NCBI GenBank assembly: GCA_024276575.1
Contig: JAJRWY010000312.1
Span: forward strand, 1,161 to 65,160
Source: Candidatus Binatota bacterium
Lineage (GTDB): Bacteria; Desulfobacterota; Binatia; UBA1149; CAITLU01
DNA length: 64,000 nt
Reading direction: 5' to 3'
Of the stretch, positions 1 through 64,000 are shown piece after piece. The position numbers were made by a program, and so were the translations under genes. The number at the start of each line of letters is the position of its first letter. Within the stretch, counting starts at the first letter, position 1. Below the pieces are notes generated by a model. That model saw only the letters and a program-made list of their open reading frames with translations, made no database searches and had not been told where the DNA came from.

Positions 1-4
1 GCGC

Positions 5-1909
5 GTGATGACGATGTTCGACCAATCTGCAGACGGCGAGATCTACTCGTTCTTTCTGGAGCCGGGGTTGATCGCCGGTGTGCACGGGGAGGCCCGCGAA
101 GAGCGCCGGGAGATGACGCTCGATGAGATCCCTACCGCCTTGGTTCGCGCTGTAGTGGCGGTAGAAGACCGGCGTTTCTTCGATCATGCAGGTGTTGATT
201 TGCGCGGGCTTGGACGCGCGCTACTGGTCAATATCAGCAGCGGCAGTGTGCAGCAGGGCGGTTCGACCTTGACGCAGCAACTGATGAAGAATTTTTTTCT
301 CAGTTCCGAACGCAGCATCAGCCGTAAGCTTCGAGAGGCGGCGATGGCGATGGTGGCCGAGCGGCGTTACTCGAAGTACGAGATTCTCGAAAACTACTTG
401 AACGAGATCTACCTGGGGCAGGATGGCGCCTCGGCCATTCACGGGGTGTGGGAGGCTGCGAAGTTTTATTTCGGGCGCGAACCCGCCGACCTCAGTGTCG
501 CGCAGATGGCGACGATTGCCGGTTTGATTCGCGCGCCCAACTACTACTCTCCCCACCGCCACCCCGACCGCGCCGAGCAGCGTCGCAACGTGGTTCTGGA
601 TCTGATGCACAGGCAGGGAGATATAGACGACGCTACTTATGCGGCGGCACTGGCCGAGAAGATGGATGCCGTAGATCCACCGAAACCCGCTATCGAAGCG
701 CCTTATTTCGTCGATTTCGTGCGCGATGAACTGCTTGATCGCTACCCGCGTGAGGTTCTGACCAGCGAAGGCTATCGGATCTTCACTTCACTCGACGCCG
801 AGTTGCAGACTATTGCTGAGCGTGTAGTTCGCGATAATTTGGAGGAAATAGAACAGGACATAGGCGAAGCCATCGAGCGGGCGGGCGGGCAAGCGCTGCA
901 GGCTGCGCTCATCGCGATCAATCCACGTACCGGAGCGATCCGGGCCATGGTCGGTGGGCGTGACTACGGCGAAAGCCAGTTCAACCGGGCCACCGAGAGC
1001 CGGCGCCAGCCGGGGTCGACCTTCAAGCCCATTGTCATGCTGGCGGCGCTCGGCAGTGAGCATGTCGGCGCCGTGCACATGCTTCCGACCACCAAAGTCC
1101 TGGATGCTAAATTCGAGTGGAAGTACGAAGGCCAGGTGTGGTCGCCCTCGAACTACGAGAACAAGTTTTATGGAGAGGTAACGGTGCGCGAGGTAATCGA
1201 GCACTCTCTCAATTCCGCGACGGCTCGTATTGCCCATAGTGTCGGAATAGTTCCGATCCGTGACCTTGCCGTAAGACTGGGAATGGATCCGCAGATGCAA
1301 GCCTTTCCGGCGATCGTGCTCGGTGGCTGGGAAGTACCTCCTTTCGAGTTGGCCAAAGTGTTTGGTGTGTTTGCCAATGGTGGCATGGCGGCGACGCCGA
1401 TTTCGGTGAAAAAAGTGATCGACCGCAAAGGGGGCCTAGTGGAAGGCCACCGTCTTGAAATGAAGCGTGTGATTCCTGCTGCGGATGCTTATCTGGTCAC
1501 CCATCTGCTTGAAGGAGTAATGGAGCGTGGCACCGGTGCCGGTGCACGGCGAAAGGGCTTCCGGCATCCAGCGGCGGGAAAGACCGGGACCTCCAACGAT
1601 TACAAGGACGCTTGGTTTGCCGGCTACACGCCGGATCTGTTGGCGGTGGTGTGGGTTGGTTTCGACCGCAAGGCGGGAATGGGGCTGGCAGGCTCGGAGG
1701 CCGCACTTCCGATATGGACTGACTTCATGCGCCAAGCTTTGGCGGATGCGCCGCACCGTACATTCGATGTTCCCGAAGGGGTCGTGTTGGTTGATATCGA
1801 CGAGGAGACCGGCGGCCGGGCGGTGCGTGACTGCCACAAGGTAATACGCGAGTCTTTCCTTGCCGGAGAGGAACCGCGGGAGTTGTGCCCGGAACATGCT
1901 TTGTTCTGA
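5..1909 (+). CDS. mrcA: Class A penicillin-binding protein (PBP1A-type bifunctional transglycosylase/transpeptidase); 5' end probably truncated by window start
   Basis: GT51 motifs EDRRFFDHAGVD and QGGSTLTQQL. Transpeptidase motifs STFK, SLN and KTGT. No N-terminal membrane anchor before the GT domain, so the gene likely begins upstream of the window. Confidence 0.85.
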   Translation: MMTMFDQSADGEIYSFFLEPGLIAGVHGEAREERREMTLDEIPTALVRAVVAVEDRRFFDHAGVDLRGLGRALLVNISSGSVQQGGSTLTQQLMKNFFLSSERSISRKLREAAMAMVAERRYSKYEILENYLNEIYLGQDGASAIHGVWEAAKFYFGREPADLSVAQMATIAGLIRAPNYYSPHRHPDRAEQRRNVVLDLMHRQGDIDDATYAAALAEKMDAVDPPKPAIEAPYFVDFVRDELLDRYPREVLTSEGYRIFTSLDAELQTIAERVVRDNLEEIEQDIGEAIERAGGQALQAALIAINPRTGAIRAMVGGRDYGESQFNRATESRRQPGSTFKPIVMLAALGSEHVGAVHMLPTTKVLDAKFEWKYEGQVWSPSNYENKFYGEVTVREVIEHSLNSATARIAHSVGIVPIRDLAVRLGMDPQMQAFPAIVLGGWEVPPFELAKVFGVFANGGMAATPISVKKVIDRKGGLVEGHRLEMKRVIPAADAYLVTHLLEGVMERGTGAGARRKGFRHPAAGKTGTSNDYKDAWFAGYTPDLLAVVWVGFDRKAGMGLAGSEAALPIWTDFMRQALADAPHRTFDVPEGVVLVDIDEETGGRAVRDCHKVIRESFLAGEEPRELCPEHALF

Positions 1910-1988
1910 GCCGGTGTGTGCGGGGGCGGCGGACGAGCGCGATTTGATGGTGCTGCCCATTGCCTGGATTTGGTTGCCGGAGGTTTAG

Positions 1989-2711
1989 TTGTTTCGAGTT
2001 TGTGACGATCGAGTGGTTCCGGCAGCGTCGCCTTCAGTACTGGCGCTTTCTTGCGCATCCTTCCGCAGGTTTCTCCGGGTTTCGGTGCATGGCCACTCGG
2101 TAGGGCCGGGGCCGGCCGCGTATCTCGCCTGTGGACTCGGTCCCGGCCTGTGCCTGGGCCTGTGCCTGATTTTCGGCATACTCTCGTGTACACCGCGCCG
2201 CTTGCCTGCACCTGCGCCGGTAGCGTTTCCGGAGCCGGTGTCTTCACCGGAGACCGCAGAAGTCGAGGCACCCGTGGAGCCGGTTTCCATCGAAGCCCTG
2301 CGGCCTGAGCCGGAGCATGTGGAAAACTGGGAAGCTTTTAGCAATTCCGTACGGATGTTGCGTGGGGAAATCCAACGCGGGGGCTACGCGCTGAAGATTC
2401 GCGGTGCCGATGAGGCACCGGTGGGGTTGGCAAGTCTGCGTCTTTGTCTCGATGCTTGGGACTTGATTCAAACGGCGGATAACGAGCGCGCCGTCGACTT
2501 GCTGGAGCGAGCCATCAGCCTGGACGGGCGCAACGGTTTCGCCTACCTTTTCCTGGCCTATGCTTATCACCGAAGCGCCCGTTTCGAGCAGGGTAGGCTG
2601 TTTTTAGGGCAGGCTTGGCGCTACCTGCCTTACGATCCACGTGTTCTCGGTGAGTTCGAAGGGCTGAAGCAGTCGATTGAACTCAACACCGCAAGCTCGG
2701 CGGTCGATTGA
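1989..2711 (+). CDS. Hypothetical protein with a TPR-like C-terminus; start uncertain
   Basis: Longest ORF in the 1910-2756 gap. The C-terminus resembles a TPR (AYLFLAYAYHRSARFEQGRL). The N-terminal part is Pro/Gly-rich with a hydrophobic stretch, and overlapping ORFs occur on both strands in this GC-rich region. Confidence 0.3.
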   Translation: MFRVCDDRVVPAASPSVLALSCASFRRFLRVSVHGHSVGPGPAAYLACGLGPGLCLGLCLIFGILSCTPRRLPAPAPVAFPEPVSSPETAEVEAPVEPVSIEALRPEPEHVENWEAFSNSVRMLRGEIQRGGYALKIRGADEAPVGLASLRLCLDAWDLIQTADNERAVDLLERAISLDGRNGFAYLFLAYAYHRSARFEQGRLFLGQAWRYLPYDPRVLGEFEGLKQSIELNTASSAVD

Positions 2712-2756
2712 TGAAAGCGGCACGGTTACGCAGCCAAGGATATCGAGATTTATAAG

Positions 2757-3776
2757 ATGCTGTTGTTGGCGGTGGAAAGCTCCTGCGACGATACTTCTGC
2801 GGCTGTACTCGACGGACGCCGGCTGAAGTCCAATGTGGTTACGTCGCAAGACTCACTGCACGCAGATTATGGCGGTGTGGTTCCCGAGCTTGCGGCCCGC
2901 CGCCATCTCGAGAGCATCGATGCGGTGATAGCTTCGGCGCTGGATAGGGCCGGTGTCGAGTTGTGCGAGATCGAGGCGATTGCGGTCACGCGCGGGCCGG
3001 GTTTGGTCGGATCTTTGCTCGTGGGTATGGCGGCGGCCCAAGGTTTGGGTCTGCGGCTCGGCGTCCCGGTGACCGGGGTTCACCACCTGGAAGGCCATGT
3101 ACTGTCGCCTTTGATGGATTCGGAAATACAGTTGCCGCTACTGGCGATGGTGGTGTCCGGCGGGCATACGGCCGTATATTTGCTTCGTGACATAGGAGAC
3201 TATGCGGAACTTGCCTCGACTCGCGACGATTCGGCGGGGGAAGCGTTTGACAAGGGCGCCAAGATGTTGGGCCTCGGTTACCCGGGCGGCAAGATCGTTG
3301 ATGAAATGGCGGCCCGCGGCGATTCCAGAGCTTTTCGTTTTCCACGCGCCGTGGTCAAAGCCGACCCTTGGGCTTTCAGTTTTTCGGGATTGAAAACGGC
3401 TCTATGGAATCAACTCGGCGAGTTGCACGGGGCTTCCAGGCCGTCGGATTCCCTGCCCTTGGCCGATATATGTGCGTCTTTTCAAGAGGCTATTGTCGAC
3501 GTGCTCGTCGACCGCATCATGAGTTTGGCGCTACGCCTCGAGATTCCGCGCCTAGCCGTTGCCGGCGGGGTTTCCGCCAACAGTAGGTTGCGCGAGCGGA
3601 TGAAGGAGGCCTGCGACGGGGCGGGTTTCGAGTTGGCGTTTCCGAGCATGCCTTTATGTACCGACAACGCGGGGATGATCGGCTATGCGGCGCAACGGCG
3701 TTTGGAATTGGGCTTGCCCGGACAGCCGCTGGCCGCAGTCTCGCGGTTGCCGCTCGGACCCGTCCTGCGGCCGTGA
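2757..3776 (+). CDS. tsaD: tRNA N6-adenosine threonylcarbamoyltransferase TsaD (Kae1/YgjD family)
   Basis: Full-length similarity to the family: AVESSCDDTSAAV near the N-terminus, the GVHHLEGH metal-binding motif, and GGVSAN. Confidence 0.9.
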   Translation: MLLLAVESSCDDTSAAVLDGRRLKSNVVTSQDSLHADYGGVVPELAARRHLESIDAVIASALDRAGVELCEIEAIAVTRGPGLVGSLLVGMAAAQGLGLRLGVPVTGVHHLEGHVLSPLMDSEIQLPLLAMVVSGGHTAVYLLRDIGDYAELASTRDDSAGEAFDKGAKMLGLGYPGGKIVDEMAARGDSRAFRFPRAVVKADPWAFSFSGLKTALWNQLGELHGASRPSDSLPLADICASFQEAIVDVLVDRIMSLALRLEIPRLAVAGGVSANSRLRERMKEACDGAGFELAFPSMPLCTDNAGMIGYAAQRRLELGLPGQPLAAVSRLPLGPVLRP

Positions 3777-3840
3777 AGTCAGCGTTTCAACTTGGTATTC
3801 GCGGCTTCTGGGCGGCATCGTCGACCGGGGACGAGGAGCG

Positions 3841-4647
3841 GTGAGCGCACGGACGGTACGTTGGGGCCAGAACTTTCTGGCCGATCGCAGCATCGCCTGT
3901 GATATTGTCGATTGGGCCGCTATCGAGGGGAAGGCGGTAGTGGAGGTCGGGCCCGGTCGCGGTGCTCTGAGCGGCTTGCTCGCCGAGCGGGCACAACGTT
4001 TGATCATGGTCGAGATCGATCCGCGCTTGGCGCAGCGCGGGTGCGATCTTGCGGCCGGCGATCCGCGCATTTCGGTGGTAGAAGCCGACGTGTTGAAGCT
4101 CGACCCATCGCAGCTTTGTAGCGGTCCGTACACGATGGTTTCCAATCTTCCCTACGAAAGCGGCACTGCCATCGTAGATCTGTTTTTGCGCCGCAGCCGG
4201 GGGCTCGAGCGCATGGTGGTGATGCTCCAGCGCGAAGTCGCTGCGCGTCTACAGGCCCCTCCGGGTTCGCGCAGTTACGGCATCCTGTCGGTAATGACTG
4301 CGTTGCGCGCCGATGTCGAAACCGGGATGGACGTGCCGCCGGCGGCATTCAAGCCGGCGCCCAAAGTGTGGTCTCGGGTTTTGCGTATCAGCCCTATAGC
4401 CGCCCCCCGCTATCAGTTGGGAGACGAAGCCTTGTTCTCCGATTTGCTGAAGAGCGCCTTTAGGCATCGGCGCAAGATGCTTCGCAATACGCTACTACCC
4501 CGGATGGCGGCGCTGGTTGGGGAGGAGGCTGCGGTTGGCGTGCTCGAATCCGCCGGGGTCGAAGCCGAGCAACGGCCGGAGCAAGTTTCGGTATCGGCCT
4601 TTGCGTCGATCTCACGGCAAGTCCACGGCTTGCTCGAAGGGGCGTGA
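3841..4647 (+). CDS. rsmA: 16S rRNA (adenine1518/1519-N6)-dimethyltransferase RsmA/KsgA
   Basis: WGQNFL near the N-terminus, SAM-binding VVEVGPGRGALS, and NLPY. The track ORF extends upstream to 3685 and overlaps tsaD, so a GTG at 3841 (VSARTVRWGQNFL) is preferred. Confidence 0.85.
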   Translation: MSARTVRWGQNFLADRSIACDIVDWAAIEGKAVVEVGPGRGALSGLLAERAQRLIMVEIDPRLAQRGCDLAAGDPRISVVEADVLKLDPSQLCSGPYTMVSNLPYESGTAIVDLFLRRSRGLERMVVMLQREVAARLQAPPGSRSYGILSVMTALRADVETGMDVPPAAFKPAPKVWSRVLRISPIAAPRYQLGDEALFSDLLKSAFRHRRKMLRNTLLPRMAALVGEEAAVGVLESAGVEAEQRPEQVSVSAFASISRQVHGLLEGA

Positions 4648-4669
4648 GGGGAGGGTGTAGGGAGCGATA

Positions 4670-5491
4670 GTGCCCGAGCTTCCGGAAGTAGAGACTATCG
4701 CGCGTTCGTTGGCGCCGTTGCTGACCGGTCGCCGGGTGCGGAGGCTAACCCTGCGGGCGACACGCTTACGCAAGCCGCTCGATTCGTCTTTGGCCGAAGC
4801 GGTTTACGGCCGTCGTATTGAAGAGGTTGGGAGGCGTGGCAAGTACCTTCTGTTGCATCTCGACGATGGTTTTACATGGATCTGGCATATGGGAATGAGC
4901 GGTTGCTTGGTCCACCAGCGTTTGGGTGAAACTCAGGCTGCACGCAAGCACGACCATGTGATTGCCGAACTCGACGATGGAGGCCGTTTGGTGTTCAACG
5001 ACCCGCGCCGTTTCGGTTTGTCGCTGGTTGATCGCATGGCCACTTGCGGCTTGTTTTCCGCCATGGGTCCGGAACTTCTCGATGTGCAGGCCTTTAATGG
5101 GCCCTACCTAGCGTCCTGGCGCCGCCGCACCGGCCGTAACATCAAGGATGTGCTGATGGATCAACGCGTCGTCGCGGGCTTGGGCAACATTTACGCCAGC
5201 GAGATACTGTTCGTGTGTGGTTTGCGTCCCACACGCCGTCTTGCACGGATGTCGCGGGCGGCCTGCGATGCTGTGGTCGTGGCAGCCAGAGAGATCATCA
5301 GCGAGGCCATAGAGCATCGCGGCACCTCAGTATCGGATTTCCTCGACGGCATCGGCAAGCCCGGAGGCTATCAGTGGCGTCTGCGGGTCTACGGGCGGCG
5401 GGGTCAGGCCTGTCCTCGCTGCGGTAGTGCTATAAAGTCGGTGCTTATATCCCAGCGTTCCAGCTTCTACTGCCCTCGCTGCCAGAAGTAG
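4670..5491 (+). CDS. mutM: Formamidopyrimidine-DNA glycosylase (Fpg/MutM)
   Basis: N-terminal MPELPEVE with catalytic Pro2 and Glu3. H2TH domain. C-terminal zinc finger CPRCG...YCPRCQK. Confidence 0.93.
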   Translation: MPELPEVETIARSLAPLLTGRRVRRLTLRATRLRKPLDSSLAEAVYGRRIEEVGRRGKYLLLHLDDGFTWIWHMGMSGCLVHQRLGETQAARKHDHVIAELDDGGRLVFNDPRRFGLSLVDRMATCGLFSAMGPELLDVQAFNGPYLASWRRRTGRNIKDVLMDQRVVAGLGNIYASEILFVCGLRPTRRLARMSRAACDAVVVAAREIISEAIEHRGTSVSDFLDGIGKPGGYQWRLRVYGRRGQACPRCGSAIKSVLISQRSSFYCPRCQK

Positions 5492-5511
5492 CGGCAGCAA
5501 CCGGCTGCAAG

Positions 5512-6345
5512 TTAAGCCCCGCGCACGTCGAGGGCTTCCCGCAATGCGTCTCCCAGTGTGTTGAGAGCCAGCACGGTCAAGCTGATGGCGATTCCGGGAA
5601 AGACGGTCAGGTGCGGGGCAATGAGGAGAAAACTGCGGCCTTCGTTGAGCATGGAGCCCCAGGATGCTTGCGGCGCTTGCACTCCCAGGCCCAGGAAACT
5701 CAACCCAGCCTCTGCGGTTATTGCTCCCGCCAACCCGAAGCTGGCCTGAACCGTCAAAGGTCCGGCTAGCATAGGCATTATGTGGCGGCTGAGTATGCAC
5801 AACGGCGTTACGCCCAGTGATCGGGCCGCTTCGACGTGCTCGCGTTTCTTCAGCGCCAGCACTTCGCCGCGGACCAAGCGAGCGTAGCCCGTCCATCCGA
5901 TCAGACTCAAGGCTAGCACCACGTTGACCAGCGACGGGCCCAGCACTGCGCTCATTGCGATTGCCAGCAGTATCCCGGGGAAGGCCATCAGTATGTCGAT
6001 GAAACGTGAGATCCAGAAATCGACCGCAGCTCCGGCATAGGCTGATATGGCGCCGACGGAAACTCCGATAAGCAATGAAAAACTAATAGTTAGCAGTCCA
6101 ACGTAAAGGGATACACGAGCCCCGTGCAGGAGCCGGCTAAGTTGGTCCCTGCCCAGCTTGTCCTGCCCCAACGGATGCTCGATGGAGGGTGGCGCGAGGT
6201 TCTCCGCGAGTTGTTGGCGGTCGGGCGGGTAGGGCGCGAGCAGGTCCGCACCGATCGCGGCGGTGCATAGTATCGCGATTACTGCCGATCCGAAGGCAAT
6301 GCCACGCCGGCGAGCCCTGCCTTTGTTTTCAGTCGGAGTCGTCAA
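5512..6345 (-). CDS. ABC transporter permease, DppC/OppC-like (peptide/nickel family)
   Basis: Polytopic membrane protein with the EAA-like loop region typical of BPD transporter TMD subunits. Overlaps the upstream permease by 17 nt. Confidence 0.8.
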   Translation of the reverse strand: MTTPTENKGRARRRGIAFGSAVIAILCTAAIGADLLAPYPPDRQQLAENLAPPSIEHPLGQDKLGRDQLSRLLHGARVSLYVGLLTISFSLLIGVSVGAISAYAGAAVDFWISRFIDILMAFPGILLAIAMSAVLGPSLVNVVLALSLIGWTGYARLVRGEVLALKKREHVEAARSLGVTPLCILSRHIMPMLAGPLTVQASFGLAGAITAEAGLSFLGLGVQAPQASWGSMLNEGRSFLLIAPHLTVFPGIAISLTVLALNTLGDALREALDVRGA

Positions 6346-7318
6346 GGCGGATTCGCGGGTCGGCCAGCGCGTAGGCCAGGTCAGTGAGCAGGTTTATCAA
6401 TACGTAAGCCATGGCAATTAGCAACACGCAGCCCTGAACCAGGGGGTAGTCGCGTGTTTGAATGGCTTCGAGAGTGAGGCGGCCGATGCCCGGCCATGCG
6501 AAGATAGTTTCGGTGATCACGGCGCCGGCAAGTAGCGAACCGAACTGAAGGCCGAGCAGTGAGATGAGCGGCGTAAGTGCGTTCGGGAAGGCATGGACCA
6601 GGATGATACGCCGCCGGGTCAAGCCCTTGGCCGCTGCGCTACGAACGTATTCTTCCTGCAACGATTCGAGTACCGCGGCGCGGGTCATGCGGGTCAGTAT
6701 CGCCGCCATCGATGCGCCTAAGGTCAGTGCCGGCAGTATCAGGTGCTGTGGGCTACCGTTGCCGGAAACGGGCAGCCACCCCAGTTCGATCGAGAAAGCC
6801 ATTATGAGCATCGGTCCCAGCCAGAAGTTGGGAATCGCTACGCCCAGGAGGCTTATTCCAAGCGTGATTCTGTCGCTGGGCGAATGTGGCCGGGCGGCCG
6901 AAAGTAAGCCGAGCGGTAGCGCGATCAACACTGCGAATGCGCCCGCGGCCAAGCTCAATCGCAGGGTTGCGGGGAAGCGCTCGGCTAGCAGTTCACGCAC
7001 CGGACGTCCGCTGTGCACCGACTCCCCGAGATCTCCGCGTGCAAGGCCGCTGAGGAAAGTCCCGTATTGCACGAGTAGCGGGCGGTCGAGCCCGAGCTTC
7101 TCGCGCAGTTCCTGGCGATCCGCGTTGGCGGCGCTCTCGCCGAGCATGATGTCGACGGGATCGCCGGGAATGAGATGGAGCAGGAGAAACACCACGCTGG
7201 CCACGCCGATTATGGTGGGCACGAAGAATGCAAGACGTTTAGTTAGGTAACTTGACACTGTCGTTCCCGGCGTTGGCTGAGAGGGTGGCGGTGCCCGGCG
7301 TGTCACTACTCGTTCCAT
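6329..7318 (-). CDS. ABC transporter permease, DppB/OppB-like; start may instead be the GTG at 7258
   Basis: N-terminal TM followed by HLIPGDPVDIMLG, which is typical of DppB/OppB. The rest is a BPD transporter membrane domain. Confidence 0.8.
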   Translation of the reverse strand: MERVVTRRAPPPSQPTPGTTVSSYLTKRLAFFVPTIIGVASVVFLLLHLIPGDPVDIMLGESAANADRQELREKLGLDRPLLVQYGTFLSGLARGDLGESVHSGRPVRELLAERFPATLRLSLAAGAFAVLIALPLGLLSAARPHSPSDRITLGISLLGVAIPNFWLGPMLIMAFSIELGWLPVSGNGSPQHLILPALTLGASMAAILTRMTRAAVLESLQEEYVRSAAAKGLTRRRIILVHAFPNALTPLISLLGLQFGSLLAGAVITETIFAWPGIGRLTLEAIQTRDYPLVQGCVLLIAMAYVLINLLTDLAYALADPRIRLDDSD

Positions 7319-7575
7319 TGCCGGCGCCAGCGCGTGTGACTAGTGATTCCCACGCCGCCGCTTTCGTTTATGATACAGGAATTGCGCCTGGGTGTTCGGG
7401 TGTTGCCGCGCTAGGCCGGGACCGGCCATTGATCGCCGGGCTTGGCGTGCCGGACCTCGCGCCGCGTCCCTGCCGCCGAGCCGGCGGCTGCGTGGCAGAC
7501 CTGGAGACGTCGAGAGGGCGATGCGCGCGGGCCCGCGGTTCTTGAACGCGATTCGCCGGGCGCTCGAAGATAGCT

Positions 7576-8886
7576 GTGGAAGGACTCACTAAGTTTTTGT
7601 TCGAAGATCTGTGGAGCGCCGGCATGACCGGTGCTTCAAGGTTCAGCCGTTGGGCGATACAGGCTCTGCGTGTCGCGGTGTTGACGGTCGAGGGCTTTCT
7701 CGACGATCTTTGTTTGTTGAGAGCCTCCGCGCTTACTTACGCGTCATTGATGGCGCTGGTTCCGGTTTTGGCGATTTCCTTCGCGGTCCTGCGCGGGCTC
7801 GGTTGGCGGGGCGCGCGACTGGAGACGCTGATTCTCGAAAAACTCACCATTCTTTCTCCCGAAGCCATCTCCACAGTGGTCTCCTATATAGACAACACCA
7901 GTCTGACCGGTTTGGGAATATTTGGTGGGATTTTGTTGCTGGCCATCTTCCTTTCGCTGATGAGCAACATCGAGCACTCGTTTAACGCGATCTGGGGAAG
8001 CCCGCCGCCGCGAAGTTGGCTGCGCAAGGCCAGCGACTATCTTGGGCTGAGTGTCGCTGCGCCCCTTCTTCTGGCCTCGGCCACCAGTATCACCGCAGCT
8101 TTGCGGCGGGACGCGTTCGTGCAGAGCCTCGAGGCGACTTGGGGTCTCGGAGGCCTTCTCGAAGCATCGATGGCGATGGCGGCGCATGTATTGGTCTGGT
8201 TACTGTTCGCGTTCCTCTACATGTTCGTGCCTAACACAAAAGTTCGCTTGTTTCCCGCAGTGCTGGGGGCGGTGGTGGCCGGTAGTATTTGGGAACTAAC
8301 GCAGGCGGCCTACATCAATTTCCAGATCGGGGTGGCTAATTACAACGCTATCTACGGTGCGATGGCGCAGTTGCCCGTGCTGATGGCATGGGTCTATGTA
8401 AGCTGGGTTATCGTGTTGTTGGGCGCCGAACTCGTTGCCGCGGTGCAGAACCTGGGTTTCTACAGCCACGAGCGGCGCACGGCGAAGTCCGGCTACGCCT
8501 TGCGCGAGCGTCTGGGCTTGAGCATATGCGCCGAACTGGCCCGTGCCGCCCACGCTTGTTCGCCGACTCCCACGGTCGAAGATCTTGCTCATAAGCTCGA
8601 CGCGCCGGTTAAAAACATTCGCGAAATCGTCAACGATATGATTGCCGGTGGCCTGTTGCACTTCGGGGGTGAGGACGGGGAACTGTGCTTCCTTTCTCTG
8701 GCACCGAGCCGGATCCAGGTATCGAGGGTGCTGGATCTGCTTCGCGGTGCCGATCAGTTGGCGTTGCAAGCGGATGCAGGAGCCGGCACCGCCAAGGTTG
8801 CGGACTTGTGCGAGCAGCTCGACAGCCATCGCATGCAGGCTGTTTCCGGTGCCACCATTGCCGACTTAGCGTCGGAGACGAGCTGA
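7576..8886 (+). CDS. YihY/BrkB family inner-membrane protein with a C-terminal winged-helix-like extension of about 140 aa
   Basis: YihY signature region ALTYASLMALVPVLAISF and about six TM helices. The extra soluble C-terminus (PTVEDLAHKLDAPVKNIREIVNDMIAGGLL) resembles a wHTH. Confidence 0.75.
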   Translation: MEGLTKFLFEDLWSAGMTGASRFSRWAIQALRVAVLTVEGFLDDLCLLRASALTYASLMALVPVLAISFAVLRGLGWRGARLETLILEKLTILSPEAISTVVSYIDNTSLTGLGIFGGILLLAIFLSLMSNIEHSFNAIWGSPPPRSWLRKASDYLGLSVAAPLLLASATSITAALRRDAFVQSLEATWGLGGLLEASMAMAAHVLVWLLFAFLYMFVPNTKVRLFPAVLGAVVAGSIWELTQAAYINFQIGVANYNAIYGAMAQLPVLMAWVYVSWVIVLLGAELVAAVQNLGFYSHERRTAKSGYALRERLGLSICAELARAAHACSPTPTVEDLAHKLDAPVKNIREIVNDMIAGGLLHFGGEDGELCFLSLAPSRIQVSRVLDLLRGADQLALQADAGAGTAKVADLCEQLDSHRMQAVSGATIADLASETS

Positions 8887-10458
8887 AAGAATACCCCATA
8901 GTTGCCCGGAAGGGAGGGGTTCGAAGCCGGTGAGGCGCCGTGAAATGACGGTCACGTTTCGAGGCCACCAAAGCGGAATGTAGGGCAAGCGGCGCGAATT
9001 GCGCCGTTGCAGTCTCGCATAGAGCTTCCGGCGCTTGCCGGGCCGGCTGCGCAGCGCCCGTTCGCTTAGCCGGTCCGTGATAGCGTCGCTGTAGCCCCCC
9101 CTGTTGTTTCCGTCCGGAGGCTGCATTCGCGAGTGGAACACTGTTCTCATCAAGTCGGGATCTTCTATCCCTACCCAAGCTAGTGAGTAGAGATCGAAAT
9201 TCCCGGCTCGGACATCCGCGAAGAAGGTGCCCCATTCGTAGCTCTCGATTTTCAATTCGATACCGACTTCCGACAATTGAGCAGCCAGCACTTCAGCAAT
9301 GCGCCGGCGCAGTTCGATGGTCGTGGTCTTGTAACTTAGCGTCAGCCTCGGGGCCGGTCCTGGTGGGTCTGTGTAGCCGGCGCGCTCGAGCAGGCGGCGT
9401 GCGCGGTCCGGATCGTAGCTGTAGTGTCGCACTTTGTCCGAATAGGCCCAATGGTGCGGAGGCAGCATGGCATCGGCCGTTTGTGCCTGGCCTTTGAGGA
9501 TGTATCTGACGATGGCGTTGCGGTCGATCGCGTAAACCAGGGCGCGGCGCACCGGTAATTTGGCCAGGGCCGGGTGCCGCAGGTTGACTCCGATATACTG
9601 ATAGGCGTTGTAGTCGCCGAGTCGAACTTCGACTCCTTTCTCTTCTCGATCAAGCCAGTCGACGGTGTCCGGATCGATCGCGTTCTGCACGATGTCGACG
9701 CTGCCGTGCCTTAACTCCAACGCACGCATGACCGAGTCGGGAAGGACCTTGAAGATCAGCGTCTCTATCGTAGGATCGCCGGCTGCGGAGCCTTGGACCG
9801 CCTCGAGCCGGAGGCGGTCGCTATCGAAGGAGGCTAGGCGGTAGGGTCCCGAGCCAGTCAGTTCGAGCGCTGCAACCGGCTCAATGCCGAGGCCGTCGGC
9901 CGCTAGGATGCCGATACCGGTGCTGTGCATAAAGGCGGCGTCGGGCTTGCTCAGCCGGAATATGACGGTGGTTGCGCCCTCGGCTTCGACGCTTTGTAAA
10001 GAAGCGAGCGCAGCTCTTTTCGGGGACGATGACCGGTGGTCCAGGATGCTGCGGTAGGTGGCTACGACGTCGCGTGCACGCAACCGCCTACCGTCATGGA
10101 AACGCAGATCGTCGCGCAGTTCGAAGATGTAGGTCTTGCGGTCCGGCTGCCACCATTTCGAGGCGGCGTAGGGCAGTGGTCTTGCGTCGACGCCGCTGCG
10201 TGTCAGGGAAGCGAAAAGCAAGCTCCCTATGCGCGACGAGTAAGCGTCAATGCTGTAGCGTGGGTCAAGCTGGGTGGGAGAGGCCTCTATCGCTATCACC
10301 ACCGCGTCGGGGTCCCGGACTACGCTATCCGCGCACCCCCCCAGCAGCGTGAGCCCCCAGGCTACTACCAGCAACGGGGCGGAAGGAATCAAATAAAATA
10401 AGCAAGCTTTTCTCAAAGGAAATAGAACACAGTGCTTCGCTTTGGTACCATAGTGCAT
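8866..10458 (-). CDS. ABC transporter substrate-binding protein, family 5 (DppA/OppA-like), lipoprotein
   Basis: Signal peptide with a Cys (LLGGC) followed by an SBP_bac_5-type fold. It is encoded away from the permeases and no ATPase genes are nearby. Confidence 0.8.
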   Translation of the reverse strand: MHYGTKAKHCVLFPLRKACLFYLIPSAPLLVVAWGLTLLGGCADSVVRDPDAVVIAIEASPTQLDPRYSIDAYSSRIGSLLFASLTRSGVDARPLPYAASKWWQPDRKTYIFELRDDLRFHDGRRLRARDVVATYRSILDHRSSSPKRAALASLQSVEAEGATTVIFRLSKPDAAFMHSTGIGILAADGLGIEPVAALELTGSGPYRLASFDSDRLRLEAVQGSAAGDPTIETLIFKVLPDSVMRALELRHGSVDIVQNAIDPDTVDWLDREEKGVEVRLGDYNAYQYIGVNLRHPALAKLPVRRALVYAIDRNAIVRYILKGQAQTADAMLPPHHWAYSDKVRHYSYDPDRARRLLERAGYTDPPGPAPRLTLSYKTTTIELRRRIAEVLAAQLSEVGIELKIESYEWGTFFADVRAGNFDLYSLAWVGIEDPDLMRTVFHSRMQPPDGNNRGGYSDAITDRLSERALRSRPGKRRKLYARLQRRNSRRLPYIPLWWPRNVTVISRRLTGFEPLPSGQLWGILSARLRR

Positions 10459-10485
10459 CTACCTGTGCCTGCCGGAGGTTAGCGA

Positions 10486-12465
10486 GTGAAGGGGAGAGGT
10501 TTTGCAGCAAAGGTAACCATGGCTACGCTGATACCGGCGTTGCTCCTGTGTGCGGGTTACGCTTGCGCCACTCAGGAGTTGCCGCGTTTCGAGCAACTTG
10601 CCCCCAACGTTGAGTTCTGGAGCGACGTTTTTACCAAGTACAGTGACGAGAAAATCGTTTTTCACGATCCCTACCGGCTCGAATTAGTCTACTCGATTCT
10701 CGATGTAGGCGACATAATGAACGGCGAAGGAAGCGAGCGGCGGCGTGCTCATGACGTTGCCAAGCGCCGTGTTGCCGAAGAACGTCGTATCAAGGCGATG
10801 CTCCGGCGCTTGGCTGTTTCCCCGCCGCGCAACGCAGAAGAGAAGGAGTTGGTTTCCGCGATCGCAGGAATCTTCCATGAGGCCAAGTTCGCGAAGGTGC
10901 TGGCTGATCGGGTTCGTTCCCAGCGGGGATTGGCGAACAAGTTCTGCCCGGCTATGGAGCGGGCGCACGCGTATATGCCGAAAATGAAGCGCATCCTTGC
11001 CGCCAAGGGAGTTCCCGGCGATCTCGCCGCACTTCCCCTGGTCGAGTCGGCCTATCAGGTCGGGGCGCATTCTAGCGCGGGTGCGGCCGGGATTTGGCAG
11101 TTCACCTATGGGACCGGGCGCCTATTTTTGAAGATCGACGGTTACCGTGACGAGCGGCGCGATCCTCTGAAAGCGACTGAAGCGGCAGCGGCGTTGCTTC
11201 GGCAGAATTTCGATAAGCTCGGGAGTTGGCCGCTAGCCATAACCGCATATAACCACGGGTCTGCAGGTATGGCGCGTGCGGTGCGTACGGTGGGGACCAA
11301 GAACCTCGGCATCATCTCCGAGTCCTACAAGAGCCGCAGCTTCGGGTTCGCGTCCCGTAATTTCTACGCTGAGTTTCTCGCTGCACGTGATGCGGTGGCG
11401 AGGGCGGAAGAGATCTGCGGACCGATTTCCGTGGATGCCTATGCGCCGGACCATTTCGAACTCGACTCGTACGTCTCTCTTGCCGATCTCTCGCGAGCTT
11501 CGGGGATTTCCACCTCGCGGTTGATCGAACTCAACCCAGCGCTGCGGCCGGGCGTGGTTTCCGGAGTTCACCGCGTGCCCAAGGGGTATCGTCTCAACTT
11601 GCCTGCGGGGGCGGGCCGCGAGTTCGGCCGGCGCTATGCGAGTCTGCCGGCCTCGGTGAAGTTCGTTACTCAGCCGGAGACCCGCTATCGTGTGCATCGC
11701 GGCGAGACCTTGAGCCATATAGCGAGGCGCCACGGGACCAGCGTGTCCAGTTTGCTGAGTTTCAACGGTTTGCGCGATCCCCGGCGCTTGAGGGCGGGAC
11801 AGATAATTCGGATCCCGAGCCGGGCTTCGGCTGCTAAGACGGCTGTCGCCAAGGTATCGGTTTCTTCTCGCAGCTCCTCAGCCGCCCCGCCGCCGGCGGT
11901 CAAGGATAGCCACAACTCCTCGGGCGCTGCGTTGGCCTCATTGAGGTTCCCGCCCGGGAAAAACTTTTCCGAGCACCGAGTAGGGCGCGGCCAAACACTT
12001 TCCGAGATCGCCCGCATGTATAAGTCTTCGGTTGCTGAACTCAAGAGGCTCAATGGAATCAGCGATCCCCGCAAGCTTCGGCGCGGAGCGACGCTCAAGG
12101 TGCCGCTACGTGGTGCCGCAGTTCCGGCCGCCACTTCGGCCTTGCTGACCCGCACCCACCGGGTCGGACGGGGGGAGACGCTGTGGAGCATAGCCCGCAA
12201 TTACCGTACCACGGTAGATACGTTACAGCGGCTTAGCGGCATACGGAATCCGTCGAGACTCAAGATCGGGCAAGTCATAACAGTGCCTGATTCTGCCGTG
12301 GCCACGCGCTCAGGCAGCTACCTCACCCATACTGTTCGTAAGGGACAGACGCTATCGCATATCGCCAAGATGTACCGAACTTCGGTGCTGACGCTCAAGC
12401 GGGTGAACCGTATCAGCGACCCTCGAAAGCTGCGTCCGGGACAAACTTTGAAAGTCCCGAACTGA
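10486..12465 (+). CDS. mltD: Membrane-bound lytic murein transglycosylase D-like (SLT domain plus four C-terminal LysM repeats)
   Basis: SLT catalytic region ESAYQVGAHSSAGAAGIWQF. Four about 45-aa LysM repeats (HRVxRGETLSxIARxY...LNGIxDPRxLRxGQxLxVP). An alternative start at ATG 10519 (MATLIPALLLCAG) is possible. Confidence 0.85.
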   Translation: MKGRGFAAKVTMATLIPALLLCAGYACATQELPRFEQLAPNVEFWSDVFTKYSDEKIVFHDPYRLELVYSILDVGDIMNGEGSERRRAHDVAKRRVAEERRIKAMLRRLAVSPPRNAEEKELVSAIAGIFHEAKFAKVLADRVRSQRGLANKFCPAMERAHAYMPKMKRILAAKGVPGDLAALPLVESAYQVGAHSSAGAAGIWQFTYGTGRLFLKIDGYRDERRDPLKATEAAAALLRQNFDKLGSWPLAITAYNHGSAGMARAVRTVGTKNLGIISESYKSRSFGFASRNFYAEFLAARDAVARAEEICGPISVDAYAPDHFELDSYVSLADLSRASGISTSRLIELNPALRPGVVSGVHRVPKGYRLNLPAGAGREFGRRYASLPASVKFVTQPETRYRVHRGETLSHIARRHGTSVSSLLSFNGLRDPRRLRAGQIIRIPSRASAAKTAVAKVSVSSRSSSAAPPPAVKDSHNSSGAALASLRFPPGKNFSEHRVGRGQTLSEIARMYKSSVAELKRLNGISDPRKLRRGATLKVPLRGAAVPAATSALLTRTHRVGRGETLWSIARNYRTTVDTLQRLSGIRNPSRLKIGQVITVPDSAVATRSGSYLTHTVRKGQTLSHIAKMYRTSVLTLKRVNRISDPRKLRPGQTLKVPN

Positions 12466-12577
12466 CTCTGCTATCCGCGGATATTGCCGGCAGCGGACAT
12501 GATTGTCGCTCCGGTGTGAGTTTGCTGAGCATCAGACACAGCTTCGGCGTCGGGTCTTCATGTGCTAGTTTCCTTCC

Positions 12578-13297
12578 GTGGCCTATCTCCCTGTATTTTT
12601 GAATGTTAAGGATCGCCGTTGCTTGGTTGTCGGGGGTGGCCCGGTAGCTGCGGGCAAGACCCGGCTACTGCTGGAGTATGGGGCGAAAACCGTCGTGGTC
12701 GGCAAGCATTTGTGTCCTGCCTTGGTGGAACTCATAGGGCGGTGGGGCCTAGAGTTCAGTGAGCGCGAGTACCGGCCTGATGACCAGCAAGGGGTCATGC
12801 TGGTGTTTGCGTGCACCGATTCTCCGGACGTACAGGCTCAGATATTAAGTGATGCACGACGATTCGGTGTGTTGGCCTGCCGTGTGGACGACGGTTCCGT
12901 TTCCGACTTCTGCAGTGCGGCGCTCATCCAACGAGGAGAGGTCTGCGTGGCGGTATCTACCTCAGGCTCGAGTCCGGCGCTAGCCGCCCGGATAAAGCGA
13001 GAGTTGGAGCCATACATAGGTTCCCACTATGGTGTGGCGGCGACACTCCTCGGGCGTGTTCGCGAGCAGGGCTACCGCGGCGTGGCGGTAAATTCGGACG
13101 CCGGCTTGGGAAGCGGCCCCCCCGTAGACCCGGAAGTTTTTGCGGAATTATTCGGACGCGGTTTTTTGGACTTGTTGGCTCGAGGGCAACTACAACAAGC
13201 AGTCGCTTTGCTCGAGGAGTTGTGCGGGTGGCGGCACGATGCGGGGCCGGTGGAGCCTGTAGGGCCTGAGATACGACGAGGGAAGCGAAAGGATTGA
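12578..13297 (+). CDS. sirC: Precorrin-2 dehydrogenase / sirohydrochlorin ferrochelatase (SirC/Met8/CysG-N-terminal type)
   Basis: NAD-binding N-terminus LPVFLNVKDRRCLVVGGGPVAAGKTRLLLEYGAKTVVV, matching the CysG N-terminal domain family. Confidence 0.8.
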   Translation: MAYLPVFLNVKDRRCLVVGGGPVAAGKTRLLLEYGAKTVVVGKHLCPALVELIGRWGLEFSEREYRPDDQQGVMLVFACTDSPDVQAQILSDARRFGVLACRVDDGSVSDFCSAALIQRGEVCVAVSTSGSSPALAARIKRELEPYIGSHYGVAATLLGRVREQGYRGVAVNSDAGLGSGPPVDPEVFAELFGRGFLDLLARGQLQQAVALLEELCGWRHDAGPVEPVGPEIRRGKRKD

Positions 13298-13300
13298 GAA

Positions 13301-14131
13301 TTGGAACTGCTGGCTCTCGAGTTTGCTTGCTTTGCTTACCTTACGGCTGCGGCTGCCTACATGACAGGCATAGCCTATCCATCGGATTGGACGCGGCGTT
13401 TGGGGCCCTGGGCGCTGGGAACGGCCTTTGTTCTGCAATCTCTTTCCGTCGTCCTACACGTCATCGATACCGGCGTGATCCCGGTCGAAGGGTTTACTGA
13501 GGGACTCGCATTCTTCGCTTGGCTTCTGGTTGCCACCTACGTCTTCGTACAGCGCAAGCAGGAGGTGTCAGTACTGGCTGCGGCAATAGCACCGATGGCT
13601 TTCCTGTTTACTCTGCTGGCGATCGAGTTTTATTCCGAAAGGACGGTGCTGCCGGAGTCATGGCAGACTCCATGGCTGACGGTGCATGTAACCCTGGCTT
13701 TTCTCGGCAACGCGGTGTTTGGCCTCGCCTTTGTCGTCAGCCTCGTCTACCTGGTCCAGGAACGACTGCTCAAATCTCACCGCAGGGCTTGGATGATCCG
13801 CCGCTTGCCCGCTCTGGAAACTATGGACAGGCTCGGATACCTGTTCTTGTTCTGGGGCTTCCCCCTGCTTTCGCTGGGAATGGTAAGTGGCGGGGTCTGG
13901 GCTTTGAGTATGCTCGGCAAGTTCTGGACCTGGGAACCGCGCGAGATTCTTTCGGTTATCACCTGGGTTCTGTACGCCGGCTTGCTCGAGTTCCGCCTAG
14001 TCGGCGGCCTGCGGGGTAAGCGAGCCGCCTACCTCACTATTTTGGGCTTTATGGTGCTGGTGGTTTCCTACATCGCCGTCACCCTGATTTCCGTGCCCGG
14101 CGCCAGGCACGGCGGTGTATACACTTCTTGA
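13301..14131 (+). CDS. Cytochrome c assembly family protein (CcsA-like/HemX-type) that commonly precedes hemA
   Basis: Eight-TM hydrophobic protein with the Trp-rich region WTWEPREILSVITWVLY. Conserved gene order with hemA. Confidence 0.7.
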   Translation: MELLALEFACFAYLTAAAAYMTGIAYPSDWTRRLGPWALGTAFVLQSLSVVLHVIDTGVIPVEGFTEGLAFFAWLLVATYVFVQRKQEVSVLAAAIAPMAFLFTLLAIEFYSERTVLPESWQTPWLTVHVTLAFLGNAVFGLAFVVSLVYLVQERLLKSHRRAWMIRRLPALETMDRLGYLFLFWGFPLLSLGMVSGGVWALSMLGKFWTWEPREILSVITWVLYAGLLEFRLVGGLRGKRAAYLTILGFMVLVVSYIAVTLISVPGARHGGVYTS

Positions 14132-14143
14132 GGAAGCCGGGTA

Positions 14144-15418
14144 GTGTCACGCCAACTATCGATACTGGGGCTGAATCACCGCACTGCGCCGGTCGAGCTG
14201 CGCGAGAAGCTGGCCATGACCGAAGGCCGCGGCGAAGGCGTGCTCGCGTCTCTTCTTACTCACGACCACATAGAGGAAGTGGTGTTGCTCTCCACCTGCA
14301 ATCGGGTCGAGATTGTCTACTGCAGCCGCGAAGGTCCGATTGAGACTGAGGAGATGACCGGCTTCCTAGTCGAGGGCACCGGGCTGAGTGTGGATGAATG
14401 CGTGCCTTACCTTTACAGTTTCGAGAACCGGGAAGCGGTCAGGCATCTGTTCCGTGTGGCCTCTAGCCTGGACTCCATGGTTGTGGGCGAGCCGCAGATC
14501 CTCGGCCAAATGAAGGAGCAGTTTGACGCGTCGGTGGACGCGCATAGTGCCGGTCCTGTACTTCACCGTGTCTTTCACAAGAGTTTCTCGGTGGCCAAGC
14601 GGGTGCGTTCGGAAACCGGAATCGCCTCGAGAACGGTTTCGGTCGCCTCCACGGCGGTGGATCTGGCCAGTCATATCTTCGAGAGCCTGGAGGGCCGGAC
14701 CGTGCTGCTGATCGGCGCCGGCGACATGGGGGAGACTGCCGCGCGCCATTTCCAGGGCGCGGGGGTCAAGGACATCATGGTGGCCAACCGCACTTTTGAA
14801 AACGGCGTAGCCCTGGCCAGGGAGTTGGGAGGGACGCCGATTCCGCTCGAGCGCCTGTCCAACTACTTGCCGCTCGCCGACCTAGTGGTGGGTTCAGCCG
14901 GGGGTGGGGAGATGCTCAGCGCCAAGGAGGTCAAGGGCCTCATGCGTGAGCGCAAGGGCCGTGCGGTATTCTTCATAGATGTCGCGGTTCCCCGCAACTT
15001 CGATCCTGCGATAAACAAGATCGACGGCGCTTATCTTTACGACATGGACGACCTCTCGTCGGTGGTAGAGGAGAACCTCGAGGAAAGGCAGCGTGAGGCG
15101 GTAAAAGGCGAGGCCATAGTGGAGGGGGAGGTCGACCATTTCTGGTTGTGGTTCGAGAAACTCGGGGTAATTCCCACGATCGTTGCTTTGCGTGAGTATG
15201 CCGAGGAGATTCGCAATCAAGAACTGGAGCGTACCGTTGCCAAGCTCAACGGCATCAGCGAGGAAGACAGGATACGTATAGACCATATGACTCGTTCTAT
15301 CGTCAATAAACTACTGCATAGGCCGACCAGCGTATTGAAACGTGAAGTTCGCCCGGATGAAGAAACTCGTATGTTGAGCGCGGTTCGCAAGCTTTTTTCC
15401 TTGGAGGACGAACTGTGA
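14144..15418 (+). CDS. hemA: Glutamyl-tRNA reductase
   Basis: N-terminal SILGLNHRTAPVELRE, catalytic Cys in LSTCNRVE, and NADPH-binding LLIGAGDMGE. Confidence 0.93.
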   Translation: MSRQLSILGLNHRTAPVELREKLAMTEGRGEGVLASLLTHDHIEEVVLLSTCNRVEIVYCSREGPIETEEMTGFLVEGTGLSVDECVPYLYSFENREAVRHLFRVASSLDSMVVGEPQILGQMKEQFDASVDAHSAGPVLHRVFHKSFSVAKRVRSETGIASRTVSVASTAVDLASHIFESLEGRTVLLIGAGDMGETAARHFQGAGVKDIMVANRTFENGVALARELGGTPIPLERLSNYLPLADLVVGSAGGGEMLSAKEVKGLMRERKGRAVFFIDVAVPRNFDPAINKIDGAYLYDMDDLSSVVEENLEERQREAVKGEAIVEGEVDHFWLWFEKLGVIPTIVALREYAEEIRNQELERTVAKLNGISEEDRIRIDHMTRSIVNKLLHRPTSVLKREVRPDEETRMLSAVRKLFSLEDEL

Positions 15419-16359
15419 AGCTTCGTGTGGGTACGCGGAGGAGCCCCCTTGCCTTGGCCCAGGCCGGCCAAGGTATGCGCTCGGTAGTGGACAAGGCCGG
15501 GGGCGGTGAGTGGGAGTTGATTGAGATGGTCACTACCGGTGACCGCGTTCAGGACCGTCCGTTGCGCGACGTCGGAGGTAAGGCCCTGTTCGTGCGTGAG
15601 CTTGACGATGCCCTGCTGCGTGGAGATGTCGATTGCGCCATTCATTCGCTGAAAGATGTCCCCAGCGATTTGCCGGCCGGCATCGTAATTGCCGCAGTGC
15701 TCGAACGTGCCGACGTGCGTGATCTGTTGATCAGCAAACGGGGCCTGGCGCCGGCGGAGCTTGCGCCGGGGGCGCTGGTCGGCACCACTAGTTTGAGGCG
15801 TGCATCGCAACTGCTGGCCGTAAACCCGCAGGTGAAAGTCGAAACCATACGAGGCAATGTAGCCACGCGCTTGGGGCGCTTGATGGATGGGGATTTCGAC
15901 GCGACCTTTTTGGCTGCTGCGGGTATCGCGCGGCTCGGTGCCGACCTCGGAGCGGCAAAAGCCCTAGCATTAGATCCTTGGGAGTTTATTCCTGCTCCCG
16001 GGCAGGGGGCGCTGGCCATTACTGCACGTGAAGACGACCGGAAATGCAGGGATTATCTGGCTATGGCCGAGGATGGGGCGGCGCGTGCGGCGGTTGAGGC
16101 GGAGCGCGCGCTGGCGAGAGTTTTCGGCGGCGGTTGCCATCTGCCCATCGGCGTCTATGCCGAGGCCGGGCCGGGCAGCTTAAGGATGATCGCGGTCGTG
16201 GTTTCATCTGATGGGCGCCGTTTGCTGCGCGACGAGGCTTCAGGCGAGGCTAGTCACGCGGCTGCCGTGGGTGAGGCTTTAGGCCGGCGTATGCTGGAAA
16301 ACGGCGGTGCTGAGATCGTTGCCGAAGCGGAAGCGGCTGCAGCTGGGGGGCTGGTCTGA
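15415..16359 (+). CDS. hemC: Hydroxymethylbilane synthase (porphobilinogen deaminase)
   Basis: RVGTRRSPLALAQA N-terminus and the cofactor-binding Cys region GGCHLPIG. The GTG start overlaps the hemA stop (GTGA). Confidence 0.92.
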   Translation: MKLRVGTRRSPLALAQAGQGMRSVVDKAGGGEWELIEMVTTGDRVQDRPLRDVGGKALFVRELDDALLRGDVDCAIHSLKDVPSDLPAGIVIAAVLERADVRDLLISKRGLAPAELAPGALVGTTSLRRASQLLAVNPQVKVETIRGNVATRLGRLMDGDFDATFLAAAGIARLGADLGAAKALALDPWEFIPAPGQGALAITAREDDRKCRDYLAMAEDGAARAAVEAERALARVFGGGCHLPIGVYAEAGPGSLRMIAVVVSSDGRRLLRDEASGEASHAAAVGEALGRRMLENGGAEIVAEAEAAAAGGLV

Positions 16360-16376
16360 GCGGGCGGGTCTATCTT

Positions 16377-17852
16377 GTGGGTGCGGGGCCCGGAGATCCC
16401 GGCCTGCTGACTCTTCGCGGGAAAGAGGCCCTCGAGCGGGCTGATGTAGTCCTCTATTACGCGCTAGCGAACTCCCGCCTGCTCGATTTTGCCCCCGCCG
16501 GGGCTGAACGCATACTCGTCGGACATCGCCACGGTCAGGAGACGGTCGGGCAGAACAGCATCGAGGAGATGCTGGTGGACTACGCTCGACGCGGTAAGAG
16601 CGTGGTTCGGTTGAAGGGCGGAGACCCCTTTGTATTTGGCCGGGGCGCGGAAGAAGCCCAGGCTTGTGCGATTGCGGGGGTGCCATTTTCGGTGATACCC
16701 GGCGTGAGTTCGGCCTCGGCCGCTCCCGCCTATGCAGGCATAGCCCTGACCCACCGTGACCTGTCTTCTTCGTACACAGTGGTGACCGGCCGTCCGGGAC
16801 GCAACCGGGACGGTGAAGAGGTAGAGGCCGACTGGGAATCTTTGGCGCGAGGTGGCGGTACTTTGGTACTGCTGATGGCGATGACGCGAATCTCAGAGAT
16901 CTCCGCGAAGCTAATCGGTGCCGGTATGTCTGCGGAAACTCCTGCGGCTGCGGGTCGCTGGGGAACTCTGCCCCGGCAAAAGACAGTGACCGGATGTCTC
17001 GGAGATATTGCGAATACGGCCGCCGCGGAGTTGATACGGCCGCCGGTGGTTTTCGTGATAGGAGACGTGGTGCGGCTCGCTGAAAGCATCTACTGGTACG
17101 AGAAACTGCCACTGTTCGGGCGTCGCATCGTGGTCACCCGCGCCCGCCATCAAGCTGCGGAATTTTCGCGTCGTCTGGAGGAATCCGGTGCCTGGGTGCT
17201 CGAGTATCCGACCATAGAGATCCGGCGGCTCGAGATAGCCGATAGCCGTCTGGACGAGGTTGCGGGTGCGGATTGGCTCTTGTTCAGCAGTGTCAACGGG
17301 GTCGAGCATTTCTTCGCGAGTTATCTCGCAGCCGGGCGTGACCTGCGCGAGCTTGCCGGCGTAGGAATTGCCGCTATCGGACCGGCCACCGCCGCGGCGG
17401 TGAAGCGGCGTGGCCTGAAGGTGGACGTGCAGCCTTTAGAGTATCGAGCGGAGGCCTTGCTCGAAGCCTTGGGGGAAGTCCGCGGAATGCGGATGATACT
17501 GGCGCGGGCCAAGGTGGCTCGTGAGGTGCTGCCCGAACAGCTCCGGGCGCGCGGCGCCGAAGTCACGGTGCTTCCGGTCTACCAGACCGTGGTGCCGCCT
17601 GATTCTTCGCAGTTCACGGAGTTCGGCGAAGTCGACATGGTTACTTTTACCAGCGCGAGTACCGTAGGGAACTTCGACCGTATAAACGGAGGACGGGCCG
17701 CCGAACTCCTGGCCGGAGTCAAGGTCGCGGCGATCGGACCGATTACCGCTGCGGCTCTCAGGGACAAGGGTATTGGGGTCGACGCCATGCCGCACGATTA
17801 TACGATTCCCGCGCTAGCCGCCGAGATAGAGCGCTGCTTTGCAAATGGCTAA
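16377..17852 (+). CDS. cobA-hemD: Bifunctional uroporphyrinogen-III C-methyltransferase / uroporphyrinogen-III synthase (CobA-HemD fusion); true start probably upstream and non-canonical
   Basis: The SUMT N-terminus [12 protein letters not shown] and the conserved [12 protein letters not shown] motif continue in-frame upstream of the first GTG with no stop, overlapping the hemC stop. The C-terminal half is HemD-like. Confidence 0.85.
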
Positions 17853-17875
17853 GCGCTAAACTAGCATTTTGCATC

Positions 17876-18844
17876 ATGCCTTTTCCTGAGCAACGGCCTC
17901 GAAGACTACGTCGCAACGAAACCATACGCCGTATGGTTCGCGAAACTTCTGTGGGTAGCGACGATCTCATGCTGCCGCTTTTCGTGGTTCCTGGTAGCAG
18001 CGTGGAAAATGAAGTGGCTTCGATGCCCGGAGTGTTTCAGCAATCGGTCGATAAAGTGGTGGAGACCGCCAGGCGTGCCGCCGGTCTCGGAATTCCCGCG
18101 GTGCTGCTGTTCGGTATTCCTGAGCACAAGGACCCGCGGGGCAGCGAAGCCTGGCGACGGGACGGAGTCGTGCAGAACGCTGTGCGGGCGATCAAGGAGG
18201 CGGTCCCGGAGCTATGTGTAACGACCGATGTCTGTCTTTGCGAGTATACCGACCACGGGCACTGTGGAGTACTATCCGGCGATAGTGTCGACAATGACGA
18301 AACCTGCGAGCTATTGGTTGCCGAAGCGGTTTCTCACGCCGAAGCAGGAGCCGATCTCATCGCGCCTTCGGATATGATGGATGGACGTGTGGACGCGATC
18401 AGGGAAGGACTCGACGACAAAGGTTTCGAGGAGATTCCGATAATGTCTTATGCCGCCAAGTACTGTTCGGGTTTTTATGGACCCTTCCGGGACGCGGCGG
18501 AGTCGGCTCCGCGCTTCGGCGACCGGCGCTCATACCAGATGGACCCGTCCAACTCCGACGAAGCGTTGCTCGAGGTCGAGCTTGATATCGAGGAAGGCGC
18601 CGACATTCTGATGGTGAAACCGGCGATGCCTTACCTCGACATAATCCGCCGGGTCAAGGACGAGTTTCAACGTCCACTGGCCGCCTACCAGGTCAGCGGT
18701 GAGTTCGCGATGATAAAAGCGGCGGCGGCGAGGGGATGGCTTGATGAGCCGCGTGTGGTTGCCGAAAGCCTGACTGCGATAAAGCGTGCGGGGGCGGACA
18801 TCATAATTAGTTATTTCGCGTTGGATTTCGCGAAGGGGGTTTGA
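17876..18844 (+). CDS. hemB: Porphobilinogen synthase (delta-aminolevulinate dehydratase)
   Basis: Active-site region with Cys residues [14 protein letters not shown] (a Zn-type site) and the Schiff-base Lys region. Confidence 0.93.
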
Positions 18845-18877
18845 ATCGAGCTGTCGCGGAAGTTTCTCGCCTGCGTT

Positions 18878-20302
18878 TTGGCGCTAGTCTGCGTGGGGCA
18901 TCCGGCTCTTGTTCATGCTTCGATTAGCCAAGAGAAGAAGATGGGGGAAGAGTTTCTCGCGCAGGCGCGCCTGCAGATCCCCCTGGTTCATGACTACGAG
19001 GTTTTGAGCTTCGTCCGAGAACTCGGAACCCGCTTGGTCGCCACGTTAAAGGATCAGCCTTTCGACTACGAGTTCTTCGTGGTTCGCTCGGACGATATAA
19101 ATGCCTTTGCGGTGCCGGGAGGAAAGATATTTTTTAATGCGGGGCTTATTGCGAGAGTCGAGAGCGAAGACGAGTTGGCTGGTGTCATGGGCCATGAAAT
19201 CGCCCACTCTCATGCTCACCACATAGTTCGGCAAGAGCAAAAGAGTGCCCCAACCAACTATGCAGCTCTGCTCGGCATGCTGCTCACCGTCATTCACCCG
19301 GCACTTGGTGTCGCCGCCCTGTCGGCGGCCAACGCACAAACGCTGAAATATCAGCGTGATTTCGAACGCGAAGCGGATTTCCTGGGAGTCGGCTATGCGC
19401 GCGCAGCCGGTTTCGAAGAGGAGGCTATAATGCACTTGCTTCGCAAGTTGTTTGCGGAGCAGCAACTCAATCCCACGCTTGTTCCTCCCTATTTGAGTTC
19501 GCACCCCTTGACCGGCGAGCGTTTGAGCAACTTGGAGGCGGTGCTGGGGAATAACGAGTGGACGGGTAAGAAACTCGAGCGAAGTTACCGGCTGAAGCGT
19601 GTGCAGGCCATCGTGCGTGGGTTGTCTCAGCGTCGTGAGCAGGTAGTGCCTGAGTTTGAAAGAATGCTCGAGAGCGCCTCTGCGACCGAACGCCCCCTAG
19701 CGCTGGAACTCATGGGAATAATGATGACCCATGGCGAGGACTATGCGCTTGCACGGCCCTACCTCGAACAGGCGCGAGACGCCGGACGTAACGTGGATAG
19801 AGAACTCGGGAGAGTCTATGCACGGCTGGGAATGTCGGAGAAGGCGCTCGAGTATCTGCAGAGGGCTGCCGAGGCGCACCCGGACGATTGGAACGTTTTG
19901 GCGGACCTTGGACGCACGGAGTACCAACTCAAAGACTACGAGGGTGCGAAAGAACACCTGGAGAAGTCGGTACGTTTGTATCCCTACCTGCCGGAGGTGT
20001 TGCGTACTCTGGGAAGAGGGCTTGGAGCCTCGGATCAGGAAGGCGAGGGCTTCTACCGGTTCGGCCAGGCCTCGGAGTTGGAAGGGCATCTGGCGCAGGC
20101 GCACTATTACTACACGAAGGCGCTGGAAACATTGCCCGAAGATCATCCGTTGCGCAAGGAACTCTCCACGCACATGACGGAAGTAGAGGAAGAGGTGGGG
20201 GAAACGGAACCGGTCCCGCATCCGCGCCGCAGGGGAGACCCACCGCGTGACCCCCGCCGCGGGAGGTTCCGGCCTCAGGAAATAGGGCCGGGTATTCAAT
20301 GA
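18878..20302 (+). CDS. M48 family metallopeptidase with C-terminal TPR repeats (BepA/YfgC-like)
   Basis: HEIAHSHAHH zinc motif (HExxH) followed by TPR repeats. Confidence 0.8.
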   Translation: MALVCVGHPALVHASISQEKKMGEEFLAQARLQIPLVHDYEVLSFVRELGTRLVATLKDQPFDYEFFVVRSDDINAFAVPGGKIFFNAGLIARVESEDELAGVMGHEIAHSHAHHIVRQEQKSAPTNYAALLGMLLTVIHPALGVAALSAANAQTLKYQRDFEREADFLGVGYARAAGFEEEAIMHLLRKLFAEQQLNPTLVPPYLSSHPLTGERLSNLEAVLGNNEWTGKKLERSYRLKRVQAIVRGLSQRREQVVPEFERMLESASATERPLALELMGIMMTHGEDYALARPYLEQARDAGRNVDRELGRVYARLGMSEKALEYLQRAAEAHPDDWNVLADLGRTEYQLKDYEGAKEHLEKSVRLYPYLPEVLRTLGRGLGASDQEGEGFYRFGQASELEGHLAQAHYYYTKALETLPEDHPLRKELSTHMTEVEEEVGETEPVPHPRRRGDPPRDPRRGRFRPQEIGPGIQ

Positions 20303-21333
20303 CCTCTTTGTTAAGTGAGCGGGTGGCGCGCATGAAGGGCTACGTTCCGGGAGAGCAGCCCCGCGCAGGCACGCTACTGAAGCTCAACACCAACGAAAAT
20401 CCGTATCCTCCTTCGCCGCGGGTTCTGCGGGCGGTGGGGGAGGCCGCCTCTCGAGACCTACGCTTATACCCCTCGGCGCGCGCCGACGAACTGCGCGAGG
20501 CGGCGGCTCAATGTTACGGATGTAGGCCGGAGCAGGTATTGGCAGCCAATGGATCGGACGAAATTCTGGCGCTGTGCCTGAGAGCCTGTGTCAGTGAAGG
20601 TGACGTGGTGGCCTTCCCGCGGCCCACGTACTCGCTTTACCCGACTTTGGCTGAGGCAGCCGGTGCCAGCATCGTCGAGGTTCCCGCTTTGCCCGGCGAG
20701 ATCCCGGCCGGCCTGCTCGAGGCCGGCGCCGCGGTTACTTTTCTGTGCAGTCCCAACTCTCCGAGCGGTGCGAGCCTGCAACTACAGGAAATATCGCGCT
20801 TCGCCCAGGCGGCGGGTGGCCTCGTGGTGGTCGATGAAGCCTACGTCGATTTTGCTTCGCACAGCGCCTTGGAGATTCTCGACCGGCATTCGAACCTGCT
20901 GGTAAGCAGGTCTTTTTCCAAGTCTTTCTCGATGGCCGGAGTAAGGCTAGGGCTTGGCTTCGCCGCTCCGGATCTGATCGAGGGGCTGAACCGGGTAAAG
21001 GATTCCTACAATGTTTCGCGTTTGGCGGCAGCGGCCGGTGTGGCTGCCCTGGCCGACTATCGCTGGATGCGTGACAGCGCTGCCAAGGTTTGTGCCACCC
21101 GGGATCGTACGATCTCCCGGCTTCGCCAGGCCGGTTGGCAGGCGGCCGACTCCGATGCAAATTTTTTCTGGCTGGACTGCGGCGGGGAAGGGGGGCTGAG
21201 CGTTTACCGGCGCCTGCGTGACGGCGGGGTTTTGGTTCGCTACTTCAACACAGAAGAACTTCGCGGGGGTGTACGTGTTAGCGTCGGTACGGATGAGCAG
21301 ATGGAGCGTTTCTTGGCAGTACTCGGAGTGTGA
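20299..21333 (+). CDS. hisC: Histidinol-phosphate aminotransferase
   Basis: PLP-lysine region SFSKSFSMAGVRLG and NTNENPYPPSP near the N-terminus. Confidence 0.9.
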   Translation: MTSLLSERVARMKGYVPGEQPRAGTLLKLNTNENPYPPSPRVLRAVGEAASRDLRLYPSARADELREAAAQCYGCRPEQVLAANGSDEILALCLRACVSEGDVVAFPRPTYSLYPTLAEAAGASIVEVPALPGEIPAGLLEAGAAVTFLCSPNSPSGASLQLQEISRFAQAAGGLVVVDEAYVDFASHSALEILDRHSNLLVSRSFSKSFSMAGVRLGLGFAAPDLIEGLNRVKDSYNVSRLAAAAGVAALADYRWMRDSAAKVCATRDRTISRLRQAGWQAADSDANFFWLDCGGEGGLSVYRRLRDGGVLVRYFNTEELRGGVRVSVGTDEQMERFLAVLGV

Positions 21334-21479
21334 GCGGCGCGTGCTCTAGCTTGGACCGCTCACAAGACGGCGCGCTGCGGAGTCTGATAAAGGCTGATGC
21401 TATCTCGAACCGTACGCCGCTCGCCGGGTAGAGGCTCACCTTTGGAGTTTCCGTTGCGAGCTTTCACGAACGGTTCAAG

Positions 21480-22952
21480 TCAATCGCTCTGTGTCTTTGC
21501 GGATGCAGCGCCGGAGCTGGGGTCCGTTTTCGCGGCAGTGGCCTGAGGAGCTGCTTCGAGGAAGTCGTCCGGCTTGAAATCCAAGCGAGAGAATAAATGA
21601 CCGCCTCCTGACATGATGGTGGGGCTGCCCGCACGCTTGAAGTAATACACGGGTTGTTCGGCGCCGGGGTCCGGGGAGCCTGCCGATGCGGCGGCGCATA
21701 CATTGCCTTCGCTGTCGGCGACGCTCACCTCGACCAGGGGCCGGTATAGGCCGAAACGTTTCAGGGCCTCCGCTTCGTTGCCCTCGTCGCTCACGATATG
21801 CTCGGCCTGCAAGCGGGCAAGACCGCTACGCACTCGCAGCGGTGCCGCCTGTTTTAGCTTGCGCTGCTGCGGCGGGTCTATGGACCAGTTCCCATCACTG
21901 TCTTCTCGAAGGACGAAGGCGGTAGATGAACTTGGCCGGAAGCGCAACTCTTTTACGGTGTCGAAGTCGCAGCGAAAAACGGATTTGTCTCTCATCTCAT
22001 TGGGGTCTTTGGTGAAGATCCGTACGGAGCTGTTGGCAACCTTTGCGATCTGCCCGTCGCCGAGCCGTCTTAGGTAGTGGCCGCTCGGTTGTTCCTCGGC
22101 GACGTCGCTCATCGCGAAACCACGGCGCTCCCCACCTTTTAACTCCACCGTTACTTCGAGAACGGGTTTATCGAGACCGAGTTCGGCAAGATCAGGTTCG
22201 TAGCCATCGGTGCCGGGATCCACGAAGGCCATAGCGCGCAAGGCGTTGATCGAGGAGACTAGAGATCTAAGTCCCGACGAATCCGCCAGATCTCTGATGG
22301 GCGCCACCATGTTCCAAGTATCCCCATTGCGCTGGAAACGCACCTCGCGATCCTTTCCCCGTAGGTTGAGACTCAGGGCTTTGTCGAAGTCGATATCGAA
22401 AAGACTCTTGTCTCGTAAGTCGAAGAGCGTTTTCTTGACTCCGGAGTGAAACAATAGCGGCGTAACCACCACCTCGTCGCTGTCTTCGAGCCTAGCGAAA
22501 GCCGAGAAGCCTACGGGGGTGGTGCGCCCGACTATAATGGCCGGCAGTTCCTGGCCGTCTTTCAAACCGAACTGTATGCGGGCCTGTGTCCCGTCGCCCT
22601 CGAGCCCGTAGCTCGAAAGCTCCAAAGTCTCGCCAGCGTCCAGGCGTCGCTGAAGTTCGAGGTCAGCGGCAGCTTTGACCAAGTTGTTTACGGTTCGCTG
22701 TTCAGCGGGGTATTCCAGCGGAGCTTCGATCTGCCATTTTCCAGCCTTTCGCCTTATCAAAATCGGCTCAGCGTCCGGATACGAAAGACGTATAGTATCG
22801 ACGTCCTCAGCCGCGAAATTCAGCAATTTGTCCGGCGCCGCTTCTGCCTCCATCTTCGGCCGTTCGACGAAATAAATATATGCGCCGAAGATCAAAGACA
22901 GGGCGGTGGCCAGAATCGCCTTCCACGGTTTCACAACGAGGAGCGCCTCCAC
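21480..22952 (-). CDS. DUF4340-like protein with N-terminal membrane anchor, partner of the GldG-like ABC accessory protein
   Basis: N-terminal TM followed by a large soluble domain. Position immediately downstream of a gldG-like gene is typical of DUF4340. Confidence 0.55.
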   Translation of the reverse strand: MEALLVVKPWKAILATALSLIFGAYIYFVERPKMEAEAAPDKLLNFAAEDVDTIRLSYPDAEPILIRRKAGKWQIEAPLEYPAEQRTVNNLVKAAADLELQRRLDAGETLELSSYGLEGDGTQARIQFGLKDGQELPAIIVGRTTPVGFSAFARLEDSDEVVVTPLLFHSGVKKTLFDLRDKSLFDIDFDKALSLNLRGKDREVRFQRNGDTWNMVAPIRDLADSSGLRSLVSSINALRAMAFVDPGTDGYEPDLAELGLDKPVLEVTVELKGGERRGFAMSDVAEEQPSGHYLRRLGDGQIAKVANSSVRIFTKDPNEMRDKSVFRCDFDTVKELRFRPSSSTAFVLREDSDGNWSIDPPQQRKLKQAAPLRVRSGLARLQAEHIVSDEGNEAEALKRFGLYRPLVEVSVADSEGNVCAAASAGSPDPGAEQPVYYFKRAGSPTIMSGGGHLFSRLDFKPDDFLEAAPQATAAKTDPSSGAASAKTQSD

Positions 22953-24505
22953 CAGACCGCAATGCCGGCCAACAGTATCAGTTCAGGTAAGACCAGCACC
23001 GACAAGTAAAAGACAGTGCGTGCTTGATCAGGTTCGAGATAGGCTCGCGACGCCCGGATTGCGCGCGGACCTATTGATATCAGTTGATCCTCACCCGCAA
23101 GCCAAGCCACTACGCTCAAGGCGAGGTCTCCGTTGAAAAGCTGCCTGATATAACGGTTGCTGACGAAACTCGCATCGCCGAAAACCGCGAAACGCATCTC
23201 ACTGTCTTGCTCTTGGCCGAAAGTTCCCGGGGGGGCGCTACCCGCCGCCGCTAACGGTACGGGGCCTTTCTTGTCGTTCTCGTCAAGTTCCGCTTCACCG
23301 GCCTCGAAGACGCGCGCGACATCGGTCTCGGCCCAACTCGATTCGGCGGTGAAAGCCAGCGGTTTCAACGTGATGCCAGGTCTCGGATCGGAAGCCATCG
23401 ATATCGACCGTGCTACCGAGAATAGTGTGCGGTTCTTGATCGGCGACACCGCCGGATGGTCCGTGTAGTGGCTGACCACCGGATCGGTGCCGAGCGTCAT
23501 ACCTTCGAACAGACGCATTTGGCGGTCGAGAATGAGATCGTCGCCAGGGAAAATCCCAAAGGCTCCAAGAACTCCGTTGAGTTCGGCACTCTTTTGCGGT
23601 TCCAGCAGGAACAACACATGCCCGCCTTCTTCCATGTAGCTGCCGATCATCTTCAACTCAGCGGGAAAGTACTCACGGTCGGCCGCACTGACTATCAGCA
23701 AGTCTGCATCGTCCGGGATCGCGCCCGCCTCGGCGGGAAATACAGAGGCTACCTCATAGTTCTGTCCGCGCAGATCAGTCGCAAACAGTCCAAGGCCCGC
23801 AGGGCTTTCGCTGTCGTCGATAGCGCCTTCTCCGTGGCCTTCAACGAAATAGATCTTCTTTTGTGTGTCCGCGGTTACGCGGTTGATACCGTTGGTTATC
23901 GATTCCTCGTCGATCTTCCTTACTACCGTAGACCGCTCGCCCTTCTTGATCTTTAGCGTTGGAACTTGAGTGACCATCTCTCGTTGGGCTAGTTCGGGGT
24001 TTACCTGAGGGTCGATGATCCGGAATTTTAGACGGTCGCTGTGGTAGTCATAGATGTCGATTACTTCACGCAAGAACTGCTCGTCGCGTGGGTCTACGAA
24101 GGCCAGGATTTCCACGTCGCCATCCAGTCGCGACAGCACCTCCCGGGATTGCTGCGAAAGGCTGTTGACTGCCGAGGCCGTCATGTCGAAGCGCTTGTGG
24201 TAGCGTACTCCCATGAAATTGGCCATTGCTATTATCGCGACAAAAGCCAGTGAGTATATCGCTGCGTTCACTCCGTAGCGCGTTGAGCGTGCTTTGGCGA
24301 AAGCAGTGATCGATCCGCTGCCAGCCCAAAAGTACCAAATCAATGCCGCGACGCCGGCGATCAGATGGGCGCCGGCGTACCAGCCGATACTTAAATATCC
24401 GGCGCGTGGATCGTAGGTCATCCAATGTTCGAGCAGTGCGAAGACGATGAAGACCAGCCCGACGATGCCCAGTATTGGAGTGCGCCTGCCCATGCTTACT
24501 TCCAC
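22931..24505 (-). CDS. GldG-like ABC-type uncharacterised transport system auxiliary protein
   Basis: TM helices at the N and C termini flanking a large extracytoplasmic domain. Adjacent to ABC-2 permease and ATPase genes, matching the gldAFG arrangement. Confidence 0.65.
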   Translation of the reverse strand: MEVSMGRRTPILGIVGLVFIVFALLEHWMTYDPRAGYLSIGWYAGAHLIAGVAALIWYFWAGSGSITAFAKARSTRYGVNAAIYSLAFVAIIAMANFMGVRYHKRFDMTASAVNSLSQQSREVLSRLDGDVEILAFVDPRDEQFLREVIDIYDYHSDRLKFRIIDPQVNPELAQREMVTQVPTLKIKKGERSTVVRKIDEESITNGINRVTADTQKKIYFVEGHGEGAIDDSESPAGLGLFATDLRGQNYEVASVFPAEAGAIPDDADLLIVSAADREYFPAELKMIGSYMEEGGHVLFLLEPQKSAELNGVLGAFGIFPGDDLILDRQMRLFEGMTLGTDPVVSHYTDHPAVSPIKNRTLFSVARSISMASDPRPGITLKPLAFTAESSWAETDVARVFEAGEAELDENDKKGPVPLAAAGSAPPGTFGQEQDSEMRFAVFGDASFVSNRYIRQLFNGDLALSVVAWLAGEDQLISIGPRAIRASRAYLEPDQARTVFYLSVLVLPELILLAGIAVWWRRSSL

Positions 24506-25266
24506 CGTGCGGCTTCAACCGCCCTATGAGTCAGAAAAAGGAACAACGATGTGAGGCTCGCGAAGTACAGCAGGTCTGCTGTGTCGATCACTCCTTTGAC
24601 CATGTTGCGGAAATGTTCGGTTACCGACAGGTAGTTGAGAACGGCCTTCATCGTTTCTCCCGCACCTTCAGCCGGCCAGTTGATGACGAACAGCAGCAGT
24701 AGAATTACCAGCGAGGTGATGGTCGCGATTATCTGGTTAGAAGTCAGCGCCGAGGTAAAGTTGCCAACCGCGACGAAAGACAACGCCATCAAGTAAAGCC
24801 CCAGGTATCCGCTGAAGATGAGCCCCATCTCCGGGTTCCCGTAAACACTGACTACTGCGGGGAAGACCAGGGTGATAGCCAACATCAACGTCACCAGTGC
24901 GGCGCCGGCCAAGAACTTTCCGCCCACGATCTCGGCTACGGAAAGCGGGGAGGTAAACAGCAATTCGTAAGTGCCGGAACTGCGCTCTTCGGCGAAACTG
25001 CGCATGGTTATCATCGGACTTACGATCAGCAACACCGTCGACATGTTCTGCAACAGAGGCCCAATTACGGCATCGTTCAAATTCAACCAGGTGGTGTCCA
25101 TGCCTTGTAGCATAGAGTATTGGGCCACCAGCCGGTTGAATTGCCCGAGTAGGTTGAAGAAGAACCACCCCGACAGCAGCAGGAAGCCGGTAAGCACCAC
25201 GTAAGCGATCGGTGAAACGAAAACCGAACGGAGATCCCGCCAAGCTATGGTCAGCAGGTTACGCAT
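24496..25266 (-). CDS. ABC-2 type transporter permease (GldF-like)
   Basis: Six-TM ABC-2 permease. The ATG at 25264-25266 (MRNLLTIAWRDL) sits 2 nt after the ATPase stop. The track ORF extends to 25320. Confidence 0.7.
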   Translation of the reverse strand: MRNLLTIAWRDLRSVFVSPIAYVVLTGFLLLSGWFFFNLLGQFNRLVAQYSMLQGMDTTWLNLNDAVIGPLLQNMSTVLLIVSPMITMRSFAEERSSGTYELLFTSPLSVAEIVGGKFLAGAALVTLMLAITLVFPAVVSVYGNPEMGLIFSGYLGLYLMALSFVAVGNFTSALTSNQIIATITSLVILLLLFVINWPAEGAGETMKAVLNYLSVTEHFRNMVKGVIDTADLLYFASLTSLFLFLTHRAVEAARWK

Positions 25267-26086
25267 CTGCGCTACCTCGCTCATCTCTAGCCCTGTCCAC
25301 GGCCTTCCCTTCTCCGGCATTCCCCGCCGCGGTAGCGGAAGTCCTCCCGGATCCTCCAGTGACGCCTCTGCTTTGCGCGCTGTCGCGGCCGACGTGGCGC
25401 AGGTATTCCTGCTCGAGGCTGCCGTGGCTGGTCAAATCGGCGATGTCGGTCTCCAGCGCGACGCGGCCTTCGTTGATTATGACCACTCGCTGACAGATCT
25501 GAGCGACCTCGGGAAGTATGTGCGTTGACAGGATGACTGTACGCTCGGCGGTCAAGCCTTTGATCAACTCGCGTATTTCTATGATTTGAGCAGGATCCAG
25601 CCCGATGGTCGGTTCATCGAGAATCAGTACCGCAGGCTCATGGATCAGCGCTTGCGCGAGGCCTACACGTTGCCGGTAGCCCTTGGAGAGATGCCCGCAC
25701 AACCGGCCGGCTACTGCTTCGAGTCCACATTCCGAAACTACCCGCTCCGTGGCTTGGCGAATCTGCTTGCGGGCGACGCCTTTGAGCTTGGCGACATGTT
25801 GCAAGTAACGGTCCACCTTCATTTCCAGGTATAGGGGCGGAGTTTCCGGTAGATAGCCGATGCGGCGGCGTACCTCGAAGGAATCGTCGAAGACGTCGAA
25901 GCCGTCGACGGTTACCGTACCTTCCGTAGCCGGCATGAAGCCGGTGATGATGCGCATGGTGGTGGTGTTTCCGGCCCCGTTGGGCCCGAGAAAGCCGGTT
26001 GCCTGCCCGGTTTTCGCCTGGAAACTGACGCCGGATACAGCGGTGACCGATCCGTAACTCTTACTCAGGTTCTTTACGTCTATCAT
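25259..26086 (-). CDS. ABC transporter ATP-binding protein (GldA-like)
   Basis: N-terminus MIDVKNLSKSYG, Walker A GPNGAGNTTTMR, ABC signature LSKGYRQRVGLA and Walker B ILDEPT. The track ORF's 94-aa N-terminal extension was rejected. Confidence 0.85.
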   Translation of the reverse strand: MIDVKNLSKSYGSVTAVSGVSFQAKTGQATGFLGPNGAGNTTTMRIITGFMPATEGTVTVDGFDVFDDSFEVRRRIGYLPETPPLYLEMKVDRYLQHVAKLKGVARKQIRQATERVVSECGLEAVAGRLCGHLSKGYRQRVGLAQALIHEPAVLILDEPTIGLDPAQIIEIRELIKGLTAERTVILSTHILPEVAQICQRVVIINEGRVALETDIADLTSHGSLEQEYLRHVGRDSAQSRGVTGGSGRTSATAAGNAGEGKAVDRARDERGSADA

Positions 26087-26357
26087 TTCTTGCGCGAAGG
26101 TGGCGTCGCGTCTTGATGCAACCGTCTTAGCACAAGCAAGGTGGCTGTCAAGAAAACGCGGCGACGGCGAATATAGCGACGGCGAACGCAGGGCAGGCGA
26201 ACGAAGGGGAAGTAAACTCAGCGGCGGTAAGTGGAGTCGCAGAAAGCGCAACGCCGGCACCGAACCCGGCCTCGGCACAATCGAATCCGCTTTTGATCCT
26301 CGCGGGTGCCACGCAGCCCCGGTTGCAATTGGCAATATACTGCCCGAGTGTGGCAAG

Positions 26358-29174
26358 GTGAGCGGCAACCCCGGCAGCCCGGTTTACCTGATCGACGTCA
26401 GTTTTTTCGTTTTTCGGGCCTACCACGCGTTGCCTCCGTTGAACACCTCATCGGGGCAGGCTACCAATGCGGTTCACGGGGTCGCGACCATGCTCGAGCG
26501 GCTGCTGCGCTCGGAAAGGCCCATCTATGTCGGAGCCTGCTTCGATTCTTCCGGCGACACCTTCCGCCATGAAATCTACCCCGACTACAAAGCCAACCGC
26601 GACGAACCCGATGAAGATTTGAAGCTTCAGTTCCCGTTGGTACGGCGCCTGATTCGCGCGATGAACATAACGTGTTTCGAGCACGCGGGCGCTGAAGCCG
26701 ACGATATTCTCGCGACTCTGGCGCTGCGTTGCTCGCGGGCCGGGCATAGTGTGGTGATCGTCACCGGGGACAAGGATCTCATGCAGTGTGTCAGTGACCG
26801 GGTCTCTCTGTCGGATCCGGTCAAGGGGCGGCGGGTCGGCAAGCCTCAGGTTCTGGAGAAGTTCGGTGTGGCTCCGGAGAGTGTTCCCGATGTGCTCGGT
26901 TTGATGGGGGATTCTTCCGACAATATTCCGGGTATCAAGGGTATAGGGCCAAAGAGTGCGGCGGTATTGATGGCCCATTTCGGATCTTTGGAGCAAATGT
27001 ACGAAAGGCTCGATGAGATTGAGTCGCTTTCTCTTCGCGGCGCCAAGGCGGTGCGCAAGAAGATCGAAGAAGGCCGGGCCATGGCCTTGCTGTGCCGCCG
27101 TCTGGCGACCGTCGACTACGAAATACCGGTGGATGCGGAACTCGAAGATCTACGCCTCTGTAAGCTCTCGAGCCCTGAACTCGAGGCTTTGGCTGAAGAA
27201 CTGGAGATGAGAAAGCTGCCGGTTCGCATGCGGGAGTTGGCGAGCAACCTAGGGCTCGAGATCGACAGTGGTGGTGTGGACCGTGAAGGCCATGGCGAGG
27301 CGGCGATCGAGAAGGATGGTGAAGTGCCGGGCAGATCCGCGAGTCCGGACGCAAAGATGCCTAAGCGGTCCGGGAACGGAGCTGAGGATCTCGGATTCGC
27401 GAATTCAGGGTCCGGTGAGGCTACGGGGTCAGGGATAGAGACCGGGGCTACCAGGGACCTTTTTACGACAGTTACAGATGCCGCGCAGCTGCGGAGCTGG
27501 GGAGATTGGCGGGCCATGGCCGGCGCCAGGGTCTACGTTGTTTTGATCACCGGCGGAGATTCCGCTCCCGGCCCGGCCGTACTGGCTGTCGGCCGTCCGG
27601 CGGGTGGGGAAGGGGAGTTCTTCGAGTCGGCCCTCCTGGTTGGCGAGGCGGTCCTGACACAGTGCCTGTCCGCCTACGCGGAAGCGGAAACAGATTTGGT
27701 TGGAGTGGATATCAAGGGCCTGTGCCGTGATTTCTCGGCGCGGCCGGGAAGCGACGGCCTCGATCTGGGAGTCGCTTCGTATCTGATCGACGCTTCAGCC
27801 GGGGATCACGGCCGCGAAGACATGGCCCGCCGCTTGCTCGGCGAAGAAGCTGTCGCGCTCGAAGCACGGCCTGATGCGGTCGAAGCCGCGCTTGCACAAT
27901 TACGTAGGCTCGAGTCGCGCGTGCTCGAATTGCTGAAGGAGCGTGAACAGACAAAGCTCTACCGAGAGCTTGAACACCCACTGCTTTCCTTGCTCGCCGC
28001 CATGGAAGCGCGTGGCATAATGCTCGACGTTGAGGCTCTGCACGCGATGTCGCGGGATCTGGAAGCAAGCATGGCCGAGTTGGTGGGCCGGGTCTATGAA
28101 GCCGCGGGTTGTGAATTCAACATTCTTTCGCCGCTGCAGTTGCGAGAGATCCTGTTCACGCGTCTCGGGCTGCCGAGCAAGGGGATCAAGAAGACCAAGA
28201 GCGGCCCCTCGACCGACAGCGATTCGCTGGCGGCACTGGCCGGCAAGCACCCTCTGCCCGATCTTGTCCTCGAGTACCGCGGTATGGCCAAGCTGAAGTC
28301 GACTTATGTGGACGCGTTGCCGCGCTTGGTCGACGAGCACGGGCGGATTCATACGAGACTCAACCAGACCGTGACTGCCACCGGCCGGCTCAGTTCCAAG
28401 GATCCTAACTTGCAGAACATTCCGGTGAGAACCGAGGAGGGTTCGCGTATAAGGGCGGCCTTCATCGCGCCGCCGGGAAGGCGCTTGGTGTCGGCGGATT
28501 ACAACCAGATAGAATTGAGGGTATTGGCCGAGTTGTCGCGCGACGAGAATCTGATCGCCGCTTTCGAGCAGGGGCTGGATATCCATACTGCGACTGCGGC
28601 CGAGTTGCTCGAGTTGCCGGCTGCGGAGGTGACGCCGGCGATGCGTCGTGAAGCCAAGGTGGTAAATTACGGGATCGTCTATGGTATGGGGCCGTCGCGC
28701 CTGTCACGAGAGCTTGGGATCAGCCGTGCGGCCGCTGCCGACTACATAGAGCGCTACTTCGAACGCTACGCCGGGGTTGCCCGCTACTACGAGCAAATGC
28801 TCGAGAGGGCGCGTGAACAGGGCTACGTATCTACGCTGTTTGGGCGCCGCCGCTATTTGCACGACATAAACAGTTCCCACGGAGGCCTTCGGCAAGCTGC
28901 GGAGAGAGTCGCGACCAACACCACCATTCAGGGTAGTGCCGCCGATTTGATCAAGCGCGCCATGGTCGATCTCGAGGCAGCCCTTGAAGCCAGTGGCGCA
29001 CCCGGCGCGGATCTCATTCTACAAATTCATTACGAGCTGTTACTCGAATGCGACGTGGGGGATGTCGATGCGGTTTCGGCCCTGCTGGTCGAGGTCATGG
29101 AGGGAGTTGCGGACCTCGTTGTTCCCGTTGCGGTCGAGGTGGGTAGCGGAAGCAATTGGGCCGAGGCCCACTGA
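26358..29174 (+). CDS. polA: DNA polymerase I; 3'-5' exonuclease domain appears degenerate and there is a low-complexity insert after the 5' nuclease domain
   Basis: 5'-3' exonuclease N-terminus (YLIDVSFFVFRAYHAL). Pol motifs A (DYNQIELRVLA), B (RREAKVVNYGIVYG) and C (QIHYELL). The Klenow Exo I motif reads VYVVLITGG with no DxE. GTG start chosen at 26358. Confidence 0.9.
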   Translation: MSGNPGSPVYLIDVSFFVFRAYHALPPLNTSSGQATNAVHGVATMLERLLRSERPIYVGACFDSSGDTFRHEIYPDYKANRDEPDEDLKLQFPLVRRLIRAMNITCFEHAGAEADDILATLALRCSRAGHSVVIVTGDKDLMQCVSDRVSLSDPVKGRRVGKPQVLEKFGVAPESVPDVLGLMGDSSDNIPGIKGIGPKSAAVLMAHFGSLEQMYERLDEIESLSLRGAKAVRKKIEEGRAMALLCRRLATVDYEIPVDAELEDLRLCKLSSPELEALAEELEMRKLPVRMRELASNLGLEIDSGGVDREGHGEAAIEKDGEVPGRSASPDAKMPKRSGNGAEDLGFANSGSGEATGSGIETGATRDLFTTVTDAAQLRSWGDWRAMAGARVYVVLITGGDSAPGPAVLAVGRPAGGEGEFFESALLVGEAVLTQCLSAYAEAETDLVGVDIKGLCRDFSARPGSDGLDLGVASYLIDASAGDHGREDMARRLLGEEAVALEARPDAVEAALAQLRRLESRVLELLKEREQTKLYRELEHPLLSLLAAMEARGIMLDVEALHAMSRDLEASMAELVGRVYEAAGCEFNILSPLQLREILFTRLGLPSKGIKKTKSGPSTDSDSLAALAGKHPLPDLVLEYRGMAKLKSTYVDALPRLVDEHGRIHTRLNQTVTATGRLSSKDPNLQNIPVRTEEGSRIRAAFIAPPGRRLVSADYNQIELRVLAELSRDENLIAAFEQGLDIHTATAAELLELPAAEVTPAMRREAKVVNYGIVYGMGPSRLSRELGISRAAAADYIERYFERYAGVARYYEQMLERAREQGYVSTLFGRRRYLHDINSSHGGLRQAAERVATNTTIQGSAADLIKRAMVDLEAALEASGAPGADLILQIHYELLLECDVGDVDAVSALLVEVMEGVADLVVPVAVEVGSGSNWAEAH

Positions 29175-29375
29175 GCAACCCGTTAGTCGTAGTCTCGCGG
29201 TGCTTTGCTGCACTTTCTGACCCTTGGGCGCTTCGTTGGCACCGTCTACGGGTCCGGCTTTGGGATCCGCTGCTGTTTTTTACCAAAGTTATTGGATTGC
29301 ATGGAGTTTCTTCGGCTTTGATGTGAATATGGCGTGATTGGTGGCGTCTACCGCTACTGATATGGAGCTGCATAC

Positions 29376-29945
29376 GTGGAATCAGATGATGGGGAACTCG
29401 TCGGCCGCGCCAAGAACGGTGACCGGCAGGCCATGCAGCAGCTCATGGAGCGCTACCAAGGGCGTCTCACAGGTGTTGCCGTTGGTATGCTCAAGAATCC
29501 CGACGATGCCAGTGAGGTCGTTCAAGAGACCTTCATTCGTGTCTTTCGCAACCTCGCCGGTTTCAAAGGCGACTCTTCATTCTACACGTGGGTGTACAGG
29601 ATAGCCGTGAACTTGGCGATTGATTTCAAGCGCCGCCAAGCTAAGCGGCCGTTAGTTGAGTTCGATGAGAGTCTCCCCCCCAGCGAAGAGCCCATTGGTT
29701 CCGGGGCCCACGATCTCGGCGAAGATCCTTTCAAGCGTGTCAGGAATAGAGAGTTGGGCCGCAAGATTTTTCAGGCGATGGACGATTTGACCCCTGATCA
29801 CCGGGCGGTCATACTTTTGCGGGAGATCGACGGACTCTCTTACGAGGAAATCAGCAAGGTTCTCGACTGTTCGATGGGAACCGTGATGAGCCGCCTTCAT
29901 TACGCGCGCAAGAAGCTGCAGACGCGCTTGACGGAGTTATTGTGA
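29376..29945 (+). CDS. ECF-family RNA polymerase sigma factor (sigma-70 regions 2 and 4)
   Basis: Region 2 is ASEVVQETFIRVFRNLAGFKGDSSFYTWVYRIAVNLAIDFKRRQ. Region 4 is LSYEEISKVLDCSMGTVMSRLHYARKKL. Confidence 0.88.
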   Translation: MESDDGELVGRAKNGDRQAMQQLMERYQGRLTGVAVGMLKNPDDASEVVQETFIRVFRNLAGFKGDSSFYTWVYRIAVNLAIDFKRRQAKRPLVEFDESLPPSEEPIGSGAHDLGEDPFKRVRNRELGRKIFQAMDDLTPDHRAVILLREIDGLSYEEISKVLDCSMGTVMSRLHYARKKLQTRLTELL

Positions 29946-30829
29946 AGGCTGTTATGAGTGAGTGCGACAAAGCTTCTGCCAACGTGATGAACTGCGCTGA
30001 GTTCAAGAAGAACTTCGATCTTTATGTAGACGATGAACTTGTCGTGACCGTTCGTGATGCGGCTGCCATGCACATTGCCTCGTGCCCGGCGTGTGAAGAG
30101 GCAGTGACCCGCTTCCAACAAAACCGCTGCATGTTGACGACGGCCGTAGCTGAACTAGCTGCGGCCGTTGACGTTTCCGGAATGTGGGAGAGAGTCGAGG
30201 CGGCTCTGGGAACGCCCGTGGCCGTAGCTGTGGAGCCGGTGCCGTCGCGGCCGCCGGCTTTCGCGAATCCGGCAGCGGGCGATATGGCGGATGCCGCGTC
30301 AAGCTCTTTGGGTAGGCGCTTGGCCGCCGCTTTCGGTTTGCGGCCGCTTGGTTATGTGTGGCGTCTGGGAACTGCTGCGAGTTTGTCGGCGGTGGCTGCG
30401 GCGATGTTGTTTTTGTTGTTTGCTGCGCCTGGTGTGGAAGTGGCCGACAACTCCGCTTCCCGATTGCAGGGTAGTTGGGGGGCACTGAGCCGCCTAGCCG
30501 CCAACTCAGATTTGCCCGTTAGCGGATCATCAAGATTTTCCTCGAGGTTTTCCCATGGCACCGGTTCGCACGTTAAGCGGGTCGCGTCCCGGCGAGTGAA
30601 GGCTGGCGGCTTTAGTGATTTTGGAGTGCCGGTTTCTTTGTCGTTGCCGTCTAAATTCTCGACGGCACTTGGTGCGCAAGCCGTGAGCCAGGCCGTTCGC
30701 GTGGATGCCATTGAGGCGGGTCCGGGCAGTTCGGTTTCCACATGGGAACTTCCGCGCAGCGGCGGCCGCGTGATATGGGTTTCCTCTACTGCCCGCACGG
30801 CGGCGTCCGCCGAAGCATTCGGTCGATGA
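29942..30829 (+). CDS. Anti-sigma factor, zinc-finger (ZAS, HxxxCxxC) type, with a TM segment
   Basis: N-terminal HIASCPACEE motif, central hydrophobic helix (LSAVAAAMLFLLFAAPGV). The start overlaps the sigma gene stop (GTGA). Confidence 0.75.
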   Translation: MKAVMSECDKASANVMNCAEFKKNFDLYVDDELVVTVRDAAAMHIASCPACEEAVTRFQQNRCMLTTAVAELAAAVDVSGMWERVEAALGTPVAVAVEPVPSRPPAFANPAAGDMADAASSSLGRRLAAAFGLRPLGYVWRLGTAASLSAVAAAMLFLLFAAPGVEVADNSASRLQGSWGALSRLAANSDLPVSGSSRFSSRFSHGTGSHVKRVASRRVKAGGFSDFGVPVSLSLPSKFSTALGAQAVSQAVRVDAIEAGPGSSVSTWELPRSGGRVIWVSSTARTAASAEAFGR

Positions 30830-31392
30830 ACAAGCCTTTGCTCCGTGCCGTGGCTTCGGCGTTGCTGGCCTGTCTGGCTTCGTACCCGGCCAGTGTCACG
30901 GCAGAGGAGCGTGCTTCGGTTGCACAAAGTGCACAAAGAGTCGCACTTCGGGTGTCGATGGTAATGGCTTCCAACGAGTCGAGGTATTTCGACCCCCGGC
31001 TCAAAGATCTCCGTGCCCAGTTAAAGCCGCTTCCTTTCAAGAATTACCGCCTTTTGGGTGTTGAAACCCGAGACCTCAGTACCTGGGCCCAGTGCGGTTT
31101 CCGCATCCCCGGCGGCCGTTACTTGCACGTCACGACCCAGGAGCGAACCGCGGACCACATCAAGATGAGGGTACTGTTGAATGAACACAACCGCCCTTTG
31201 CTAAATGCCGATGTCAAGCTCGACCACGACTCTGTCATAGTGCTGGGCGGGCCGCAGGAAGAAGAGGGCACGTTGATCATAACCATACGTGCGGTTTCCG
31301 GCTTGATGGAGCACGCACAGCCGGCGGCGGTGCATGCCGGCGGCGATTTACTGGATAGCGTAGATTCAGCGCCAGACGAGGGGAGTGAGTAG
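30826..31392 (+). CDS. Hypothetical exported protein co-transcribed with the ECF sigma/anti-sigma pair
   Basis: The ATG overlaps the anti-sigma stop (ATGA). Signal peptide MNKPLLRAVASALLACLASYPASVTA. No recognised domain. Confidence 0.6.
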   Translation: MNKPLLRAVASALLACLASYPASVTAEERASVAQSAQRVALRVSMVMASNESRYFDPRLKDLRAQLKPLPFKNYRLLGVETRDLSTWAQCGFRIPGGRYLHVTTQERTADHIKMRVLLNEHNRPLLNADVKLDHDSVIVLGGPQEEEGTLIITIRAVSGLMEHAQPAAVHAGGDLLDSVDSAPDEGSE

Positions 31393-31397
31393 CGGCG

Positions 31398-31703
31398 ATG
31401 TGGCCTTTCGACAATAGCTTCTATGAGGAAATATCGGCTCGGTTCGAAACTCTGCTCAAGGACGGTGAGGACGCCGGAAATACCAATGATCTGTCGGCTT
31501 TGCTTGCTCCGGTGGATCCTTTCAACCGTTCACCCTTGTTTACACCGGTCGTGAAAGCTCTGGGCGTCGCTGCGTTGGTAGCAATGACCGGGCTTGCCGC
31601 AGCCGGTTTAGTCGTGGCCTTCGTTGCTTTCCTCGGTCTTTACTTCTTGCTTACCGAAGTATTCGGTTACGAGCTTTCTCTGGCACCGCTGCAACCGATG
31701 TAG
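31398..31703 (+). CDS. Small hypothetical membrane protein (C-terminal TM helix)
   Basis: 101-aa ORF 5 nt after the preceding gene, with a hydrophobic C-terminus ALGVAALVAMTGLAAAGLVVAFVAFLGLYFLL. Confidence 0.45.
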   Translation: MWPFDNSFYEEISARFETLLKDGEDAGNTNDLSALLAPVDPFNRSPLFTPVVKALGVAALVAMTGLAAAGLVVAFVAFLGLYFLLTEVFGYELSLAPLQPM

Positions 31704-32332
31704 ATTGCGTCTTGCCGTACGGCGAGACCGAGTATTAGAGCACAGGCGACGGCTGCCGCATCGCATGCCGCCACCGCGTGCCGCCACTGGCGCAGGTGCT
31801 TGTCGTAGCCACCGGCCTGCCGGCTGCGGTCTGAATAACGCGCGGGGAAATCGAGACCGGATGGTCCGTGATCTTGCGTTCGACGGTGGCTTGGCAAGGC
31901 GCCGTAGTTACGACAATCGCTAAACAGATCAGGAAGCGGTGCCTGTGGATGCACTCCGCAAACGAAACCGCAACCACCGCCATCCGGCTCAAAAGTGTAC
32001 CATACAATCGGTACCGAAGTTTTGCGGGCATGTTCGATTTGGTTCAGATCCGAATGCTCGACTCCCGCTACTATGTAGCAGGCGATAGAAGTGGATGTTT
32101 GTGTAGCTTTGCGACCTCGTCCCCGGAGGCTTTCAATGCCTGGACCATCGCTGCGCGAGGATACGCTGACCCCCGCTGCTCTCAAGTAAAGGGATGCTTG
32201 TTCCACGCCGCGAGGGTGCCCGAGCAGTACCACTGTCGCCGCCAGTAACTTTCCCTGGCCTTCCGCACCGATGCCGGGGATGATGATCTGTCGCGCATAG
32301 CGTTCAATGCTCTCATCATCGAGAGTAGCCAT
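31667..32332 (-). CDS. Degenerate ThiF/MoeB-like (E1-like) protein that retains the N-terminal RYxRQ...GxEGQxKL motif but lacks the GxGxxG loop; possible pseudogene or accessory subunit
   Basis: The N-terminus ERYARQIIIPGIGAEGQGKLLAATVVLLG matches E1 enzymes. It is followed by HPRGVEQASLYLRAAGV instead of GxGxxG...ALYLAGAGV. The downstream sequence is diverged, AT-richer, and has a poor RBS. Confidence 0.4.
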   Translation of the reverse strand: MATLDDESIERYARQIIIPGIGAEGQGKLLAATVVLLGHPRGVEQASLYLRAAGVSVSSRSDGPGIESLRGRGRKATQTSTSIACYIVAGVEHSDLNQIEHARKTSVPIVWYTFEPDGGGCGFVCGVHPQAPLPDLFSDCRNYGALPSHRRTQDHGPSGLDFPARYSDRSRQAGGYDKHLRQWRHAVAACDAAAVACALILGLAVRQDAIYIGCSGARESS

Positions 32333-32359
32333 ATCGCTAGCGAGGTCGTAGAGCAGATC

Positions 32360-32599
32360 TCATTCTATGACGTTCTTCTCTATCGGCTCGACAGTGACGC
32401 CTTGCTCGGCGATCCATCGTACGGCCCGGTCAATCTCGTCTTGCTCACCTTCGAGTTCGAGAGCCATGATGCCCACATGCTCAGAAATCGAAGCACCGCG
32501 TATATTGGTGACCACGCGGAACTTGTGTCCGACGTGGTAAACGATCGGCTCCTTTATCTTCTCTTGGCTGTAGGTCAGGTAGAAACGTTGAAGTGTCAT
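32360..32599 (-). CDS. Stand-alone NIL-domain protein (MetN C-terminal-like ferredoxin-fold domain)
   Basis: 79 aa with the TNIRGASISEHVGIMALELEG motif characteristic of NIL domains. The ATG overlaps the cysM-like stop (ATGA) with a GAGGAG SD. Confidence 0.6.
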   Translation of the reverse strand: MTLQRFYLTYSQEKIKEPIVYHVGHKFRVVTNIRGASISEHVGIMALELEGEQDEIDRAVRWIAEQGVTVEPIEKNVIE

Positions 32600-33579
32600 T
32601 GGTTCTCCTCCGCGGCGGCGAGTTCATGGCGGTCGCGCCAGCCGGTCCACAGATTCGTAGATAAGTAGCGGTCGCCAAAATCGGGTAGCACTACCACCAC
32701 GCACCCGGATTGCAACTCCGCAGCCACTTCCAGTGCTGCGACTACCGCGGCACCGGAGGACTGTCCGACCAGCAGACCTTCTTTGGCGGCCAACTCGTAA
32801 ACCATCTCGTAAGCGGCATCGGTAGCCACACCCACCTTGCGGTCGAAGCCGGATTCGTCGTAAATACCCGGCACGATCGAGCTGCCCATGTGCTTCAAGC
32901 CTTCTATCCCGTGGAAGGCGTCGTCGGGCTCCACGGCTATTATTTCGACCTCAGGCTTGCGCGATCTCAAGTAGCGGCCGCAGCCCATTACGGTTCCGCT
33001 GGTACCGATCGTGGCGAGAAAGTGAGAGACGCGGCCGGCAGTTTGCTCCCAGATCTCGGGTCCTGTGGTCAGGAAGTGGGCCTCCGGATTGGCCGGGTTG
33101 TAGTACTGGTCGGGTTTGAAGTACGCGTCGGGATCGGCGTCGAACATCTTTTTGGCCAAGACGATGGAGCCGTCGGACCCTTCCATCGGATCGGACTCGA
33201 CTATTTCGGCGCCGTAAGCCGCAATCACCCGCAATCGTTCGCGTGAGGCGTTGGCGGGTATCACTAATTTTACCGGATATCCCAGCGCAGCGCCGATCAT
33301 CGCCAGCGCGATGCCGGTGTTGCCGGAAGTAGAATCGAGAATGGTTTTGCCGGGGCGTAAGTGTCCGTCTTCCAATCCACGACGCACCATGTTCCAGGCC
33401 GGGCGGTCTTTGACCGAACCGCCGGGGTTGAAGCCCTCGACTTTGGCGTACACTTCTACACCGCCGGCCAAGTGCGGGGTTACACCTCGCAGTTGGAGCA
33501 ACGGTGTGTCGCCGATCAAGTCGAGTATGCCTGTGGCCTCCGCCTCATTAAGGGTCGGCTGTTGGCGAGTCCGGTGCAC
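32596..33579 (-). CDS. cysM: Cysteine synthase-family PLP enzyme (CysK/CysM type; candidate thiocarboxylate-dependent O-phosphoserine sulfhydrylase)
   Basis: ILDLIGDTPLLQL and the PLP-Lys motif KVEGFNPGGSVKDR, plus the glycine-rich TSGNTG loop. The GTG start overlaps the tail of the upstream carrier gene. Confidence 0.85.
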   Translation of the reverse strand: MHRTRQQPTLNEAEATGILDLIGDTPLLQLRGVTPHLAGGVEVYAKVEGFNPGGSVKDRPAWNMVRRGLEDGHLRPGKTILDSTSGNTGIALAMIGAALGYPVKLVIPANASRERLRVIAAYGAEIVESDPMEGSDGSIVLAKKMFDADPDAYFKPDQYYNPANPEAHFLTTGPEIWEQTAGRVSHFLATIGTSGTVMGCGRYLRSRKPEVEIIAVEPDDAFHGIEGLKHMGSSIVPGIYDESGFDRKVGVATDAAYEMVYELAAKEGLLVGQSSGAAVVAALEVAAELQSGCVVVVLPDFGDRYLSTNLWTGWRDRHELAAAEENQ

Positions 33580-33854
33580 GCGCCGCCGGCGATAGCGGGA
33601 ACGATGGAGATTTCGTCGCCGTCTTTGACGGCGGACTCCAGGTCATCAAGAAAGCGAATGTCATCGCCGTTCACGTAAACATTTACGAAACGCCGTACTG
33701 AACCGTCGCGTTCGCAGATGCGCTCCTTGAGGCCTGGATGGGCTGCCTCGACGCTGTCGAGAACCGCGGCCACGGTCGAGCCTTCTGCGTCGACGGCTTC
33801 GTTGCCGCCTGTAAACTTTCTCAGGGGTGTGGGGATTCTTACCCGGACTGCCAT
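33516..33854 (-). CDS. MoaD/ThiS-family sulfur-carrier protein (CysO/MetO-like) with a 21-residue extension after the Gly-Gly
   Basis: MAVRVRIPTPLRKFTGG...VNGDDIRFLDDLESAVKDGDEISIVPAIAGG (GG at residues 90-91), followed in-frame by ACTGLANSRPLMRRRPQAYST before the stop. Strong SD TAGGAGGAAC upstream of the ATG at 33852-33854. Confidence 0.7.
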   Translation of the reverse strand: MAVRVRIPTPLRKFTGGNEAVDAEGSTVAAVLDSVEAAHPGLKERICERDGSVRRFVNVYVNGDDIRFLDDLESAVKDGDEISIVPAIAGGACTGLANSRPLMRRRPQAYST

Positions 33855-33891
33855 GTTGTAGTTCCTCCTAAGTCGAATTCCGCCGATCCTA

Positions 33892-35184
33892 TCACGAACC
33901 GGTGGCCGGAGAAGCAATCGTGGAAGCCTGATCGCCGCCGGCTGTCTTGCCGGCTTCAAGACGCTCGTAAAGACGGTCGAATTCGTCGAGACGTGCTGCG
34001 ATATCGTGGGTGACCGGAACCGAATCACGAACCGCCTCGAGGGTCTTGTAGCCGTTGCCGGTAATAGAGATGACGATCGACTCATCTCGGGGTATGCGGC
34101 CTTGCTCTATGAGTTTCTTGGTAACCGCCACCGTGGTGCCCCCGGCCGGCTCGGTAAACACACCTTCCGTACGCGCCAGTAGTTTGATTGCTTCCACTAT
34201 TTCTTCGTCGCTAGCTGATTCACCCCATCCTCCGGAATCCCTGACCGCTCCGAGAACGTAATAGCCGTCGGCCGGGTTGCCGATCGCGATCGACTTGGCG
34301 ATGGTATGAGGCTTTACCGGTTCGATAAGGTCGGTTCCCCGGTGAAGGGCGTTGACGACCGGAGCGCAACCGGCGGCTTGCGCGGAGTATATCTTGAATC
34401 CGCTCTGCTCGACCAAGCCTACCCGCTGCAGCTCTTCAAAGGACTTGGCGACTTTGGGCAAGATGGTGCCGCCGGCGGTAGGAACGACGATGTGTTGGGG
34501 GAGCTTCCAGCCGAGTTGTTCGGCCACTTCGAATCCGTAAGTTTTGGCTCCTTCGGTGTAAAAAGGCCGCAGGTTGATGTTTGCGAAAGCCCAGCCGTAC
34601 TTGTCCGCGATCTCGGTGCACAGGCGGTTAACGTCGTCATAATTGCCGGAGATCGCGACCGGGACCGGGTTGTATATGGCCGATCCCACCACCTTGCCTT
34701 GTTCGAGGTTGTCGGGGATGAAGATGAAGCACCGCAGGCCGGCGCGTGCTGCATGGGCGGAAACGGAATTGGCTAGGTTGCCGGTAGAGGCGCATGCGAC
34801 GGTTTCGAAGCCGAACTCGACCGCTTTGGTCAGCGCGACCGAGACTACGCGGTCCTTGTAGGAGAAGGTCGGGTGGTTGACCGAATCGTCTTTTACGTAG
34901 AGTTCCGAGACGCCGAGCACTTCTGCCAAGCGATCGGCTTTGAGCAAGGGAGTAAAACCTGAATACAGGCCGATACGCGGCTCGGACTCCACCGGAAGCA
35001 ACTCGCGATATCTCCACAGGTTGGGTGGCCTCGCTTCAATGGTCTTGCGATCGACCGCAGCCGATATCTTGTCATAGTCGTATTCTACTTCGAGGGGGCC
35101 AAAGCAGTATTCACAGACGTGGTAGGGCTTGAGTTCGTAAGCCTCGCCACATTCACGGCACTTGAGGCCTTTTACAAAAGACAT
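33892..35184 (-). CDS. Threonine synthase-family PLP enzyme with an N-terminal zinc ribbon (ThrC, or a MetM-like O-phosphohomoserine-dependent homocysteine synthase)
   Basis: N-terminus CRECGE...CEYCFG and the PLP-Lys motif HPTFSYKDR. AAGGAGAT SD before the ATG at 35182-35184. The track ORF's 47-aa N-terminal extension was rejected. Confidence 0.8.
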   Translation of the reverse strand: MSFVKGLKCRECGEAYELKPYHVCEYCFGPLEVEYDYDKISAAVDRKTIEARPPNLWRYRELLPVESEPRIGLYSGFTPLLKADRLAEVLGVSELYVKDDSVNHPTFSYKDRVVSVALTKAVEFGFETVACASTGNLANSVSAHAARAGLRCFIFIPDNLEQGKVVGSAIYNPVPVAISGNYDDVNRLCTEIADKYGWAFANINLRPFYTEGAKTYGFEVAEQLGWKLPQHIVVPTAGGTILPKVAKSFEELQRVGLVEQSGFKIYSAQAAGCAPVVNALHRGTDLIEPVKPHTIAKSIAIGNPADGYYVLGAVRDSGGWGESASDEEIVEAIKLLARTEGVFTEPAGGTTVAVTKKLIEQGRIPRDESIVISITGNGYKTLEAVRDSVPVTHDIAARLDEFDRLYERLEAGKTAGGDQASTIASPATGS

Positions 35185-35198
35185 GGTAGTTATCTCCT

Positions 35199-35957
35199 TC
35201 AGCGGTCGATGCCGGGCGCTGCAGCGGCGGGCTCGTAACCGCGGGGTCGTGAACGGGTTTCCCCCGAGCGGGAGCATCGCGGGCAAGCGGGATCCCTGGG
35301 GAAATATACATGGCGCCAACGGCACCCTGACAATTCATAGATATTCATGCGGCCGGGACACAGGCTTTTGTCTCCACCAAGGTAACGAAGCGCGTCTTGC
35401 GCTTGTGCGGTTCCCACCAAGCCGGCCACTGGTGCGAGAATGCCCATAGCTGAACAGCCGCCGTCGGCTTCCTGCGGGTGGTCGTCGGGGAAAGCGCATG
35501 CGAGGCAGGCCGACACGCCCGGCACCACGGTCATCCATTGGCCGGTGGTTCTGATCACACCGCCGTAACAGAAAGCGGTGCCGGTCGAGACTGCAACGGC
35601 GTTTATCATGAATTTCGTGGCCGGGTCGTCACAAGCGTCGATCACGAAATCATGAGAGGAAACGAGGCTCTCGGCGTTGCCGGTGTTCAACGTATCTTCG
35701 ATGGGACGAATTTCAGTGGTAACAGGGCCGCCGGCGGATGCGGCTAGAGCCTTACGCGCGGCCTCGGCCTTGGGTGCTCCGACGTCGCTGTCGCCGAACA
35801 AGACCTGCCGCTGCAGGTTCGAAAGCTCGATGCGGTCGGGGTCGATAATCGTGAGTTTGGCAACTCCGGCGCCCACGAGCATGCGCGCGGCAGCGCAACC
35901 GAGGGCGCCGACGCCCACCAACAGAACCGAATCTTTTGTTTGCTGCTGCAAGTACAA
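35199..35957 (-). CDS. ThiF/MoeB/MoeZ-type E1-like sulfur-carrier-protein adenylyltransferase
   Basis: VLLVGVGALGCAAARMLVGAGV (GxGxxG), DPDRIELSNLQRQ, and zinc motifs CxxC...CxxC. Only a TTG start at 35955-35957 is available, and it abuts the riboswitch terminator U-tract. Confidence 0.8.
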   Translation of the reverse strand: MYLQQQTKDSVLLVGVGALGCAAARMLVGAGVAKLTIIDPDRIELSNLQRQVLFGDSDVGAPKAEAARKALAASAGGPVTTEIRPIEDTLNTGNAESLVSSHDFVIDACDDPATKFMINAVAVSTGTAFCYGGVIRTTGQWMTVVPGVSACLACAFPDDHPQEADGGCSAMGILAPVAGLVGTAQAQDALRYLGGDKSLCPGRMNIYELSGCRWRHVYFPRDPACPRCSRSGETRSRPRGYEPAAAAPGIDR

Positions 35958-35989
35958 AAAAACCTCTTCCAGGCGGGATAAGGAAGAGG
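35956..35989 (-). terminator. Intrinsic terminator hairpin forming the expression platform of the SAM-I riboswitch
   Basis: On the minus strand, CCUCUUCC-UUAUCCCGCCU-GGAAGAGG followed by UUUUUUU. The 3' stem arm GGAAGAGG doubles as a putative SD for the thiF-like TTG. Confidence 0.7.
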
Positions 35990-36011
35990 TACTGGGTCGC
36001 GGCGACAGGCC

Positions 36012-36168
36012 TCTCCTTATCTTTCACCCTCTTTGCATTTGCGTGAACTCGATTACGCGCTCACCGCAACGCTAAGGTGCGGGACTTAGCACCTGCCGCC
36101 CGCTTGCGCAGGCCGGTTGCTGTGGCTTCACAGGGCCCATTCCCTCCGCCACTCTGAATAAGGAACGG
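36012..36168 (-). promoter_or_regulatory. SAM-I (S-box) riboswitch aptamer
   Basis: The minus-strand RNA reads UUCCUUAUUCAGAGUGGCGGAGGGAAUGGGCCCUGUGAAGCCACAGCAACC...CAGGUGCUAAGUCCCGCA...GAAAGAUAAGGAGAGG. This matches the S-box consensus CUUAUCAAGAGNGGYGGAGGGAYUGGCCCNAUGAARCCCRGCAACC...GGUGCYAAUUCCNGC...GAGAUAAG, including P1 pairing CUUAU/AUAAG. Confidence 0.8.
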
Positions 36169-36169
36169 A

Positions 36170-36201
36170 AAGGGTAGCGGCACTAGGCCTCACTGTCAAA
36201 A
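36170..36201 (-). promoter_or_regulatory. Putative sigma-70-type promoter driving the riboswitch and sulfur-carrier operon
   Basis: On the minus strand, TTGACA, then a 17-nt spacer, then TACCCT about 7 nt upstream of the riboswitch 5' end. Confidence 0.4.
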
Positions 36202-36332
36202 GCTTTCGCTGCGGTGCAGCATGAACGGCGCAAGTCTGGCGGCGGACGCGGGTTCCATCTGACGATGTTTCTACATACTGTTGCCGTGCGTGGGTGTGAA
36301 TCGTCGGCAGTCCCGGTGTAGTAGAGCCGGAT

Positions 36333-37067
36333 ATGTCGCGTCGTGTAGAGTTACAGGGGCTTCGCAATTTTCGAGATCTGGGTGGGTTTAACACCCACGA
36401 CGGGCGCCGTACGGCTACCGGGCGCTTGTTTCGCTCCGACGGCTTGCACCGTGTCAGCGCCGCCGACCTTCGCTTACTCGAAGCGATGTCGATACGCAGG
36501 GTCTACGACCTGCGTAGCCAGATCGAGTTGGATAATGACGGAGTCGGGCCGTTTGCAGGGGCCGCCGGACGGCACCGGCATATGCCTCTTATCAAGGTCA
36601 GTTTGAACCCTTACGATCCCGATCTCGATTGGAAAACGATGGACTTGCGCAACCGCTACTACGAAATGCTGTGCGAAGGCGCTGCAACTATAGCCGCCAT
36701 ACTCGGTGAACTGTCGGTGGCCGGTTGCGAGCCTGCGGTTTTTCACTGCAGTGGGGGCAAGGATCGCACGGGAGTGCTCGCTGCGGTTATTCTGCGGAGT
36801 TTAGGGGTAGCCGATGATGATATCGTAGCCGACTATGCTCTGTCGGAACGCTATCTCTCGCCGGTGGTCGAGCGCTACCGGGAGGCTATGGAGGCCGGAG
36901 GTATAGACGAAGAGACGGTTTCGTATCTTATCTCGAGTCCGCCCGAGCGAATGATTCATACCCTGAACAAGATGGACGAGTGTTGGGGCGGGATCCGCGG
37001 TTACTTGGATGCGATTGGGGTGAGCGAACGACAGGTCCGCGGTCTCGAGCGCAATCTGTTGATATGA
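36333..37067 (+). CDS. Protein-tyrosine-phosphatase-like protein (CX5R active site; Y_phosphatase3/DSP-like)
   Basis: Active-site motif HCSGGKDRTG. Confidence 0.75.
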   Translation: MSRRVELQGLRNFRDLGGFNTHDGRRTATGRLFRSDGLHRVSAADLRLLEAMSIRRVYDLRSQIELDNDGVGPFAGAAGRHRHMPLIKVSLNPYDPDLDWKTMDLRNRYYEMLCEGAATIAAILGELSVAGCEPAVFHCSGGKDRTGVLAAVILRSLGVADDDIVADYALSERYLSPVVERYREAMEAGGIDEETVSYLISSPPERMIHTLNKMDECWGGIRGYLDAIGVSERQVRGLERNLLI

Positions 37068-37245
37068 TGTTGATCTGAACCGGCTCGAACTGCCGGTCGC
37101 GGGGACTCTGGCCCGGCTCCAGAAGGGCGGGGAGTCGTTGCAACCGCCCCCCTTCTGCACTGTCCATGTCGACTCGACTCAGCCAGCGCCTCCCGGCACT
37201 TTCGACGGGGCCTCGGGCCTTCAGTGACTGGCTGCGCCGCAGGGG

Positions 37246-37947
37246 CTATAGCGATCCGCTTGGTCCCGAGTCCTCTTGCACCGCAAGAGGACTCGCACTC
37301 CCGCGCAATTCAGCGAGCTTGCGCTGTGCCTCGAGCGCGCTCTCGCTGTCCGGGTAGGTGTCGAGAACATACGAGTAGCGCGCCATCGCCGCTTCCTTGC
37401 GGTCGTGTTCCAGATAATAGTCGCCGACGTAGAGCTCATGCCTAGCGAGATGCTCGATGCTCTGCCGTAGCCGGAAGCTGGCTAGTGTAGAGTAGATGGA
37501 ATCGGGATACCTTTGCAGCAGGCGCTCGAACTGTCGTTTGGCCTGGGCAGAAGCCGAAGTGTCACGGTCTCCGTCAAGCGCCCGGTCGAGGTGGCACATT
37601 CCCACAGTGTATTCCACGAAAGGAAGGCGGTCGCTGACCGGGTAGAGCCTCTCGAAGTCGTTGAAAGCCGCGATGGCCTTCTCGTATTGGGCGGTTAGGT
37701 AGTAAGCCTGCGCGATCTTGATGCTGGCGCTCTCAGCGTATTCAGAGAAGGGGAACTGCTCGAGCAACTCTTCATAGTTACCGATGGCTTGAATGTAATT
37801 GCGGTGTTCGAAATAACGCGAAGCTTCGTCTTCCAGCTCGTCCTCGGTGAGTGGGGCGGGCGCCCCGCAAGCCGAGATCAGTATAAGGGTGGAGACTATG
37901 AGCAGGGCGCTTCGGTAGCGCCGCAATATGTGCTTAGGGCCGTTCAT
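37246..37947 (-). CDS. bamD: BamD/YfiO-like TPR lipoprotein (outer-membrane protein assembly factor-like)
   Basis: Lipoprotein signal LILISAC followed by TPR-like repeats with typical BamD spacing. The track ORF's 72-aa N-terminal extension was rejected. Confidence 0.6.
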   Translation of the reverse strand: MNGPKHILRRYRSALLIVSTLILISACGAPAPLTEDELEDEASRYFEHRNYIQAIGNYEELLEQFPFSEYAESASIKIAQAYYLTAQYEKAIAAFNDFERLYPVSDRLPFVEYTVGMCHLDRALDGDRDTSASAQAKRQFERLLQRYPDSIYSTLASFRLRQSIEHLARHELYVGDYYLEHDRKEAAMARYSYVLDTYPDSESALEAQRKLAELRGSASPLAVQEDSGPSGSL

Positions 37948-37985
37948 ACTTGTGTAAAGCTTAGCGATGTTACGCTGCCCGGTCC

Positions 37986-38015
37986 ACAGCAACCGTGGGC
38001 ACAGCAACCGTGGGC
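37986..38015. repeat. Perfect 15-bp tandem duplication (ACAGCAACCGTGGGC x2) in a divergent intergenic region
   Basis: Read directly from the sequence, between bamD-like (minus) and arsA-like (plus). Confidence 0.9.
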
Positions 38016-38129
38016 AAGAGTCCGCGGGCTGGTGTCCGGCGCTTCTTCGAGACGGTGTCTCCGGCAGGATCGGTGGCGGCCTGTTCGGCAGTGTATCGTT
38101 GCATGGTCCACAAGACAGCAAGGGGACGC

Positions 38130-38161
38130 CGGCAAGCCTGCAACCGGCAAGGCAAGCCTGC
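38130..38161. repeat. Direct repeat GGCAAGCCTGCA x2 (about 8-nt spacing) in the leader of the arsA-like gene
   Basis: Read directly from the sequence, about 70 nt upstream of the predicted start at 38230. Confidence 0.8.
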
Positions 38162-38229
38162 ACACAGTGCGCTGGCCTGCATCCCGGTTGACCCGCGAAT
38201 GGGCAAGAAGTAAGGCCGGGAGTGTTTTG

Positions 38230-39198
38230 ATGAGCAAACGGCTGCAGTTCGTCGTCGGTAAGGGGGGAGTGGGCAAATCTACAGTGGCGGCCGCACTTGC
38301 CGTCGCTGCCGCCGGCCCTAACGAGCGGGTCTTACTACTGGAGTTGGGCGCGCCTGGAGGAGCCGCGCGATTGTTGTCTCCGGGTAAGCCCGGCCGGGGC
38401 CCGGTCGAAGTCCTCGACGGGCTCTATCTGGACTGCGTGGAAGGCGATGCTGCGCTGGCGGAGTACCTGGAGTTGGTCGTTCCCATACGCCGTCTTCTGC
38501 GTTTGGTTTTCGAGAGTAATCTTTACCGTAGTTTCGTCGCGGCAGCGCCAGGTCTCAAAGAGCTGATGACGATGGGAAAGATCTGGTTCGAAGCCGAGAG
38601 ACGCGATGCCGCCGGCAAGCCGCTATGGGATTGTATAGTGGTCGATGCCGGGGCATCCGGGCACAGTCTGAAGTACTTACAGATGCCGGCTACTGCCGCG
38701 GCGACCTTCAAATCGGGTTTGGTACATCGAGAGTCTCAACGCGTGGAAGCGCTACTCGAGGATCCATCGCTCTCGGTGGTGCACGTGGTCGCGTCTCCCG
38801 AAGACATGCCGCTGTTTGAAGCTGCCGAGATCGTCGAGAAACTCAACGGCCCTTTGTCGATGCCGTTCGGAAAGTTGTTCGTCAACCGTTGCCGGGAGCG
38901 ACCGCCTGAAGGCGCCGGTACGGCTGTCGACAGCTTGCGGCGGTTTACCCCACTTCCCGAGCAGCGGGCCTTGCGTGACGCTGTCGTCGATGCCGCGGCA
39001 TCCTGCCTGGGCTGGTACCGGGTGCAAGAGCGCGGTATCGCGGCGGTCGAGGACCGCCTAGGTCTGCGGGTCTGCAGGCTTCCCTTGCAGCAGAGCGAAG
39101 AATTCGGCTTAGCCGAGTTACGCCTGCTGGCTTCACTGGTCAAGGACGCGGTGCAGGACCCCGGGGGCACTAGCGACTCCCGCGACGAGGTTTCATGA
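38230..39198 (+). CDS. ArsA/GET3-family P-loop ATPase, divergent paralogue (first of a tandem pair)
   Basis: P-loop VVGKGGVGKST and A-loop-like DAGASGHSL. It lacks the canonical DPA motif (LLELGAPGG in its place). The track ORF's upstream extension was rejected. Confidence 0.75.
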   Translation: MSKRLQFVVGKGGVGKSTVAAALAVAAAGPNERVLLLELGAPGGAARLLSPGKPGRGPVEVLDGLYLDCVEGDAALAEYLELVVPIRRLLRLVFESNLYRSFVAAAPGLKELMTMGKIWFEAERRDAAGKPLWDCIVVDAGASGHSLKYLQMPATAAATFKSGLVHRESQRVEALLEDPSLSVVHVVASPEDMPLFEAAEIVEKLNGPLSMPFGKLFVNRCRERPPEGAGTAVDSLRRFTPLPEQRALRDAVVDAAASCLGWYRVQERGIAAVEDRLGLRVCRLPLQQSEEFGLAELRLLASLVKDAVQDPGGTSDSRDEVS

Positions 39199-39299
39199 AT
39201 AATGCGGGATAAGGAACATCCCCGCGATGCTATGACCGAGCATGACATTGTCGGGGCGGTAGAAGAACCGGCTGCAGGTGTATTGGAGGACTCTAGCGA

Positions 39300-40436
39300 G
39301 TGAGCTTGGCGCAACTACTTGATGGCCACCGGGTGGTTGTTTGTGTGGGAACCGGCGGCGTGGGCAAGACCACAGTTTCGGCGTCGCTCGCACTGCACGC
39401 AGCGATGCAAGGCCGCCGCGCGATGGTTCTGACCATCGATCCAGCCCAGCGCCTGGCACAATCGCTGGGTTTGGACACCCTGCGGTCGGGCGGAGAAGTG
39501 ATCCCCGAACGGCTCGTGCACGAAGCTGGACTCGAACTGCCGGGCGAGCTGAGCGCGGGAATGCTGGACCAGAAAAGCGCCTGGGATGATTTCATAGGAC
39601 GTCATGCTCCCAACTCCGAGATTCGCAATGCCATTTTGGACAACGACTTCTATTTGCACTTGTCGCAATCGTTTGCGGGATCGGTGGAATACATGGCTAT
39701 CGAGGAGCTTTGCCGGGTCGAGGAGTCGAACGATTATGATCTCATCGTGCTCGACACCCCCCCTACGGGCCATGCCCTGGACTTCCTAGAAGCTCCGGCG
39801 CGGCTCGAGGCTTTTCTGGACCGCAATGTGGTCAGTTGGTTGGTCAAGCCCTATGTGTCCGTGGGCTGGTCTGCGTGGAAAGGCGGGAGCAGGACAGTGC
39901 AGTTTCTATTGCAAAAGATAGAAGATGCTACGGGGCTACAGACCCTTTCCGACGTATCCAAATTTTTCATTGCCATGGAAGAGTTGTTCGACGGCATCGC
40001 CGATCGAAGCCGCAAGGTGAGGGCCCTGTTGCGAGGAGATTCTACCGCCTTCGTGCTCGTCGCCGCTTGCGAGGAGCAGGTCCTCGGGGAAGCGGAGGAT
40101 CTGACCGCTAAGATGGAGAAGCTCGGAGTCAGCTTGAAAGCGGTAGTTATGAACCGCGTGCATCTGTCGCCGGCCGTAGACGCCGAGGTCTCAGCCGATG
40201 CTGTGTCTGATTTGCTGGAGCGGGCATCTGTGGCCGGAGCGGACCCCGCGTTAGCCGGTTGGTTGCGGCAAACTTTCTCGAACGCATACCGTACGGCGCT
40301 TGCCGAAGCAGTCAGACGCGAGGCTTTCGAAGCTGAATTGCCTAGCGGTGTCGTCAGCGCAGCGATTCCCGAAATGCCGCACGACGTGCATGATCTTCGA
40401 GCTCTTGCTGTGATCGCCTCTTATTTGTCGGCGTGA
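39300..40436 (+). CDS. ArsA/GET3-family P-loop ATPase, canonical (second of the tandem pair)
   Basis: P-loop GTGGVGKTT, TIDPAQRLAQSLG (DPA) and DTPPTGHALDFL (DTAPTGH-type) motifs. Confidence 0.85.
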   Translation: MSLAQLLDGHRVVVCVGTGGVGKTTVSASLALHAAMQGRRAMVLTIDPAQRLAQSLGLDTLRSGGEVIPERLVHEAGLELPGELSAGMLDQKSAWDDFIGRHAPNSEIRNAILDNDFYLHLSQSFAGSVEYMAIEELCRVEESNDYDLIVLDTPPTGHALDFLEAPARLEAFLDRNVVSWLVKPYVSVGWSAWKGGSRTVQFLLQKIEDATGLQTLSDVSKFFIAMEELFDGIADRSRKVRALLRGDSTAFVLVAACEEQVLGEAEDLTAKMEKLGVSLKAVVMNRVHLSPAVDAEVSADAVSDLLERASVAGADPALAGWLRQTFSNAYRTALAEAVRREAFEAELPSGVVSAAIPEMPHDVHDLRALAVIASYLSA

Positions 40437-41641
40437 GTTCCGGATTCTTCCGCCGCTGCGAGATCGACGCCGAGGGATGCCGAAAGAGCCTTGCGGTAGC
40501 ATTGCTCGGCCAGCCGGTCTTGGGAACGCAAACGGTGCAGTTCTCCCTCCAGAGCAAGCTTCAAGGGCGGGTTGAACCCCGGGTCGACTTCGCTTAGGAG
40601 CCGCTCGGCATCTTCCAATCGTCCGTCTTTCAAAGCGTAACCAGCGATGTGGAGTTTGAGGGCTTGGTCTTCGGGGCGGGAGGCTAGAAGCTTGCGATGA
40701 ACTTTCAACAAGCGGCTACGCCGGCCGCTGTCCGCGAGCTGTTGCTCCAACTCTTCGAGTATTCCCAGATGTGCGACCGTTTTTAGGCCTTTCTCCAGGA
40801 CCCGCAATGCGGCACGCCGCGCGCCTCGTTCAGACAGCAGCTTGGCACGAAGGATGATCGCCGGGGCGAAGCCGGGAGCAGATGATATTATGGATTTCAG
40901 CGCGGCTTCCCGCCGCTCGCTTTCCATGTGTTTGGCTACAGAGAACCGGTAGCGTATCAGCCTGTGTTTTTCGTCTTCGTCGTCCGGCTTTAGAGCGGTC
41001 AGACGGTACTGGATCTCCTCGAGTCGTTGCCAGGATCCCGCCGCTTCGAGGACGTCACGCAGTAAAGTTATCAAGGCCGCACTGGCGGGGTAGGTGGCCA
41101 GCGCCCGTTCCAGAGCCACTGCGGCAGCCGCGTAATCGCCTAGGGCATAGCAGACTTCGCCGATAGCGTGCAGCAGAAGGGGATCGTTGCCGAAGTCATC
41201 GATGCCGTTCTCCAACACCTTGCGGGCCTCTTTCAGCGCGCCCTCGCGGCGGTAGCTCTCCGCGTATTCGAGCAGGTCGAGAAGCGTCGACTCGCTTCTC
41301 TTGGTGGCACGGGTGAGCAGAGTGCGTGCACGCAGGTGCTGGCCGGCCAGAGCGAGAGATCGCGATTCGGTCTTCAAGCGGCAGTTTCGCTCGGCGTGGC
41401 GGCGCTCACGATTCATCGACCAGCGCCGTAGCGCCCAGCGGCCTTCTCTGAGCAGGAGCAGCAAGAATACCAGTGCAGCGCCGAGCATGGTGCTGGCTAT
41501 GATGATGGCCCCGAGAGAGAGTTCGTAACGGAAGGCCGGCGGCAGCTTGACTACCGAGGGTTGCGGGTTGAGGTAGACCAAGCTCGCGACGGCGGCGATC
41601 AGGGCGACGATCAGTAGGAAGGTGGCTGTGCGGCGGATCAT
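40421..41641 (-). CDS. Membrane-anchored TPR-repeat protein (N-terminal TM helices plus TPRs; HemY/LapB-like architecture without a rubredoxin domain)
   Basis: Two N-terminal hydrophobic helices followed by multiple TPR-like repeats. Confidence 0.6.
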   Translation of the reverse strand: MIRRTATFLLIVALIAAVASLVYLNPQPSVVKLPPAFRYELSLGAIIIASTMLGAALVFLLLLLREGRWALRRWSMNRERRHAERNCRLKTESRSLALAGQHLRARTLLTRATKRSESTLLDLLEYAESYRREGALKEARKVLENGIDDFGNDPLLLHAIGEVCYALGDYAAAAVALERALATYPASAALITLLRDVLEAAGSWQRLEEIQYRLTALKPDDEDEKHRLIRYRFSVAKHMESERREAALKSIISSAPGFAPAIILRAKLLSERGARRAALRVLEKGLKTVAHLGILEELEQQLADSGRRSRLLKVHRKLLASRPEDQALKLHIAGYALKDGRLEDAERLLSEVDPGFNPPLKLALEGELHRLRSQDRLAEQCYRKALSASLGVDLAAAEESGTHADK

Positions 41642-42030
41642 TGTGAGCCTGAAGCAGTCTTCTTAGCCGACCCGTCCTCGTAGTTCCAACGCGGCGACTG
41701 TCCCCATAGCCTTTCGAGGTCGTAAAGAGCGCGGAACTGTTGTTGAAAGACGTGAACTACGATGTCGCCGTAGTCGAGAAGGGCCCAAAGCCCGTTTTCC
41801 AAGCCTTCTGTGGACAGGGGCCGCTTGGCCGAGCGGTCGCGCATGCCTTCTTCTATGCGGGCACAGATCGCGTCAACTTGAATGTGGGAGCGTCCGGTGC
41901 AGATGATGAAATAATCTGCTACCGAGGATCGCTCTGCTATATCTATTATGGTGATGTCCTGGGCTTTGCGCTCAGCGGCAAGATCGGCAATAGCGAGCGC
42001 TTGCTGCCGGGTCGATAAAGTTTCGCTCAA
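41638..42030 (-). CDS. rsfS: Ribosomal silencing factor RsfS (Iojap)
   Basis: DITIIDIAERSSVADYFIICTGRSHIQVDAI and GDIVVHVFQQQFRALYDLERLW. Conserved position after nadD. Confidence 0.88.
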   Translation of the reverse strand: MSETLSTRQQALAIADLAAERKAQDITIIDIAERSSVADYFIICTGRSHIQVDAICARIEEGMRDRSAKRPLSTEGLENGLWALLDYGDIVVHVFQQQFRALYDLERLWGQSPRWNYEDGSAKKTASGSQ

Positions 42031-42036
42031 GTTTCG

Positions 42037-42741
42037 TCAACTCCGTTTGACTGCTCGGTACAGTCCATGTTCGAGGATGTAGCGGGCTACCGCAGGCCCG
42101 CACAGATCGGCAATTTCCCCGTCTTGACGGGCCCTTCGCCTGATTTCAGTCGAAGATATATCGAGGGCTGTGATTTGCTGGCCGATCACTCTGTGGCCGC
42201 TGCTGTGCAGGTAGCAGCCGGCTTCAGAATCATAACAAGCGTCGGACAGGGCGGCAATTGCAGGGAAAGGGGGCAGCTTAGCCTTTCCCCGGGGTTGGCT
42301 GCTGCCGCGGCCACCGGCGCGATCCAACTCGTGTCCGGGCCTGCCGGTTACTAACAAATGGCATAGCTCGAGGATCTCGCCCGCGCGGTACCAGGTGTCC
42401 AATTCGACGAAAGCATCCACGCCCAGAATCAAATACAACTCGCAGCCGGGGTAGCGCGTTCTCAGTGTCTTCAGCGTGTCGTATGTGTAGGAAAGGCCGG
42501 GCCGTCCGGCCTCCAAAGCGCTCGGCTCGAGGCGGGGGTCTTCGGCGGTCGCAAGACGTAACATTTCCATGCGGCATTGAACCGGGGCGGGTGTTTGGCC
42601 GGGTTTGTGGGGCGGGCGGGCCGAGAGCACCAACAATACTTTAGATAAATCGAAGTTGTGCGCACTGTCGCGGGCGCACGCGATGTGCCCGCGATGTACG
42701 GGATCGAAGGTGCCGCCGAGAATCCCCAGCTGCATCACCAC
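42037..42741 (-). CDS. nadD: Nicotinate-nucleotide adenylyltransferase
   Basis: ILGGTFDPVHRGH (HxGH) motif near the N-terminus. Confidence 0.88.
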   Translation of the reverse strand: MVMQLGILGGTFDPVHRGHIACARDSAHNFDLSKVLLVLSARPPHKPGQTPAPVQCRMEMLRLATAEDPRLEPSALEAGRPGLSYTYDTLKTLRTRYPGCELYLILGVDAFVELDTWYRAGEILELCHLLVTGRPGHELDRAGGRGSSQPRGKAKLPPFPAIAALSDACYDSEAGCYLHSSGHRVIGQQITALDISSTEIRRRARQDGEIADLCGPAVARYILEHGLYRAVKRS

Positions 42742-43998
42742 TTAACGCAACTGCCCCTGGCCGCGAACCACGTACTTGTAAGTGGTCAACTCTCGAAGCC
42801 CCATCGGTCCGCGGGCATGCAGGCGGTTGGTCGAAATACCGACTTCGGCTCCGAAACCGAACGCGAAGCCGTCGGTGAAACGAGTGGAGGCATTCACGTA
42901 TACGACGGCGGAGTCTACCCGGTCGAGGAACTTATCCGCCGCCACTTCGTCTACGGTGACGATGCTGTCGGAATGGCCGGACCCGTAGTGATTGACGAAA
43001 TCGATGGCTTCGTCGAGCGAGGAGACGACCTTGACTGCGACTATGAGGTCCAAATATTCACGCGACCAATCGTCTTCGACGGCTTGACGGGCACCGGGCA
43101 GTAGGGTGCAGGTTTTATCGTCGCCGCGTATCTCTACCCCGGCCTCTTCGAAGCGCGGCCCGATTGTGGCAAAGAATTCCTCGGCTACGCTTTCGTGGAC
43201 CAGCAGATTTTCCATCGCGTTGCACACGCCGGGCCGCTGGACCTTGGCGTTGAAGGCGATATCGGCAGCCATGGCCAAGTCGGCGGCGCTATCAACGTAG
43301 ACGTGGCAGACCCCTTCATAGTGCTTGATGACAGGAATGTTGGAATGTTGCGCCACCGCACGGACCAAACCGGGGCCTCCGCGGGGAATTATCACATCAA
43401 TGAATTCTTCCGCTTCGAGCATCGCCTGGGTGTCACTTCTTTCGGTGCTGCGTATCAGCTGAACGGCATCTTCAGGCACTCCGGCCGAGCAAAGTTCTTC
43501 AGCCAAGAGATCGGCGATGATGCTGTTCGAGGCGATAGCCTCTTTGCCGCCCTTCAGCACCACCGCGTTTCCGGATTTTACGCATAGGGCTGCGACGTCG
43601 GCGGTCACGTTGGGACGCGATTCGTAGATGACGCCGATTACTCCGATCGGGATGCGGCGTTGCTCTATGTCCAGCCCTGAAGGTGCCTGCCAGCTCCGTA
43701 TGGGCTCGAGCAGAGGATCGGGAAGTTCGGCCACCGCTTCCAGGCCTGCCGCCATCGACTCTATTCTTTCGCGACTGAGCAGCAGGCGATCCAGAAGTGC
43801 GGCGGAAAGGCCGCCGGCGCGCCCCGCTCCCAGGTCTTTGCGATTGCGTTCTTCGATCAAGGCCGCATCCCGGCGCAACCGTGTAGCGGCAGCCTGCAAG
43901 GCGGCACTACGCGTATTATCGTCGATCTGTGATAGCCGCTGCGCCGCGTGACGTGCGCGACGGCATAGATCGAGCACCGTCCCGTTGTTGTCGTTCAC
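42742..43998 (-). CDS. proA: Gamma-glutamyl phosphate reductase
   Basis: Aldehyde dehydrogenase-family fold with ProA-typical length and sequence. The ATG overlaps the proB stop (ATGA). Confidence 0.9.
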   Translation of the reverse strand: MNDNNGTVLDLCRRARHAAQRLSQIDDNTRSAALQAAATRLRRDAALIEERNRKDLGAGRAGGLSAALLDRLLLSRERIESMAAGLEAVAELPDPLLEPIRSWQAPSGLDIEQRRIPIGVIGVIYESRPNVTADVAALCVKSGNAVVLKGGKEAIASNSIIADLLAEELCSAGVPEDAVQLIRSTERSDTQAMLEAEEFIDVIIPRGGPGLVRAVAQHSNIPVIKHYEGVCHVYVDSAADLAMAADIAFNAKVQRPGVCNAMENLLVHESVAEEFFATIGPRFEEAGVEIRGDDKTCTLLPGARQAVEDDWSREYLDLIVAVKVVSSLDEAIDFVNHYGSGHSDSIVTVDEVAADKFLDRVDSAVVYVNASTRFTDGFAFGFGAEVGISTNRLHARGPMGLRELTTYKYVVRGQGQLR

Positions 43999-45170
43999 TT
44001 TCGGCCTCCTCGTTCACTGTTTCCTCCGCTTTGCTCCTCGACGTCGCGAAGCAGAACTAGGTCGTCTCGATGTATCAGTTCATCGCAAATGTAGTAACCC
44101 AACTCGCTCTCGATCGCGGAACTGGATTTGCCCAGTAGCGCCCGGCAGTCGCCGGCGTCATAGGAGACCAGTCCGCGGGCCACTTCGACGCCGTCTGCGG
44201 ATTCGCAGGCAACGCAAGCACCGGCACGGAAGTCACCGTGGGCTGCGGTCACACCTGCGGGCAACAAGCTTGCCCCACGTTCGCAGATTGCCTTGACCGC
44301 GCCCTCATCGAGCAGCAGGCGCCCCTGGACGGGTACTCCGTAGGCGATCCAGTACTTACGATTGGAGATCGGAGAATCCGACGGTAGGAACAGGGTGCCT
44401 ACCGAATCGTCCGCGCTCAAGATGCGCCCGAGAGTGCCCGCTTCGAGACCGTTGGCTACTACGACCGGTATGCCGCGATGGCCGGCGCTTCGCGCTGCGA
44501 GTAGCTTGCTTCGCATCCCGCCGCTTCCCAACCGGCCGGACTGTCCGCCCCCTGCGAGGTCGAGGCCTGGTCCTTTGATCACCTCGACGAGCTTGGAGCC
44601 TTGGGTCTGAGGGTCGCCCGAGTAGACCCCGTCGACGTCCGTGAGCATGATCAGTAAATCGGCCTCGGCGAGTCCGGCAACCAGCGCCGACAGGCGGTCG
44701 TTATCGCCGAACTTCAACTCGTCGATGGCTACCGAATCGTTTTCATTGACGATCGGGACGATGCGGTTCTCGAGTAGGTGGTTGAGCGTTCGTTTGGCGT
44801 TGATGTACTGGCTGCGATCGCGCAGGCCGGTCGCGGTCAGTAGCACCTGCCCAACGTGCTTGCCATGGTCGGCGAAAAATTCCTCGTACAGCGACATCAG
44901 GCCTATTTGGCCGATCGCCGCCGCCGCTTGCTGTTCGGGGATTCTAGTGGGCATGCGTTTCAAGCCCAGGCGCGCCAGCCCGGCTGCCCGCGCCCCGGAA
45001 GTGACGACGACGATCTCGTATCCGTCCTCGTGCAGCCTCGAGATCTCCGCGACGATGCGGCCTACGCGTTCGCGGTGCACTCCCGACTCGGTAGCAACGA
45101 TGCTGCTGCCCAGCTTGACGACCAAGCGTCGTGCCTGCCGGAACAGGCTGTGCTTATATTGCCTGTGCAT
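43995..45170 (-). CDS. proB: Glutamate 5-kinase (with PUA domain)
   Basis: N-terminal RLVVKLGSSIV amino-acid-kinase motif and a C-terminal PUA-like region. Confidence 0.9.
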   Translation of the reverse strand: MHRQYKHSLFRQARRLVVKLGSSIVATESGVHRERVGRIVAEISRLHEDGYEIVVVTSGARAAGLARLGLKRMPTRIPEQQAAAAIGQIGLMSLYEEFFADHGKHVGQVLLTATGLRDRSQYINAKRTLNHLLENRIVPIVNENDSVAIDELKFGDNDRLSALVAGLAEADLLIMLTDVDGVYSGDPQTQGSKLVEVIKGPGLDLAGGGQSGRLGSGGMRSKLLAARSAGHRGIPVVVANGLEAGTLGRILSADDSVGTLFLPSDSPISNRKYWIAYGVPVQGRLLLDEGAVKAICERGASLLPAGVTAAHGDFRAGACVACESADGVEVARGLVSYDAGDCRALLGKSSSAIESELGYYICDELIHRDDLVLLRDVEEQSGGNSERGGRK

Positions 45171-45284
45171 CTCTCGTCTCTCGTCGATTCCTGCCGTCCC
45201 TACGGTTCCTGCAAATTCTATTGCCGCTGCGATCCGAGCCCCCCGGCTCCGTTACCGCTGCTATGGCGCCGGCGTGTTTTTACA

Positions 45285-46334
45285 TCAGTCGGTAGCGGCA
45301 GAACCCGGGTCAACCTCAGCCTGCCTCGCTCGCAGTTCCACAACTTTACGGCCGAGCATGGAGATAATTTCCCGGCAGCCTTCGCCGGTGGCCGATGACA
45401 GCGCGAGGAGTTCGAGTCCACGCTGTTCGAAGTATCGTTTCAGTTCGGGAAACATCGCCGCCGATTCCGGCAGGTCTAGCTTCGACATCGCGACCACCTG
45501 CGGACGTCGCACTATCTGTGGCGAGTAAGACTCCAATTCCGCGTTCACCGCGTCGAAATCCCTCATTACCTGCTCGGGGCCCTTCATGCTGGCATCGAGC
45601 AGGTGCAGTAGCATGGCACTGCGGCTTACATGCTTGAGAAACTGCAACCCCAATCCGTGGCCTTCGTGGGCGCCCTCTATCAAGCCGGGGAGGTCGGCGA
45701 TTACGAAACTTCCTCCATCCTCGTTCCACTTTACCACGCCGAGCGTGGGGGCGAGCGATGTGAATGGATACGCGCCGATCTTGGGCTTGGCTGCACTTAC
45801 GCGTGCCACCAAGCTCGATTTCCCGGCGTTCGGCAAGCCTATCACTCCGACATCCGCCAGTAGCCTGAGTTCCAGACGCAAGTTACGTTTCTCGCCAGGC
45901 GTGCCAGGGTCGGCCCGGCGCGGAGCCTGATTGACCGAGGTGGCGAATCGAGCGTTGCCACGGCCGCCGCGGCCACCGTACACCAGTACCGCCTCCTGCC
46001 CAGGACGCGTCAAGTCGGCTATGGTTTCGCCACTGCTCTCGTCGATGATCAAAGTTCCGACCGGAACCGTCAGGACCGTGTCCCGTGCGGCCGCGCCGTG
46101 CCGGCTCTTGCCGCTACCGTTTTCTCCGCGGTCGGCCTTGATCAAGTCTTTGTAGCGGTAGTCGAGCAGGGTGCTCATGCCGGCATCGGCGATGGCGATG
46201 ATGGAGCCCCCGTCGCCCCCGTCGCCCCCGGCAGGGCCACCCTTGGGCCGGTACTTCTCCCGCAGAAAAGCGCTACAGCCGTCGCCCCCGTCGCCTGCCC
46301 AAACCCGAAGCCGGGCTTCGTCGACGAATGTCAT
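45285..46334 (-). CDS. obg: GTPase Obg/CgtA
   Basis: Obg fold N-terminus FVDEARLRVWAGDGGDGCSAF. G1 GLPNAGKSSL, G3 DLPG, and G4 NKLD-type MSKLD. Confidence 0.92.
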   Translation of the reverse strand: MTFVDEARLRVWAGDGGDGCSAFLREKYRPKGGPAGGDGGDGGSIIAIADAGMSTLLDYRYKDLIKADRGENGSGKSRHGAAARDTVLTVPVGTLIIDESSGETIADLTRPGQEAVLVYGGRGGRGNARFATSVNQAPRRADPGTPGEKRNLRLELRLLADVGVIGLPNAGKSSLVARVSAAKPKIGAYPFTSLAPTLGVVKWNEDGGSFVIADLPGLIEGAHEGHGLGLQFLKHVSRSAMLLHLLDASMKGPEQVMRDFDAVNAELESYSPQIVRRPQVVAMSKLDLPESAAMFPELKRYFEQRGLELLALSSATGEGCREIISMLGRKVVELRARQAEVDPGSAATD

Positions 46335-46358
46335 GGATTCCGCCTGTCGCGAGCGCGA

Positions 46359-46613
46359 TCAGGCCGGGTAGACGCTGACTTTCTTCCGGCTACGCCCGTA
46401 GCGCTCATAGCTGATGACGCCGTCAGTGGTGGCAAACAAAGTGTAGTCACGGCCCATGCCCACGCCGTTGCCTGGATGGATGCGCGTGCCGAGCTGGCGT
46501 ACGATGATATTGCCGGCTACCACCGACTCTCCCCCGAACTTCTTCACGCCGCGTCGCTGGCCGCGGGTATCGCGACCGTTGCGGCTGCTGCCTTGACCTT
46601 TTTTATGTGCCAT
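46359..46613 (-). CDS. rpmA: 50S ribosomal protein L27
   Basis: [28 protein letters not shown]. Confidence 0.95.
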
Positions 46614-46668
46614 TTCGCTATTCCGCGGTATCGGGACAAGCCCGTAGTTGACGTCTGCAGCGACGCTG

Positions 46669-46980
46669 TTAGTTGACGGCGGTTATCTCCACCGTGGTTT
46701 CCCACTGCCGGTGCCCTTGGCGCCGGCGGTAGTTCTTGCGGCGTTTTTTCTTGTAAACCAGGATCCTATGGCCACGGCCTTGGTGCAGGATCACCGCTTT
46801 GACCGAGGCGCCGGGAACCAATGGTGTCCCTACTTCCACGCCGTCACCGCCACCGCGAAGGAGTACTTCCTCGAACTCCACCGCGTCGCCGGGGGCGCCG
46901 TCGCACTTCTCGATCGTAAGCCGGGTGCCTGGAGCCACCCGGTACTGTTTTCCACCGGTCTTTATTACTGCATAGCTCAT
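46669..46980 (-). CDS. rplU: 50S ribosomal protein L21
   Basis: [15 protein letters not shown]. Confidence 0.95.
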
Positions 46981-47078
46981 CGCCGTTTCCTCGAAAGCTA
47001 GCCAAATTGGCGTGGTTACCGTGTGATGTCAATCCCCGTGCCTAGAGTCTGGAGGCCCTCGATAACGAAGGCCTGGGT

Positions 47079-47849
47079 TTGCCAAGGCCGGCTGTTGCGG
47101 GTTTGGAAGGAACTATGAGCATGGGAGCCGCTAGATTGCGAGAAACGGTTGTGAAAGAGGTTCCATCCTATATTTTCGCGAAGGAGCCGGTCGAGGGACG
47201 GGTCAAAACCCGCTTGTGTCCACCGCTAAGCCCACAGCAAGCCGCACGCTGCCACCTTGCCTTCGTCTCGGATATCGTTACGCGTACGGCGAAGCTCGAT
47301 GGTGCGGCCGTCCACCTTGCCTGTTCTCCCGATGGGGCAAGCCCGGTGTTGGCTCGGCTGGCCGGAGAGGCGGGCGTTGAACTGGTGGCCCAAGGCGAGG
47401 GTGATCTTGGTGAGCGCATGGGCCGGGCGCTGCAGCGGTCGGTGGGAGATTCCGGCGCTGGGTTGATCCTGGGCGCCGATGTGCCCGATCTTCCATTGGG
47501 TGTTCTGGAGCGCGCTCTGTGGCAGGTCAGCACAGGCGGTAGCGACGTAGTGTTGGGGCCGGCTGAAGACGGAGGATACTACTTGATCGGCGCCCGTTGC
47601 GAGGTGCCGGGGCTTTTCGATATCGAAGCTGAATGGGGTGGCAGCGGCGTTCTCGAGGCGACCGTGCGTAGGATCGAAAATGCGGGGGCTTCTTTTGCAT
47701 TGCTCCCGCGCTGGTGCGACGTAGACTCATACGGGGATCTAGTGCGCTTGGCCGGGCGTTTGCGTGGCACTGCGCCGGGTGCGCAAACGGACAGCCGGGC
47801 TACGCGCAAGCTGCTTGGGGAATTGGTTGCCGAAGGAGTCTCGCTCTGA
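47079..47849 (+). CDS. DUF2064-family protein (MobA/CofC-like GT-A nucleotidyltransferase fold)
   Basis: YIFAKEPVEGRVKTRLCPPL N-terminal motif and LGADVPDL...GPAEDGGYYLIG, typical of DUF2064/TIGR04282-type proteins. Confidence 0.6.
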   Translation: MPRPAVAGLEGTMSMGAARLRETVVKEVPSYIFAKEPVEGRVKTRLCPPLSPQQAARCHLAFVSDIVTRTAKLDGAAVHLACSPDGASPVLARLAGEAGVELVAQGEGDLGERMGRALQRSVGDSGAGLILGADVPDLPLGVLERALWQVSTGGSDVVLGPAEDGGYYLIGARCEVPGLFDIEAEWGGSGVLEATVRRIENAGASFALLPRWCDVDSYGDLVRLAGRLRGTAPGAQTDSRATRKLLGELVAEGVSL

Positions 47850-48904
47850 GGCGTATCGCAGTCTTTCGCTGGGACATCGACAAGACCTACCTCGATTCGG
47901 ACTTCGAGTCGTTGCGCGCACTGATGCGTGTGCCATTTGAAAAAGGCCGCGATAAAGTGGCGCTGCCGGGTGTGGTGGAACTGATAAAGGGATTGCGCAC
48001 GACTGCCTCGAAGCAGGGGCGCGACAGCCGTCTCTTCTTCATCACCGCGTCACCTCCGCAGATCGGGACAGCCATTCGCGACAAGCTCGAGCTTGATGGT
48101 ATCGACTACGATGGTATCGGCTTCAAAAACCAGTTCCGCCATTTGATGCGCGGAGACTTCGGAGCCTTACGCGAGCAACTTGGCTATAAGCTCAGTGAAC
48201 TGCTCGGCGGCCTCGCGCAGATCCCTCCGGGATCCCGGGAATACCTGTTCGGTGATGACTGGGAGTCGGATCCTTTCGTGTATTCGCTCTATGCCGACAT
48301 CGTGGACGGCCGCGTCGGCGCGGGCCGGGTCCTGAGTTTGCTCGAGAAAGCGGGTGTGGAGGATCTTTACGTATCCAAGGTCGAGAGGTTCCTGGCGCTT
48401 CGTGAGGATCGCGGACATCGCGTTGGCGGGATCTATATTTTGCGCCAGCGCATGCGCCGGGCCGAGGAACTCGAGTGTTTCGGCCGCCGCTTGTCTTGGT
48501 TCGATGACTATTTCGAAGCGGCGCTCTTGCTCCATTGTGAACGGCTGCTGTCGTCCGAGGCGGTTTGTGAGATTGCCGCCGCCACGCGGTTCGGGCCTGC
48601 GCACTTGAGCGCTTGCTTAGAGGGGGTGGCTTCGGGCGGAAATCGCCGCAGTTTCAAGGTACCGGCGTCGTTGCGACGACAGCTATTTGGCGCCGGCTTG
48701 CTGGAACCCAGCTCCGGGGCCGGGCCGGTCGCTGCCTTCTTCGCCCCGGCGCTGCAGTCATGTAGACGGGCGCTGAACGCCTTGCGAGCAGCCGGTGCAG
48801 TGCCCGCCTACGAGCGTTTGCTCCCGACTTGGTCGAAGCGTGCCAAACGTGGTGCCGAGTCGGAGCTGGGAGAGAAGCATGAAAGTCGAGAAGCCGCAGA
48901 ATGA
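47714..48904 (+). CDS. HAD-superfamily hydrolase-like protein with a C-terminal extension; start uncertain (conserved part begins about 47846)
   Basis: HAD motif I WDIDKTYLD (DxDxT) and motif IV LFGDDWESD. The first canonical start at 47714 overlaps the upstream gene by 136 nt. Confidence 0.5.
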   Translation: MRRRLIRGSSALGRAFAWHCAGCANGQPGYAQAAWGIGCRRSLALRRIAVFRWDIDKTYLDSDFESLRALMRVPFEKGRDKVALPGVVELIKGLRTTASKQGRDSRLFFITASPPQIGTAIRDKLELDGIDYDGIGFKNQFRHLMRGDFGALREQLGYKLSELLGGLAQIPPGSREYLFGDDWESDPFVYSLYADIVDGRVGAGRVLSLLEKAGVEDLYVSKVERFLALREDRGHRVGGIYILRQRMRRAEELECFGRRLSWFDDYFEAALLLHCERLLSSEAVCEIAAATRFGPAHLSACLEGVASGGNRRSFKVPASLRRQLFGAGLLEPSSGAGPVAAFFAPALQSCRRALNALRAAGAVPAYERLLPTWSKRAKRGAESELGEKHESREAAE

Positions 48905-49223
48905 TCCCGCGTTGTTGGTGCTGAGTACCACAGCCGACGAGGAGTCGGCACGGAAACTGTCGTCTGCGTTGGTCGAGGAAGGGCTGGCCGCATGCGTTAC
49001 CCGAGTTGCCGCAGCGTCCGTGTATCGTTGGGAAGGCAAGGTCGAGAGCGGGCCCGAATGTCTACTGCTCATAAAGACACTTGCGAGCAATTGGGAGCGG
49101 CTTGTCGAACGCCTAAAACAGTTGCACGCTTACGAAACCCCGGAGTTGATATCTTTCGAAGCGGCGAAAGTCGAGAGCGCTTATTTTTCTTGGCTGCTCA
49201 GTAGTTGCAGATCTTCTTCGTGA
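48879..49223 (+). CDS. cutA: Divalent-cation tolerance protein CutA
   Basis: LVLSTTADEESARKLSSALVEEGLAACV...YRWEGKVE...HAYETPELISF, covering the CutA1 fold. Overlaps the previous gene's 3' end by 26 nt. Confidence 0.85.
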   Translation: MKVEKPQNDPALLVLSTTADEESARKLSSALVEEGLAACVTRVAAASVYRWEGKVESGPECLLLIKTLASNWERLVERLKQLHAYETPELISFEAAKVESAYFSWLLSSCRSSS

Positions 49224-50008
49224 TCTGCGGTGCCGGCGAGCGCCGATCCCGCGGGTTCTTGTCCCGGGATGAAGCTTTCGCGGACGATCAAAGTGTCGAA
49301 ACCGCGTGATTGTAATTGAGCAGACGCGGCGCGGGCTGCAGCCTTGTTTGCAAAAAGTCCCAAGCGCACCCGGTAGAAACGTGAGAGCAAGTCCGGGTCT
49401 TTTATGTAGAAAGCCGCATCGCCCGCGGTGTCCAGGCCGATTCCATCGATGAATGTTCGCGCGCGTCCGGGAAACTTGAAGGCGCCGATCTGCACCGAGA
49501 AAGCCTGCTCCGGCCAACTCGTAAGGCGTTCGTCGAGTACCTCGAGTTCGACTTCAGCGACTCCCTTTTCGAGTATCCCGAGCCGGATGGCGGCGGCACG
49601 CGAGATGTCAAGTATGCGTTCCCGTACGTAGGGCCCGCGGTCGTTCACGCGAACATCCACGCTGCGCCCGCTTGCTAGGTCCCGCACTCTTATCTTGGTG
49701 TCGAAGGGCAGTGTCCTGTGAGCTGCGGTCATAGCCTCGCGGTCGAAATATTCACCGTTGGCGGTCCGCCGCCCATGAAAGGCATCGCCGTACCAAGAGC
49801 ACAGCCCTTTCTGGGTGAGCGCGGGACGCGGCGGTGGGGGAGTTTGCTCGGCGGCGGCTTTCACGGGGAGGGTGGCTTGGGGAGCCGGCGTGGCCCGCAG
49901 CGGCTCTGCTGCCGGCGGTTTGCCCGCCGAGCAGGCGCTCAGGGTCAAAGCTGCCAGCGCTGCCGCGGTAGCGTTAGGAATGCGCTGCCATGATTCTACC
50001 GACAACAT
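49181..50008 (-). CDS. rlpA: Septal ring lytic transglycosylase RlpA-like lipoprotein (DPBB domain plus C-terminal SPOR domain)
   Basis: Lipoprotein signal LTLSACSAG. DPBB region GLCSWYGDAFHGRRTANGEYFD...DRGPYV. C-terminal SPOR region FSVQIGAFKF...YRVRLGLF. Confidence 0.85.
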   Translation of the reverse strand: MLSVESWQRIPNATAAALAALTLSACSAGKPPAAEPLRATPAPQATLPVKAAAEQTPPPPRPALTQKGLCSWYGDAFHGRRTANGEYFDREAMTAAHRTLPFDTKIRVRDLASGRSVDVRVNDRGPYVRERILDISRAAAIRLGILEKGVAEVELEVLDERLTSWPEQAFSVQIGAFKFPGRARTFIDGIGLDTAGDAAFYIKDPDLLSRFYRVRLGLFANKAAARAASAQLQSRGFDTLIVRESFIPGQEPAGSALAGTADHEEDLQLLSSQEK

Positions 50009-50182
50009 CGCGGTGCGAGTGTGGCTGAAATCTGCGAGATCACGCAAACGCACCCTGTGTAGCTTTCTTTCGCATAGGCACGCGATTGCCCGACCGCAGT
50101 GGCGGGCTAGCCCACGTTTACTAGCGGCGGCTGCTATGCTATCGATGCGAACAAGAGGCAAAAGGAGCAGGCGAGTAAGTAA

Positions 50183-50932
50183 ATGTCAGGTCACTCTAAG
50201 TGGAGTTCCATCAAGCACAAGAAGGCGGCCAACGATGCCAAGCGTGGCAAGCTGTTCACCAAGCTGATCAAGGAACTTACCATCGCGGCGCGATTGGGCG
50301 GTAGTGATGCCGACGCGAACCCCAGGCTGAGAACGGCGATCAATAACGCCCGTGCTCAGAGCATGCCCAACGACAACATCGAGCATGCGATCAAGAAGGG
50401 CGCCGGGGAACTCGAAGGCGCCGACTATGTGGAGGTTACCTACGAAGGTTACGGCGCCGGGGGGATGGCGGTGATGCTCGAGGCCTTGACCGACAACAAG
50501 AATCGCACAGTGGCCGACATCAGGCACCTTTTCAGCAAGCACGGCGGTAATCTAGGGGAGAATAATTGCGTGAGTTGGATGTTCGACCGGGTCGGCCAGA
50601 TTCGCGTTGCTGCCGAGGGAGTGGAGGAAGAGGATGTCTTTGAGATGGCGGTGGAAGCCGGGGCCGACGATGTAGCCGGCGAAGACGATTCCTTCGTGGT
50701 GACTACCGCCGTGGACCAACTTGAAAACGTGCGCTCGGCTCTAGAAGCGGGCGGACTTCGAATCGAGGCCGCCGAGATCGCGTTGGTTCCGCAAAACTTC
50801 GTCAAGCTGTCGGGGGGGGATGCAGCGAGAGCGCTGAAGCTCATCGACGCCCTGGAAGACAACGACGACGTCCAAAGAGTCTCGGCCAATTTCGAAATCG
50901 ACGACGAGGAACTCAAACGGCTTTCCGCTTGA
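50183..50932 (+). CDS. yebC: YebC/PmpR-family probable transcriptional regulatory protein
   Basis: MSGHSKWSSIKHKKAANDAKRGKLFTKLIKE. Confidence 0.92.
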   Translation: MSGHSKWSSIKHKKAANDAKRGKLFTKLIKELTIAARLGGSDADANPRLRTAINNARAQSMPNDNIEHAIKKGAGELEGADYVEVTYEGYGAGGMAVMLEALTDNKNRTVADIRHLFSKHGGNLGENNCVSWMFDRVGQIRVAAEGVEEEDVFEMAVEAGADDVAGEDDSFVVTTAVDQLENVRSALEAGGLRIEAAEIALVPQNFVKLSGGDAARALKLIDALEDNDDVQRVSANFEIDDEELKRLSA

Positions 50933-51080
50933 GCCAGGAATCCTTTGACCAGATTGTCTCAGGCGCCTGCTTGGGGCCGGAGCCGGGCGCGAATCGTTTC
51001 GGTGGGCCGGCCGCTTGTTGGGCGGCCTTCTCGTTTGCGCGGAGTCGGCACGCTGCCGGCCCTCGTTGCCGGATTTCGCC

Positions 51081-51626
51081 ATGCGCATAATGGGCATTGA
51101 TCCGGGTACCATTATTACCGGCTGGGGAGTAGTCGAGGCCCAAGGCTCGCGTCTGACCTGCGTGTCTTCGGGCGTGCTGCGCGCCGGCCATGGTGAGATC
51201 GGTGACCGCCTAGCGCAAATCTATGCAGGGCTGGCTACTTTGATCGCCGAGTACCGGCCCGATGGTGTCGCTTTGGAACGGAACTTTCTGGCCAGGAACG
51301 TGCAGTCTGCTTTTCGTTTGGGTGAGGCCAGGGGGGTGGCGATGGCGGCGGTAGCCGCTGCGGGTTTGCCGCTGAACGAGTATGCCCCGATGAGTGTCAA
51401 GAAAACCGTAGTCGGCTATGGGCGTGCCGACAAATCTCAAGTGCAGGCCGGCGTGGCGAGATTGCTGGCACTCGACAGCTTGCCGCTCGAAGATGAGGCC
51501 GATGCGCTCGGCGTAGCACTTTGTTACGTTCTTAGCGGTGGTTTCGAGAGCAAGGTGCAGCAGGCGCTGGCTGCCGCGCCGGCGCCGCGGCGAAGACCCG
51601 TACGACGTAGACGGGGCGGGGGTTGA
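51081..51626 (+). CDS. ruvC: Crossover junction endodeoxyribonuclease RuvC
   Basis: RIMGIDPGTIITGWGVV (catalytic Asp near the N-terminus), plus the yebC-ruvC-ruvA-ruvB gene order. Confidence 0.9.
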   Translation: MRIMGIDPGTIITGWGVVEAQGSRLTCVSSGVLRAGHGEIGDRLAQIYAGLATLIAEYRPDGVALERNFLARNVQSAFRLGEARGVAMAAVAAAGLPLNEYAPMSVKKTVVGYGRADKSQVQAGVARLLALDSLPLEDEADALGVALCYVLSGGFESKVQQALAAAPAPRRRPVRRRRGGG

Positions 51627-51632
51627 TTCAAG

Positions 51633-52208
51633 ATGATCGCGCGTCTCCGTGGAGAACTGGAGGAGAAGTGCCCTAACGAGGTGCTCATCGACGTTGCCGG
51701 CGTTGGTTATGGTGCTGCGATCTCCCTGAATACTTTCAACAAGCTTCCCGAGTGCGGAGAGGAAGTCTCTTTGTACGTGGTGACGAACTTGCGCGAAAAC
51801 GCGCTGGAATTGTTTGCTTTTGCCGATGGTGCAGAGCGGAGCCTATTTAATGTGTTACGTACAGTATCCGGGATAGGACCTCGATTGGCAATGGCTATTC
51901 TGTCCGGCATCGACAGTGATGAGTTTCCGCGGGTGGTCGCCGAGCGCGACCTTGCGCGCCTGGTGTCAATCTCTGGAGTCGGCCGCAAGACCGCCGAACG
52001 CATCCTCGTAGAGCTTACCGACAAGATGCCGGAGCCGGGTCCGGTCAAAAGCGAGAGCGGCCCGTCGGCCGATGCCGTCGCGGCGCTGTGCTCCTTGGGC
52101 TACAAGAGAGGGGAAGCGCTCAGAGCGGTAAGCGCGGTTCGCGCCGACGGTGGCGACGGCGGCGGGGTCGAGGAGTTGATACGCGGCGCCTTGGCTAGAC
52201 TGTCGTGA
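51633..52208 (+). CDS. ruvA: Holliday junction DNA helicase RuvA
   Basis: MIARLRGELEEK N-terminus, and HhH motifs LRTVSGIGPRLAMAIL and ISGVGRKTAERIL. Confidence 0.92.
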   Translation: MIARLRGELEEKCPNEVLIDVAGVGYGAAISLNTFNKLPECGEEVSLYVVTNLRENALELFAFADGAERSLFNVLRTVSGIGPRLAMAILSGIDSDEFPRVVAERDLARLVSISGVGRKTAERILVELTDKMPEPGPVKSESGPSADAVAALCSLGYKRGEALRAVSAVRADGGDGGGVEELIRGALARLS

Positions 52209-52231
52209 GCACACTGCGTGGTTGTTGAAAG

Positions 52232-53266
52232 ATGCGAAGCAACGAGAATAGAGATGCTCTGAGCGAAGCTTCCGAAACGGATCCGGATTTTTCGCAAGAA
52301 CCGAGCCTTCGGCCGCAAACACTCGACAGTTACATCGGGCAGCGCCGCATCTGCGAGAATCTCGATATCGCGATACGGGCAGCTTCGCGGCGCAACGAGC
52401 CTCTCGACCACCTACTGCTCATCGGGCCGCCTGGTCTCGGCAAGACTTCGCTTGCCCACATCGTCGCGCGTGAGATGGGCGGCCGTGTGCATCAGAGTAG
52501 TGGCCCGGTAATCGAGAAAGCCGGTGATCTGGCGGCCATACTGACCTCGCTGGAGCGCGGCGATGTATTGTTCATCGACGAAATCCACCGCCTTGGTAAA
52601 GCCATAGAAGAGATACTTTACCCGGCGATGGAGGATTTTCGCATCGATTTGGTGATCGGAGAGGGGCCTTCGGCACGCTCGGTGTCCTTGAACTTGGCTA
52701 GGTTCACGCTGGCCGGTGCCACCACGCGCTCCGGTTTGCTCAGTGCTCCCTTGCGCTCGCGCTTCGGCAATACCTTCCGGCTCGATTTCTATGATGAGAA
52801 GGAACTCGCGGCTATCATCACACGCTCGGCGGCTTTGATGGAGGTAGAGATCGAGCAGGACGCCGCCCGCGAAGTGGCCTCGCGTTCGCGCGGCACGCCA
52901 CGCATCGCCAATCGCCTGTTGCGGCGCTTGCGCGACTTTGCGGAAGTTCGCGCCGCCGGGCGTATCGACCTCGAGGTAGCCCGGCAAGCGTTGGAAACCT
53001 TGGGGGTCGACGAAGCGGGCTTCGATACCATGGACCGTCGTTTGCTGTCGGTCATTGCAGAGAATTTCGAGGGTGGCCCGGTCGGGCTCGACACGCTTGC
53101 CGCTGCCGTAGGTGAAGATGCCAGCACCATCGAGGAAGTATACGAGCCCTATCTCATTCGCTGCGGGTATTTGCAGAAGACGCCGCGTGGCAGGGTCGCC
53201 ACGGCGCGCGCTTATGACCATCTGAAGCTCAACTCTCCCGTGCCACAGGAGAGTCTGTTCGAATAG
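52232..53266 (+). CDS. ruvB: Holliday junction DNA helicase RuvB
   Basis: [12 protein letters not shown], Walker [12 protein letters not shown], Walker [10 protein letters not shown], and sensor motifs. Confidence 0.95.
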
Positions 53267-53278
53267 CATGCGCGGCGG

Positions 53279-55516
53279 TTGTTTATGAGCGGCGCACCTA
53301 GGCCGGACATCTCCATTTCGCGCGAGGAAAGGGCGCGCCGACGCCGTGAGGTTGCGGTGATTCTCGCGGCCGGTCTTGCGGTGGTGTTCTTTGCCGTGTG
53401 GGAAATCGGCCGGCCGGCTGGGCGTGGAGCCACCGGTAACGTTGTCTCCTTCCTACTGGTAAACCTCAACATAGTTCTGCTTCTAGTCGTGGCGTTCCTG
53501 GTTTTGCGAAACATCGTGAAGCTGGTGATTGACCGGCGCCGGCGTGTCCCGGGTAGCCATCTTCGCGGGCGGCTGGTCTTTGCTTTCGTTACCATTGCGC
53601 TATTCCCGGCGGGTTTGATGCTCGTCATTTCGTATCAATTCGTGACCAGCAACATCGATGATTGGCTCGACAGCGAGGTCGAGCAGTCGCTCGAAGGTGC
53701 CTGGGAACTGGCCCATACCTACTATCGGGATTCTGCGGATGCGGCGCTTGCGCATGCGCGGGCCCTGGCTGCGGAGGCTGTGGAGAAGCGGCTGCTGCAG
53801 CCGTCTTCACGGACGAAATTGCGAGAGTTGGTTCTCGAACACCAGCGCGCTTACAAGCTGGGAACCATCCAGATAGTCAACTCCTCAGGCGAACAGGTAC
53901 TGGCTTTGTTCAACGAATCCACTCCTACCGGGATGCCGCTATATCCGGACGCTGAATTGATGTCAGAGAACCTCGAAGGGCGTGAGGCTACCAAAGTAGA
54001 GGCTTACGGCGAAAGTGACGTGATCAGCGGTGCGGTGCCGATACTCGACAGTAAAGGAAAAGTGCTGGGTGCGGTGGTGGTTGATTATTTCGTTGAGCGC
54101 AGTATCCGGCGCTGGAGTGAAGACATACTGAAATCCTTCAGCGAGTTCCGCCAGCTAAAGCTCAGCAAACAGCCTTTCAAGAATCTCTACGCGATTACTC
54201 TTGCTCTGGCCGCGGTCGCGGTAGTGTTCTCGGCTACATGGCTGGGTATTTATATGGCCCGGGGGGTTACCGACCCCATTGGGCGGTTGGCGGAAGCTAC
54301 TGAACGGGTTGCCGGCGGTGACTGGGAGGTTCGGCTCGAAGAAGCAGGCGGTGACGAAGTCGGCATGCTGGTCAGTGCTTTCAACACCATGACTTCACAG
54401 CTCAAGGCAACCCACGATGATCTCGATGAGAGGCGCCGTTACATCGAGAATGTGCTCGGACATATCGAAGCGGGTGTCGTGTCCATCGATGAAGAGGGGC
54501 GCATCGGTACCGTGAACTCAGCCGCAGTGTCGTTGTTGGGCCTCGACGCTGAAGGGCTTGCGGGGCTAGCTGCGGTAGAGACGTTTCAGGAGGCCGGTTA
54601 CTCGGAAATGGCGTCGCTGTTGAAAGATTTGAGTGCCGGAGTCGTAGCTTCCGGCACCCGTATCAACGTCAAGCGGGAACAGGAAGGGCGGACGCTACTG
54701 GTTACTGCGACTGAGTTGAAGCGCGTGAGTGGTGAGCGGGCGGGCTTCGTTCTTTTTGTCGAAAACGTATCACAGATAGTCGAAGTTCAGAGGATGGAGG
54801 CCTGGCGCGAGGTTGCTAGGCGTATCGCCCATGAGATCAAGAATCCACTGACTCCCATCCAACTGTCGGCGCAAAGGCTGGGCAGGCGCTTGCGTTCACG
54901 GCTCGGCGGGGAAGACGCCGAGCTACTGGAGCGCAGCGTGGAAACGATCGTCTCTCAAGTAGACACATTGAAGCAGTTGGTCAACGAGTTCTCGCGCTTT
55001 GCGCAAAAGTCGGAAGGAGACAAGCGCCTACACGATTTGAACCAGTTGGTCGAGGAGACGATCCCTTTGTACAGCGAGTCGCGCCCTGACATCAAAGTGG
55101 AATTCTCCCGTGCCGAAGAGCTTCCGGCACTGATGTTGGACCGGCAGTCGGTAAAGCGCGTTCTGATCAATCTGCTCGATAATGCGGTGGCGGCTCTTTC
55201 GGCGGACGAGGCCGTGCGTGAAAGCGGCGTCGAGCCGCAAATAGAACTTCGGACCTCTTTTGATGAAAGAACCTCGCGCGTGGTTCTCGAAGTCGCGGAC
55301 AACGGCCCAGGAATCGCTGCCAAGGACAAACCGCGGGTATTCGAGCCGTACTTCTCGACCAAGGACGATGGGACCGGCCTCGGCCTGGCTATTGTTGCTT
55401 CGGTGGCTGCCGACCACCAAGCCTTCGTTCGAGTCAGGGACAACCATCCGCGAGGCAGCCGTTTCGTGATAGAATTTCCCATCGTGCCCAAGGAGAGAGA
55501 GGTCCGAGATGCCTGA
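53279..55516 (+). CDS. Sensor histidine kinase, NtrY-like architecture (TM region, HAMP, PAS, HisKA, HATPase_c)
   Basis: Four N-terminal TM helices, a HAMP domain (VAGGDWEVRLEEAGGDEVGMLVSAFNTM), the H-box IAHEIKNPLTPI, N-box LLDNAV, and G-boxes DNGPGI and GTGLGLAIV. Confidence 0.88.
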   Translation: MFMSGAPRPDISISREERARRRREVAVILAAGLAVVFFAVWEIGRPAGRGATGNVVSFLLVNLNIVLLLVVAFLVLRNIVKLVIDRRRRVPGSHLRGRLVFAFVTIALFPAGLMLVISYQFVTSNIDDWLDSEVEQSLEGAWELAHTYYRDSADAALAHARALAAEAVEKRLLQPSSRTKLRELVLEHQRAYKLGTIQIVNSSGEQVLALFNESTPTGMPLYPDAELMSENLEGREATKVEAYGESDVISGAVPILDSKGKVLGAVVVDYFVERSIRRWSEDILKSFSEFRQLKLSKQPFKNLYAITLALAAVAVVFSATWLGIYMARGVTDPIGRLAEATERVAGGDWEVRLEEAGGDEVGMLVSAFNTMTSQLKATHDDLDERRRYIENVLGHIEAGVVSIDEEGRIGTVNSAAVSLLGLDAEGLAGLAAVETFQEAGYSEMASLLKDLSAGVVASGTRINVKREQEGRTLLVTATELKRVSGERAGFVLFVENVSQIVEVQRMEAWREVARRIAHEIKNPLTPIQLSAQRLGRRLRSRLGGEDAELLERSVETIVSQVDTLKQLVNEFSRFAQKSEGDKRLHDLNQLVEETIPLYSESRPDIKVEFSRAEELPALMLDRQSVKRVLINLLDNAVAALSADEAVRESGVEPQIELRTSFDERTSRVVLEVADNGPGIAAKDKPRVFEPYFSTKDDGTGLGLAIVASVAADHQAFVRVRDNHPRGSRFVIEFPIVPKEREVRDA

Positions 55517-56780
55517 GACGATTTTGCTTGTAGATGACGATGCCAAGGTTCGCGAATCGATACGTGGCGTTCTCGGAGATGAAGGCTATGAGGTCGTAAC
55601 TGCATCCAACGGCGTTCAGGCCATGGATGCGGTTGCGGTGCATAACCCCGATCTCATCTTGCTTGATTTGTGGATGCCGGAGATGGATGGCATCGAGTTC
55701 TTACAGCAGGCTGGGTCCGGGGACTCGGCGATTCCGGTGATCGTGATCTCGGGCCACGGCAACGTGGAAACGGCGGTCCGCGCGACCAAGCTTGGAGCCG
55801 TGGATTTCGTCGAGAAGCCGTTTTCCATCGACGGGCTTCTAGCGGCGGTAAACGGAGCCTTGAATCGTTTCTCCCCCGACGAAGGTGCCGCTAGCGTCGT
55901 GGCCGGGCAATTGCCTTCGGCCGGTGGCGCGACGGCTGGTGTCAGCCAGCGCACGTTGGCGCAAAGCGTGGTCGGTGGCGGACTCGGCTTACATAGCGGG
56001 GTGAGGACCGGATTGATCTTGCAGCCGATGCCGCCGGGGAGCGGGATAAGTTTTGCGAGTATAGCGGGCGAGGGCAAAGTGCTCGCACATGTGGACAACG
56101 TGGATTCCACCGGCTACGCGACCACACTGTTCGACAAGGGGACGGTTGCGCGAACGGTAGAACATCTCATGGCGACCCTGCACGCTTATGGGATCACCAA
56201 TCTGCTGGTGAAGATAGAAGGCGAAGTGCCGATTCTAGACGGCTCAGCGGCCGAACTCTGCCAGTTGATAGACTCGGTTGGTGTAGAAGACCAGCCCTCG
56301 GCCATCGCTCCCATAGTGATCGAGGAGGAAGTGCGCATAGACGCCGGTCCGGACGAATTCATCGTGATTCGTCCTCATGACGGTTTCGAAGTAACCTACG
56401 AACTTTCTTATCCGCCGCCGGTGGGGGAACAGAGTTACACATTTTGCTTCGAAGGAGCCGGGTCGTTTCGTTCGCAGATCGCTCCGGCGCGTACCTTCGG
56501 CTTTGTCGAGGAGATCCGCGCGTTGGAAGGAGCGGGGCTAGGCCAGGGAGGACAGCTGAGCAACTTTATACTGATCGGCGAGGGCAGGATCGTCAACACC
56601 GAATTACGCTTCCCCGAGGAACTCGCGCGCCACAAGATCCTTGATATCATGGGAGATTTCTATCTCCTCGGGGCACCGATACGAGGCTCGCTGCACGCGC
56701 GAAAAACCGGGCATTCGCAGAACATCGCGTTGATGCGATTGCTAAGCGAGGGCAGAGGGAGAAGCGCGTCGAGTCGTTGA
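55509..56780 (+). CDS. Response-regulator receiver domain fused to a UDP-3-O-acyl-N-acetylglucosamine deacetylase (LpxC) domain
   Basis: REC region has LLVDDD, the phospho-acceptor Asp in LILLDLWMPEMDG, and VISGHG...EKPF. The LpxC domain starts GGGLGLHSGVRTGLILQP. It carries TVEHLMATL (Glu/His), ARHKILDIMGDF (His/Asp zinc ligands), KTGHSQN (His) and ARTFGF. An 8-nt overlap with the kinase gene indicates translational coupling. Confidence 0.85.
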   Translation: MPETILLVDDDAKVRESIRGVLGDEGYEVVTASNGVQAMDAVAVHNPDLILLDLWMPEMDGIEFLQQAGSGDSAIPVIVISGHGNVETAVRATKLGAVDFVEKPFSIDGLLAAVNGALNRFSPDEGAASVVAGQLPSAGGATAGVSQRTLAQSVVGGGLGLHSGVRTGLILQPMPPGSGISFASIAGEGKVLAHVDNVDSTGYATTLFDKGTVARTVEHLMATLHAYGITNLLVKIEGEVPILDGSAAELCQLIDSVGVEDQPSAIAPIVIEEEVRIDAGPDEFIVIRPHDGFEVTYELSYPPPVGEQSYTFCFEGAGSFRSQIAPARTFGFVEEIRALEGAGLGQGGQLSNFILIGEGRIVNTELRFPEELARHKILDIMGDFYLLGAPIRGSLHARKTGHSQNIALMRLLSEGRGRSASSR

Positions 56781-56802
56781 GTCTCGCCGGCGAGACTCAA
56801 CG
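56775..56802. terminator. Perfect 28-nt palindrome (14-bp stem) between convergent genes; putative bidirectional terminator
   Basis: CGTTGAGTCTCGCCGGCGAGACTCAACG overlaps the REC-LpxC stop codon. There is no flanking T-tract. Confidence 0.45.
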
Positions 56803-56838
56803 TAGCCGCCCGTCGTGCGGCAAGCCTTAGCTGCATGT

Positions 56839-57639
56839 TTACTTGAGCCCTAGCAGGCGGGGTCTACCGAGGGGGCCGCTTAGACGGTAGCTGCGCCAGC
56901 CCTCTGTGTTCTCGGTGGCTTTGGGAAGCAGGCCGAGCAGGACCCGCGCTTTGGCCGAAGAGTCAGCGGCTCGCACCTTGAAATACAGATCTGTTTGGTA
57001 GCTACCGTCGTCCCTGCGCGAGATGTGGCCGCGGGTCAGATGCCATTGCAGGCCGGCGGCCCTAGCCTCTGCGGATTCGATCTCGAGCTTGCCGTTGCTC
57101 AACCGACCCTTGGCTGAAACCGCATCGAACTCCCATTCGCCGATGGCCATGCCCGCCTTGCTGATGCCGCGCCCGTCCGCGTTGGCGAGCGGCAGGTGCC
57201 CGCTCACGCTGCCATCATTTGCTTCGAGCTCCATACTGCCGTTTCCGTCCGTTACGTCGATTCGTGCGTTGAAGTCGCCGCTTAGAGAAAGAAACCCCAA
57301 GCGAACGCACTTGGCGGGGTCGCCGTCAAGCAAGCGCAGTTGGAAATCGTCGGGGCCCGTAAAGTTACCCTCGATCGACCCTCCGCAGTAATCGGTGTGG
57401 AAACCTCCGAACAGTCCCAGGTATGCCGACTGAAGGTTCAATTCATAACCGTCTTTGGCAAGCCGTAGCCCACCTACTCTATAACCGAAGGGAAACGCCG
57501 GCCGTGCCGAAAGCAGCGATACTTGAACACCGCGTGGTGAAAGGCCCGCACGCAGTACGCTGGCGAGAAGACGCTCGTGCGGAAAGGTGACGGCTGCGAA
57601 AAGCGCCAGCAGGGCCGCGAACACCAGCAAGCGTTTCAT
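56839..57639 (-). CDS. gspN: Type II secretion system protein N-like (GspN)
   Basis: N-terminal signal-anchor MKRLLVFAALLALFAAV. About 260 aa. Sits at the distal end of the gspG-M cluster. Confidence 0.5.
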   Translation of the reverse strand: MKRLLVFAALLALFAAVTFPHERLLASVLRAGLSPRGVQVSLLSARPAFPFGYRVGGLRLAKDGYELNLQSAYLGLFGGFHTDYCGGSIEGNFTGPDDFQLRLLDGDPAKCVRLGFLSLSGDFNARIDVTDGNGSMELEANDGSVSGHLPLANADGRGISKAGMAIGEWEFDAVSAKGRLSNGKLEIESAEARAAGLQWHLTRGHISRRDDGSYQTDLYFKVRAADSSAKARVLLGLLPKATENTEGWRSYRLSGPLGRPRLLGLK

Positions 57640-58193
57640 GTCTTGGACAGCGTTGCGGCCAGCAGTACCAGGTCGAAGCGATCGCGGTCGTCGTAGCGCT
57701 TCTTCATGTCGAGCCTTCGAACGTCGATCGGCCTTTCCGCGTTCTCGATGCGCTTGAGCAGTGCCACGATCTCGGCCAATGACACTTGAGACAGCTTGAT
57801 CTCGACGGTGCTCTCCAAAGTTCCATCCTCGAGTTCCCGGCGGCTAGGATTCATCGACGCTACGCTTTCGGCGCTGACGGCCGCCGCAGTGGCTTTGTCC
57901 ATGAAAGAGAATAGTGAGAAATTCTTCGCGTCTTTCTCCGCTCCGGGCTTGCGCGCGGTGGCACCGGATTGTGCGACTCTGATCTGGCCGGCGAGTATCT
58001 TCATCTCGGCTAGGTCTCTGCGTAAAGAGGCAATCTCGGCCTCTATGCGGCGGCGTCCGGCAGTCAGGGGTTGTATGACCAGCGAGTAGGCTACGACCGC
58101 GGCGACGATAGTGCCGAGTATTGCCAACAAGCGCTGTTCCCGGGGACTGAGACGGGCAAGAATCGCGCCCAGCTTGCGCAGAAGTTCGTTCAT
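57636..58193 (-). CDS. gspM: Type II secretion system protein M
   Basis: Short cytoplasmic N-terminus, a single TM helix (LLAILGTIVAAVVAYSLVIQPL) and a periplasmic domain. Located between gspL and gspN. Confidence 0.7.
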   Translation of the reverse strand: MNELLRKLGAILARLSPREQRLLAILGTIVAAVVAYSLVIQPLTAGRRRIEAEIASLRRDLAEMKILAGQIRVAQSGATARKPGAEKDAKNFSLFSFMDKATAAAVSAESVASMNPSRRELEDGTLESTVEIKLSQVSLAEIVALLKRIENAERPIDVRRLDMKKRYDDRDRFDLVLLAATLSKT

Positions 58194-59587
58194 CCCTTAG
58201 CGCCTCCACGGAGCGAAGCGGAGCCCAAGGGCTCGAGCAGAAGTTGGAATGCGACGCCGTTGCCGCCGGCTGCCGCGTGTACGTCTTTGACCTCCACTTC
58301 TCCGAAGTGGCCGCTGTCGATCAGCGCTTGTTGCAACAGAGTGACGGCTTCGAAGGAGGCCCCGTTTCCGTTGAGCCTTACATTGTTGCCGCTCACGTAG
58401 AATCCGTCGAACTCGACATCCACATCCTTTGGAACGGCTTGAGACATGAGTGCCAGCACCGTTAGGGGTGTTACTGAAGCGCCGCCCGGGGTTGCCCTTG
58501 CGCCGTTGAGTTCGCGCAGCCGCATCTCCATTTTCAGCCGTGCGCCCTTGCCCTGGCGCATTCCGGGCATTGCCTTGGCGAACACGGCCTCGCTTTGTTT
58601 GCGCAGTTCGGCTCTTTCGGAAGCAAGCCGTACATAGCTGACAGTCGAGGCGAGCAGGGCCAGGCCTAGCGCAGTACCCGCCCAGGGCAATAAAGGCCTG
58701 AGTTCGCTCGATAACTCCGACCAGCGGCCGAAGGTTCCCGAACGCCGTGGCGAAAAATCAAGTAGCGGGGAAGCGATGCCGCCGGTGGCGGCGAACAGTA
58801 GCCCGACCGCCGGCGCACAAGTTCTCCAACGAGCGTCGTCCACACCTTCTAGCGGGCAGCGCTCCGGCAGTTGTTCGATGCTGAAGTGATCGCCGTCACG
58901 ATTCAGATTCTGCGCGATGGCTGCCGCACGCGGCCCTCCCAGCACTATACGCCGGGGGCAGGTCTTCATGCTACGCAGCGCGTACAGCACGTTCCTCGAA
59001 AGTAGAGCGTCGTCACAGGCGCCTATAACGCGCAGGTCCAGCAGTGCTTCCCCACCGAGAACTCCGATGGTAGCGCCGTCGACGGATGCGTCGACAATGG
59101 CTACAGTGCCTTTGTCTTCGTAACTGATTGAGCGGCGATAAATCTCCAAGGTTGCACAAGGAGCCCAGACTATGCGGTCCGCGGACAGCCCCCACTCGGA
59201 AAGACGATTCCCGAGCTTCTCGATGGCCGAGTTCGCGGCCATGGCCGCCAGTACCGGACCTCTGCGGCGGGAGTCGGTAAAGTCGTAGGCGGTAGTGGCT
59301 TCATCGAGCGAAAGCGGGACATGCTCCTCGAGCGCCGGTCCGACGGCTTGTCCCAGCCTCCTGCGGTCGCGGAAGGGGAGGTCGAGGAAGCGGTACAGCG
59401 CTGTTTCAGCCGGCAAGGTGGCGATGACACGGTCCCACGAGTCTTTGCAGAACTCTGGTATCGCCGCGTTGCCGTCGAACTCGGCGTCGCTCAGGGAAAG
59501 CAGCTTGAACGAGCCGATGGTGGCTTCGGCTCTGGCTGCGCACAGCCTCCGGCTGCTCAGGTGTAGGGCAAGTATCTTGGTGCTCAC
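58190..59587 (-). CDS. gspL: Type II secretion system protein L
   Basis: GspL-like cytoplasmic actin-like domain, a central TM helix (LLPWAGTALGLALLASTV) and a periplasmic domain. GTG start chosen at 59585-59587. Confidence 0.6.
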   Translation of the reverse strand: MSTKILALHLSSRRLCAARAEATIGSFKLLSLSDAEFDGNAAIPEFCKDSWDRVIATLPAETALYRFLDLPFRDRRRLGQAVGPALEEHVPLSLDEATTAYDFTDSRRRGPVLAAMAANSAIEKLGNRLSEWGLSADRIVWAPCATLEIYRRSISYEDKGTVAIVDASVDGATIGVLGGEALLDLRVIGACDDALLSRNVLYALRSMKTCPRRIVLGGPRAAAIAQNLNRDGDHFSIEQLPERCPLEGVDDARWRTCAPAVGLLFAATGGIASPLLDFSPRRSGTFGRWSELSSELRPLLPWAGTALGLALLASTVSYVRLASERAELRKQSEAVFAKAMPGMRQGKGARLKMEMRLRELNGARATPGGASVTPLTVLALMSQAVPKDVDVEFDGFYVSGNNVRLNGNGASFEAVTLLQQALIDSGHFGEVEVKDVHAAAGGNGVAFQLLLEPLGSASLRGGAKG

Positions 59588-59600
59588 TCCGCTTGCGTTC

Positions 59601-60650
59601 CTATGGAGCCGGCTTTCCGCCGGAGCCGAAAAGGCGCGGCCCGAGATCGGCAAACCGTGCCGGTGCCGAATCGTCGATGTCGGCTATGTTGGGCCCCCGC
59701 CTCGGCAGAAAATAGACTACATGTATTTCGTCCAAATCGCGATAAAGCACGGCCTCCACCGATTGGAATACGCCGTCAACTTCGCCGCTAGACAGCACTC
59801 GGAAGTAACTACTGCTGTATCGAAACATCTTGTCCAGCTTGCTCTTGCTGCGGAATGCGGTCTTCCAACCCTCGAGTTCGAGCAGCATCTGCGAGTTTCG
59901 TATCGGTGTTTGCTCGCGGTAGGCCAGGAGAGTGCCGACCAGCACACCGTCACGCAAGGCCGGGTCCAAGGCTTCGAGCACTGCGGCCGGCGCCGTATTG
60001 GGATTGATCTTGTCCTGGGTTTCCGGAAGCACCGTACACAGTGGGCGCAGGGCACTCAGGCGGTGAGTGTCGAATCCGCGGATGAGGGCGAGTTCGGCGA
60101 AGCTGCGCAAGGCGGAGTTTCTCGGTGGGTAAGGCACGCCGATACTTTGATAGTAGTCGCGCTCGGCGCCCACAGGATCGCTGCTTACCGCGTTGTTGCG
60201 GTCGAGCCAATCCGCCAACGCAGCGGCAAGCTCAGGTTCGAATTCGAGCTGGGCCAGAATCTCCATGAAACGCCGGCCGTTCGTCGAATGGACACCCGAA
60301 CCCAGTAGATTCAGGTTGAAGCGTGCGTTTTCGTCACTGATACGCAGGAAGATGGTGCCGTCCTCGCTCTGTATGGGAGGTAGCGGAGCGGCCCACAGTT
60401 CACTCAGTGCATCCACCGTCGACATGCGAGCGTCGAGCCTCAGTATCTCCGAGGCCAGTTCGATTCCCGATTCGGCCAGTAGCGCGGCACGCCTTGCCTT
60501 GAGCCAGTGGGCGGTGCGACGGTAGTCGACCTGGGCATCGTAGGTGAACTCGATCACCAGCAAGGTCAGTAGCGACATTGCCACCAATGTCATCAGCAGT
60601 GCGATCCCACGCTGGCTCCTGTTCGCGGCCGCCCCGCAGCAGCGTGTCAT
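59601..60650 (-). CDS. gspK: Type II secretion system minor pseudopilin K
   Basis: Prepilin-like N-terminus RGIALLMTLVAMSLLTLLVIEF followed by the large GspK domain. Confidence 0.75.
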   Translation of the reverse strand: MTRCCGAAANRSQRGIALLMTLVAMSLLTLLVIEFTYDAQVDYRRTAHWLKARRAALLAESGIELASEILRLDARMSTVDALSELWAAPLPPIQSEDGTIFLRISDENARFNLNLLGSGVHSTNGRRFMEILAQLEFEPELAAALADWLDRNNAVSSDPVGAERDYYQSIGVPYPPRNSALRSFAELALIRGFDTHRLSALRPLCTVLPETQDKINPNTAPAAVLEALDPALRDGVLVGTLLAYREQTPIRNSQMLLELEGWKTAFRSKSKLDKMFRYSSSYFRVLSSGEVDGVFQSVEAVLYRDLDEIHVVYFLPRRGPNIADIDDSAPARFADLGPRLFGSGGKPAP

Positions 60651-61357
60651 CGCGTTCCCGTTTCCGCAGCCAGCGGCAGCAGTACCGCAGAGGTCAACTC
60701 TACTGCGGGACCTTCTTCCGCCGTTACCGCAACGGTAGTTTCGACCAGGGCCGGTGCAATATCTTTGTCGGCTCCGGGGCCTACCGAATCCCACTGCTCG
60801 AGCCACCGCTTGCGGTTGTAGAAACGAAGACTGAGTTCCGTTACCGAATCATCGAGCAACACACCCGGTGTCTCCTCAAAATCCACTTCTTCCCGCAACG
60901 GAGGCCGGATTTCGTAGCGCCATAGTTGGGTCCGGTCTTGAATTCTATAGACGACGCGGACCTGGTCGCCCCTGGCCGGACCGGCCCAGGACGCCTCGAT
61001 AGGAGCTTCGGGCGAAGGCACACCGCGTGCCGAGAGGCAGGTAAAATCCAGTACAGTGGCGCTATCGGAAGATAGTTCGAAGCGGTCCGGACCTGGGTAG
61101 AAGAATCGTTTGAGATCCCTGTTGTAATCCTGGGTCATGAAAGAAGCCCGCAGGTCTCTTTCGATGATGTCGATCAACGTACGTGCCCTCGAGTAGGCTT
61201 CGCTACGTTGGCCGACGTATCTGCGCGTGGAAACCGTGCGTGTGAAGGTGCCGTAGAGTCCGGCCGCGAGTAGTGCGAAGATCGCCATGGCTACGGTGAG
61301 TTCGAGCAAGGTCATGCCCCGTTGCCGCTGCTCGGCGCTGTAGGCTACGGCAGCCAT
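60647..61357 (-). CDS. gspJ: Type II secretion system minor pseudopilin J
   Basis: Prepilin N-terminus QRQRG|MTLLELTVAMAIFALLAAGLY. The ATG overlaps the gspI stop (ATGA). Confidence 0.75.
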   Translation of the reverse strand: MAAVAYSAEQRQRGMTLLELTVAMAIFALLAAGLYGTFTRTVSTRRYVGQRSEAYSRARTLIDIIERDLRASFMTQDYNRDLKRFFYPGPDRFELSSDSATVLDFTCLSARGVPSPEAPIEASWAGPARGDQVRVVYRIQDRTQLWRYEIRPPLREEVDFEETPGVLLDDSVTELSLRFYNRKRWLEQWDSVGPGADKDIAPALVETTVAVTAEEGPAVELTSAVLLPLAAETGTR

Positions 61358-61767
61358 CAATAGGACTGTTGCCTCATCACAACGGCCATGGTCGCCAGCA
61401 CTTGCGGGTCGCCGCTTCTCGATACACTTACCCGCACGCGCCGTAGCGTTTCGATGGCAGTGGGCATGACTTCGCGTGTCCATACGAAATCTTCACTGCC
61501 GGCTCCTCCGTAGCGAAGGTCCGAGGTCCCGAAGAGATCCTTGTCGCTGCTGAAGCGCCCGTGTTCAATACCGAGTTCCGGATACTCGTCTACTCGCGTC
61601 ATTGTGATCAAATGAGAGGCCAGCAAGCCGGCGCGGGTCAAGTCCAGTGTTTCGGCACTGAGCCTTATGTTGCGAGCGTGCAAGCCCAGCAGGCTTACGA
61701 TTGCGATTCCCAACAGCGCGGTTGCGATCAGAACCTCGAGCAGCGTAAACCCACGGCGATCAGCCAT
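61357..61767 (-). CDS. gspI: Type II secretion system minor pseudopilin I
   Basis: Prepilin N-terminus RRGFTLLEVLIATALLGIAIVSLLGL. Confidence 0.8.
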   Translation of the reverse strand: MADRRGFTLLEVLIATALLGIAIVSLLGLHARNIRLSAETLDLTRAGLLASHLITMTRVDEYPELGIEHGRFSSDKDLFGTSDLRYGGAGSEDFVWTREVMPTAIETLRRVRVSVSRSGDPQVLATMAVVMRQQSY

Positions 61768-62344
61768 TGCCGTTCTCCAGGCCGGAGACTGTCACTTTCC
61801 CGTTCATCATGTTTATCGCGATGTGTTTGCGTTCACCGTTATCGGCCACCACGTCGAAGCTCCACTCGCCGAAGCCGCCTTCGGGTAGGAAGTAGAGATC
61901 GGCCAAGCCGCTATAGCTCGTCCCTTCCGCACCGGCGAAAGAGTCGAATTCGACCCCCGCCGGGAACTGCAGCGGTTCTGAGTATGGGTCCCATACTTGA
62001 CGAAATCCAGGATCCTCGCCGACGCTGGAGTCGCTATCTGCCGGCTCGGCGGAAGCCGTCCGGTCCTGTTGCCCGGTTTGCTCGAAAGGAAGGAATACAC
62101 TTACCGTATAGAAGTCGCGATCGAGATCCGCCCGCAGCCTATAGACCCGGCCGCGAAGCGCCGCCTCGTCGTAGAGATAAGAGATCTGTGCAGCTAGGCG
62201 CCGGGTGGTGGACTTGAGCCGCGAAGAACCGAGTTCCGGAAAACGCGGCGCGACCACCGACAAAAGAATGCCGATTATCACGATGACTAGGGTCACCTCT
62301 ATCAGGGTAAACCCCGCTCGTGGGTTACGGTTACATGCGGCCAT
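61760..62344 (-). CDS. gspH: Type II secretion system pseudopilin H
   Basis: Prepilin N-terminus RAGFTLIEVTLVIVIIGILLSVVAP. Confidence 0.75.
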   Translation of the reverse strand: MAACNRNPRAGFTLIEVTLVIVIIGILLSVVAPRFPELGSSRLKSTTRRLAAQISYLYDEAALRGRVYRLRADLDRDFYTVSVFLPFEQTGQQDRTASAEPADSDSSVGEDPGFRQVWDPYSEPLQFPAGVEFDSFAGAEGTSYSGLADLYFLPEGGFGEWSFDVVADNGERKHIAINMMNGKVTVSGLENGNG

Positions 62345-62403
62345 ACCGGCTTTTTTCGATTCGTGATTGAGCGGCCGCGGGCCTGGCACTGAACTATCCT
62401 TGG

Positions 62404-62859
62404 CTAGAAATCTCGCGAGTCGATATCCGCGTCGAAATCTTCGCCCCCTTCTTCGCCGTCGGCACCGAGACTTCTGAGGACGTAAGTCTTTCCGTCACTT
62501 GCGAACAAGAATTCACCACCCCAGGGGTCGATGGGCACCCGCTCCATATAGCCGCCTTTGCGCCAGTTACGCGGCAGTGGCGCGATTTCCGGTTCGGTCA
62601 CCAAGGCTTCGAGCCCCTGGGCCGTGGTCGGGTATATGCCCGAGTCCAGCTTGTACATTTGCAGGCCTTCTTCCAGCGCGCGTATGTCGGCTTGCGCCTT
62701 TACCACCCTGGCTTCATCGGTCCGGCTTATGAAGCGAGGCGCAGCCAGAGATATAAGGAGTCCGAGAATCAGTACGACCACCAGGATCTCAATGAGCGTG
62801 AAGCCCGCTTCGCCTGTACGGCGGCCAGACCCGAACGGTAGCAACGTCTTTTTGTCCAT
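62404..62859 (-). CDS. gspG: Type II secretion system major pseudopilin G
   Basis: Prepilin N-terminus GEAGFTLIEILVVVLILGLLISLAAPRF, and the T2SS pseudopilin core KAQADIRALEEGLQMYKLDSGIYPTT. Confidence 0.88.
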   Translation of the reverse strand: MDKKTLLPFGSGRRTGEAGFTLIEILVVVLILGLLISLAAPRFISRTDEARVVKAQADIRALEEGLQMYKLDSGIYPTTAQGLEALVTEPEIAPLPRNWRKGGYMERVPIDPWGGEFLFASDGKTYVLRSLGADGEEGGEDFDADIDSRDF

Positions 62860-62918
62860 GCGGCAAAAACCCCGGCGACAGGAAAATCTTGTGTAGCAAA
62901 AAAACACGATGGTAAATC

Positions 62919-64000
62919 CTAACGAACCAATTGGTTCATCTCAAAAACCGGAAGCATGATGGCGAGCAACACAAACAGAACCACTCCAGCCATCAGCACT
63001 ATCATCGCCGGTTCGGCCAGCCTTGCAAGTGTGTCGATCTGCTCCCCGACTTCTTCGTCGAGAGCTTCGGCCGCTTTGGCGAGCATTCCTTCGAGGTCGC
63101 CGCTACGCTCTCCGACCGCCAGCATGTCCACTATCATAGGGTGAAAAAGTGGGTTGCCTTCGAGGTGCTCAGCCAGTGACTCTCCTTCGGATACTGCCGT
63201 TTCTGCGCGTGCGAGCGCGTCATTGACCAGTAGGCTGCCCGAAGCGCTGCGGCTTATGCGTAAGGCGTCTACCAGGGTGAGGCCGCCCGAGACCATAGTG
63301 GATAAGGTTTGCGCGAATCGCGCTACCGCAAGGTCGCGGAACAGGCCACCCGCAACCGGTGTGGCCAGCAACAGGCTTTCGAAGCGGCGGCGCCCTTCGT
63401 CTCTGGACACCGCGACTCGAATTCCCGCCAGCAACGCCAGCAAGCCCAGGAACATGACCGCTCCGTAGTTGCCCACCGCCGAGCCTGCGGCCATCAACAT
63501 GCGCGTGGGTAGCGGCAACTGCTGGTTGGCTTCGGCAAAAACGCGGGTTACCTGTGGAACCACATAGGCGAGCAAAAACAGAACGATGCCACCGCCGACC
63601 AGGGACATGATGGCGGGGTATGTCATTGCCGCCCGTGCGCGCGACTGGAGCCGGGCGCTGGCTTCTGCGTGGTCGGCGATGCGTTCACACACGGAATCGA
63701 GAGCGCCGCTGGCCTCGCCGGCCTCGACCATTGCCACGTAGATTGCCGGGAACACTGACGGATGTCGCGCGAGCCCCGCGGCGAAGCTTTCACCTTCCAG
63801 TAGCCGTACGCGGATGTTGTCGAGTGCGGCTCCCAGGCGCGCTTCCACTCCGCGTTTGCGGATCGAAGCCACAGCCTCGACCAATGGTACACCGGCACGT
63901 AGCAGCGTCGCCAACTGCCGCATTGCCCGCGAGAGAACGCGTGGGGAGATGCGCCTCGAGAACAACGTCAATGGGTGGTTGAAGAGCGATCGATCGCTCT
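62919..64000 (-). CDS. gspF: Type II secretion system inner-membrane platform protein F; the gene's 5' end lies beyond the window edge
   Basis: GspF/PilC-family domain (LATLLRAGVPLVEAV... repeated unit). The reading frame stays open to position 64000 upstream of the first Met. Confidence 0.8.
   Translation of the reverse strand, partial: SDRSLFNHPLTLFSRRISPRVLSRAMRQLATLLRAGVPLVEAVASIRKRGVEARLGAALDNIRVRLLEGESFAAGLARHPSVFPAIYVAMVEAGEASGALDSVCERIADHAEASARLQSRARAAMTYPAIMSLVGGGIVLFLLAYVVPQVTRVFAEANQQLPLPTRMLMAAGSAVGNYGAVMFLGLLALLAGIRVAVSRDEGRRRFESLLLATPVAGGLFRDLAVARFAQTLSTMVSGGLTLVDALRISRSASGSLLVNDALARAETAVSEGESLAEHLEGNPLFHPMIVDMLAVGERSGDLEGMLAKAAEALDEEVGEQIDTLARLAEPAMIVLMAGVVLFVLLAIMLPVFEMNQLVR

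What the first reader, a model, noticed from the sequence alone, without database searches (positions are those of the whole stretch)
31667..36201. SAM-riboswitch-controlled operon for protein-thiocarboxylate-dependent sulfur amino-acid synthesis (E1, ThrC-like, MoaD-like carrier, CysM-like, NIL, pseudo-E1)
Six co-directional minus-strand genes are tightly spaced or overlapping (ATGA/GTGA junctions). They encode a ThiF/MoeB E1, a threonine-synthase-family PLP enzyme, a MoaD/ThiS sulfur carrier, a CysK/CysM-type PLP enzyme, a stand-alone NIL domain and a degenerate E1-like ORF. They sit directly behind a SAM-I riboswitch. Control by SAM points to a methionine or homocysteine role. The ThrC-like plus MoaD-like pair resembles the MetM/MetO route reported in Streptomyces (O-phosphohomoserine plus carrier thiocarboxylate gives homocysteine). 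The CysM plus carrier pair resembles M. tuberculosis CysO/CysM. I am not aware of both sulfhydrylases, an E1 and a NIL domain described in one riboswitch-controlled operon.
Basis: partly seen in the sequence, partly recalled or inferred. Interest (0 to 1): 0.85.

Follow-up and report, generated by a model that had tools for sequence, protein, structure and literature searches.

The report
SAM-controlled thiocarboxylate operon with split E1
This is a SAM-riboswitch-controlled operon of uncultured Binatia bacteria that most likely makes homocysteine, and probably cysteine, from a sulfur-carrier protein, and its carrier-activating enzyme is split into a catalytic subunit and a conserved pseudo-enzyme partner, much like eukaryotic ubiquitin-type E1 heterodimers.

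Summary
A SAM-I riboswitch (75.8 bits) with an intrinsic terminator precedes six co-directional minus-strand genes. In order they are a ThiF/MoeB E1, a threonine-synthase-family PLP enzyme with an N-terminal zinc ribbon, a CysO-like carrier, a CysM-like PLP enzyme, a free NIL domain and an E1-like ORF.

The same order recurs in about 60 loci of Candidatus Binatia genomes assembled from metagenomes. Simpler riboswitch–ThrC-like–carrier operons occur in other phyla. The core therefore matches the MetM/MetO route described in Streptomyces in 2024, extended here by its own E1, a CysM-like enzyme and NIL.

The new point concerns the two E1 genes.
- The first E1 keeps every catalytic motif but always lacks the N-terminal RYxRQ "arginine finger" segment (0 of 62).
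- The last ORF always keeps that segment (53 of 53) and has lost nearly all ATP-binding and catalytic residues.
- The last ORF is under purifying selection.
- It is missing exactly in the one clade whose E1 is full length.

I read this as a two-gene asymmetric E1.

Not tested: enzyme activities, heterodimer formation, and whether a separate thrC or a JAMM peptidase lies elsewhere in the genome.

The parts
36014..36164 (-). SAM-I riboswitch aptamer (S-box)
   Evidence: Rfam RF00162, 75.8 bits against gathering score 44.4, E 5.5e-16, full-length model match. Homologous aptamers lie upstream of the operon in 69 of 85 sequences (the window plus 84 related loci) by nhmmer, and in 9 of 9 sampled loci by Rfam at 73.8-97.1 bits.
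35956..35990 (-). Expression platform: intrinsic terminator (ACCUCUUCC / 11-nt loop / GGAAGAGGU + U7). Its 3' arm is also the only Shine-Dalgarno-like sequence (GGAAGAGG), and the U-tract overlaps the TTG start of the E1 gene.
   Evidence: Read directly from the sequence. The hairpin appears in both the MFE and centroid folds. The 3' strand of P1 (GAUAAGGAGAGG) is nearly complementary to the terminator 5' arm plus the start of its loop (CCUCUUCCUUAUC), which would give an antiterminator. That pairing is my inference from the sequence.
35199..35957 (-). E1a: catalytic ThiF/MoeB-type adenylyltransferase that lacks the N-terminal arginine-finger segment and has no rhodanese domain
   Evidence: PF00899, 204 bits, matching the profile only from position 20. 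Residues 5-229 align to E. coli MoeB 27-248, keeping GxGxxG, D62, R73, K86, D130, the C187 equivalent and two CxxC pairs. The in-frame sequence upstream is riboswitch/terminator and holds no RYxRQ. The same holds in 62 of 62 unique orthologues.
33892..35184 (-). ThrC-family PLP enzyme with an N-terminal 4-Cys zinc ribbon; proposed MetM-like homocysteine synthase (O-phosphohomoserine + carrier thiocarboxylate)
   Evidence: PALP 216 bits; PRK08197 312.6 bits; TIGR00260 281 bits. The PLP lysine (SYKDR) aligns to B. subtilis ThrC, and PDB threonine synthases align only from residue about 52 onward. It is 70-87% identical across Binatia. The homologues at 53% and 52% identity that were checked sit behind SAM-I riboswitches. 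The 52% and 48% homologues are followed by a ThiS gene.
33516..33854 (-). CysO/MetO-like sulfur-carrier protein (beta-grasp, ...PAIAGG) with a 21-residue tail after Gly-Gly
   Evidence: PF02597 66.7 bits; NCBIfam SAMP1 67.6 bits, above cutoff 60. Full-length matches to PDB 4n6e_B (94 bits, 51% identity) and to M. tuberculosis CysO 3dwg_C (83.7 bits, 48% identity). The tail arises from GTGA changing to GTGC. Among 72 unique carriers, 16 end at GG, 41 carry one extra residue, 12 carry 2-10 and 3 carry more than 10.
32596..33579 (-). CysM-like fold-type-II PLP sulfhydrylase; proposed carrier-thiocarboxylate-dependent cysteine synthase
   Evidence: PALP 235 bits. TIGR01138 cysM 361.5 bits, just below the equivalog cutoff of 394. 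Best PDB matches are Salmonella and E. coli CysM at 242 bits. M. tuberculosis CysM (3dki/3dwg) scores 199 bits and aligns through the C-terminal tail. The PLP lysine (GGSVKDR) is kept.
32360..32599 (-). Free-standing NIL domain protein (79 aa, no cysteine)
   Evidence: PF09383, 55.3 bits. The only meaningful PDB matches are the C-terminal domain of the methionine importer ATPase MetN (3dhx E 0.0018, 3dhw, 3tui). In locus L027 a NIL domain is fused to a Prok-JAB peptidase in one 261-aa protein. In L048 NIL follows JAB and the carrier.
31667..32332 (-). E1b: E1-fold pseudo-enzyme that keeps the N-terminal RYARQ arginine-finger segment; proposed non-catalytic partner of E1a
   Evidence: Residues 1-58 align to MoeB 1-58 and Uba4 6-73. 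About 20 homologues of 153-188 aa were found. The AF2 model has pLDDT 77.7 and pTM 0.74, and its best PDB fold matches are ThiF, PaaA, MoeB and Uba4. In 53 unique orthologues RYxRQ is 53/53, P-loop third Gly 2/53, K86 1/53, D130 6/53 and C187 0/53. dN/dS is 0.14-0.36.

Best explanation
The locus is a methionine-branch sulfur-incorporation operon that is switched off by SAM. Steps 1, 3 and 7 rest on sequence evidence gathered here. The enzyme chemistry in steps 2 and 4-6 is inferred from homology and gene context.

1. **Regulation.** When SAM is low, the S-box leader forms an antiterminator and the six genes are transcribed. When SAM is high, the terminator forms. That terminator also buries the only Shine-Dalgarno-like sequence.
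2. **Carrier maturation (inferred).** The CysO/MetO-like carrier is trimmed back to its C-terminal Gly-Gly. The trimming enzyme would be a JAMM-type peptidase encoded elsewhere in Binatia. In Latescibacterota-type operons it is encoded inside the operon.
3. **Carrier activation.** An asymmetric E1 made of two gene products adenylates the carrier.
   - E1a carries the complete ATP/Mg/adenylation site, the Zn site and the Cys187-equivalent, but lacks the N-terminal helix.
   - E1b is a catalytically dead E1 fold. I infer that it dimerises with E1a and supplies the missing N-terminal RYxRQ segment. In MoeB and ThiF that segment reaches into the partner's ATP site.
   - A persulfide or sulfide donor that is not encoded here converts the carrier adenylate into the carrier thiocarboxylate.
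4. **Homocysteine (inferred).** The ThrC-family enzyme acts like Streptomyces MetM. It uses O-phosphohomoserine plus carrier-COSH to give homocysteine, probably through a carrier-homocysteine adduct.
5. **Cysteine (inferred, least certain).** The CysM-like enzyme uses the same carrier the way M. tuberculosis CysM uses CysO, giving cysteine from O-phosphoserine or O-acetylserine.
6. **NIL (weakest inference).** The cysteine-free NIL protein is a small ligand-binding or recognition subunit. It may sense methionine or homocysteine, or work with the adduct-cleaving JAMM peptidase. It is not a sulfur relay.
7. **Modularity.** The CysM-like + NIL pair is an optional module. The invariant core is E1a, ThrC-like, carrier and E1b.

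My estimates: about 0.75 for the thiocarboxylate-dependent homocysteine role, and about 0.6 for the heterodimeric E1.
For: - **Riboswitch and terminator:**. The riboswitch is conserved upstream of the operon in 69 of 85 sequences (window plus 84 related loci) and passes the covariance model in 9 of 9 sampled loci.
- **Domain identities:**
- **Carrier:** it is 48% identical to M. tuberculosis CysO, whose complex with CysM is solved as 3dwg.
- **ThrC-like and carrier adjacency:** the pair is adjacent in Binatia, Latescibacterota, a Planctomycetota MAG and other metagenomic lineages, usually behind a SAM-I riboswitch. An actinobacterial homologue at 53% identity also has a SAM-I riboswitch directly upstream.
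- **Published precedent:** MetM/MetO (O-phosphohomoserine + MetO thiocarboxylate gives homocysteine; SAM riboswitch upstream; Mec and MoeZ required) is cited.
- **Reciprocal motif loss in the two E1 genes:**
  - E1a: 0/62 keep the Arg-finger segment; 61-62/62 keep every catalytic and Zn residue.
  - E1b: 53/53 keep R-Y-x-R-Q; 0-8/53 keep G3 of the P-loop, D62, R73, K86, D130 or C187.
- **Where E1b is conserved:** columns at 80% identity or more lie almost only in the first ~55 residues and one CxxC.
- **E1b is a real gene:** dN/dS is 0.14-0.36, and the predicted fold is E1-like.
- **Complementary distribution:** among loci with at least 3.5 kb downstream of the ThrC-like gene, a short E1 goes with E1b in 54 of 56. 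A full-length E1 goes with E1b in 0 of 9. Naive Fisher p = 1.7e-9.
- **Orthology:** E1a is the orthologue of the full-length E1 at 59-73% identity. E1b is a distant paralogue, and in L015 it is still an intact ThiF at 181 bits.
- **E1b goes with E1a and the carrier, not with CysM/NIL:** four Binatia loci have only E1a, ThrC-like, carrier and E1b.
- **Literature on the arginine finger:** ThiF Arg11 and MoeB Arg14 act from the neighbouring subunit. Yeast Tcd1-Tcd2 is a precedent in which one subunit gives the finger and the other carries the catalytic residues.
- **NIL:** it is related to the MetN C-terminal domain, has no cysteine, and is fused to JAB in L027.
Against: - **No biochemistry.** No enzyme activity was measured for any of these proteins.
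- **The ThrC subfamily with the zinc ribbon is not exclusively MetM.** A 51.6%-identical Microcystis protein is reported to act as threonine synthase. A 46%-identical homologue sits next to leuS with no carrier and no riboswitch.
- **Canonical thrC untested.** I could not check whether this genome has one.
- **The arginine finger may be dispensable.** It is reported as catalytically non-essential in MoeB and ThiF. Its loss from E1a need not create dependence on E1b.
- **Few independent events.** The full-length-E1 loci form a single clade on the ThrC tree. The complementary pattern therefore reflects one or two evolutionary events, not 54 independent observations.
- **Exceptions.** Two short-E1 loci show no E1b within 7 kb (L066, L077), and in seven others E1b is displaced 1-5 kb beyond NIL (2.3-6.1 kb downstream of the ThrC-like gene).
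- **Missing components.** No JAMM peptidase, rhodanese or cysteine desulfurase lies in the 64-kb window, so two steps depend on unseen genes.
- **Riboswitch not universal.** Twelve loci with full flanks lack it. Ten of these were checked by Rfam and have none.
- **CysM-like is below the cutoff.** It scores below the cysM equivalog cutoff, and its substrate is unknown.
Confidence: 0.65

Rival explanations
1. The ThrC-like gene is an ordinary threonine synthase. The operon would then be essentially a CysO/CysM-type cysteine pathway that happens to include thrC.
For: NCBIfam places it above the cutoffs of two 'threonine synthase' equivalog models, and all databases call it threonine synthase. A Microcystis homologue, which one search reports as 51.6% identical to S. 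albulus MetM, has threonine synthase activity. The carrier and the CysM-like protein are homologues of the M. tuberculosis CysO/CysM pair.
Against: Four Binatia loci keep E1a, ThrC-like, carrier and E1b but have no CysM-like gene at all. In other lineages the operon is just riboswitch, ThrC-like and carrier. A SAM-off riboswitch on threonine synthesis has no physiological logic and no precedent that I know of. The enzyme is the most conserved gene of the operon, and the carrier gene follows it wherever the contig extends far enough.
Confidence: 0.1
2. E1a works alone as a homodimer, because the arginine finger is dispensable. The last ORF would be a relic paralogue with no role in carrier activation.
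For: [quoted passage not shown] E1b evolves fast: only 35-48% identity within the short subfamily, with variable length of 154-265 aa in correctly delimited sequences. In some loci it has moved kilobases away.
Against: All 53 unique E1b sequences keep R, R, Q, G and Q of the N-terminal segment, while the catalytic residues are lost. dN/dS is 0.14-0.36. E1b is absent precisely in the clade whose E1 kept its own N-terminus. It stays in the operon across a lineage in which the ThrC-like protein has diverged to about 70% identity.
Confidence: 0.15
3. E1b is a real partner but serves a different purpose. It might be a scaffold that docks the sulfur donor, or that docks the PLP enzymes onto the E1-carrier complex. 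It would stand in for the missing rhodanese domain rather than completing the ATP site.
For: The operon has no rhodanese domain, unlike MoeZ/Uba4-type E1s. Most E1b proteins keep the four Zn-binding cysteines (40-46 of 53). The short subfamily has further conserved cysteines (CWY, AACDAA).
Against: No cysteine outside the Zn motif is conserved across all E1b proteins. The conserved block is the N-terminal RYxRQ segment plus the first beta-alpha-beta unit. MoeB and ThiF also lack rhodanese and take sulfur from separate proteins.
Confidence: 0.1
4. The carrier thiocarboxylate feeds some other thio-metabolite, such as a cofactor or a natural product, rather than amino acids.
For: The best PDB match of the carrier (4n6e_B) is annotated only as a ThiS/MoaD family protein. 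From my own recollection, untested here, that entry is an Amycolatopsis 2-thiosugar system. ThiS/MoaD + E1 + JAB operons are known in siderophore pathways.
Against: The operon is controlled by a SAM riboswitch. Both PLP enzymes belong to amino-acid families. No biosynthetic tailoring genes lie nearby, and the flanks are housekeeping genes syntenic across the lineage.
Confidence: 0.04

Closest known systems
MetM/MetO route of Streptomyces albulus (Hasebe et al. 2024, Appl Environ Microbiol 90:e01247-24), as summarised in GapMind 2026 and in mSystems 2025
   Same: A ThrC-family PLP enzyme sits next to a ThiS/MoaD-type carrier behind a SAM riboswitch. The carrier needs C-terminal maturation. The proposed chemistry is O-phosphohomoserine + carrier thiocarboxylate giving homocysteine.
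   Different: Streptomyces relies on the shared MoeZ (E1 + rhodanese) and on Mec. Here the operon carries its own rhodanese-less E1, split into a catalytic and a pseudo subunit, plus a CysM-like enzyme and a NIL protein. No JAMM gene lies nearby. I could not compare directly with the S. albulus MetM sequence because the paper and the sequence are not held.
CysO-CysM-Mec+-MoeZ cysteine pathway of Mycobacterium tuberculosis (CysM-CysO complex, PDB 3dwg)
   Same: The carrier is 48% identical to CysO over its full length and has the same ...AGG end. A CysM-family enzyme is encoded next to it.
   Different: The gene order and partners differ, and there is no mec or ClpS. Control is by a SAM riboswitch. 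A second, ThrC-family sulfhydrylase shares the carrier. The CysM-like protein scores higher to enterobacterial CysM than to M. tuberculosis CysM (242 against 199 bits).
HcyS/HcyF/HcyD/MetY thiocarboxylate-dependent methionine pathway of Wolinella succinogenes (Krishnamoorthy & Begley 2011; reference seen)
   Same: A dedicated E1 and a carrier with a residue after Gly-Gly make homocysteine through a protein thiocarboxylate.
   Different: Wolinella uses MetY, a fold-type-I enzyme acting on O-acetylhomoserine, and has an operon-encoded JAMM (HcyD). Here the sulfhydrylase is a fold-type-II ThrC homologue and no JAMM is in the operon.
Asymmetric E1 enzymes: eukaryotic SAE1-SAE2 and APPBP1-UBA3, yeast Tcd1-Tcd2, bacterial BilD (IAD + AAD in one chain)
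   Same: Two paralogous adenylation folds are present. One is active. The other is inactive and keeps the arginine finger. SAE1 and APPBP1 appear among the fold matches of E1b. Tcd1 supplies Arg59 to the Tcd2 site.
   Different: Here the two folds are two small separate bacterial proteins in a sulfur-carrier pathway, with no catalytic-cysteine domain or ubiquitin-fold domain. The BilD paper states that, apart from BilD, all known bacterial E1-like proteins form homodimers. Heterodimer formation is inferred here, not shown.
NIL domains: the C-terminal regulatory domain of the methionine importer MetN, and the NIL-ferredoxin protein of the DUF39 homocysteine pathway (Price et al. 2018)
   Same: The Pfam family is the same (PF09383), and the only PDB relatives are MetN C-terminal domains. 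This is another link between NIL and methionine or homocysteine metabolism.
   Different: The protein here is a free 79-residue domain with no ATPase, no ferredoxin domain and no cysteine. Elsewhere it is fused to a JAB peptidase. Its ligand and role are unknown.

Membership tests
SAM-I riboswitch (Rfam RF00162) | Covariance-model score at or above the curated gathering score over the full aptamer | tested here: met
   75.8 bits against 44.4, model positions 1-108.
SAM-I riboswitch (Rfam RF00162) | Expression platform (terminator/antiterminator) placed before methionine or SAM metabolism genes | tested here: met
   Stem-loop plus U7 at 35990..35956, immediately before the first gene. The antiterminator pairing is inferred from complementarity.
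SAM-I riboswitch (Rfam RF00162) | Binds SAM and represses expression | not testable with these tools
   Needs in-line probing, ITC or a transcription termination assay.
MetM/MetO thiocarboxylate homocysteine pathway | ThrC-family PLP enzyme that retains the catalytic lysine | tested here: met
   PALP 216 bits; the SYKDR lysine aligns to PDB threonine synthases.
MetM/MetO thiocarboxylate homocysteine pathway | Adjacent ThiS/MoaD-type carrier with C-terminal Gly-Gly | tested here: met
   The carrier starts 37 nt downstream and ends ...PAIAGG plus a tail. The adjacency is conserved in loci that extend far enough.
MetM/MetO thiocarboxylate homocysteine pathway | SAM riboswitch upstream | tested here: met
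   Also seen upstream of the 52-53%-identical homologues in other lineages.
MetM/MetO thiocarboxylate homocysteine pathway | Orthology to S. albulus MetM rather than to true ThrC | tested here: inconclusive
The nearest non-Binatia clusters are 47-55% identical. Those checked at 48% identity or more are linked to a riboswitch or a carrier. One at 46% is not. The subfamily also contains a reported true ThrC.
MetM/MetO thiocarboxylate homocysteine pathway | O-phosphohomoserine + carrier-COSH gives homocysteine | not testable with these tools
   Needs an enzyme assay.
MetM/MetO thiocarboxylate homocysteine pathway | Carrier activated by MoeZ (E1 + rhodanese) and matured by Mec (JAMM) | tested here: not met
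   The operon E1 has no rhodanese domain. No JAB domain lies in the window or within 7 kb in any Binatia locus. Such genes may exist elsewhere in the genome.
CysO/CysM cysteine pathway (M. tuberculosis type) | CysO-family carrier | tested here: met
   83.7 bits, residues 1-91 against 1-93, 48% identity to 3dwg_C.
CysO/CysM cysteine pathway (M. tuberculosis type) | CysM-type PLP enzyme specific for O-phosphoserine and CysO-COSH | tested here: inconclusive
   It belongs to the CysK/CysM family but scores below the cysM equivalog cutoff (361.5 against 394). It is closer to enterobacterial CysM than to M. tuberculosis CysM. Substrate-specifying residues were not assessed.
Asymmetric (heterodimeric) E1 | Two paralogous adenylation folds, one with an intact ATP site and one with a degenerate ATP site | tested here: met
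   Motif table of 62 E1a and 53 E1b sequences; E1-like fold predicted for E1b.
Asymmetric (heterodimeric) E1 | The inactive subunit supplies the arginine finger that the active subunit lacks | tested here: met
   At sequence level: RYxRQ is 0/62 in E1a and 53/53 in E1b. A structural role in trans is inferred by analogy with MoeB Arg14, ThiF Arg11 and Tcd1 Arg59.
Asymmetric (heterodimeric) E1 | The two subunits form a physical heterodimer | not testable with these tools
   No multimer prediction or experiment was available.
NIL domain (PF09383) | Profile match above the gathering score | tested here: met
   55.3 bits against 24.

The most novel reading that the evidence does not exclude
Binatia use an obligate two-gene asymmetric E1 for a sulfur-carrier protein. 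The catalytic subunit has lost its arginine-finger helix, and a catalytically dead paralogue exists chiefly to supply it. That would be an independent prokaryotic version of the architecture of eukaryotic SUMO and NEDD8 E1 heterodimers, with evolutionary intermediates still extant: a full-length single E1 in one clade and an intact second ThiF in L015. In addition, a single CysO-like carrier would feed two different PLP sulfhydrylases (MetM-like for homocysteine, CysM-like for cysteine) under one SAM riboswitch, with a free NIL domain acting as a methionine/homocysteine-sensing or adduct-recognising subunit.
Probability: 0.45. Interest if true: 0.75.

Novelty: new variant of a known kind. Interest (0 to 1): 0.6.

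Why it matters
- **Annotation.** If the reading is right, a whole, widespread, uncultured lineage (Binatia) makes homocysteine by the thiocarboxylate/O-phosphohomoserine route described only in 2024. Its key enzyme is annotated everywhere as 'threonine synthase'. Metabolic reconstructions of these organisms would then wrongly predict methionine auxotrophy or miscount thrC.
- **E1 evolution.** The split E1 offers a simple, genetically separable bacterial model for how asymmetric E1 heterodimers arise from homodimers by duplication and reciprocal loss. It would also allow a clean test of what the debated arginine finger of MoeB/ThiF-type enzymes actually contributes.
- **NIL function.** The recurrent NIL association, including a JAB-NIL fusion, gives a concrete handle on the unknown function of NIL domains in homocysteine metabolism.

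Tried and rejected
- **Primary paper.** The MetM/MetO paper (PMC11497804) is not held. Its content is cited second-hand.
- **Window's own record.** Looking up the contig through the psE1 protein failed because the protein is not on record. I annotated the window by Pfam instead. It holds housekeeping genes only: no thrC, thrB, metX/Y, JAMM, rhodanese or cysteine desulfurase.
- **Distant ThrC homologues.** A search for homologues of the ThrC-like protein returned only relatives at 76% identity or more, all named 'threonine synthase'. The representative search gave more distant clusters but no names. I labelled four clusters at 46-53% identity by fetching their contexts.
- **Apparent fusions.** Carrier-CysM and carrier-NIL 'fusions' in a first script were artefacts of tblastn alignments running through stop codons and were rejected.
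- **JAMM search.** A motif search and an HMM search found JAB peptidases only in L027, L048 and L054. None was found in any Binatia locus or in the window.
- **Terminator scan.** The consensus scan did not report the leader terminator because its loop is 11 nt. It is visible in the sequence and in the fold.
- **Riboswitch-negative loci.** Ten loci negative by nhmmer were rechecked with Rfam and are truly negative at the gathering score.
- **psE1 as a frameshifted remnant.** I considered that psE1 might be a frameshifted remnant of a normal E1. I rejected this because the family is conserved, selected and of consistent architecture.
- **NIL as a persulfide relay.** Rejected for this protein because it has no cysteine.
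- **Caps.** I therefore could not search the same genomes for a canonical thrC, Mec or MoeZ.

Full report
**1. What is in the sequence**

A SAM-I riboswitch aptamer lies on the minus strand at 36164..36014 (Rfam RF00162, 75.8 bits, gathering score 44.4, E 5.5e-16, full model).

A hairpin with a 9-bp stem and an 11-nt loop follows (ACCUCUUCC ... GGAAGAGGU), then seven U residues, at about 35990..35956. It is visible in the sequence and in both the MFE and centroid folds. The consensus terminator scan missed it only because its loop limit is 8 nt.

The 3' arm of the hairpin (GGAAGAGG) is the only Shine-Dalgarno-like sequence before the first gene. The U-tract overlaps that gene's TTG start at 35957. 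The 3' strand of P1 is nearly complementary to the terminator's 5' arm. The leader therefore looks like a classical S-box 'off' switch; the antiterminator pairing is my inference.

Six genes follow.

| Gene | Coordinates (minus strand) | Size | Key match |
|---|---|---|---|
| E1a | 35957..35199 | 252 aa | ThiF, 204 bits |
| ThrC-like | 35184..33892 | 430 aa | PALP; PRK08197 312.6 bits, above cutoff |
| Carrier | 33854..33516 | 112 aa | ThiS, 66.7 bits |
| CysM-like | 33579..32596 | 327 aa | TIGR01138 361.5 bits, below cutoff 394 |
| NIL | 32599..32360 | 79 aa | PF09383, 55.3 bits |
| E1-like ORF (E1b) | 32332..31667 | 221 aa | no Pfam hit; residues 3-56 match MoeB/MoeZ N-termini |

The spacings are a 14-nt gap, a 37-nt gap, a 64-nt overlap, a 4-nt ATGA overlap and a 27-nt gap. 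No internal terminator-like site exceeds the number expected by chance.

**2. Lineage and conservation**

Loci encoding relatives of the ThrC-like protein come overwhelmingly from Candidatus Binatia MAGs, many of them labelled 'Deltaproteobacteria' in older records. Identity is 68-87%.

I ran tblastn with the six window proteins on 84 loci. The order E1, ThrC-like, carrier, CysM-like, NIL, second E1 is the rule. In the closest relatives the flanking genes are the same too: polA, an ECF sigma/anti-sigma pair, a Y_phosphatase3 gene, bamD and arsA-like genes.

An nhmmer profile seeded with the window's aptamer finds the riboswitch upstream of the operon in 69 of 85 sequences (the window plus 84 related loci). 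Rfam confirms 9 of 9 sampled positives at 73.8-97.1 bits. Rfam also confirms that 10 sampled negatives have none.

Variants show which genes travel together.
- Four Binatia loci (L026, L030, L043, L062) have only E1, ThrC-like, carrier and second E1. They have no riboswitch, no CysM-like gene and no NIL.
- Latescibacterota loci (L048, L054) have riboswitch, ThrC-like, CysM-like, JAB peptidase, carrier, NIL and a second CysM-like gene.
- A Planctomycetota locus (L079) has riboswitch, ThrC-like, carrier and NIL.
- L027 has CysM-like, ThrC-like, carrier, CysM-like, a JAB-NIL fusion and APS kinase.

The ThrC-like + carrier pair is thus the invariant core.

**3. The ThrC-like enzyme**

It keeps the PLP lysine. 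It aligns with solved class-II threonine synthases (B. subtilis, T. thermophilus, A. aeolicus, M. tuberculosis; about 175-193 bits) only from residue about 52 onward. The first ~50 residues form a four-cysteine zinc ribbon that those enzymes lack.

A search of 1.84 billion representative proteins puts the next clusters at 47-55% identity. I fetched contexts for four of them.

| Homologue | Identity | Context |
|---|---|---|
| P0300 (Micromonosporaceae) | 53% | SAM-I riboswitch (80.7 bits) directly upstream; no adjacent carrier |
| P0146 | 52% | SAM-I (71.5 bits) + ThrC-like + ThiS |
| P0299 | 48% | ThiS follows; no riboswitch found |
| P0310 | 46% | next to leuS; no carrier, no riboswitch |

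This fits the published MetM/MetO system of Streptomyces albulus. That system comprises a ThrC homologue, the carrier MetO, an upstream SAM riboswitch, and O-phosphohomoserine + MetO thiocarboxylate giving homocysteine, with Mec and MoeZ required. I cite it from GapMind 2026 and mSystems 2025, because the primary paper is not held.

One caution applies. The same mSystems paper reports that a Microcystis protein 51.6% identical to MetM makes threonine. Family membership alone therefore does not fix the function. The argument here rests on context: the carrier, the E1 and the SAM riboswitch.

I could not test whether a canonical thrC exists elsewhere in these genomes. The 64-kb window has none.

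**4. The carrier and the CysM-like enzyme**

The carrier is a close relative of CysO. It is 48% identical over its full length to M. tuberculosis CysO (3dwg_C) and 51% identical to the ThiS/MoaD protein of 4n6e_B. All three end ...AGG.

In the window the carrier reads 21 residues past Gly-Gly. Comparison with L001 (GCGTGACC) and L005 (ACGTGAGC) shows why. The usual GTGA stop/start overlap with the CysM-like gene reads GTGC here, so the stop codon is lost. This may be a real substitution or a consensus error in the MAG.

Tails after Gly-Gly are normal in this family. Among 72 unique carriers, 16 end at GG, 41 carry one extra residue, 12 carry 2-10 and 3 carry more than 10. Most therefore need C-terminal trimming. 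In the known systems that is the job of a JAMM peptidase (Mec, HcyD). No JAB domain lies in the window or within 7 kb in any Binatia locus. It is in the operon in L027, L048 and L054.

The CysM-like protein keeps its PLP lysine. It is closest to enterobacterial CysM (242 bits). M. tuberculosis CysM scores 199 bits and aligns through the C-terminal tail. Its substrate is unknown.

**5. The two E1 genes (the main new point)**

*E1a.* The first E1 aligns to E. coli MoeB residues 27-248. It keeps GxGxxG, D62, R73, K86, D130, the C187 equivalent and both CxxC pairs, but it has nothing corresponding to MoeB residues 1-26. The in-frame sequence upstream of its start is the riboswitch terminator, so no longer N-terminus is possible.

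*E1b.* The last ORF aligns to MoeB residues 1-58, including ERYARQ, which corresponds to MoeB Arg14. After that it diverges. It is not a decayed fragment.
- It has about 20 homologues of 153-188 aa in the protein collection.
- Its AlphaFold model (pLDDT 77.7, pTM 0.74) matches ThiF, PaaA, MoeB and Uba4 best. SAE1 and APPBP1 appear further down the list.
- dN/dS between unsaturated pairs is 0.14-0.36.

*Reciprocal pattern.* Across all loci the two genes have lost complementary parts.

| Feature | E1a (62 unique) | Full-length E1 (12) | E1b (53 unique) |
|---|---|---|---|
| RYxRQ segment | 0/62 | 12/12 | 53/53 |
| P-loop third Gly | 62/62 | 12/12 | 2/53 |
| D62 | 62/62 | 12/12 | 8/53 |
| R73 | 62/62 | 12/12 | 7/53 |
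| K86 | 62/62 | 12/12 | 1/53 |
| D130 | 61/62 | 12/12 | 6/53 |
| C187 | 62/62 | 12/12 | 0/53 |
| Zn cysteines | 62/62 | 12/12 | 40-46/53 |

Conserved columns of E1b lie almost entirely in its first ~55 residues.

*Complementary distribution.* Twelve loci have a full-length E1 carrying its own EQIERYSRQ segment. None of the nine with enough downstream sequence has a second E1. Of 56 short-E1 loci, 54 have one. The naive Fisher p is 1.7e-9.

*Caveat on independence.* The full-length loci form a single clade on an NJ tree of the ThrC-like protein. The pattern therefore reflects one or two evolutionary events that have since been maintained, not many independent ones.

*Origin.* E1a is the orthologue of the full-length E1 (59-73% identity). 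E1b is a distant paralogue. In L015 it is still an intact ThiF (181 bits), which looks like an intermediate stage.

*Literature context.* ThiF Arg11 and MoeB Arg14 act as arginine fingers from the neighbouring subunit. Yeast Tcd1-Tcd2 is a heterodimer in which one subunit gives the finger and the other holds the catalytic residues. The same source stresses that the finger is reported as non-essential in MoeB and ThiF. A 2023 structural paper states that, apart from BilD (inactive + active adenylation domains in one chain), all known bacterial E1-like proteins are homodimers.

I therefore propose that E1a and E1b form an asymmetric heterodimer. I estimate this at about 0.6.

**6. NIL**

The 79-residue protein has no cysteine, so it cannot carry a persulfide. 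Its only PDB relatives are the C-terminal domains of the methionine importer ATPase MetN (3dhx, E 0.0018). NIL-ferredoxin proteins are required in the unrelated DUF39 homocysteine pathway. In L027 a NIL domain is fused to a Prok-JAB peptidase.

My weak inference is that NIL is a ligand-binding or recognition subunit tied to the methionine/homocysteine end of the pathway, possibly working with the adduct-cleaving peptidase.

**7. Comparison with what is known, and novelty**

The core (SAM riboswitch, ThrC homologue, carrier) is the MetM/MetO kind, published in 2024. The carrier + CysM-like pair is homologous to CysO/CysM. Operons with ThiS/MoaD + E1-rhodanese + JAB + cysteine synthase were catalogued in 2006, without any ThrC homologue.

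Literature searches found no description of this gene set, of a NIL protein in a thiocarboxylate operon, or of a two-gene asymmetric E1 for a sulfur carrier.

I rate the locus a new variant of a known kind. It is a lineage-wide, self-contained version of the MetM/MetO route with three additions: a split E1, a CysM-like enzyme and NIL.

**8. Limits**

- There is no biochemistry for any of these proteins.
- No multimer prediction was possible.
- The MetM sequence itself was not available.
- The start codon of E1a (TTG 35957 or TTG 35951) is uncertain, but both choices give the same conclusion.

Noticed in passing
window 33516-33582 (minus strand): The carrier's stop codon is lost. The GTGA stop/start overlap with the CysM-like gene, seen in relatives, reads GTGC here. 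This adds 21 residues after Gly-Gly, in a different frame over the CysM-like N-terminus. It could be a real substitution or a MAG consensus error.
   Followed up: yes
window 55509-56780 (+): One ORF combines a response-regulator receiver domain (residues 5-115) with a full LpxC deacetylase (residues 147-412). It sits directly after a HAMP/PAS histidine kinase (53279-55516). This suggests phosphorylation control of lipid A synthesis.
   Followed up: no
locus L027 6316-7101 (+), and 7175-7795: A single 261-aa protein carries a Prok-JAB peptidase domain (residues 17-123) and a NIL domain (residues 188-253). It lies inside a ThrC-like/carrier/CysM-like operon and is followed by APS kinase.
   Followed up: partly
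loci L048 and L054 (Latescibacterota), 6754-12016: A variant operon: SAM-I riboswitch, ThrC-like, CysM-like, JAB, carrier (with tails of 41 and 8 residues after GG), NIL and a second CysM-like gene. It has no E1.
   Followed up: partly
locus L015 9902-10663 (+): Here the second E1 is still an intact ThiF (181 bits, GAGAVG P-loop) next to an N-terminally short first E1. It looks like an intermediate stage of the split.
   Followed up: partly
loci L020, L032, L033 (about 8.3-10.8 kb): In part of the full-length-E1 clade, a 2.5-kb subtilase/He_PIG gene on the opposite strand is inserted between the ThrC-like gene and the carrier gene.
   Followed up: no
window 12578-18844 (+): A tetrapyrrole cluster: a siroheme-synthase-like NAD-binding protein, a CcsA-like protein, HemA, HemC, a CobA/HemD fusion and HemB.
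   Followed up: no
window 37789-40436 (+): Two consecutive ArsA-type ATPase genes. They are syntenic with the related loci, where one ArsA-type gene is visible at the edge of each fetched locus.
   Followed up: no
window 47714-48904 (+) and 56839-57639 (-): ORFs of 396 aa and 266 aa with no Pfam match at E <= 1e-5.
   Followed up: no
loci L001-L004, downstream of the second E1: The fluoride-related genes crcB and DUF190 follow the operon in the closest relatives. They are absent at that position in the window.
   Followed up: no

What the first reader, a model, noticed from the sequence alone, without database searches (positions are those of the whole stretch)
31667..32332. Degenerate E1-like ORF keeps only the N-terminal RYxRQ/GxEGQxKL helix while the genuine E1 gene lacks a clean version of it
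The last gene of the operon begins ERYARQIIIPGIGAEGQGKLLAATVVLLG, which is canonical for ThiF/MoeB N-termini. It then loses the GxGxxG nucleotide loop (HPRGVEQ) and the CxxC zinc motifs. The region is AT-richer than its surroundings and has no good RBS. The bona fide E1 (35199-35957) starts at a TTG with only a weakly related N-terminal segment. It could be a decaying duplicate, an inactive regulatory paralogue, or a complementing N-terminal fragment.
Basis: seen in the sequence. Interest (0 to 1): 0.5.

Follow-up and report, generated by a model that had tools for sequence, protein, structure and literature searches.

The report
Dead E1 subunit partnering truncated E1
The odd last gene of this SAM-controlled cysteine/methionine sulfur-carrier operon is not a decaying copy but a conserved, catalytically dead mini-E1. 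It keeps exactly the N-terminal "arginine-finger" segment that the neighbouring active E1 has lost, which suggests a bacterial two-subunit E1 like the eukaryotic SUMO and NEDD8 activating enzymes.

Summary
ORF 31667-32332 (-) has a canonical ThiF/MoeB N-terminus (RYARQ...GAEGQ) but no P-loop, no ATP-contact residues and no CxxC pairs. The operon's real E1 (35199-35957) begins just before strand beta1 and lacks that segment.

In every locus where both genes are visible, the operon E1-(ThrC-like)-ThiS-CysM-(NIL)-mini-E1 pairs it with an E1 lacking the N-helix. The ~90 closest E1 clusters all lack RYxRQ. More distant E1s all have it.

Planctomycetota encode natural fusions: truncated E1, TusA, then a mini-E1-like domain (AF2 pTM 0.90).

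Best explanation (confidence ~0.6): an asymmetric heterodimeric sulfur-carrier E1, in which the dead subunit supplies the N-terminal helix and arginine finger in trans. This is convergent with SAE1-SAE2, NAE1-UBA3 and Tcd1-Tcd2. Heterodimerisation itself was not tested.

A SAM-I riboswitch sits directly upstream of the E1.

The parts
31667..32332 (-). sE1: a 221-aa catalytically dead mini-E1 (IAD-like subunit). It keeps RYARQ (R11, Y12, R14, Q15) and GAEGQ. It lacks the P-loop, the ATP-contact Arg/Lys/Asp and the Zn CxxC pairs. It has two lineage-specific low-confidence insertions (about residues 60-82 and 146-182).
32360..32599 (-). Stand-alone NIL-domain protein (79 aa). It sits immediately upstream of sE1 in nearly all related operons.
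   Evidence: Pfam NIL E 6e-15. Synteny.
32596..33579 (-). CysM-type PLP cysteine synthase.
   Evidence: TIGR01138 cysM E 3.6e-108. Pfam PALP.
33516..33854 (-). ThiS/MoaD/SAMP1-like sulfur carrier (112 aa). It ends ...VPAIAGG followed by a 21-aa tail.
   Evidence: Pfam ThiS E 2.7e-18 and NF041918 SAMP1. C-termini. Start coordinate.
33892..35184 (-). Threonine-synthase-like PLP enzyme with an N-terminal Cys4 ribbon. It is a candidate MetM-type thiocarboxylate-dependent homocysteine synthase; this assignment is inferred.
   Evidence: MetM/MetO pathway as described in bioRxiv 10.1101/2024.10.14.618325.
35199..35957 (-). Active E1 (ThiF/MoeB type). The P-loop, the R50/K63/D107-D110 equivalents and both CxxC pairs are intact. 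It lacks the N-terminal RYxRQ/GxxGQ helices. TTG start.
   Evidence: Pfam ThiF E 1.9e-60 from profile position 20. Invariant residues. Offsets to MoeB, ThiF and SAE2. N-termini.
35956..35989 (-). Terminator of the riboswitch expression platform: CCUCUUCC (35989-35982) pairs with GGAAGAGG (35970-35963), followed by U7 (35962-35956). The 3' arm doubles as the E1 Shine-Dalgarno sequence, and the U-tract runs into the TTG start.
36014..36164 (-). SAM-I (S-box) riboswitch aptamer controlling the operon.
   Evidence: RF00162, 75.8 bits, E 5.6e-18. Also found upstream of the truncated E1 in 8 of 10 related loci.

Best explanation
sE1 (31667-32332) is a conserved, catalytically dead, size-reduced E1 adenylation-fold protein. 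It is the obligate partner of the operon's active E1 (35199-35957).

**Background.** Canonical ThiF/MoeB enzymes are homodimers. In them, the N-terminal helix of one protomer reaches into the other protomer's ATP site and supplies an arginine finger (MoeB R14, ThiF R11).

**Proposed arrangement here.** The two roles have been divided between two genes.
- The active E1 has lost the RYxRQ/GxxGQ helices. It keeps the P-loop, the Arg/Lys/Asp ATP contacts and the zinc site.
- sE1 has lost all of those. It keeps the RYxRQ/GxxGQ helices, the first beta-alpha-beta unit and the long C-terminal helix.

I propose an asymmetric E1:sE1 heterodimer with a single active site. sE1 provides the dimer partner surface and R14 in trans. 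The complex adenylates the ThiS-like carrier, whose thiocarboxylate then feeds CysM (cysteine) and the ThrC-like enzyme (homocysteine), under SAM-riboswitch control.

**Shown:** homology, fold, loss and retention of motifs, strict co-occurrence, natural fusion, and the riboswitch.

**Inferred:** physical heterodimerisation, trans-complementation of the ATP site, and the metabolic roles of the downstream enzymes.
For: 1. **Complementary motif distribution.** sE1 residues 3-56 match canonical E1 N-termini. E1 starts at ThiF profile position 20. hhalign of the two families overlaps only at beta1-loop-helix (sE1 31-56 against E1 8-34).
2. **Conservation.** R11, Y12, R14 and Q15 are invariant in sE1, although every nucleotide-binding motif is gone.
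4. **Partner E1 N-termini.** All 15 partner E1s, plus those in L048 and L052, lack RYxRQ. The ~90 nearest E1 clusters (>=44% identity) lack it. Those at <=43% identity carry it or a close variant (RYxRH, RYxRN).
5. **Co-occurrence.** The two genes occur together in every locus where both positions are visible, including L053, which lacks ThrC and NIL.
6. **Rosetta stone.** About 75 Planctomycetota clusters fuse truncated E1, TusA and an sE1-like domain. R338 and Q339 are invariant there. The domain is homologous to sE1 at E 1.6e-20. The fusion model is compact (pLDDT 88.3, pTM 0.90).
7. **Literature.** The arginine finger acts in trans in ThiF and MoeB. The dead paralogue Tcd1 donates Arg59 to Tcd2 (PMC13139853). 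The IAD/AAD division in SAE and NAE is described in PMC12355090.
8. **N-terminal length.** The window E1's N-terminus is about as short as that of SAE2: residue 10 aligns to SAE2 residue 19, against Uba4 residues 34-36.
Against: - No direct test of the heterodimer was possible.
- The arginine finger is reported as catalytically non-essential in MoeB, ThiF and Tcd1, and E. coli TcdA lacks it (PMC13139853). An N-helix-less E1 might therefore work alone, and sE1's conserved motif might serve another role.
- The window copy has low GC3 (0.563), no Shine-Dalgarno motif and two disordered insertions, so its expression level is uncertain.
- The short forms lack most of the surface a full E1 protomer offers.
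Confidence: 0.6

Rival explanations
1. sE1 is a conserved E1-derived adaptor or scaffold that does not complete the E1 active site. For example, it could dock the ThiS-like carrier, a sulfur donor, or CysM, the ThrC-like enzyme or NIL. This would resemble the ATP-site-less E1-like docking proteins of RiPP cyclodehydratases.
For: The arginine finger is reported as non-essential in ThiF and MoeB. sE1 always follows the NIL gene closely. C190 in the HDAAACDAAA helix is nearly invariant in the close family. E1-like heterocyclase structures (TruD, LynD) appear among the weaker fold matches.
Against: It does not explain why precisely RYxRQ/GxxGQ are the invariant residues, nor why the partner E1 clade has lost exactly that segment. 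sE1 persists with E1-ThiS-CysM when NIL and ThrC are absent (L053). C190 is not conserved in distant members or in the fusions. The fusion is to the E1 itself.
Confidence: 0.22
2. sE1 is a negative regulator. It forms dead heterodimers with E1 to throttle sulfur-carrier activation.
For: It is catalytically dead and predicted to share the dimerisation fold. It is the last gene, with a weak translation signal, in the window.
Against: E1 homodimers would themselves lack any arginine finger. A constitutive covalent fusion in Planctomycetota is hard to reconcile with an inhibitor. Regulation is already provided by the SAM riboswitch.
Confidence: 0.07
3. It is a decaying duplicate or pseudogene of the E1, as in the first reader's first option.
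For: The window copy has low GC3, no Shine-Dalgarno motif, two disordered insertions and has lost all catalytic motifs.
Against: The ORF is intact and all 17 family-invariant residues are kept. Dozens of diverged orthologues occupy the same operon position across MAGs labelled Binatia, Myxococcales, Deltaproteobacteria, Proteobacteria and Limnocylindrales. The fold is modelled with confidence outside the insertions.
Confidence: 0.03

Closest known systems
Eukaryotic heterodimeric E1s: SAE1-SAE2 (SUMO) and NAE1/APPBP1-UBA3 (NEDD8), and the IAD-AAD pseudo-dimer of UBA1/UBA6/UBA7
   Different: sE1 is only about 150-220 aa and has no FCCH or four-helix-bundle insertions. The partner E1 has no catalytic-cysteine domain or UFD, and there is no E2. 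The substrate is a sulfur carrier in Cys/Met biosynthesis. Sequence similarity to SAE1 is negligible (E 0.15) against 1e-14 to Uba4/ThiF/MoeB, so the origin is probably independent (convergent).
Yeast Tcd1-Tcd2 (ThiF-family ct6A dehydratase heterodimer)
   Same: Two ThiF-family paralogues divide the labour. Tcd1 lacks a key ATP-contact arginine and donates arginine finger Arg59 to the Tcd2 site. Tcd2 supplies no arginine finger (PMC13139853).
   Different: Both Tcd proteins are full-length and the substrate is tRNA t6A. It is eukaryotic. The arginine finger was found to be non-essential there.
Homodimeric bacterial ThiF / MoeB / MoeZ
   Same: These are the closest sequence relatives of both genes. 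They have the same chemistry (adenylation of a ThiS/MoaD-type carrier) and an arginine finger acting in trans across the dimer.
   Different: In those enzymes each protomer carries both the N-helix and the full active site, giving two sites per dimer. Here the two feature sets lie on separate polypeptides. As of 2023, all known bacterial E1-like proteins apart from BilD were described as homodimers (PMC10557695).
Bacterial BilD / Bub E1 (antiviral ubiquitin-like conjugation)
   Same: It is a bacterial E1 with an inactive plus an active adenylation domain forming a pseudo-dimer. It appears among the fold matches.
   Different: BilD is a single chain ordered IAD then AAD, with a CYS domain. It works with an E2 and a DUB in defence. 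The Planctomycetota fusions found here are ordered AAD-TusA-IAD-like and lack a CYS domain.
Thiocarboxylate-dependent Cys/Met pathways (M. tuberculosis CysO-CysM-Mec-MoeZ; Streptomyces MetO-MetM-Mec-MoeZ)
   Same: They combine a ThiS-like carrier, a CysM-type synthase, a ThrC-like (MetM-type) enzyme and an E1.
   Different: Those pathways use a canonical MoeZ with a rhodanese domain and a JAMM protease (Mec). This operon has neither. Instead it has NIL, sE1 and a SAM-I riboswitch.

Membership tests
ThiF/MoeB/E1 adenylation superfamily (PF00899) | N-terminal RYxRQ ... GxxGQ helix pair preceding beta1 | tested here: met
   NCBIfam MoeB E 3.8e-9 over residues 3-56. Profile against PDB Uba4, ThiF and MoeB at 1e-14 to 8e-10.
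ThiF/MoeB/E1 adenylation superfamily (PF00899) | E1-type Rossmann-like adenylation fold | tested here: met
ThiF/MoeB/E1 adenylation superfamily (PF00899) | GxGxxG nucleotide-binding loop after beta1 | tested here: not met
   The position reads GHPRGVEQA, with family consensus G-x-p-R-G-x-x-Q-A.
ThiF/MoeB/E1 adenylation superfamily (PF00899) | ATP/Mg contact residues (equivalents of MoeB R73, K86, D130) | tested here: not met
   There is no SNLxRQ, Lys or DxxD counterpart in the alignment. hhalign to the partner E1 covers only 26 columns. In the partner E1 these residues are invariant.
ThiF/MoeB/E1 adenylation superfamily (PF00899) | Two CxxC pairs binding structural zinc | tested here: not met
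   They are absent in the window copy and in the short family. They are retained in longer relatives such as P0131, P0111 and P0116.
ThiF/MoeB/E1 adenylation superfamily (PF00899) | Scores above the Pfam gathering threshold | tested here: not met
   11.1 bits against a cut-off of 28.1. It is a divergent derivative rather than a Pfam-level member.
Inactive adenylation (IAD-type) E1 subunit, functional class of SAE1 / NAE1 / Tcd1 | E1 fold with a degenerate nucleotide site that still retains the arginine-finger motif | tested here: met
   R14 and Q15 are invariant in sE1, and R338 and Q339 are invariant in the fusions.
Inactive adenylation (IAD-type) E1 subunit, functional class of SAE1 / NAE1 / Tcd1 | The cognate active subunit lacks its own arginine-finger helix | tested here: met
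   All 15 partner E1s, plus L048 and L052. The ~90 nearest E1 clusters. Offsets to MoeB, ThiF and SAE2. The riboswitch terminator abuts the start codon.
Inactive adenylation (IAD-type) E1 subunit, functional class of SAE1 / NAE1 / Tcd1 | Forms a pseudo-symmetric heterodimer and places the arginine at the partner's ATP gamma-phosphate | not testable with these tools
The only evidence is indirect: natural fusions with model pTM 0.90 and strict co-occurrence.
Inactive adenylation (IAD-type) E1 subunit, functional class of SAE1 / NAE1 / Tcd1 | Sequence-level orthology to SAE1 / NAE1 | tested here: not met
   SAE1 scores only E 0.15-0.19, against 1e-14 for Uba4. It works like an IAD subunit but is not a member of the eukaryotic families.
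SAM-I riboswitch (RF00162), operon leader | Covariance-model score above the gathering threshold, with a terminator expression platform | tested here: met
   75.8 bits against 44.4. Terminator arms plus U7. Conserved in 8 of 10 related loci.

The most novel reading that the evidence does not exclude
Bacteria of several phyla have independently evolved a two-subunit (or fused, permuted AAD-TusA-IAD) asymmetric E1 for primary sulfur-carrier metabolism. Its dead subunit has been whittled down to a ~150-aa minimal IAD, whose essential job is to deliver the N-terminal helix and arginine finger in trans. The series from full-length Zn-binding dead paralogues (223-255 aa) to 150-aa forms would record step by step how homodimeric MoeB/ThiF enzymes become heterodimeric E1s. 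That is the transition postulated for the origin of eukaryotic E1s.
Probability: 0.45. Interest if true: 0.75.

Novelty: new variant of a known kind. Interest (0 to 1): 0.62.

Why it matters
Bacterial sulfur-carrier E1s (ThiF, MoeB, MoeZ) are the textbook symmetric homodimers from which asymmetric eukaryotic E1s are thought to derive. A widespread, unannotated bacterial family would show that the homodimer-to-heterodimer transition happened in bacteria too. In it the dead subunit keeps only the trans-acting N-terminal segment and the active subunit has lost that segment. The family would supply graded intermediates and a minimal IAD for testing what the inactive half of an E1 is really for.

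This also bears on the debated essentiality of the E1 arginine finger.

On the practical side, it gives a name and a testable role to a "hypothetical protein". It corrects "ThiF family adenylyltransferase" annotations for the Planctomycetota tri-domain fusions. It also flags a SAM-riboswitch-controlled thiocarboxylate Cys/Met operon in poorly known lineages labelled Binatia and Myxococcales.

Tried and rejected
- **Fused heterodimer prediction.** I built 11 linker-fused E1+sE1 pairs (A3) for AF2.
- **Profile-profile sE1 against partner E1.** It gave only 26 aligned columns at E 0.031. It is useful for showing complementarity but not for mapping residues.
- **Literature.** Searches for a previously described heteromeric or pseudo-enzyme ThiF/MoeB partner in sulfur-carrier operons found none. 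Absence from this library is not proof of novelty.
- **Upstream conservation.** The apparently conserved 'EEVFLY' peptide upstream of E1 is not a remnant coding segment. It is the riboswitch terminator's 3' arm plus the U-tract and TTG start.
- **Frameshift or mis-called start.** I considered that one of these might hide an N-helix in E1. This is rejected by in-frame stops and by 15 independent upstream translations.
- **GC content.** I considered it as evidence of foreign origin or decay. Overall GC is ordinary, and only GC3 is lower.

Full report
**1. The observation**

ORF 31667-32332 on the minus strand is intact (221 aa, ATG start) and is the last gene of a minus-strand operon.
- Its first ~56 residues (MATLDDESIERYARQIIIPGIGAEGQGKLLAATVVLLG...) match the N-termini of MoeB, MoeZ, ThiF and UbaA models, with a best E of 3.8e-9.
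- Pfam ThiF scores only 11.1 bits against a 28.1 cut-off.
- The P-loop position reads GHPRGVEQA, and there are no CxxC pairs.
- The operon's true E1 (35199-35957) starts at a TTG and enters the Pfam ThiF profile at position 20 (E 1.9e-60).
- Its residue 5 aligns to MoeB residue 27 and ThiF residues 24-26. Residue 10 aligns to Uba4 residues 34-36 but to SAE2 residue 19.
- An in-frame TGA lies upstream.

Two details need correcting. Overall GC (0.587) is ordinary for the window (0.600), and only GC3 is low (0.563 against 0.64-0.71 in the other operon genes). There is indeed no Shine-Dalgarno motif upstream.

**2. It is not a decaying gene**

- A database search returned 20 homologues of 153-188 aa at 35-48% identity.
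- Their alignment has 17 invariant residues, all kept by the window copy: R11, Y12, R14, Q15, I16, G22, G25, Q26, G38, G42, A46, L50, A52, G54, W111, G126 and A193. There is also a conserved C-terminal helix motif, HDAAACDAAA.
- The window protein differs mainly by two insertions (about residues 60-82 and 146-182), which are the low-confidence parts of its model.
- A profile search of 1.84 billion representatives found 47 hits at E<=1e-30 and roughly 85-100 full-length family members. Beyond those lies a continuum of longer (180-260 aa) proteins. These keep RYxRQ + GxxGQ but have a degenerate P-loop, and some retain the CxxC zinc motifs.
- No Pfam domain is recorded for nearly all of the short forms, and the sources call them hypothetical.

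**3. The fold**

- AF2 on the family alignment gave pLDDT 77.7 and pTM 0.74, with a Rossmann-like beta-alpha-beta core.
- Foldseek's best matches are ThiF, MoeB, PaaA, Uba4 and MccB. The inactive subunits SAE1 and APPBP1 also appear.

The whole protein is therefore a stripped-down E1 adenylation domain, not just a helix.

**4. Genomic context**

- Every true family locus recovered has the same operon: E1, ThrC-like, ThiS-like, CysM, NIL, sE1. The source MAGs are labelled Myxococcales, Candidatus Binatia, Deltaproteobacteria and Proteobacteria.
- A longer Zn-retaining dead paralogue (P0131, 235 aa) occupies the same last position in the same operon in L048.
- L052 and L054 add radical-SAM, Na/sulfate symporter and ATP-sulfurylase genes.
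- L053 lacks the ThrC-like and NIL genes but still has E1-ThiS-CysM-sE1. This ties sE1 to the E1/carrier module rather than to NIL.

**5. The partner E1 has lost exactly what sE1 keeps**

- I translated upstream to the previous stop codon in 15 loci. None contains RYxRQ. Only 10-25 non-conserved residues precede beta1. The same is true in L048 and L052.
- Among the 120 best E1 homologues, about 90 clusters (>=44% identity) all lack RYxRQ/GxxGQ.
- From <=43% identity onward, the homologues have the canonical segment about 27 residues before the P-loop, often together with a rhodanese domain.
- The partner E1 keeps the P-loop, D39/D41, N47, R50, Q51, K63, D107/D110 and conserved zinc-motif cysteines (C151, C154, C225) as invariant residues.
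- hhalign of the two families overlaps only at beta1-loop-helix (sE1 31-56 against E1 8-34).
- In effect, sE1[1-30] plus E1 reconstitutes a canonical ThiF/MoeB sequence.

**6. Rosetta-stone fusions**

- P0169 (469 aa) and about 75 further clusters, named Planctomycetota where a source gives a name, have three parts. First, an E1 starting directly at beta1. Second, a TusA domain (PF01206). Third, a ~135-aa C-terminal domain beginning LxRFARQxVLPEVGExGQRRL, in which R338 and Q339 are invariant.
- That domain is homologous to sE1 residues 2-59 (hhalign E 1.6e-20, 47% identity).
- The AF2 model of the fusion has pLDDT 88.3 and pTM 0.90, which indicates a confidently packed three-domain body.

**7. 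Mechanistic reading**

- In ThiF and MoeB, the arginine of the N-terminal motif (ThiF R11, MoeB R14) is an arginine finger contributed by the neighbouring subunit (PMC13139853).
- That paper also reports that in yeast Tcd1-Tcd2 the defective paralogue Tcd1 donates Arg59 to the Tcd2 site.
- In human UBA1, Arg57 sits with AAD Arg515 at the gamma-phosphate position. Arg57 lies in the N-terminal part of the chain, which I take to be the IAD from its numbering and my own knowledge.
- SAE1 and NAE1 carry the IAD, and SAE2 and NAE2 carry the AAD (PMC12355090).

The distribution of motifs here mirrors that division of labour. I therefore propose an asymmetric E1:sE1 heterodimer with one active site, in which sE1 provides the partner surface and R14 in trans.

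There is a caveat. The same 2026 paper reports that the arginine finger is catalytically non-essential in MoeB, ThiF and Tcd1. The conserved motif may therefore matter as much for structure or assembly as for catalysis.

**8. Operon function and regulation**

- A SAM-I riboswitch (RF00162, 75.8 bits, E 5.6e-18) lies at 36014-36164 (-).
- Its terminator consists of arms 35989-35982 and 35970-35963 plus U7 at 35962-35956. It runs straight into the E1 TTG start, and its 3' arm, GGAAGAGG, also serves as the Shine-Dalgarno sequence.
- This explains the 'EEVFLY' pseudo-conservation upstream of E1. It also leaves no room for an N-helix.
- The riboswitch precedes the truncated E1 in 8 of 10 other loci.
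- The gene set comprises a ThiS/SAMP1-like carrier, a CysM-type synthase and a ThrC-like enzyme. By inference, this points to a thiocarboxylate-dependent cysteine and homocysteine pathway like CysO/CysM and MetO/MetM (bioRxiv 10.1101/2024.10.14.618325).
- The operon has no rhodanese domain and no JAMM protease, even though the carrier has residues after its GG.

**9. Comparison and novelty**

- Functionally, the closest analogues are SAE1-SAE2, NAE1-UBA3, the UBA1 IAD-AAD pair and Tcd1-Tcd2.
- By sequence, sE1 is far closer to Uba4, ThiF and MoeB (1e-14) than to SAE1 (0.15). This makes it a convergent bacterial derivative, not a member of the eukaryotic IAD families.
- A 2023 structural paper states that all known bacterial E1-like proteins (ThiF, MoeB, Cap2) are homodimers, with BilD as the exception (PMC10557695).
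- I found no description of this family in the searchable literature.
- I rate it a new variant of a known kind.

**10. Verdict**

- 'Decaying duplicate' is rejected.
- 'Complementing, inactive paralogue' is supported and sharpened.
- Confidence that sE1 is a conserved, E1-derived protein functionally tied to the truncated E1: about 0.9.
- Confidence in the specific trans-complementing heterodimer mechanism: about 0.6.
- Interest: 0.62.

Noticed in passing
window 35956-36164 (-): A SAM-I riboswitch (RF00162, 75.8 bits) with a terminator (CCUCUUCC/GGAAGAGG + U7) lies directly upstream of the E1. The terminator's 3' arm doubles as the E1 Shine-Dalgarno sequence, and the U-tract overlaps the TTG start. 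The same riboswitch precedes the truncated E1 in L001, L005, L010, L016, L023, L042, L053 and L054. It was not detected at the gathering threshold in L048 or L052.
   Followed up: yes
window 33516-33854 (-); also L001-L042 ThiS genes: The ThiS/SAMP1-like carrier ends VPAIAGG followed by a 21-aa tail in the window. Relatives have tails of 0-12 residues. The GG must therefore be exposed by proteolysis, yet no JAMM/Mec-type protease gene is in the operon.
   Followed up: partly
P0169 and about 75 related clusters; loci L049, L050 (6001-7407): Planctomycetota tri-domain proteins: an E1 without the N-helix, then TusA, then an sE1-like domain. They are annotated only as 'ThiF family adenylyltransferase'. 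They are not in a sulfur-amino-acid operon; neighbours include T2SSF, UvrB and UvrC. AF2 gives pTM 0.90.
   Followed up: partly
window 31398-31703 (+) versus 31667-32332 (-); L001 8556-9328: In L001, L002 and L004 the sE1 gene is followed by crcB and DUF190 genes, which are missing from the window. In the window, the sE1 3' end overlaps by 37 nt the 3' end of a convergent 101-aa ORF with no Pfam match. An unannotated gene of similar size (~103 aa) occupies the corresponding position in the relatives, but I did not compare the sequences.
   Followed up: no
L053 7001-9710: This is a reduced operon variant, E1-ThiS-CysM-sE1 (187 aa), lacking the ThrC-like and NIL genes. It has the same chromosomal neighbourhood (PolA, ECF sigma, ArsA) although the source labels the MAG Limnocylindrales. 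The taxonomic label may be a binning or annotation issue.
   Followed up: partly
L052 6669-11128; L054 11159-14801: In some relatives the operon continues into radical-SAM, Na/sulfate symporter and ATP-sulfurylase genes. This links the E1/sE1 module to sulfate assimilation.
   Followed up: no
window 33892-35184 (-), protein residues ~8-32 from the ATG: The ThrC-like enzyme carries an N-terminal Cys4 ribbon (CRECGEAYELKPYHVCEYC). It gives weak NinF and zf-ChsH2 Pfam hits.
   Followed up: no
window 31667-32332 (-): sE1 has a lower GC3 (0.563; 0.35 in insertion 1) than the other operon genes (0.64-0.71), although overall GC is ordinary. This may reflect low expression or relaxed codon selection in this lineage's copy.
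   Followed up: partly

What the first reader, a model, noticed from the sequence alone, without database searches (positions are those of the whole stretch)
32360..32599. Stand-alone 79-aa NIL-domain protein embedded in the sulfur-carrier operon
NIL domains are known as the methionine-sensing C-terminal module of MetN, and fused to ferredoxins in methanogen homocysteine synthesis (MA1822-type). A free-standing copy translationally coupled to the CysM-like gene (ATGA overlap, strong SD) suggests a ligand-binding or sulfur-handling accessory role.
Basis: partly seen in the sequence, partly recalled or inferred. Interest (0 to 1): 0.5.

Follow-up and report, generated by a model that had tools for sequence, protein, structure and literature searches.

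The report
Free-standing NIL protein in homocysteine/cysteine operon
A real, strongly conserved 79-residue protein that is a single NIL (amino-acid-sensing type) domain sits in a SAM-riboswitch-controlled operon for making homocysteine and cysteine with a sulfur-carrier protein. It recurs in such operons across several bacterial phyla, so it is probably an undescribed accessory, most likely regulatory, subunit of that pathway.

Summary
Window 32360-32599 (-) encodes a 79-aa protein that is one NIL domain: PF09383, 55 bits against a cutoff of 24. Its AF2 model (pLDDT 92.7) superposes on the MetN C2 domain at 1.1-1.2 Å. The ATGA overlap with the CysM-like gene and a GGAGGAG Shine-Dalgarno site are present.

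The gene is under purifying selection and is fifth in a six-gene operon: SAM riboswitch, N-terminally short ThiF, ThrC-like (MetM-type), ThiS/MoaD carrier, CysM-like, NIL, degenerate ThiF paralog. That order is intact in at least 64 of 85 related loci, mostly Binatia.

In a second subfamily with thousands of members, found in Chloroflexi and elsewhere, NIL directly follows a ThrC-like gene in 67 of 75 scorable loci. ThiS is often next. Natural fusions exist: ThiS::NIL, JAMM::NIL and ThrC-like::NIL.

None of 232 family members has a cysteine, so Fe-S or persulfide chemistry is excluded. The Asn and Ala that form the methionine site and dimer strand in MetN are conserved. A conserved, predicted-flexible C-terminal tail is an addition not seen in MetN.

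Best reading: a ligand-sensing regulatory small subunit of thiocarboxylate-dependent homocysteine and cysteine synthesis. The ligand and the partner protein are inferred, not shown. I found no description of this association in the searchable literature.

The parts
32360..32599 (-). Gene for the free-standing NIL-domain protein (79 aa, no cysteine).
   Evidence: ORF. Pfam PF09383 at 55.3 bits. AF2 pLDDT 92.7 with a b-a-b-b-a-b fold. Foldseek top hits are MetN C2 domains at TMq 0.82 and rmsd 1.1-1.2 Å. pN 0.15 against pS 0.68.
32605..32611 (-). Shine-Dalgarno site GGAGGAG, 5 nt upstream of the NIL ATG. It lies inside the 3' end of the CysM-like gene, whose TGA (32598-32596) overlaps the ATG (32599-32597).
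   Evidence: Read directly from the sequence.
32596..33579 (-). CysM/CysK-like PLP enzyme (cysteine synthase family). The annotated GTG start overlaps the carrier gene, so the true start may lie further downstream.
   Evidence: PALP at 235 bits. TIGR01138 cysM at 361 bits, below its 394 cutoff. Best solved relatives are OASS-B/CysM at 242 bits and M. tuberculosis CysM (3dwg) at 199 bits.
33516..33854 (-). ThiS/MoaD-type sulfur-carrier protein. In this genome it has about 20 residues after the PAIAGG motif.
   Evidence: PF02597 at 68.5 bits. NF041918 SAMP1 and TIGR01687 are above their cutoffs.
33892..35184 (-). ThrC-like PLP enzyme with an extra N-terminal zinc-ribbon segment. Inferred to be a MetM-type, carrier-thiocarboxylate-dependent homocysteine synthase.
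   Evidence: PALP at 217 bits plus a NinF-like CxxC segment. NF006050 at 312 bits. Solved ThrC structures align only from residue ~52 onward. The MetM inference rests on the SAM riboswitch and the adjacent carrier.
35199..35957 (-). ThiF/MoeB-type adenylyltransferase (E1-like) that lacks the usual N-terminal RYxRQ segment.
   Evidence: PF00899 at 204 bits, matching profile positions 20-237 only. PRK05690 matches from position 28. 71 of 72 orthologues lack the motif.
36014..36164 (-). SAM-I riboswitch aptamer heading the operon.
   Evidence: RF00162 at 75.8 bits against a gathering score of 44.4, full length. Also found upstream of ThiF in 8 of 9 related loci.
35956..35989 (-). Expression platform: hairpin CCTCTTCC...GGAAGAGG followed by a T-run. 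The 3' arm, GGAAGAGG, is also the only SD-like element ahead of the ThiF TTG start at 35957.
   Evidence: Read directly from the sequence. The consensus terminator scan did not list it.
31667..32332 (-). Last operon gene (called DS here): a degenerate ThiF-family protein of 221 aa. It keeps RYxRQ but has lost the GxGxxG nucleotide loop.
   Evidence: No Pfam hit, but the N-terminal 56 aa match MoeB/ThiF models. Conserved downstream of NIL in the Binatia-type loci. R11, R14 and Q15 are invariant. AF2 pLDDT 77.7. Best folds are ThiF, MoeB and Uba4, with APPBP1 and SAE1 also listed.

Best explanation
The ORF is a genuine gene for a free-standing NIL domain, which has an ACT-like b-a-b-b-a-b fold. 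It is a dedicated, non-catalytic component of protein-thiocarboxylate-dependent sulfur amino-acid synthesis.

Proposed pathway in this operon: ThiF activates the ThiS-type carrier. The ThrC-like enzyme (MetM-type) and the CysM-like enzyme then use the carrier thiocarboxylate to make homocysteine and cysteine.

Most likely mechanism for NIL: it acts as a small ligand-sensing regulatory subunit.
- It dimerises through the TNIRGA strand.
- It binds methionine, or a close relative such as homocysteine, across that interface, as the MetN C2 domain does.
- In the liganded state it binds and throttles a pathway protein, most probably the ThrC-like enzyme, possibly through its conserved flexible C-terminal tail.
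- This would add fast feedback on top of the SAM riboswitch.

The arrangement parallels the ACT-type small subunits IlvN and IlvH, which are encoded next to their catalytic subunit.

Shown here: domain identity, fold, constraint, operon membership, cross-phylum linkage, fusions and absence of cysteine. Inferred: the ligand, the partner protein and the direction of regulation.
For: Domain and fold:
- Pfam NIL at 55 bits.
- AF2 model at pLDDT 92.7. The nearest solved folds are all MetN C2 domains (TMq 0.82, rmsd 1.1-1.2 Å), followed by ACT regulatory domains of SerB2, PGDH and RelA.

Ligand-site residues:
[quoted passage not shown] N295A abolishes Met binding (PMC6233128).
- These residues align to N32 and A36. 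Both are invariant, or nearly so, in 23- and 40-sequence alignments spanning 33-86% identity.

Methionine context:
- A SAM riboswitch heads the operon and 8 of 9 related operons. S. albulus metM also has one (PMC12172450).

Linkage:
- The order ThiF>ThrC-like>ThiS>CysM>NIL>DS is intact in 64 of 85 loci, and most exceptions are contig ends.
- In the Chloroflexi-type subfamily, which has at least 7888 members, a ThrC-like gene sits directly upstream of NIL in 67 of 75 scorable loci. ThiS is directly downstream in 30 of 81.
- Other contexts: Nitrospinae ThrC-like-ThiS-ThiF-DsrE-DsrE-CysK-TusA-NIL-NIL, and ThiS-NIL-CysH-CysD-CysNC.

Fusions:
- ThiS::NIL, JAMM::NIL and ThrC-like::NIL sequences.
- ThiS::NIL and JAMM::NIL recur on several contigs or in complete genomes.
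- Both lie in carrier clusters.

Non-catalytic, accessory nature:
- No conserved Cys, His, Ser or Asp catalytic set, and 0 cysteines in 232 members.
- The published MetM/MetO pathway lists only MetO, Mec, MoeZ and MetM as steps (GapMind 2026 preprint citing Hasebe 2024).
Against: - No binding or interaction data exist. N32 and A36 define the whole NIL family, so their conservation does not single out methionine as the ligand.
- A free domain cannot work like MetN C2, which acts by holding two covalently attached ATPase domains apart. A different output mechanism must be assumed.
- The near-invariant R34 and the conserved C-terminal tail are absent from MetN, so ligand or partner may differ.
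- Fusions to the carrier itself and to the JAMM peptidase fit a carrier-tail or adduct-binding role at least as well as they fit regulation.
- The operon already has SAM-level control.
- In Binatia, NIL follows CysM, not the ThrC-like gene, so the partner is not pinned down.
Confidence: 0.45

Rival explanations
1. NIL is a carrier adaptor. It recognises the C-terminal tail of the ThiS-type carrier, or the carrier-GG-homocysteine or carrier-GG-cysteine adduct, which has a methionine-like amino acid with a free carboxylate. It then presents the carrier for processing, product release, or hand-off between ThiF, the PLP enzymes and a peptidase.
For: - JAMM::NIL fusions sit next to ThiS and CysK/M.
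- ThiS::NIL fusions retain AIAGG and are seen on at least 10 contigs.
- ThiS is the immediate neighbour of NIL in 30 of 81 Chloroflexi-type loci and in L176.
- In 57 of 78 Binatia-type operons the carrier has 1-20 residues after GG, about 20 in this window, so it needs C-terminal processing. No JAMM gene lies in the window or within 8 kb in 85 loci.
- R34 is nearly invariant and could bind a carboxylate.
Against: - No known NIL domain binds a protein tail.
- Most Chloroflexi-type carriers next to NIL end exactly at GG (24 of 38), so processing cannot be the general role.
- The most constant neighbour is the ThrC-like gene, not ThiS.
- NIL has no catalytic residues, so it cannot replace the peptidase.
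Confidence: 0.25
2. NIL is a product-binding buffer or channel. It binds newly made homocysteine, which is reactive and toxic, and passes it to methionine synthase, without regulating any enzyme.
For: - The only characterised NIL ligand is methionine/selenomethionine, a close analogue of homocysteine.
- The operon belongs to the methionine regulon.
- NIL directly follows the inferred homocysteine synthase in most Chloroflexi-type loci.
Against: - A stoichiometric buffer would have to be very abundant.
- No methionine synthase gene is linked in the loci examined.
- Fusions to ThiS and JAMM are not explained.
Confidence: 0.1
3. NIL is a sulfur-transfer or redox accessory equivalent to the NIL-ferredoxin subunit (MA1822 / DvMF_0262) of the DUF39 aspartate-semialdehyde pathway.
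For: - Some database sources name homologues 'FeS-binding protein' or 'L-aspartate semialdehyde sulfurtransferase ferredoxin'.
- NIL-ferredoxin is required for homocysteine synthesis in Desulfovibrio and Methanosarcina (PMC5764234).
Against: - The protein is 79 aa with 0 cysteines, as are all 232 family members checked.
- It has no ferredoxin domain.
- No DUF39/COG1900 gene is among the operon genes.
- The database names are transferred annotations.
Confidence: 0.04

Closest known systems
C2 (NIL) regulatory domain of the methionine ABC importer ATPase MetN (E. coli; PDB 3DHW, 3TUI, 3TUZ, 3DHX).
   Same: Same Pfam family and same fold (TMq 0.82, rmsd ~1.2 Å, 25-27% identity). The methionine-contacting Asn (N295 -> N32) and the dimer-strand Ala (A299 -> A36) are conserved.
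   Different: - Not attached to an ABC ATPase and not near a transporter.
- Carries a near-invariant Arg (R34) and a conserved flexible C-terminal tail, EPIEKNVIE or DPVxGDxVEG, that MetN lacks.
- Its output must go through a separate partner protein.
NIL-ferredoxin subunit of L-aspartate-semialdehyde sulfurtransferase (MA1822 / DvMF_0262) in the DUF39 homocysteine pathway.
   Same: A NIL domain dedicated to an unconventional homocysteine pathway. Authors assume it senses methionine.
   Different: No 4Fe-4S ferredoxin domain and no cysteine. It partners with a ThrC-like/ThiS system, not with DUF39/COG1900.
MetM/MetO thiocarboxylate pathway from O-phosphohomoserine to homocysteine (Streptomyces albulus; Hasebe et al. 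2024, as cited).
   Same: A ThrC homologue next to a MoaD/ThiS-type carrier, under a SAM riboswitch.
   Different: - The described pathway has four proteins (MetO, Mec, MoeZ, MetM) and no NIL protein.
- This operon also carries its own ThiF, a CysM-like enzyme, NIL and a degenerate ThiF paralog.
- No JAMM/Mec lies nearby.
CysO-CysM-Mec+ cysteine pathway of Mycobacterium tuberculosis (from my own knowledge; CysM structures 3DKI and 3DWG appear).
   Same: A CysM-like PLP enzyme encoded next to a ThiS-type carrier. A JAMM::NIL fusion occurs in a cluster of this type elsewhere (L172).
   Different: No Mec+ (JAMM) in the window. The described mycobacterial cluster has no NIL.
ACT-domain small regulatory subunits IlvN/IlvH of acetohydroxyacid synthase (analogy, from my own knowledge).
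   Same: A small free-standing b-a-b-b-a-b domain protein encoded directly after a catalytic subunit. The ligand is expected at a dimer interface. ACT domains are the next-best structural neighbours after MetN C2.
   Different: Different Pfam family and no detectable sequence relation. The interaction with a PLP enzyme is hypothetical.

Membership tests
Pfam NIL domain (PF09383) | Profile HMM score above the gathering threshold | tested here: met
   55.3 bits against 24, E 6e-15, profile positions 3-72 of 73.
Pfam NIL domain (PF09383) | b-a-b-b-a-b fold as in solved MetN C2 domains | tested here: met
   AF2 pLDDT 92.7 with elements E2-11, H19-26, E29-39, E42-51, H53-65, E69-72. Foldseek hits to 3tui, 3tuz, 3dhx, 2qsw, 2qrr and 3ced.
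Pfam NIL domain (PF09383) | Eponymous N-I-(L/x) strand motif, including the Asn equivalent to MetN N295 | tested here: met
   T31-N32-I33-R34-G-A36 aligns with MetN N-N295-I-I-S-A299. It is invariant in A3.
MetN C2 trans-inhibition module | C-terminal fusion to an ABC-transporter ATPase domain | tested here: not met
   The 79-aa protein has the NIL domain only. The neighbours are ThiF, PALP, ThiS and PALP genes.
MetN C2 trans-inhibition module | Binds L-methionine at the dimer interface | not testable with these tools
   Only conservation of N32 and A36 can be shown.
NIL-ferredoxin (MA1822-type) subunit of the DUF39 pathway | 4Fe-4S ferredoxin domain with cysteine ligands | tested here: not met
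   No cysteine in the protein or in 232 relatives. No ferredoxin Pfam hit.
NIL-ferredoxin (MA1822-type) subunit of the DUF39 pathway | Works with a DUF39/COG1900 protein | tested here: not met
   No such gene among the operon genes, or in the called genes of 11 contexts listed with Pfam. The rest of the genome was not searched.
MetM/MetO thiocarboxylate homocysteine pathway (operon-level) | ThrC-homologous PLP enzyme adjacent to a MoaD/ThiS-type carrier | tested here: met
   Conserved in 85 loci and in the Chloroflexi-type loci.
MetM/MetO thiocarboxylate homocysteine pathway (operon-level) | Methionine-regulon control (a SAM riboswitch upstream of metM in S. albulus) | tested here: met
   RF00162 at 75.8 bits at 36014-36164 (-) and in 8 of 9 related loci. 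It was absent in 12 non-Binatia loci.
MetM/MetO thiocarboxylate homocysteine pathway (operon-level) | O-phosphohomoserine plus carrier thiocarboxylate gives homocysteine | not testable with these tools
   No MetM reference sequence or model was available. NCBIfam only offers 'threonine synthase'.
CysO/CysM/Mec+ cysteine pathway (operon-level) | JAMM (Mec+) peptidase encoded with the carrier | tested here: not met
   tblastn with two JAMM domains found nothing in the 64-kb window (best E 0.34) or in 85 loci.

The most novel reading that the evidence does not exclude
Free-standing NIL proteins define an undescribed regulatory complex of carrier-dependent homocysteine and cysteine synthases. The NIL dimer senses methionine or homocysteine, then inserts its conserved acidic C-terminal tail into the active-site channel of the ThrC-like or CysM-like PLP enzyme. 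There it competes with the carrier's GG tail. This would be a CysE-CysK-type 'synthase complex' logic reinvented for protein-thiocarboxylate chemistry.

In Binatia this is combined with a heteromeric bacterial E1. An N-terminally truncated active ThiF would pair with a degenerate ThiF paralog that supplies the RYxRQ arginine finger in trans, as in eukaryotic E1 enzymes.
Probability: 0.15. Interest if true: 0.75.

Novelty: new variant of a known kind. Interest (0 to 1): 0.55.

Why it matters
The MetM/MetO route from O-phosphohomoserine to homocysteine was described only in 2024, and carrier-dependent cysteine synthesis is known mainly from mycobacteria. This finding shows that in several large, mostly uncultured lineages these operons carry an extra, highly conserved and uncharacterised small protein. 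The lineages include Binatia, Chloroflexi and Nitrospinae, with thousands of sequences in total.

Its only characterised relatives are methionine sensors. That gives a concrete, cheap set of tests: ligand binding, pull-downs and enzyme assays with and without NIL. The tests address how flux at the O-phosphohomoserine branch point (threonine versus methionine) is controlled in these bacteria.

It also corrects misleading database names such as 'FeS-binding protein', 'ABC-type methionine transport ATPase subunit' and 'L-ASST ferredoxin'. NIL adjacency could serve as a marker for separating MetM-type enzymes from true threonine synthases in annotation.

Tried and rejected
- **Fe-S or persulfide role.** Rejected: 0 cysteines in 232 family members.
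- **A JAMM/Mec+ peptidase nearby.** tblastn with two JAMM domains found nothing in the window or in 85 loci. A weak hit at the window end is a type II secretion F-like ORF.
- **Literature on NIL with sulfur carriers.** The search returned 0 papers. 'NIL domain' returned 6 papers, none on this association. PF09383 and 'NIL domain-containing' returned 1 irrelevant paper.
- **The primary MetM/MetO paper** (Hasebe 2024, PMC11497804) is not held. MetM features were therefore taken second-hand, and no MetM reference sequence could be compared.
- **Consensus promoter/terminator scan of the operon.** It gave fewer sites than the shuffled controls and missed the riboswitch hairpin, so it was uninformative.
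- **SAM riboswitch as a general companion of NIL.** Not so: it was absent in 12 non-Binatia loci.
- **Structure prediction of the downstream protein with locus-derived homologues.** It was redone with database homologues.
- **The 221-aa downstream ORF as a frameshifted 162-aa gene.** Rejected: it is in frame throughout with two insertions, and orthologues range from 151 to 256 aa.
- **Complex prediction of NIL with partners.** Not possible with the single-chain tool.

Full report
**1. The observation**

The ORF at 32360-32599 on the minus strand is 79 aa, starts with ATG and has no cysteine. It matches Pfam NIL (PF09383) at E 6e-15, 55.3 bits against a cutoff of 24, over almost the whole profile. 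In NCBIfam it hits only the C-terminal 70 residues of the MetN model.

The sequence shows the stop of the upstream CysM-like gene overlapping the NIL start (ATGA, 32599-32596). GGAGGAG lies 5 nt upstream.

The gene is real and constrained:
- 533 close homologues, nearly all exactly 79 aa, at 72-86% identity among the best 120 listed.
- Against 30 orthologous loci, median non-synonymous difference is 0.15 and median synonymous difference is 0.68, which is near saturation.

The only qualification is that the exact 4-nt overlap is specific to a few genomes. The spacing is short in most relatives.

**2. The operon**

On the minus strand the order is:
- SAM-I riboswitch (36164-36014; RF00162, 75.8 bits).
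- A hairpin with a T-run, whose 3' arm GGAAGAGG is also the SD-like element for the next gene.
- ThiF (35957-35199).
- ThrC-like PLP enzyme with an N-terminal CxxC zinc-ribbon segment (35184-33892).
- ThiS/MoaD carrier (33854-33516).
- CysM-like PLP enzyme (33579-32596).
- NIL (32599-32360).
- A 221-aa protein with no Pfam hit (32332-31667), called DS below.

The riboswitch places the operon in the methionine regulon. The recently described MetM (a ThrC homologue) and MetO (a MoaD-like carrier) of Streptomyces albulus convert O-phosphohomoserine to homocysteine, and that metM also has an upstream SAM riboswitch. I therefore read the ThrC-like/ThiS pair as MetM/MetO-type. I read the CysM-like gene as a carrier-dependent cysteine synthase of the CysM/CysO type. 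Both readings are inferences from homology and context.

Solved threonine synthases align only from residue ~52 of the ThrC-like protein. The CysM-like protein is closest to OASS-B/CysM.

**3. Conservation of the context**

A scan of one genome per species found 298 loci encoding a relative, and I kept the best 80. Nearly all are MAGs labelled Binatia, Binataceae, 'Deltaproteobacteria' or 'Myxococcales'. Adding five metagenomic loci gave 85.
- 64 have the full order ThiF>ThrC-like>ThiS>CysM>NIL>DS.
- Most of the rest are truncated by contig ends.
- The SAM riboswitch is present in 8 of 9 loci checked.

**4. Beyond this lineage**

An exhaustive profile-free search found 611 cluster representatives (at 50% identity) at E <= 0.001. 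Many are about 80-aa stand-alone proteins, some are tandem NIL-NIL, and some are fusions.

A profile search returned at least 7888 stand-alone NIL proteins (candidate cap reached). The named ones are mostly Chloroflexi and Dehalococcoidia.

In 86 loci of this second subfamily:
- A ThrC-like gene lies immediately upstream of NIL in 67 of 75 loci where upstream sequence exists.
- A ThiS gene lies immediately downstream in 30 of 81.

Other contexts:
- Rrf2-CBS-CysK-CysE-TusA-Cys/Met-PLP-ThrC-like-NIL-IscS-NifU-Thi4...ThiS-ThiF.
- Nitrospinae: ThrC-like-ThiS-ThiF-DsrE-DsrE-CysK-x-TusA-NIL-NIL-Rrf2.
- ThiS-NIL-CysH-CysD-CysNC.

The linkage of stand-alone NIL to carrier-based sulfur amino-acid synthesis therefore spans phyla. 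The steadiest neighbour is the ThrC-like enzyme. No SAM riboswitch was found in 12 non-Binatia loci.

**5. Fusions**

The representatives include:
- ThiS::NIL, 165-175 aa, with AIAGG retained and then A-M-AGKK... leading into a NIL domain of the same subtype as the window protein.
- JAMM(MPN)::NIL, 237 and 249 aa.
- A ThrC-like::NIL fragment.

The ThiS::NIL cluster has 4 members on at least 10 contigs from three sources. The JAMM::NIL protein occurs in 5.9-Mb genome contigs.

Their contexts are ThrC-like-TusA-ThiS::NIL-ThiF and Rrf2-CysK/M-PAPS reductase-ThiS-JAMM::NIL. These are independent Rosetta-stone links between NIL and three different components of the carrier system.

**6. The protein itself**

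The AF2 model (40-sequence alignment, pLDDT 92.7, pTM 0.81) is b-a-b-b-a-b. The last three residues (77-79) fall below pLDDT 50.

Foldseek against the PDB gives only MetN C2/NIL domains at the top (TMq 0.82, rmsd 1.1-1.2 Å). ACT domains of SerB2, a GTP pyrophosphokinase and PGDH follow, then NikR C-domains. All of these are small-molecule-sensing regulatory modules.

[quoted passage not shown] A299 pairs across the dimer strand, and N295A abolishes binding (PMC6233128). These positions align with N32 and A36.

In a 40-sequence alignment spanning both subfamilies, the invariant residues are T9, P18, T31, N32, I33, R34, A36, L47, E48, G51, W62, V70, P72 and E79.

Two features are not in MetN:
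- The Arg in N-I-R.
- A highly conserved C-terminal tail, EPIEKNVIE in the Binatia type and DPVxGDxVEG in the Chloroflexi type, whose last residues are predicted to be flexible.

None of 232 family members has a cysteine. This rules out Fe-S or persulfide chemistry and shows that the database names 'FeS-binding protein' and 'L-ASST ferredoxin' are mis-transfers.

**7. Interpretation**

Firmly supported: NIL is a dedicated, non-catalytic component of thiocarboxylate-dependent homocysteine and cysteine synthesis. I put this at about 0.85.

Its mode of action is inferred. The most economical model is a ligand-sensing regulatory small subunit. It would be a free version of what MetN has in cis, and of what the methanogen L-ASST ferredoxin subunit is assumed to have. 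It is comparable to the ACT small subunits IlvN and IlvH.
- It would sense methionine or homocysteine and throttle the ThrC-like enzyme.
- That enzyme sits at the O-phosphohomoserine branch point shared with threonine synthesis.
- The published MetM/MetO pathway has no NIL step, which fits an accessory rather than essential catalytic role.

The main rival is a carrier-tail or adduct adaptor. It is favoured by several observations:
- The ThiS and JAMM fusions.
- In 57 of 78 Binatia-type operons the carrier has 1-20 residues after GG, about 20 in this window.
- No JAMM gene was found in the window or within 8 kb in 85 loci.

Against the rival, most Chloroflexi-type carriers next to NIL end exactly at GG (24 of 38).

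I give the sensor model 0.45, the adaptor model 0.25, a product buffer 0.10 and a redox or sulfur-transfer role 0.04. The remainder is unassigned.

**8. Side finding**

The operon's ThiF aligns to ThiF/MoeB profiles only from position ~20-28. Its ORF cannot extend further, because the riboswitch hairpin abuts the start. 71 of 72 orthologues lack any R[YFW]xRQ motif ahead of the G-loop.

The last gene, DS, is a degenerate ThiF paralog:
- R11, R14, Q15, G22 and Q26 are invariant, and Y12 nearly so.
- The GxGxxG loop is lost.
- Its AF2 model is Rossmann-like.
- Its best structural matches are ThiF, MoeB and Uba4, and the list also includes the inactive subunits APPBP1 and SAE1.

From my own knowledge, the N-terminal Arg of this motif reaches into the partner subunit's ATP site in MoeB and in eukaryotic E1s. 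This therefore looks like an active/inactive E1 heterodimer in bacteria. It was not tested further.

**9. Novelty and score**

NIL domains and stand-alone 'NIL domain-containing proteins' are already catalogued. The following appear undescribed in the literature I could search:
- The systematic cross-phylum linkage to ThrC-like/ThiS (MetM/MetO-type) and CysM clusters.
- The fusions to ThiS, JAMM and ThrC-like proteins.
- The family-specific tail.

That library is incomplete, and the primary MetM paper was not readable.

I rate this a new variant of a known kind, with interest 0.55.

Noticed in passing
window 36014-36164 (-) and hairpin 35956-35989 (-): A full-length SAM-I riboswitch (75.8 bits) heads the operon. 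Its terminator-like hairpin (CCTCTTCC...GGAAGAGG plus a T-run) also contains the only SD-like sequence ahead of the ThiF TTG start. It could therefore act on both transcription and translation. The riboswitch is present in 8 of 9 related loci.
   Followed up: partly
window 35199-35957 (-) and 31667-32332 (-): Possible heteromeric bacterial E1. The active ThiF lacks the N-terminal RYxRQ segment, as do 71 of 72 orthologues. The last operon gene is a degenerate ThiF paralog that keeps an invariant RYxRQ but has lost the GxGxxG loop. Its model matches ThiF and MoeB, and the match list also includes the inactive E1 subunits APPBP1 and SAE1.
   Followed up: partly
window 33516-33580 (-); loci L001-L085: The sulfur carrier has about 20 residues after the PAIAGG motif here, and 1-20 residues in 57 of 78 related operons, most often a single variable residue. 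It must therefore be C-terminally processed. No JAMM peptidase is encoded in the 64-kb window or within 8 kb in 85 loci.
   Followed up: partly
window 33516-33579 (-): The longest CysM-like ORF (GTG at 33579) overlaps the carrier gene's 3' tail by 64 nt. Orthologues are called about 14 aa shorter (313 aa in L001). Either the CysM start lies further downstream or the carrier tail overlaps it.
   Followed up: no
window 35100-35184 (-): The ThrC-like protein has an extra N-terminal segment of about 50 aa with CxxC...CxxC, which gives a weak NinF hit. Solved threonine synthases lack it. The ThrC-like genes next to NIL in Chloroflexi and Nitrospinae show the same hit. It may be a marker of the MetM type.
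   Followed up: no
L175:5001-5495 (Nitrospinae); P0121, P0125, P0138: Tandem NIL-NIL proteins of 164-179 aa occur. One cluster has 55 members. In Nitrospinae the gene follows TusA in a ThrC-like-ThiS-ThiF-DsrE-DsrE-CysK cluster and precedes an Rrf2 regulator. A covalent NIL dimer fits a dimer-interface ligand site.
   Followed up: partly
database names of P0002, P0003, P0011, P0044 and others: Homologues are variously named 'FeS-binding protein', 'ABC-type methionine transport system ATPase subunit' and 'L-aspartate semialdehyde sulfurtransferase ferredoxin'. None of these fits a 79-aa cysteine-free NIL-only protein.
   Followed up: yes
window 26100-31400 and 36333-39200; L001, L004: Wider synteny is conserved around the operon in related MAGs. 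On one side are PolA, an ECF sigma factor, a zf-HC2 anti-sigma factor and small unknown ORFs. On the other are a Y_phosphatase3 protein, a YfiO/BamD-like TPR protein and two ArsA-like ATPases.
   Followed up: no
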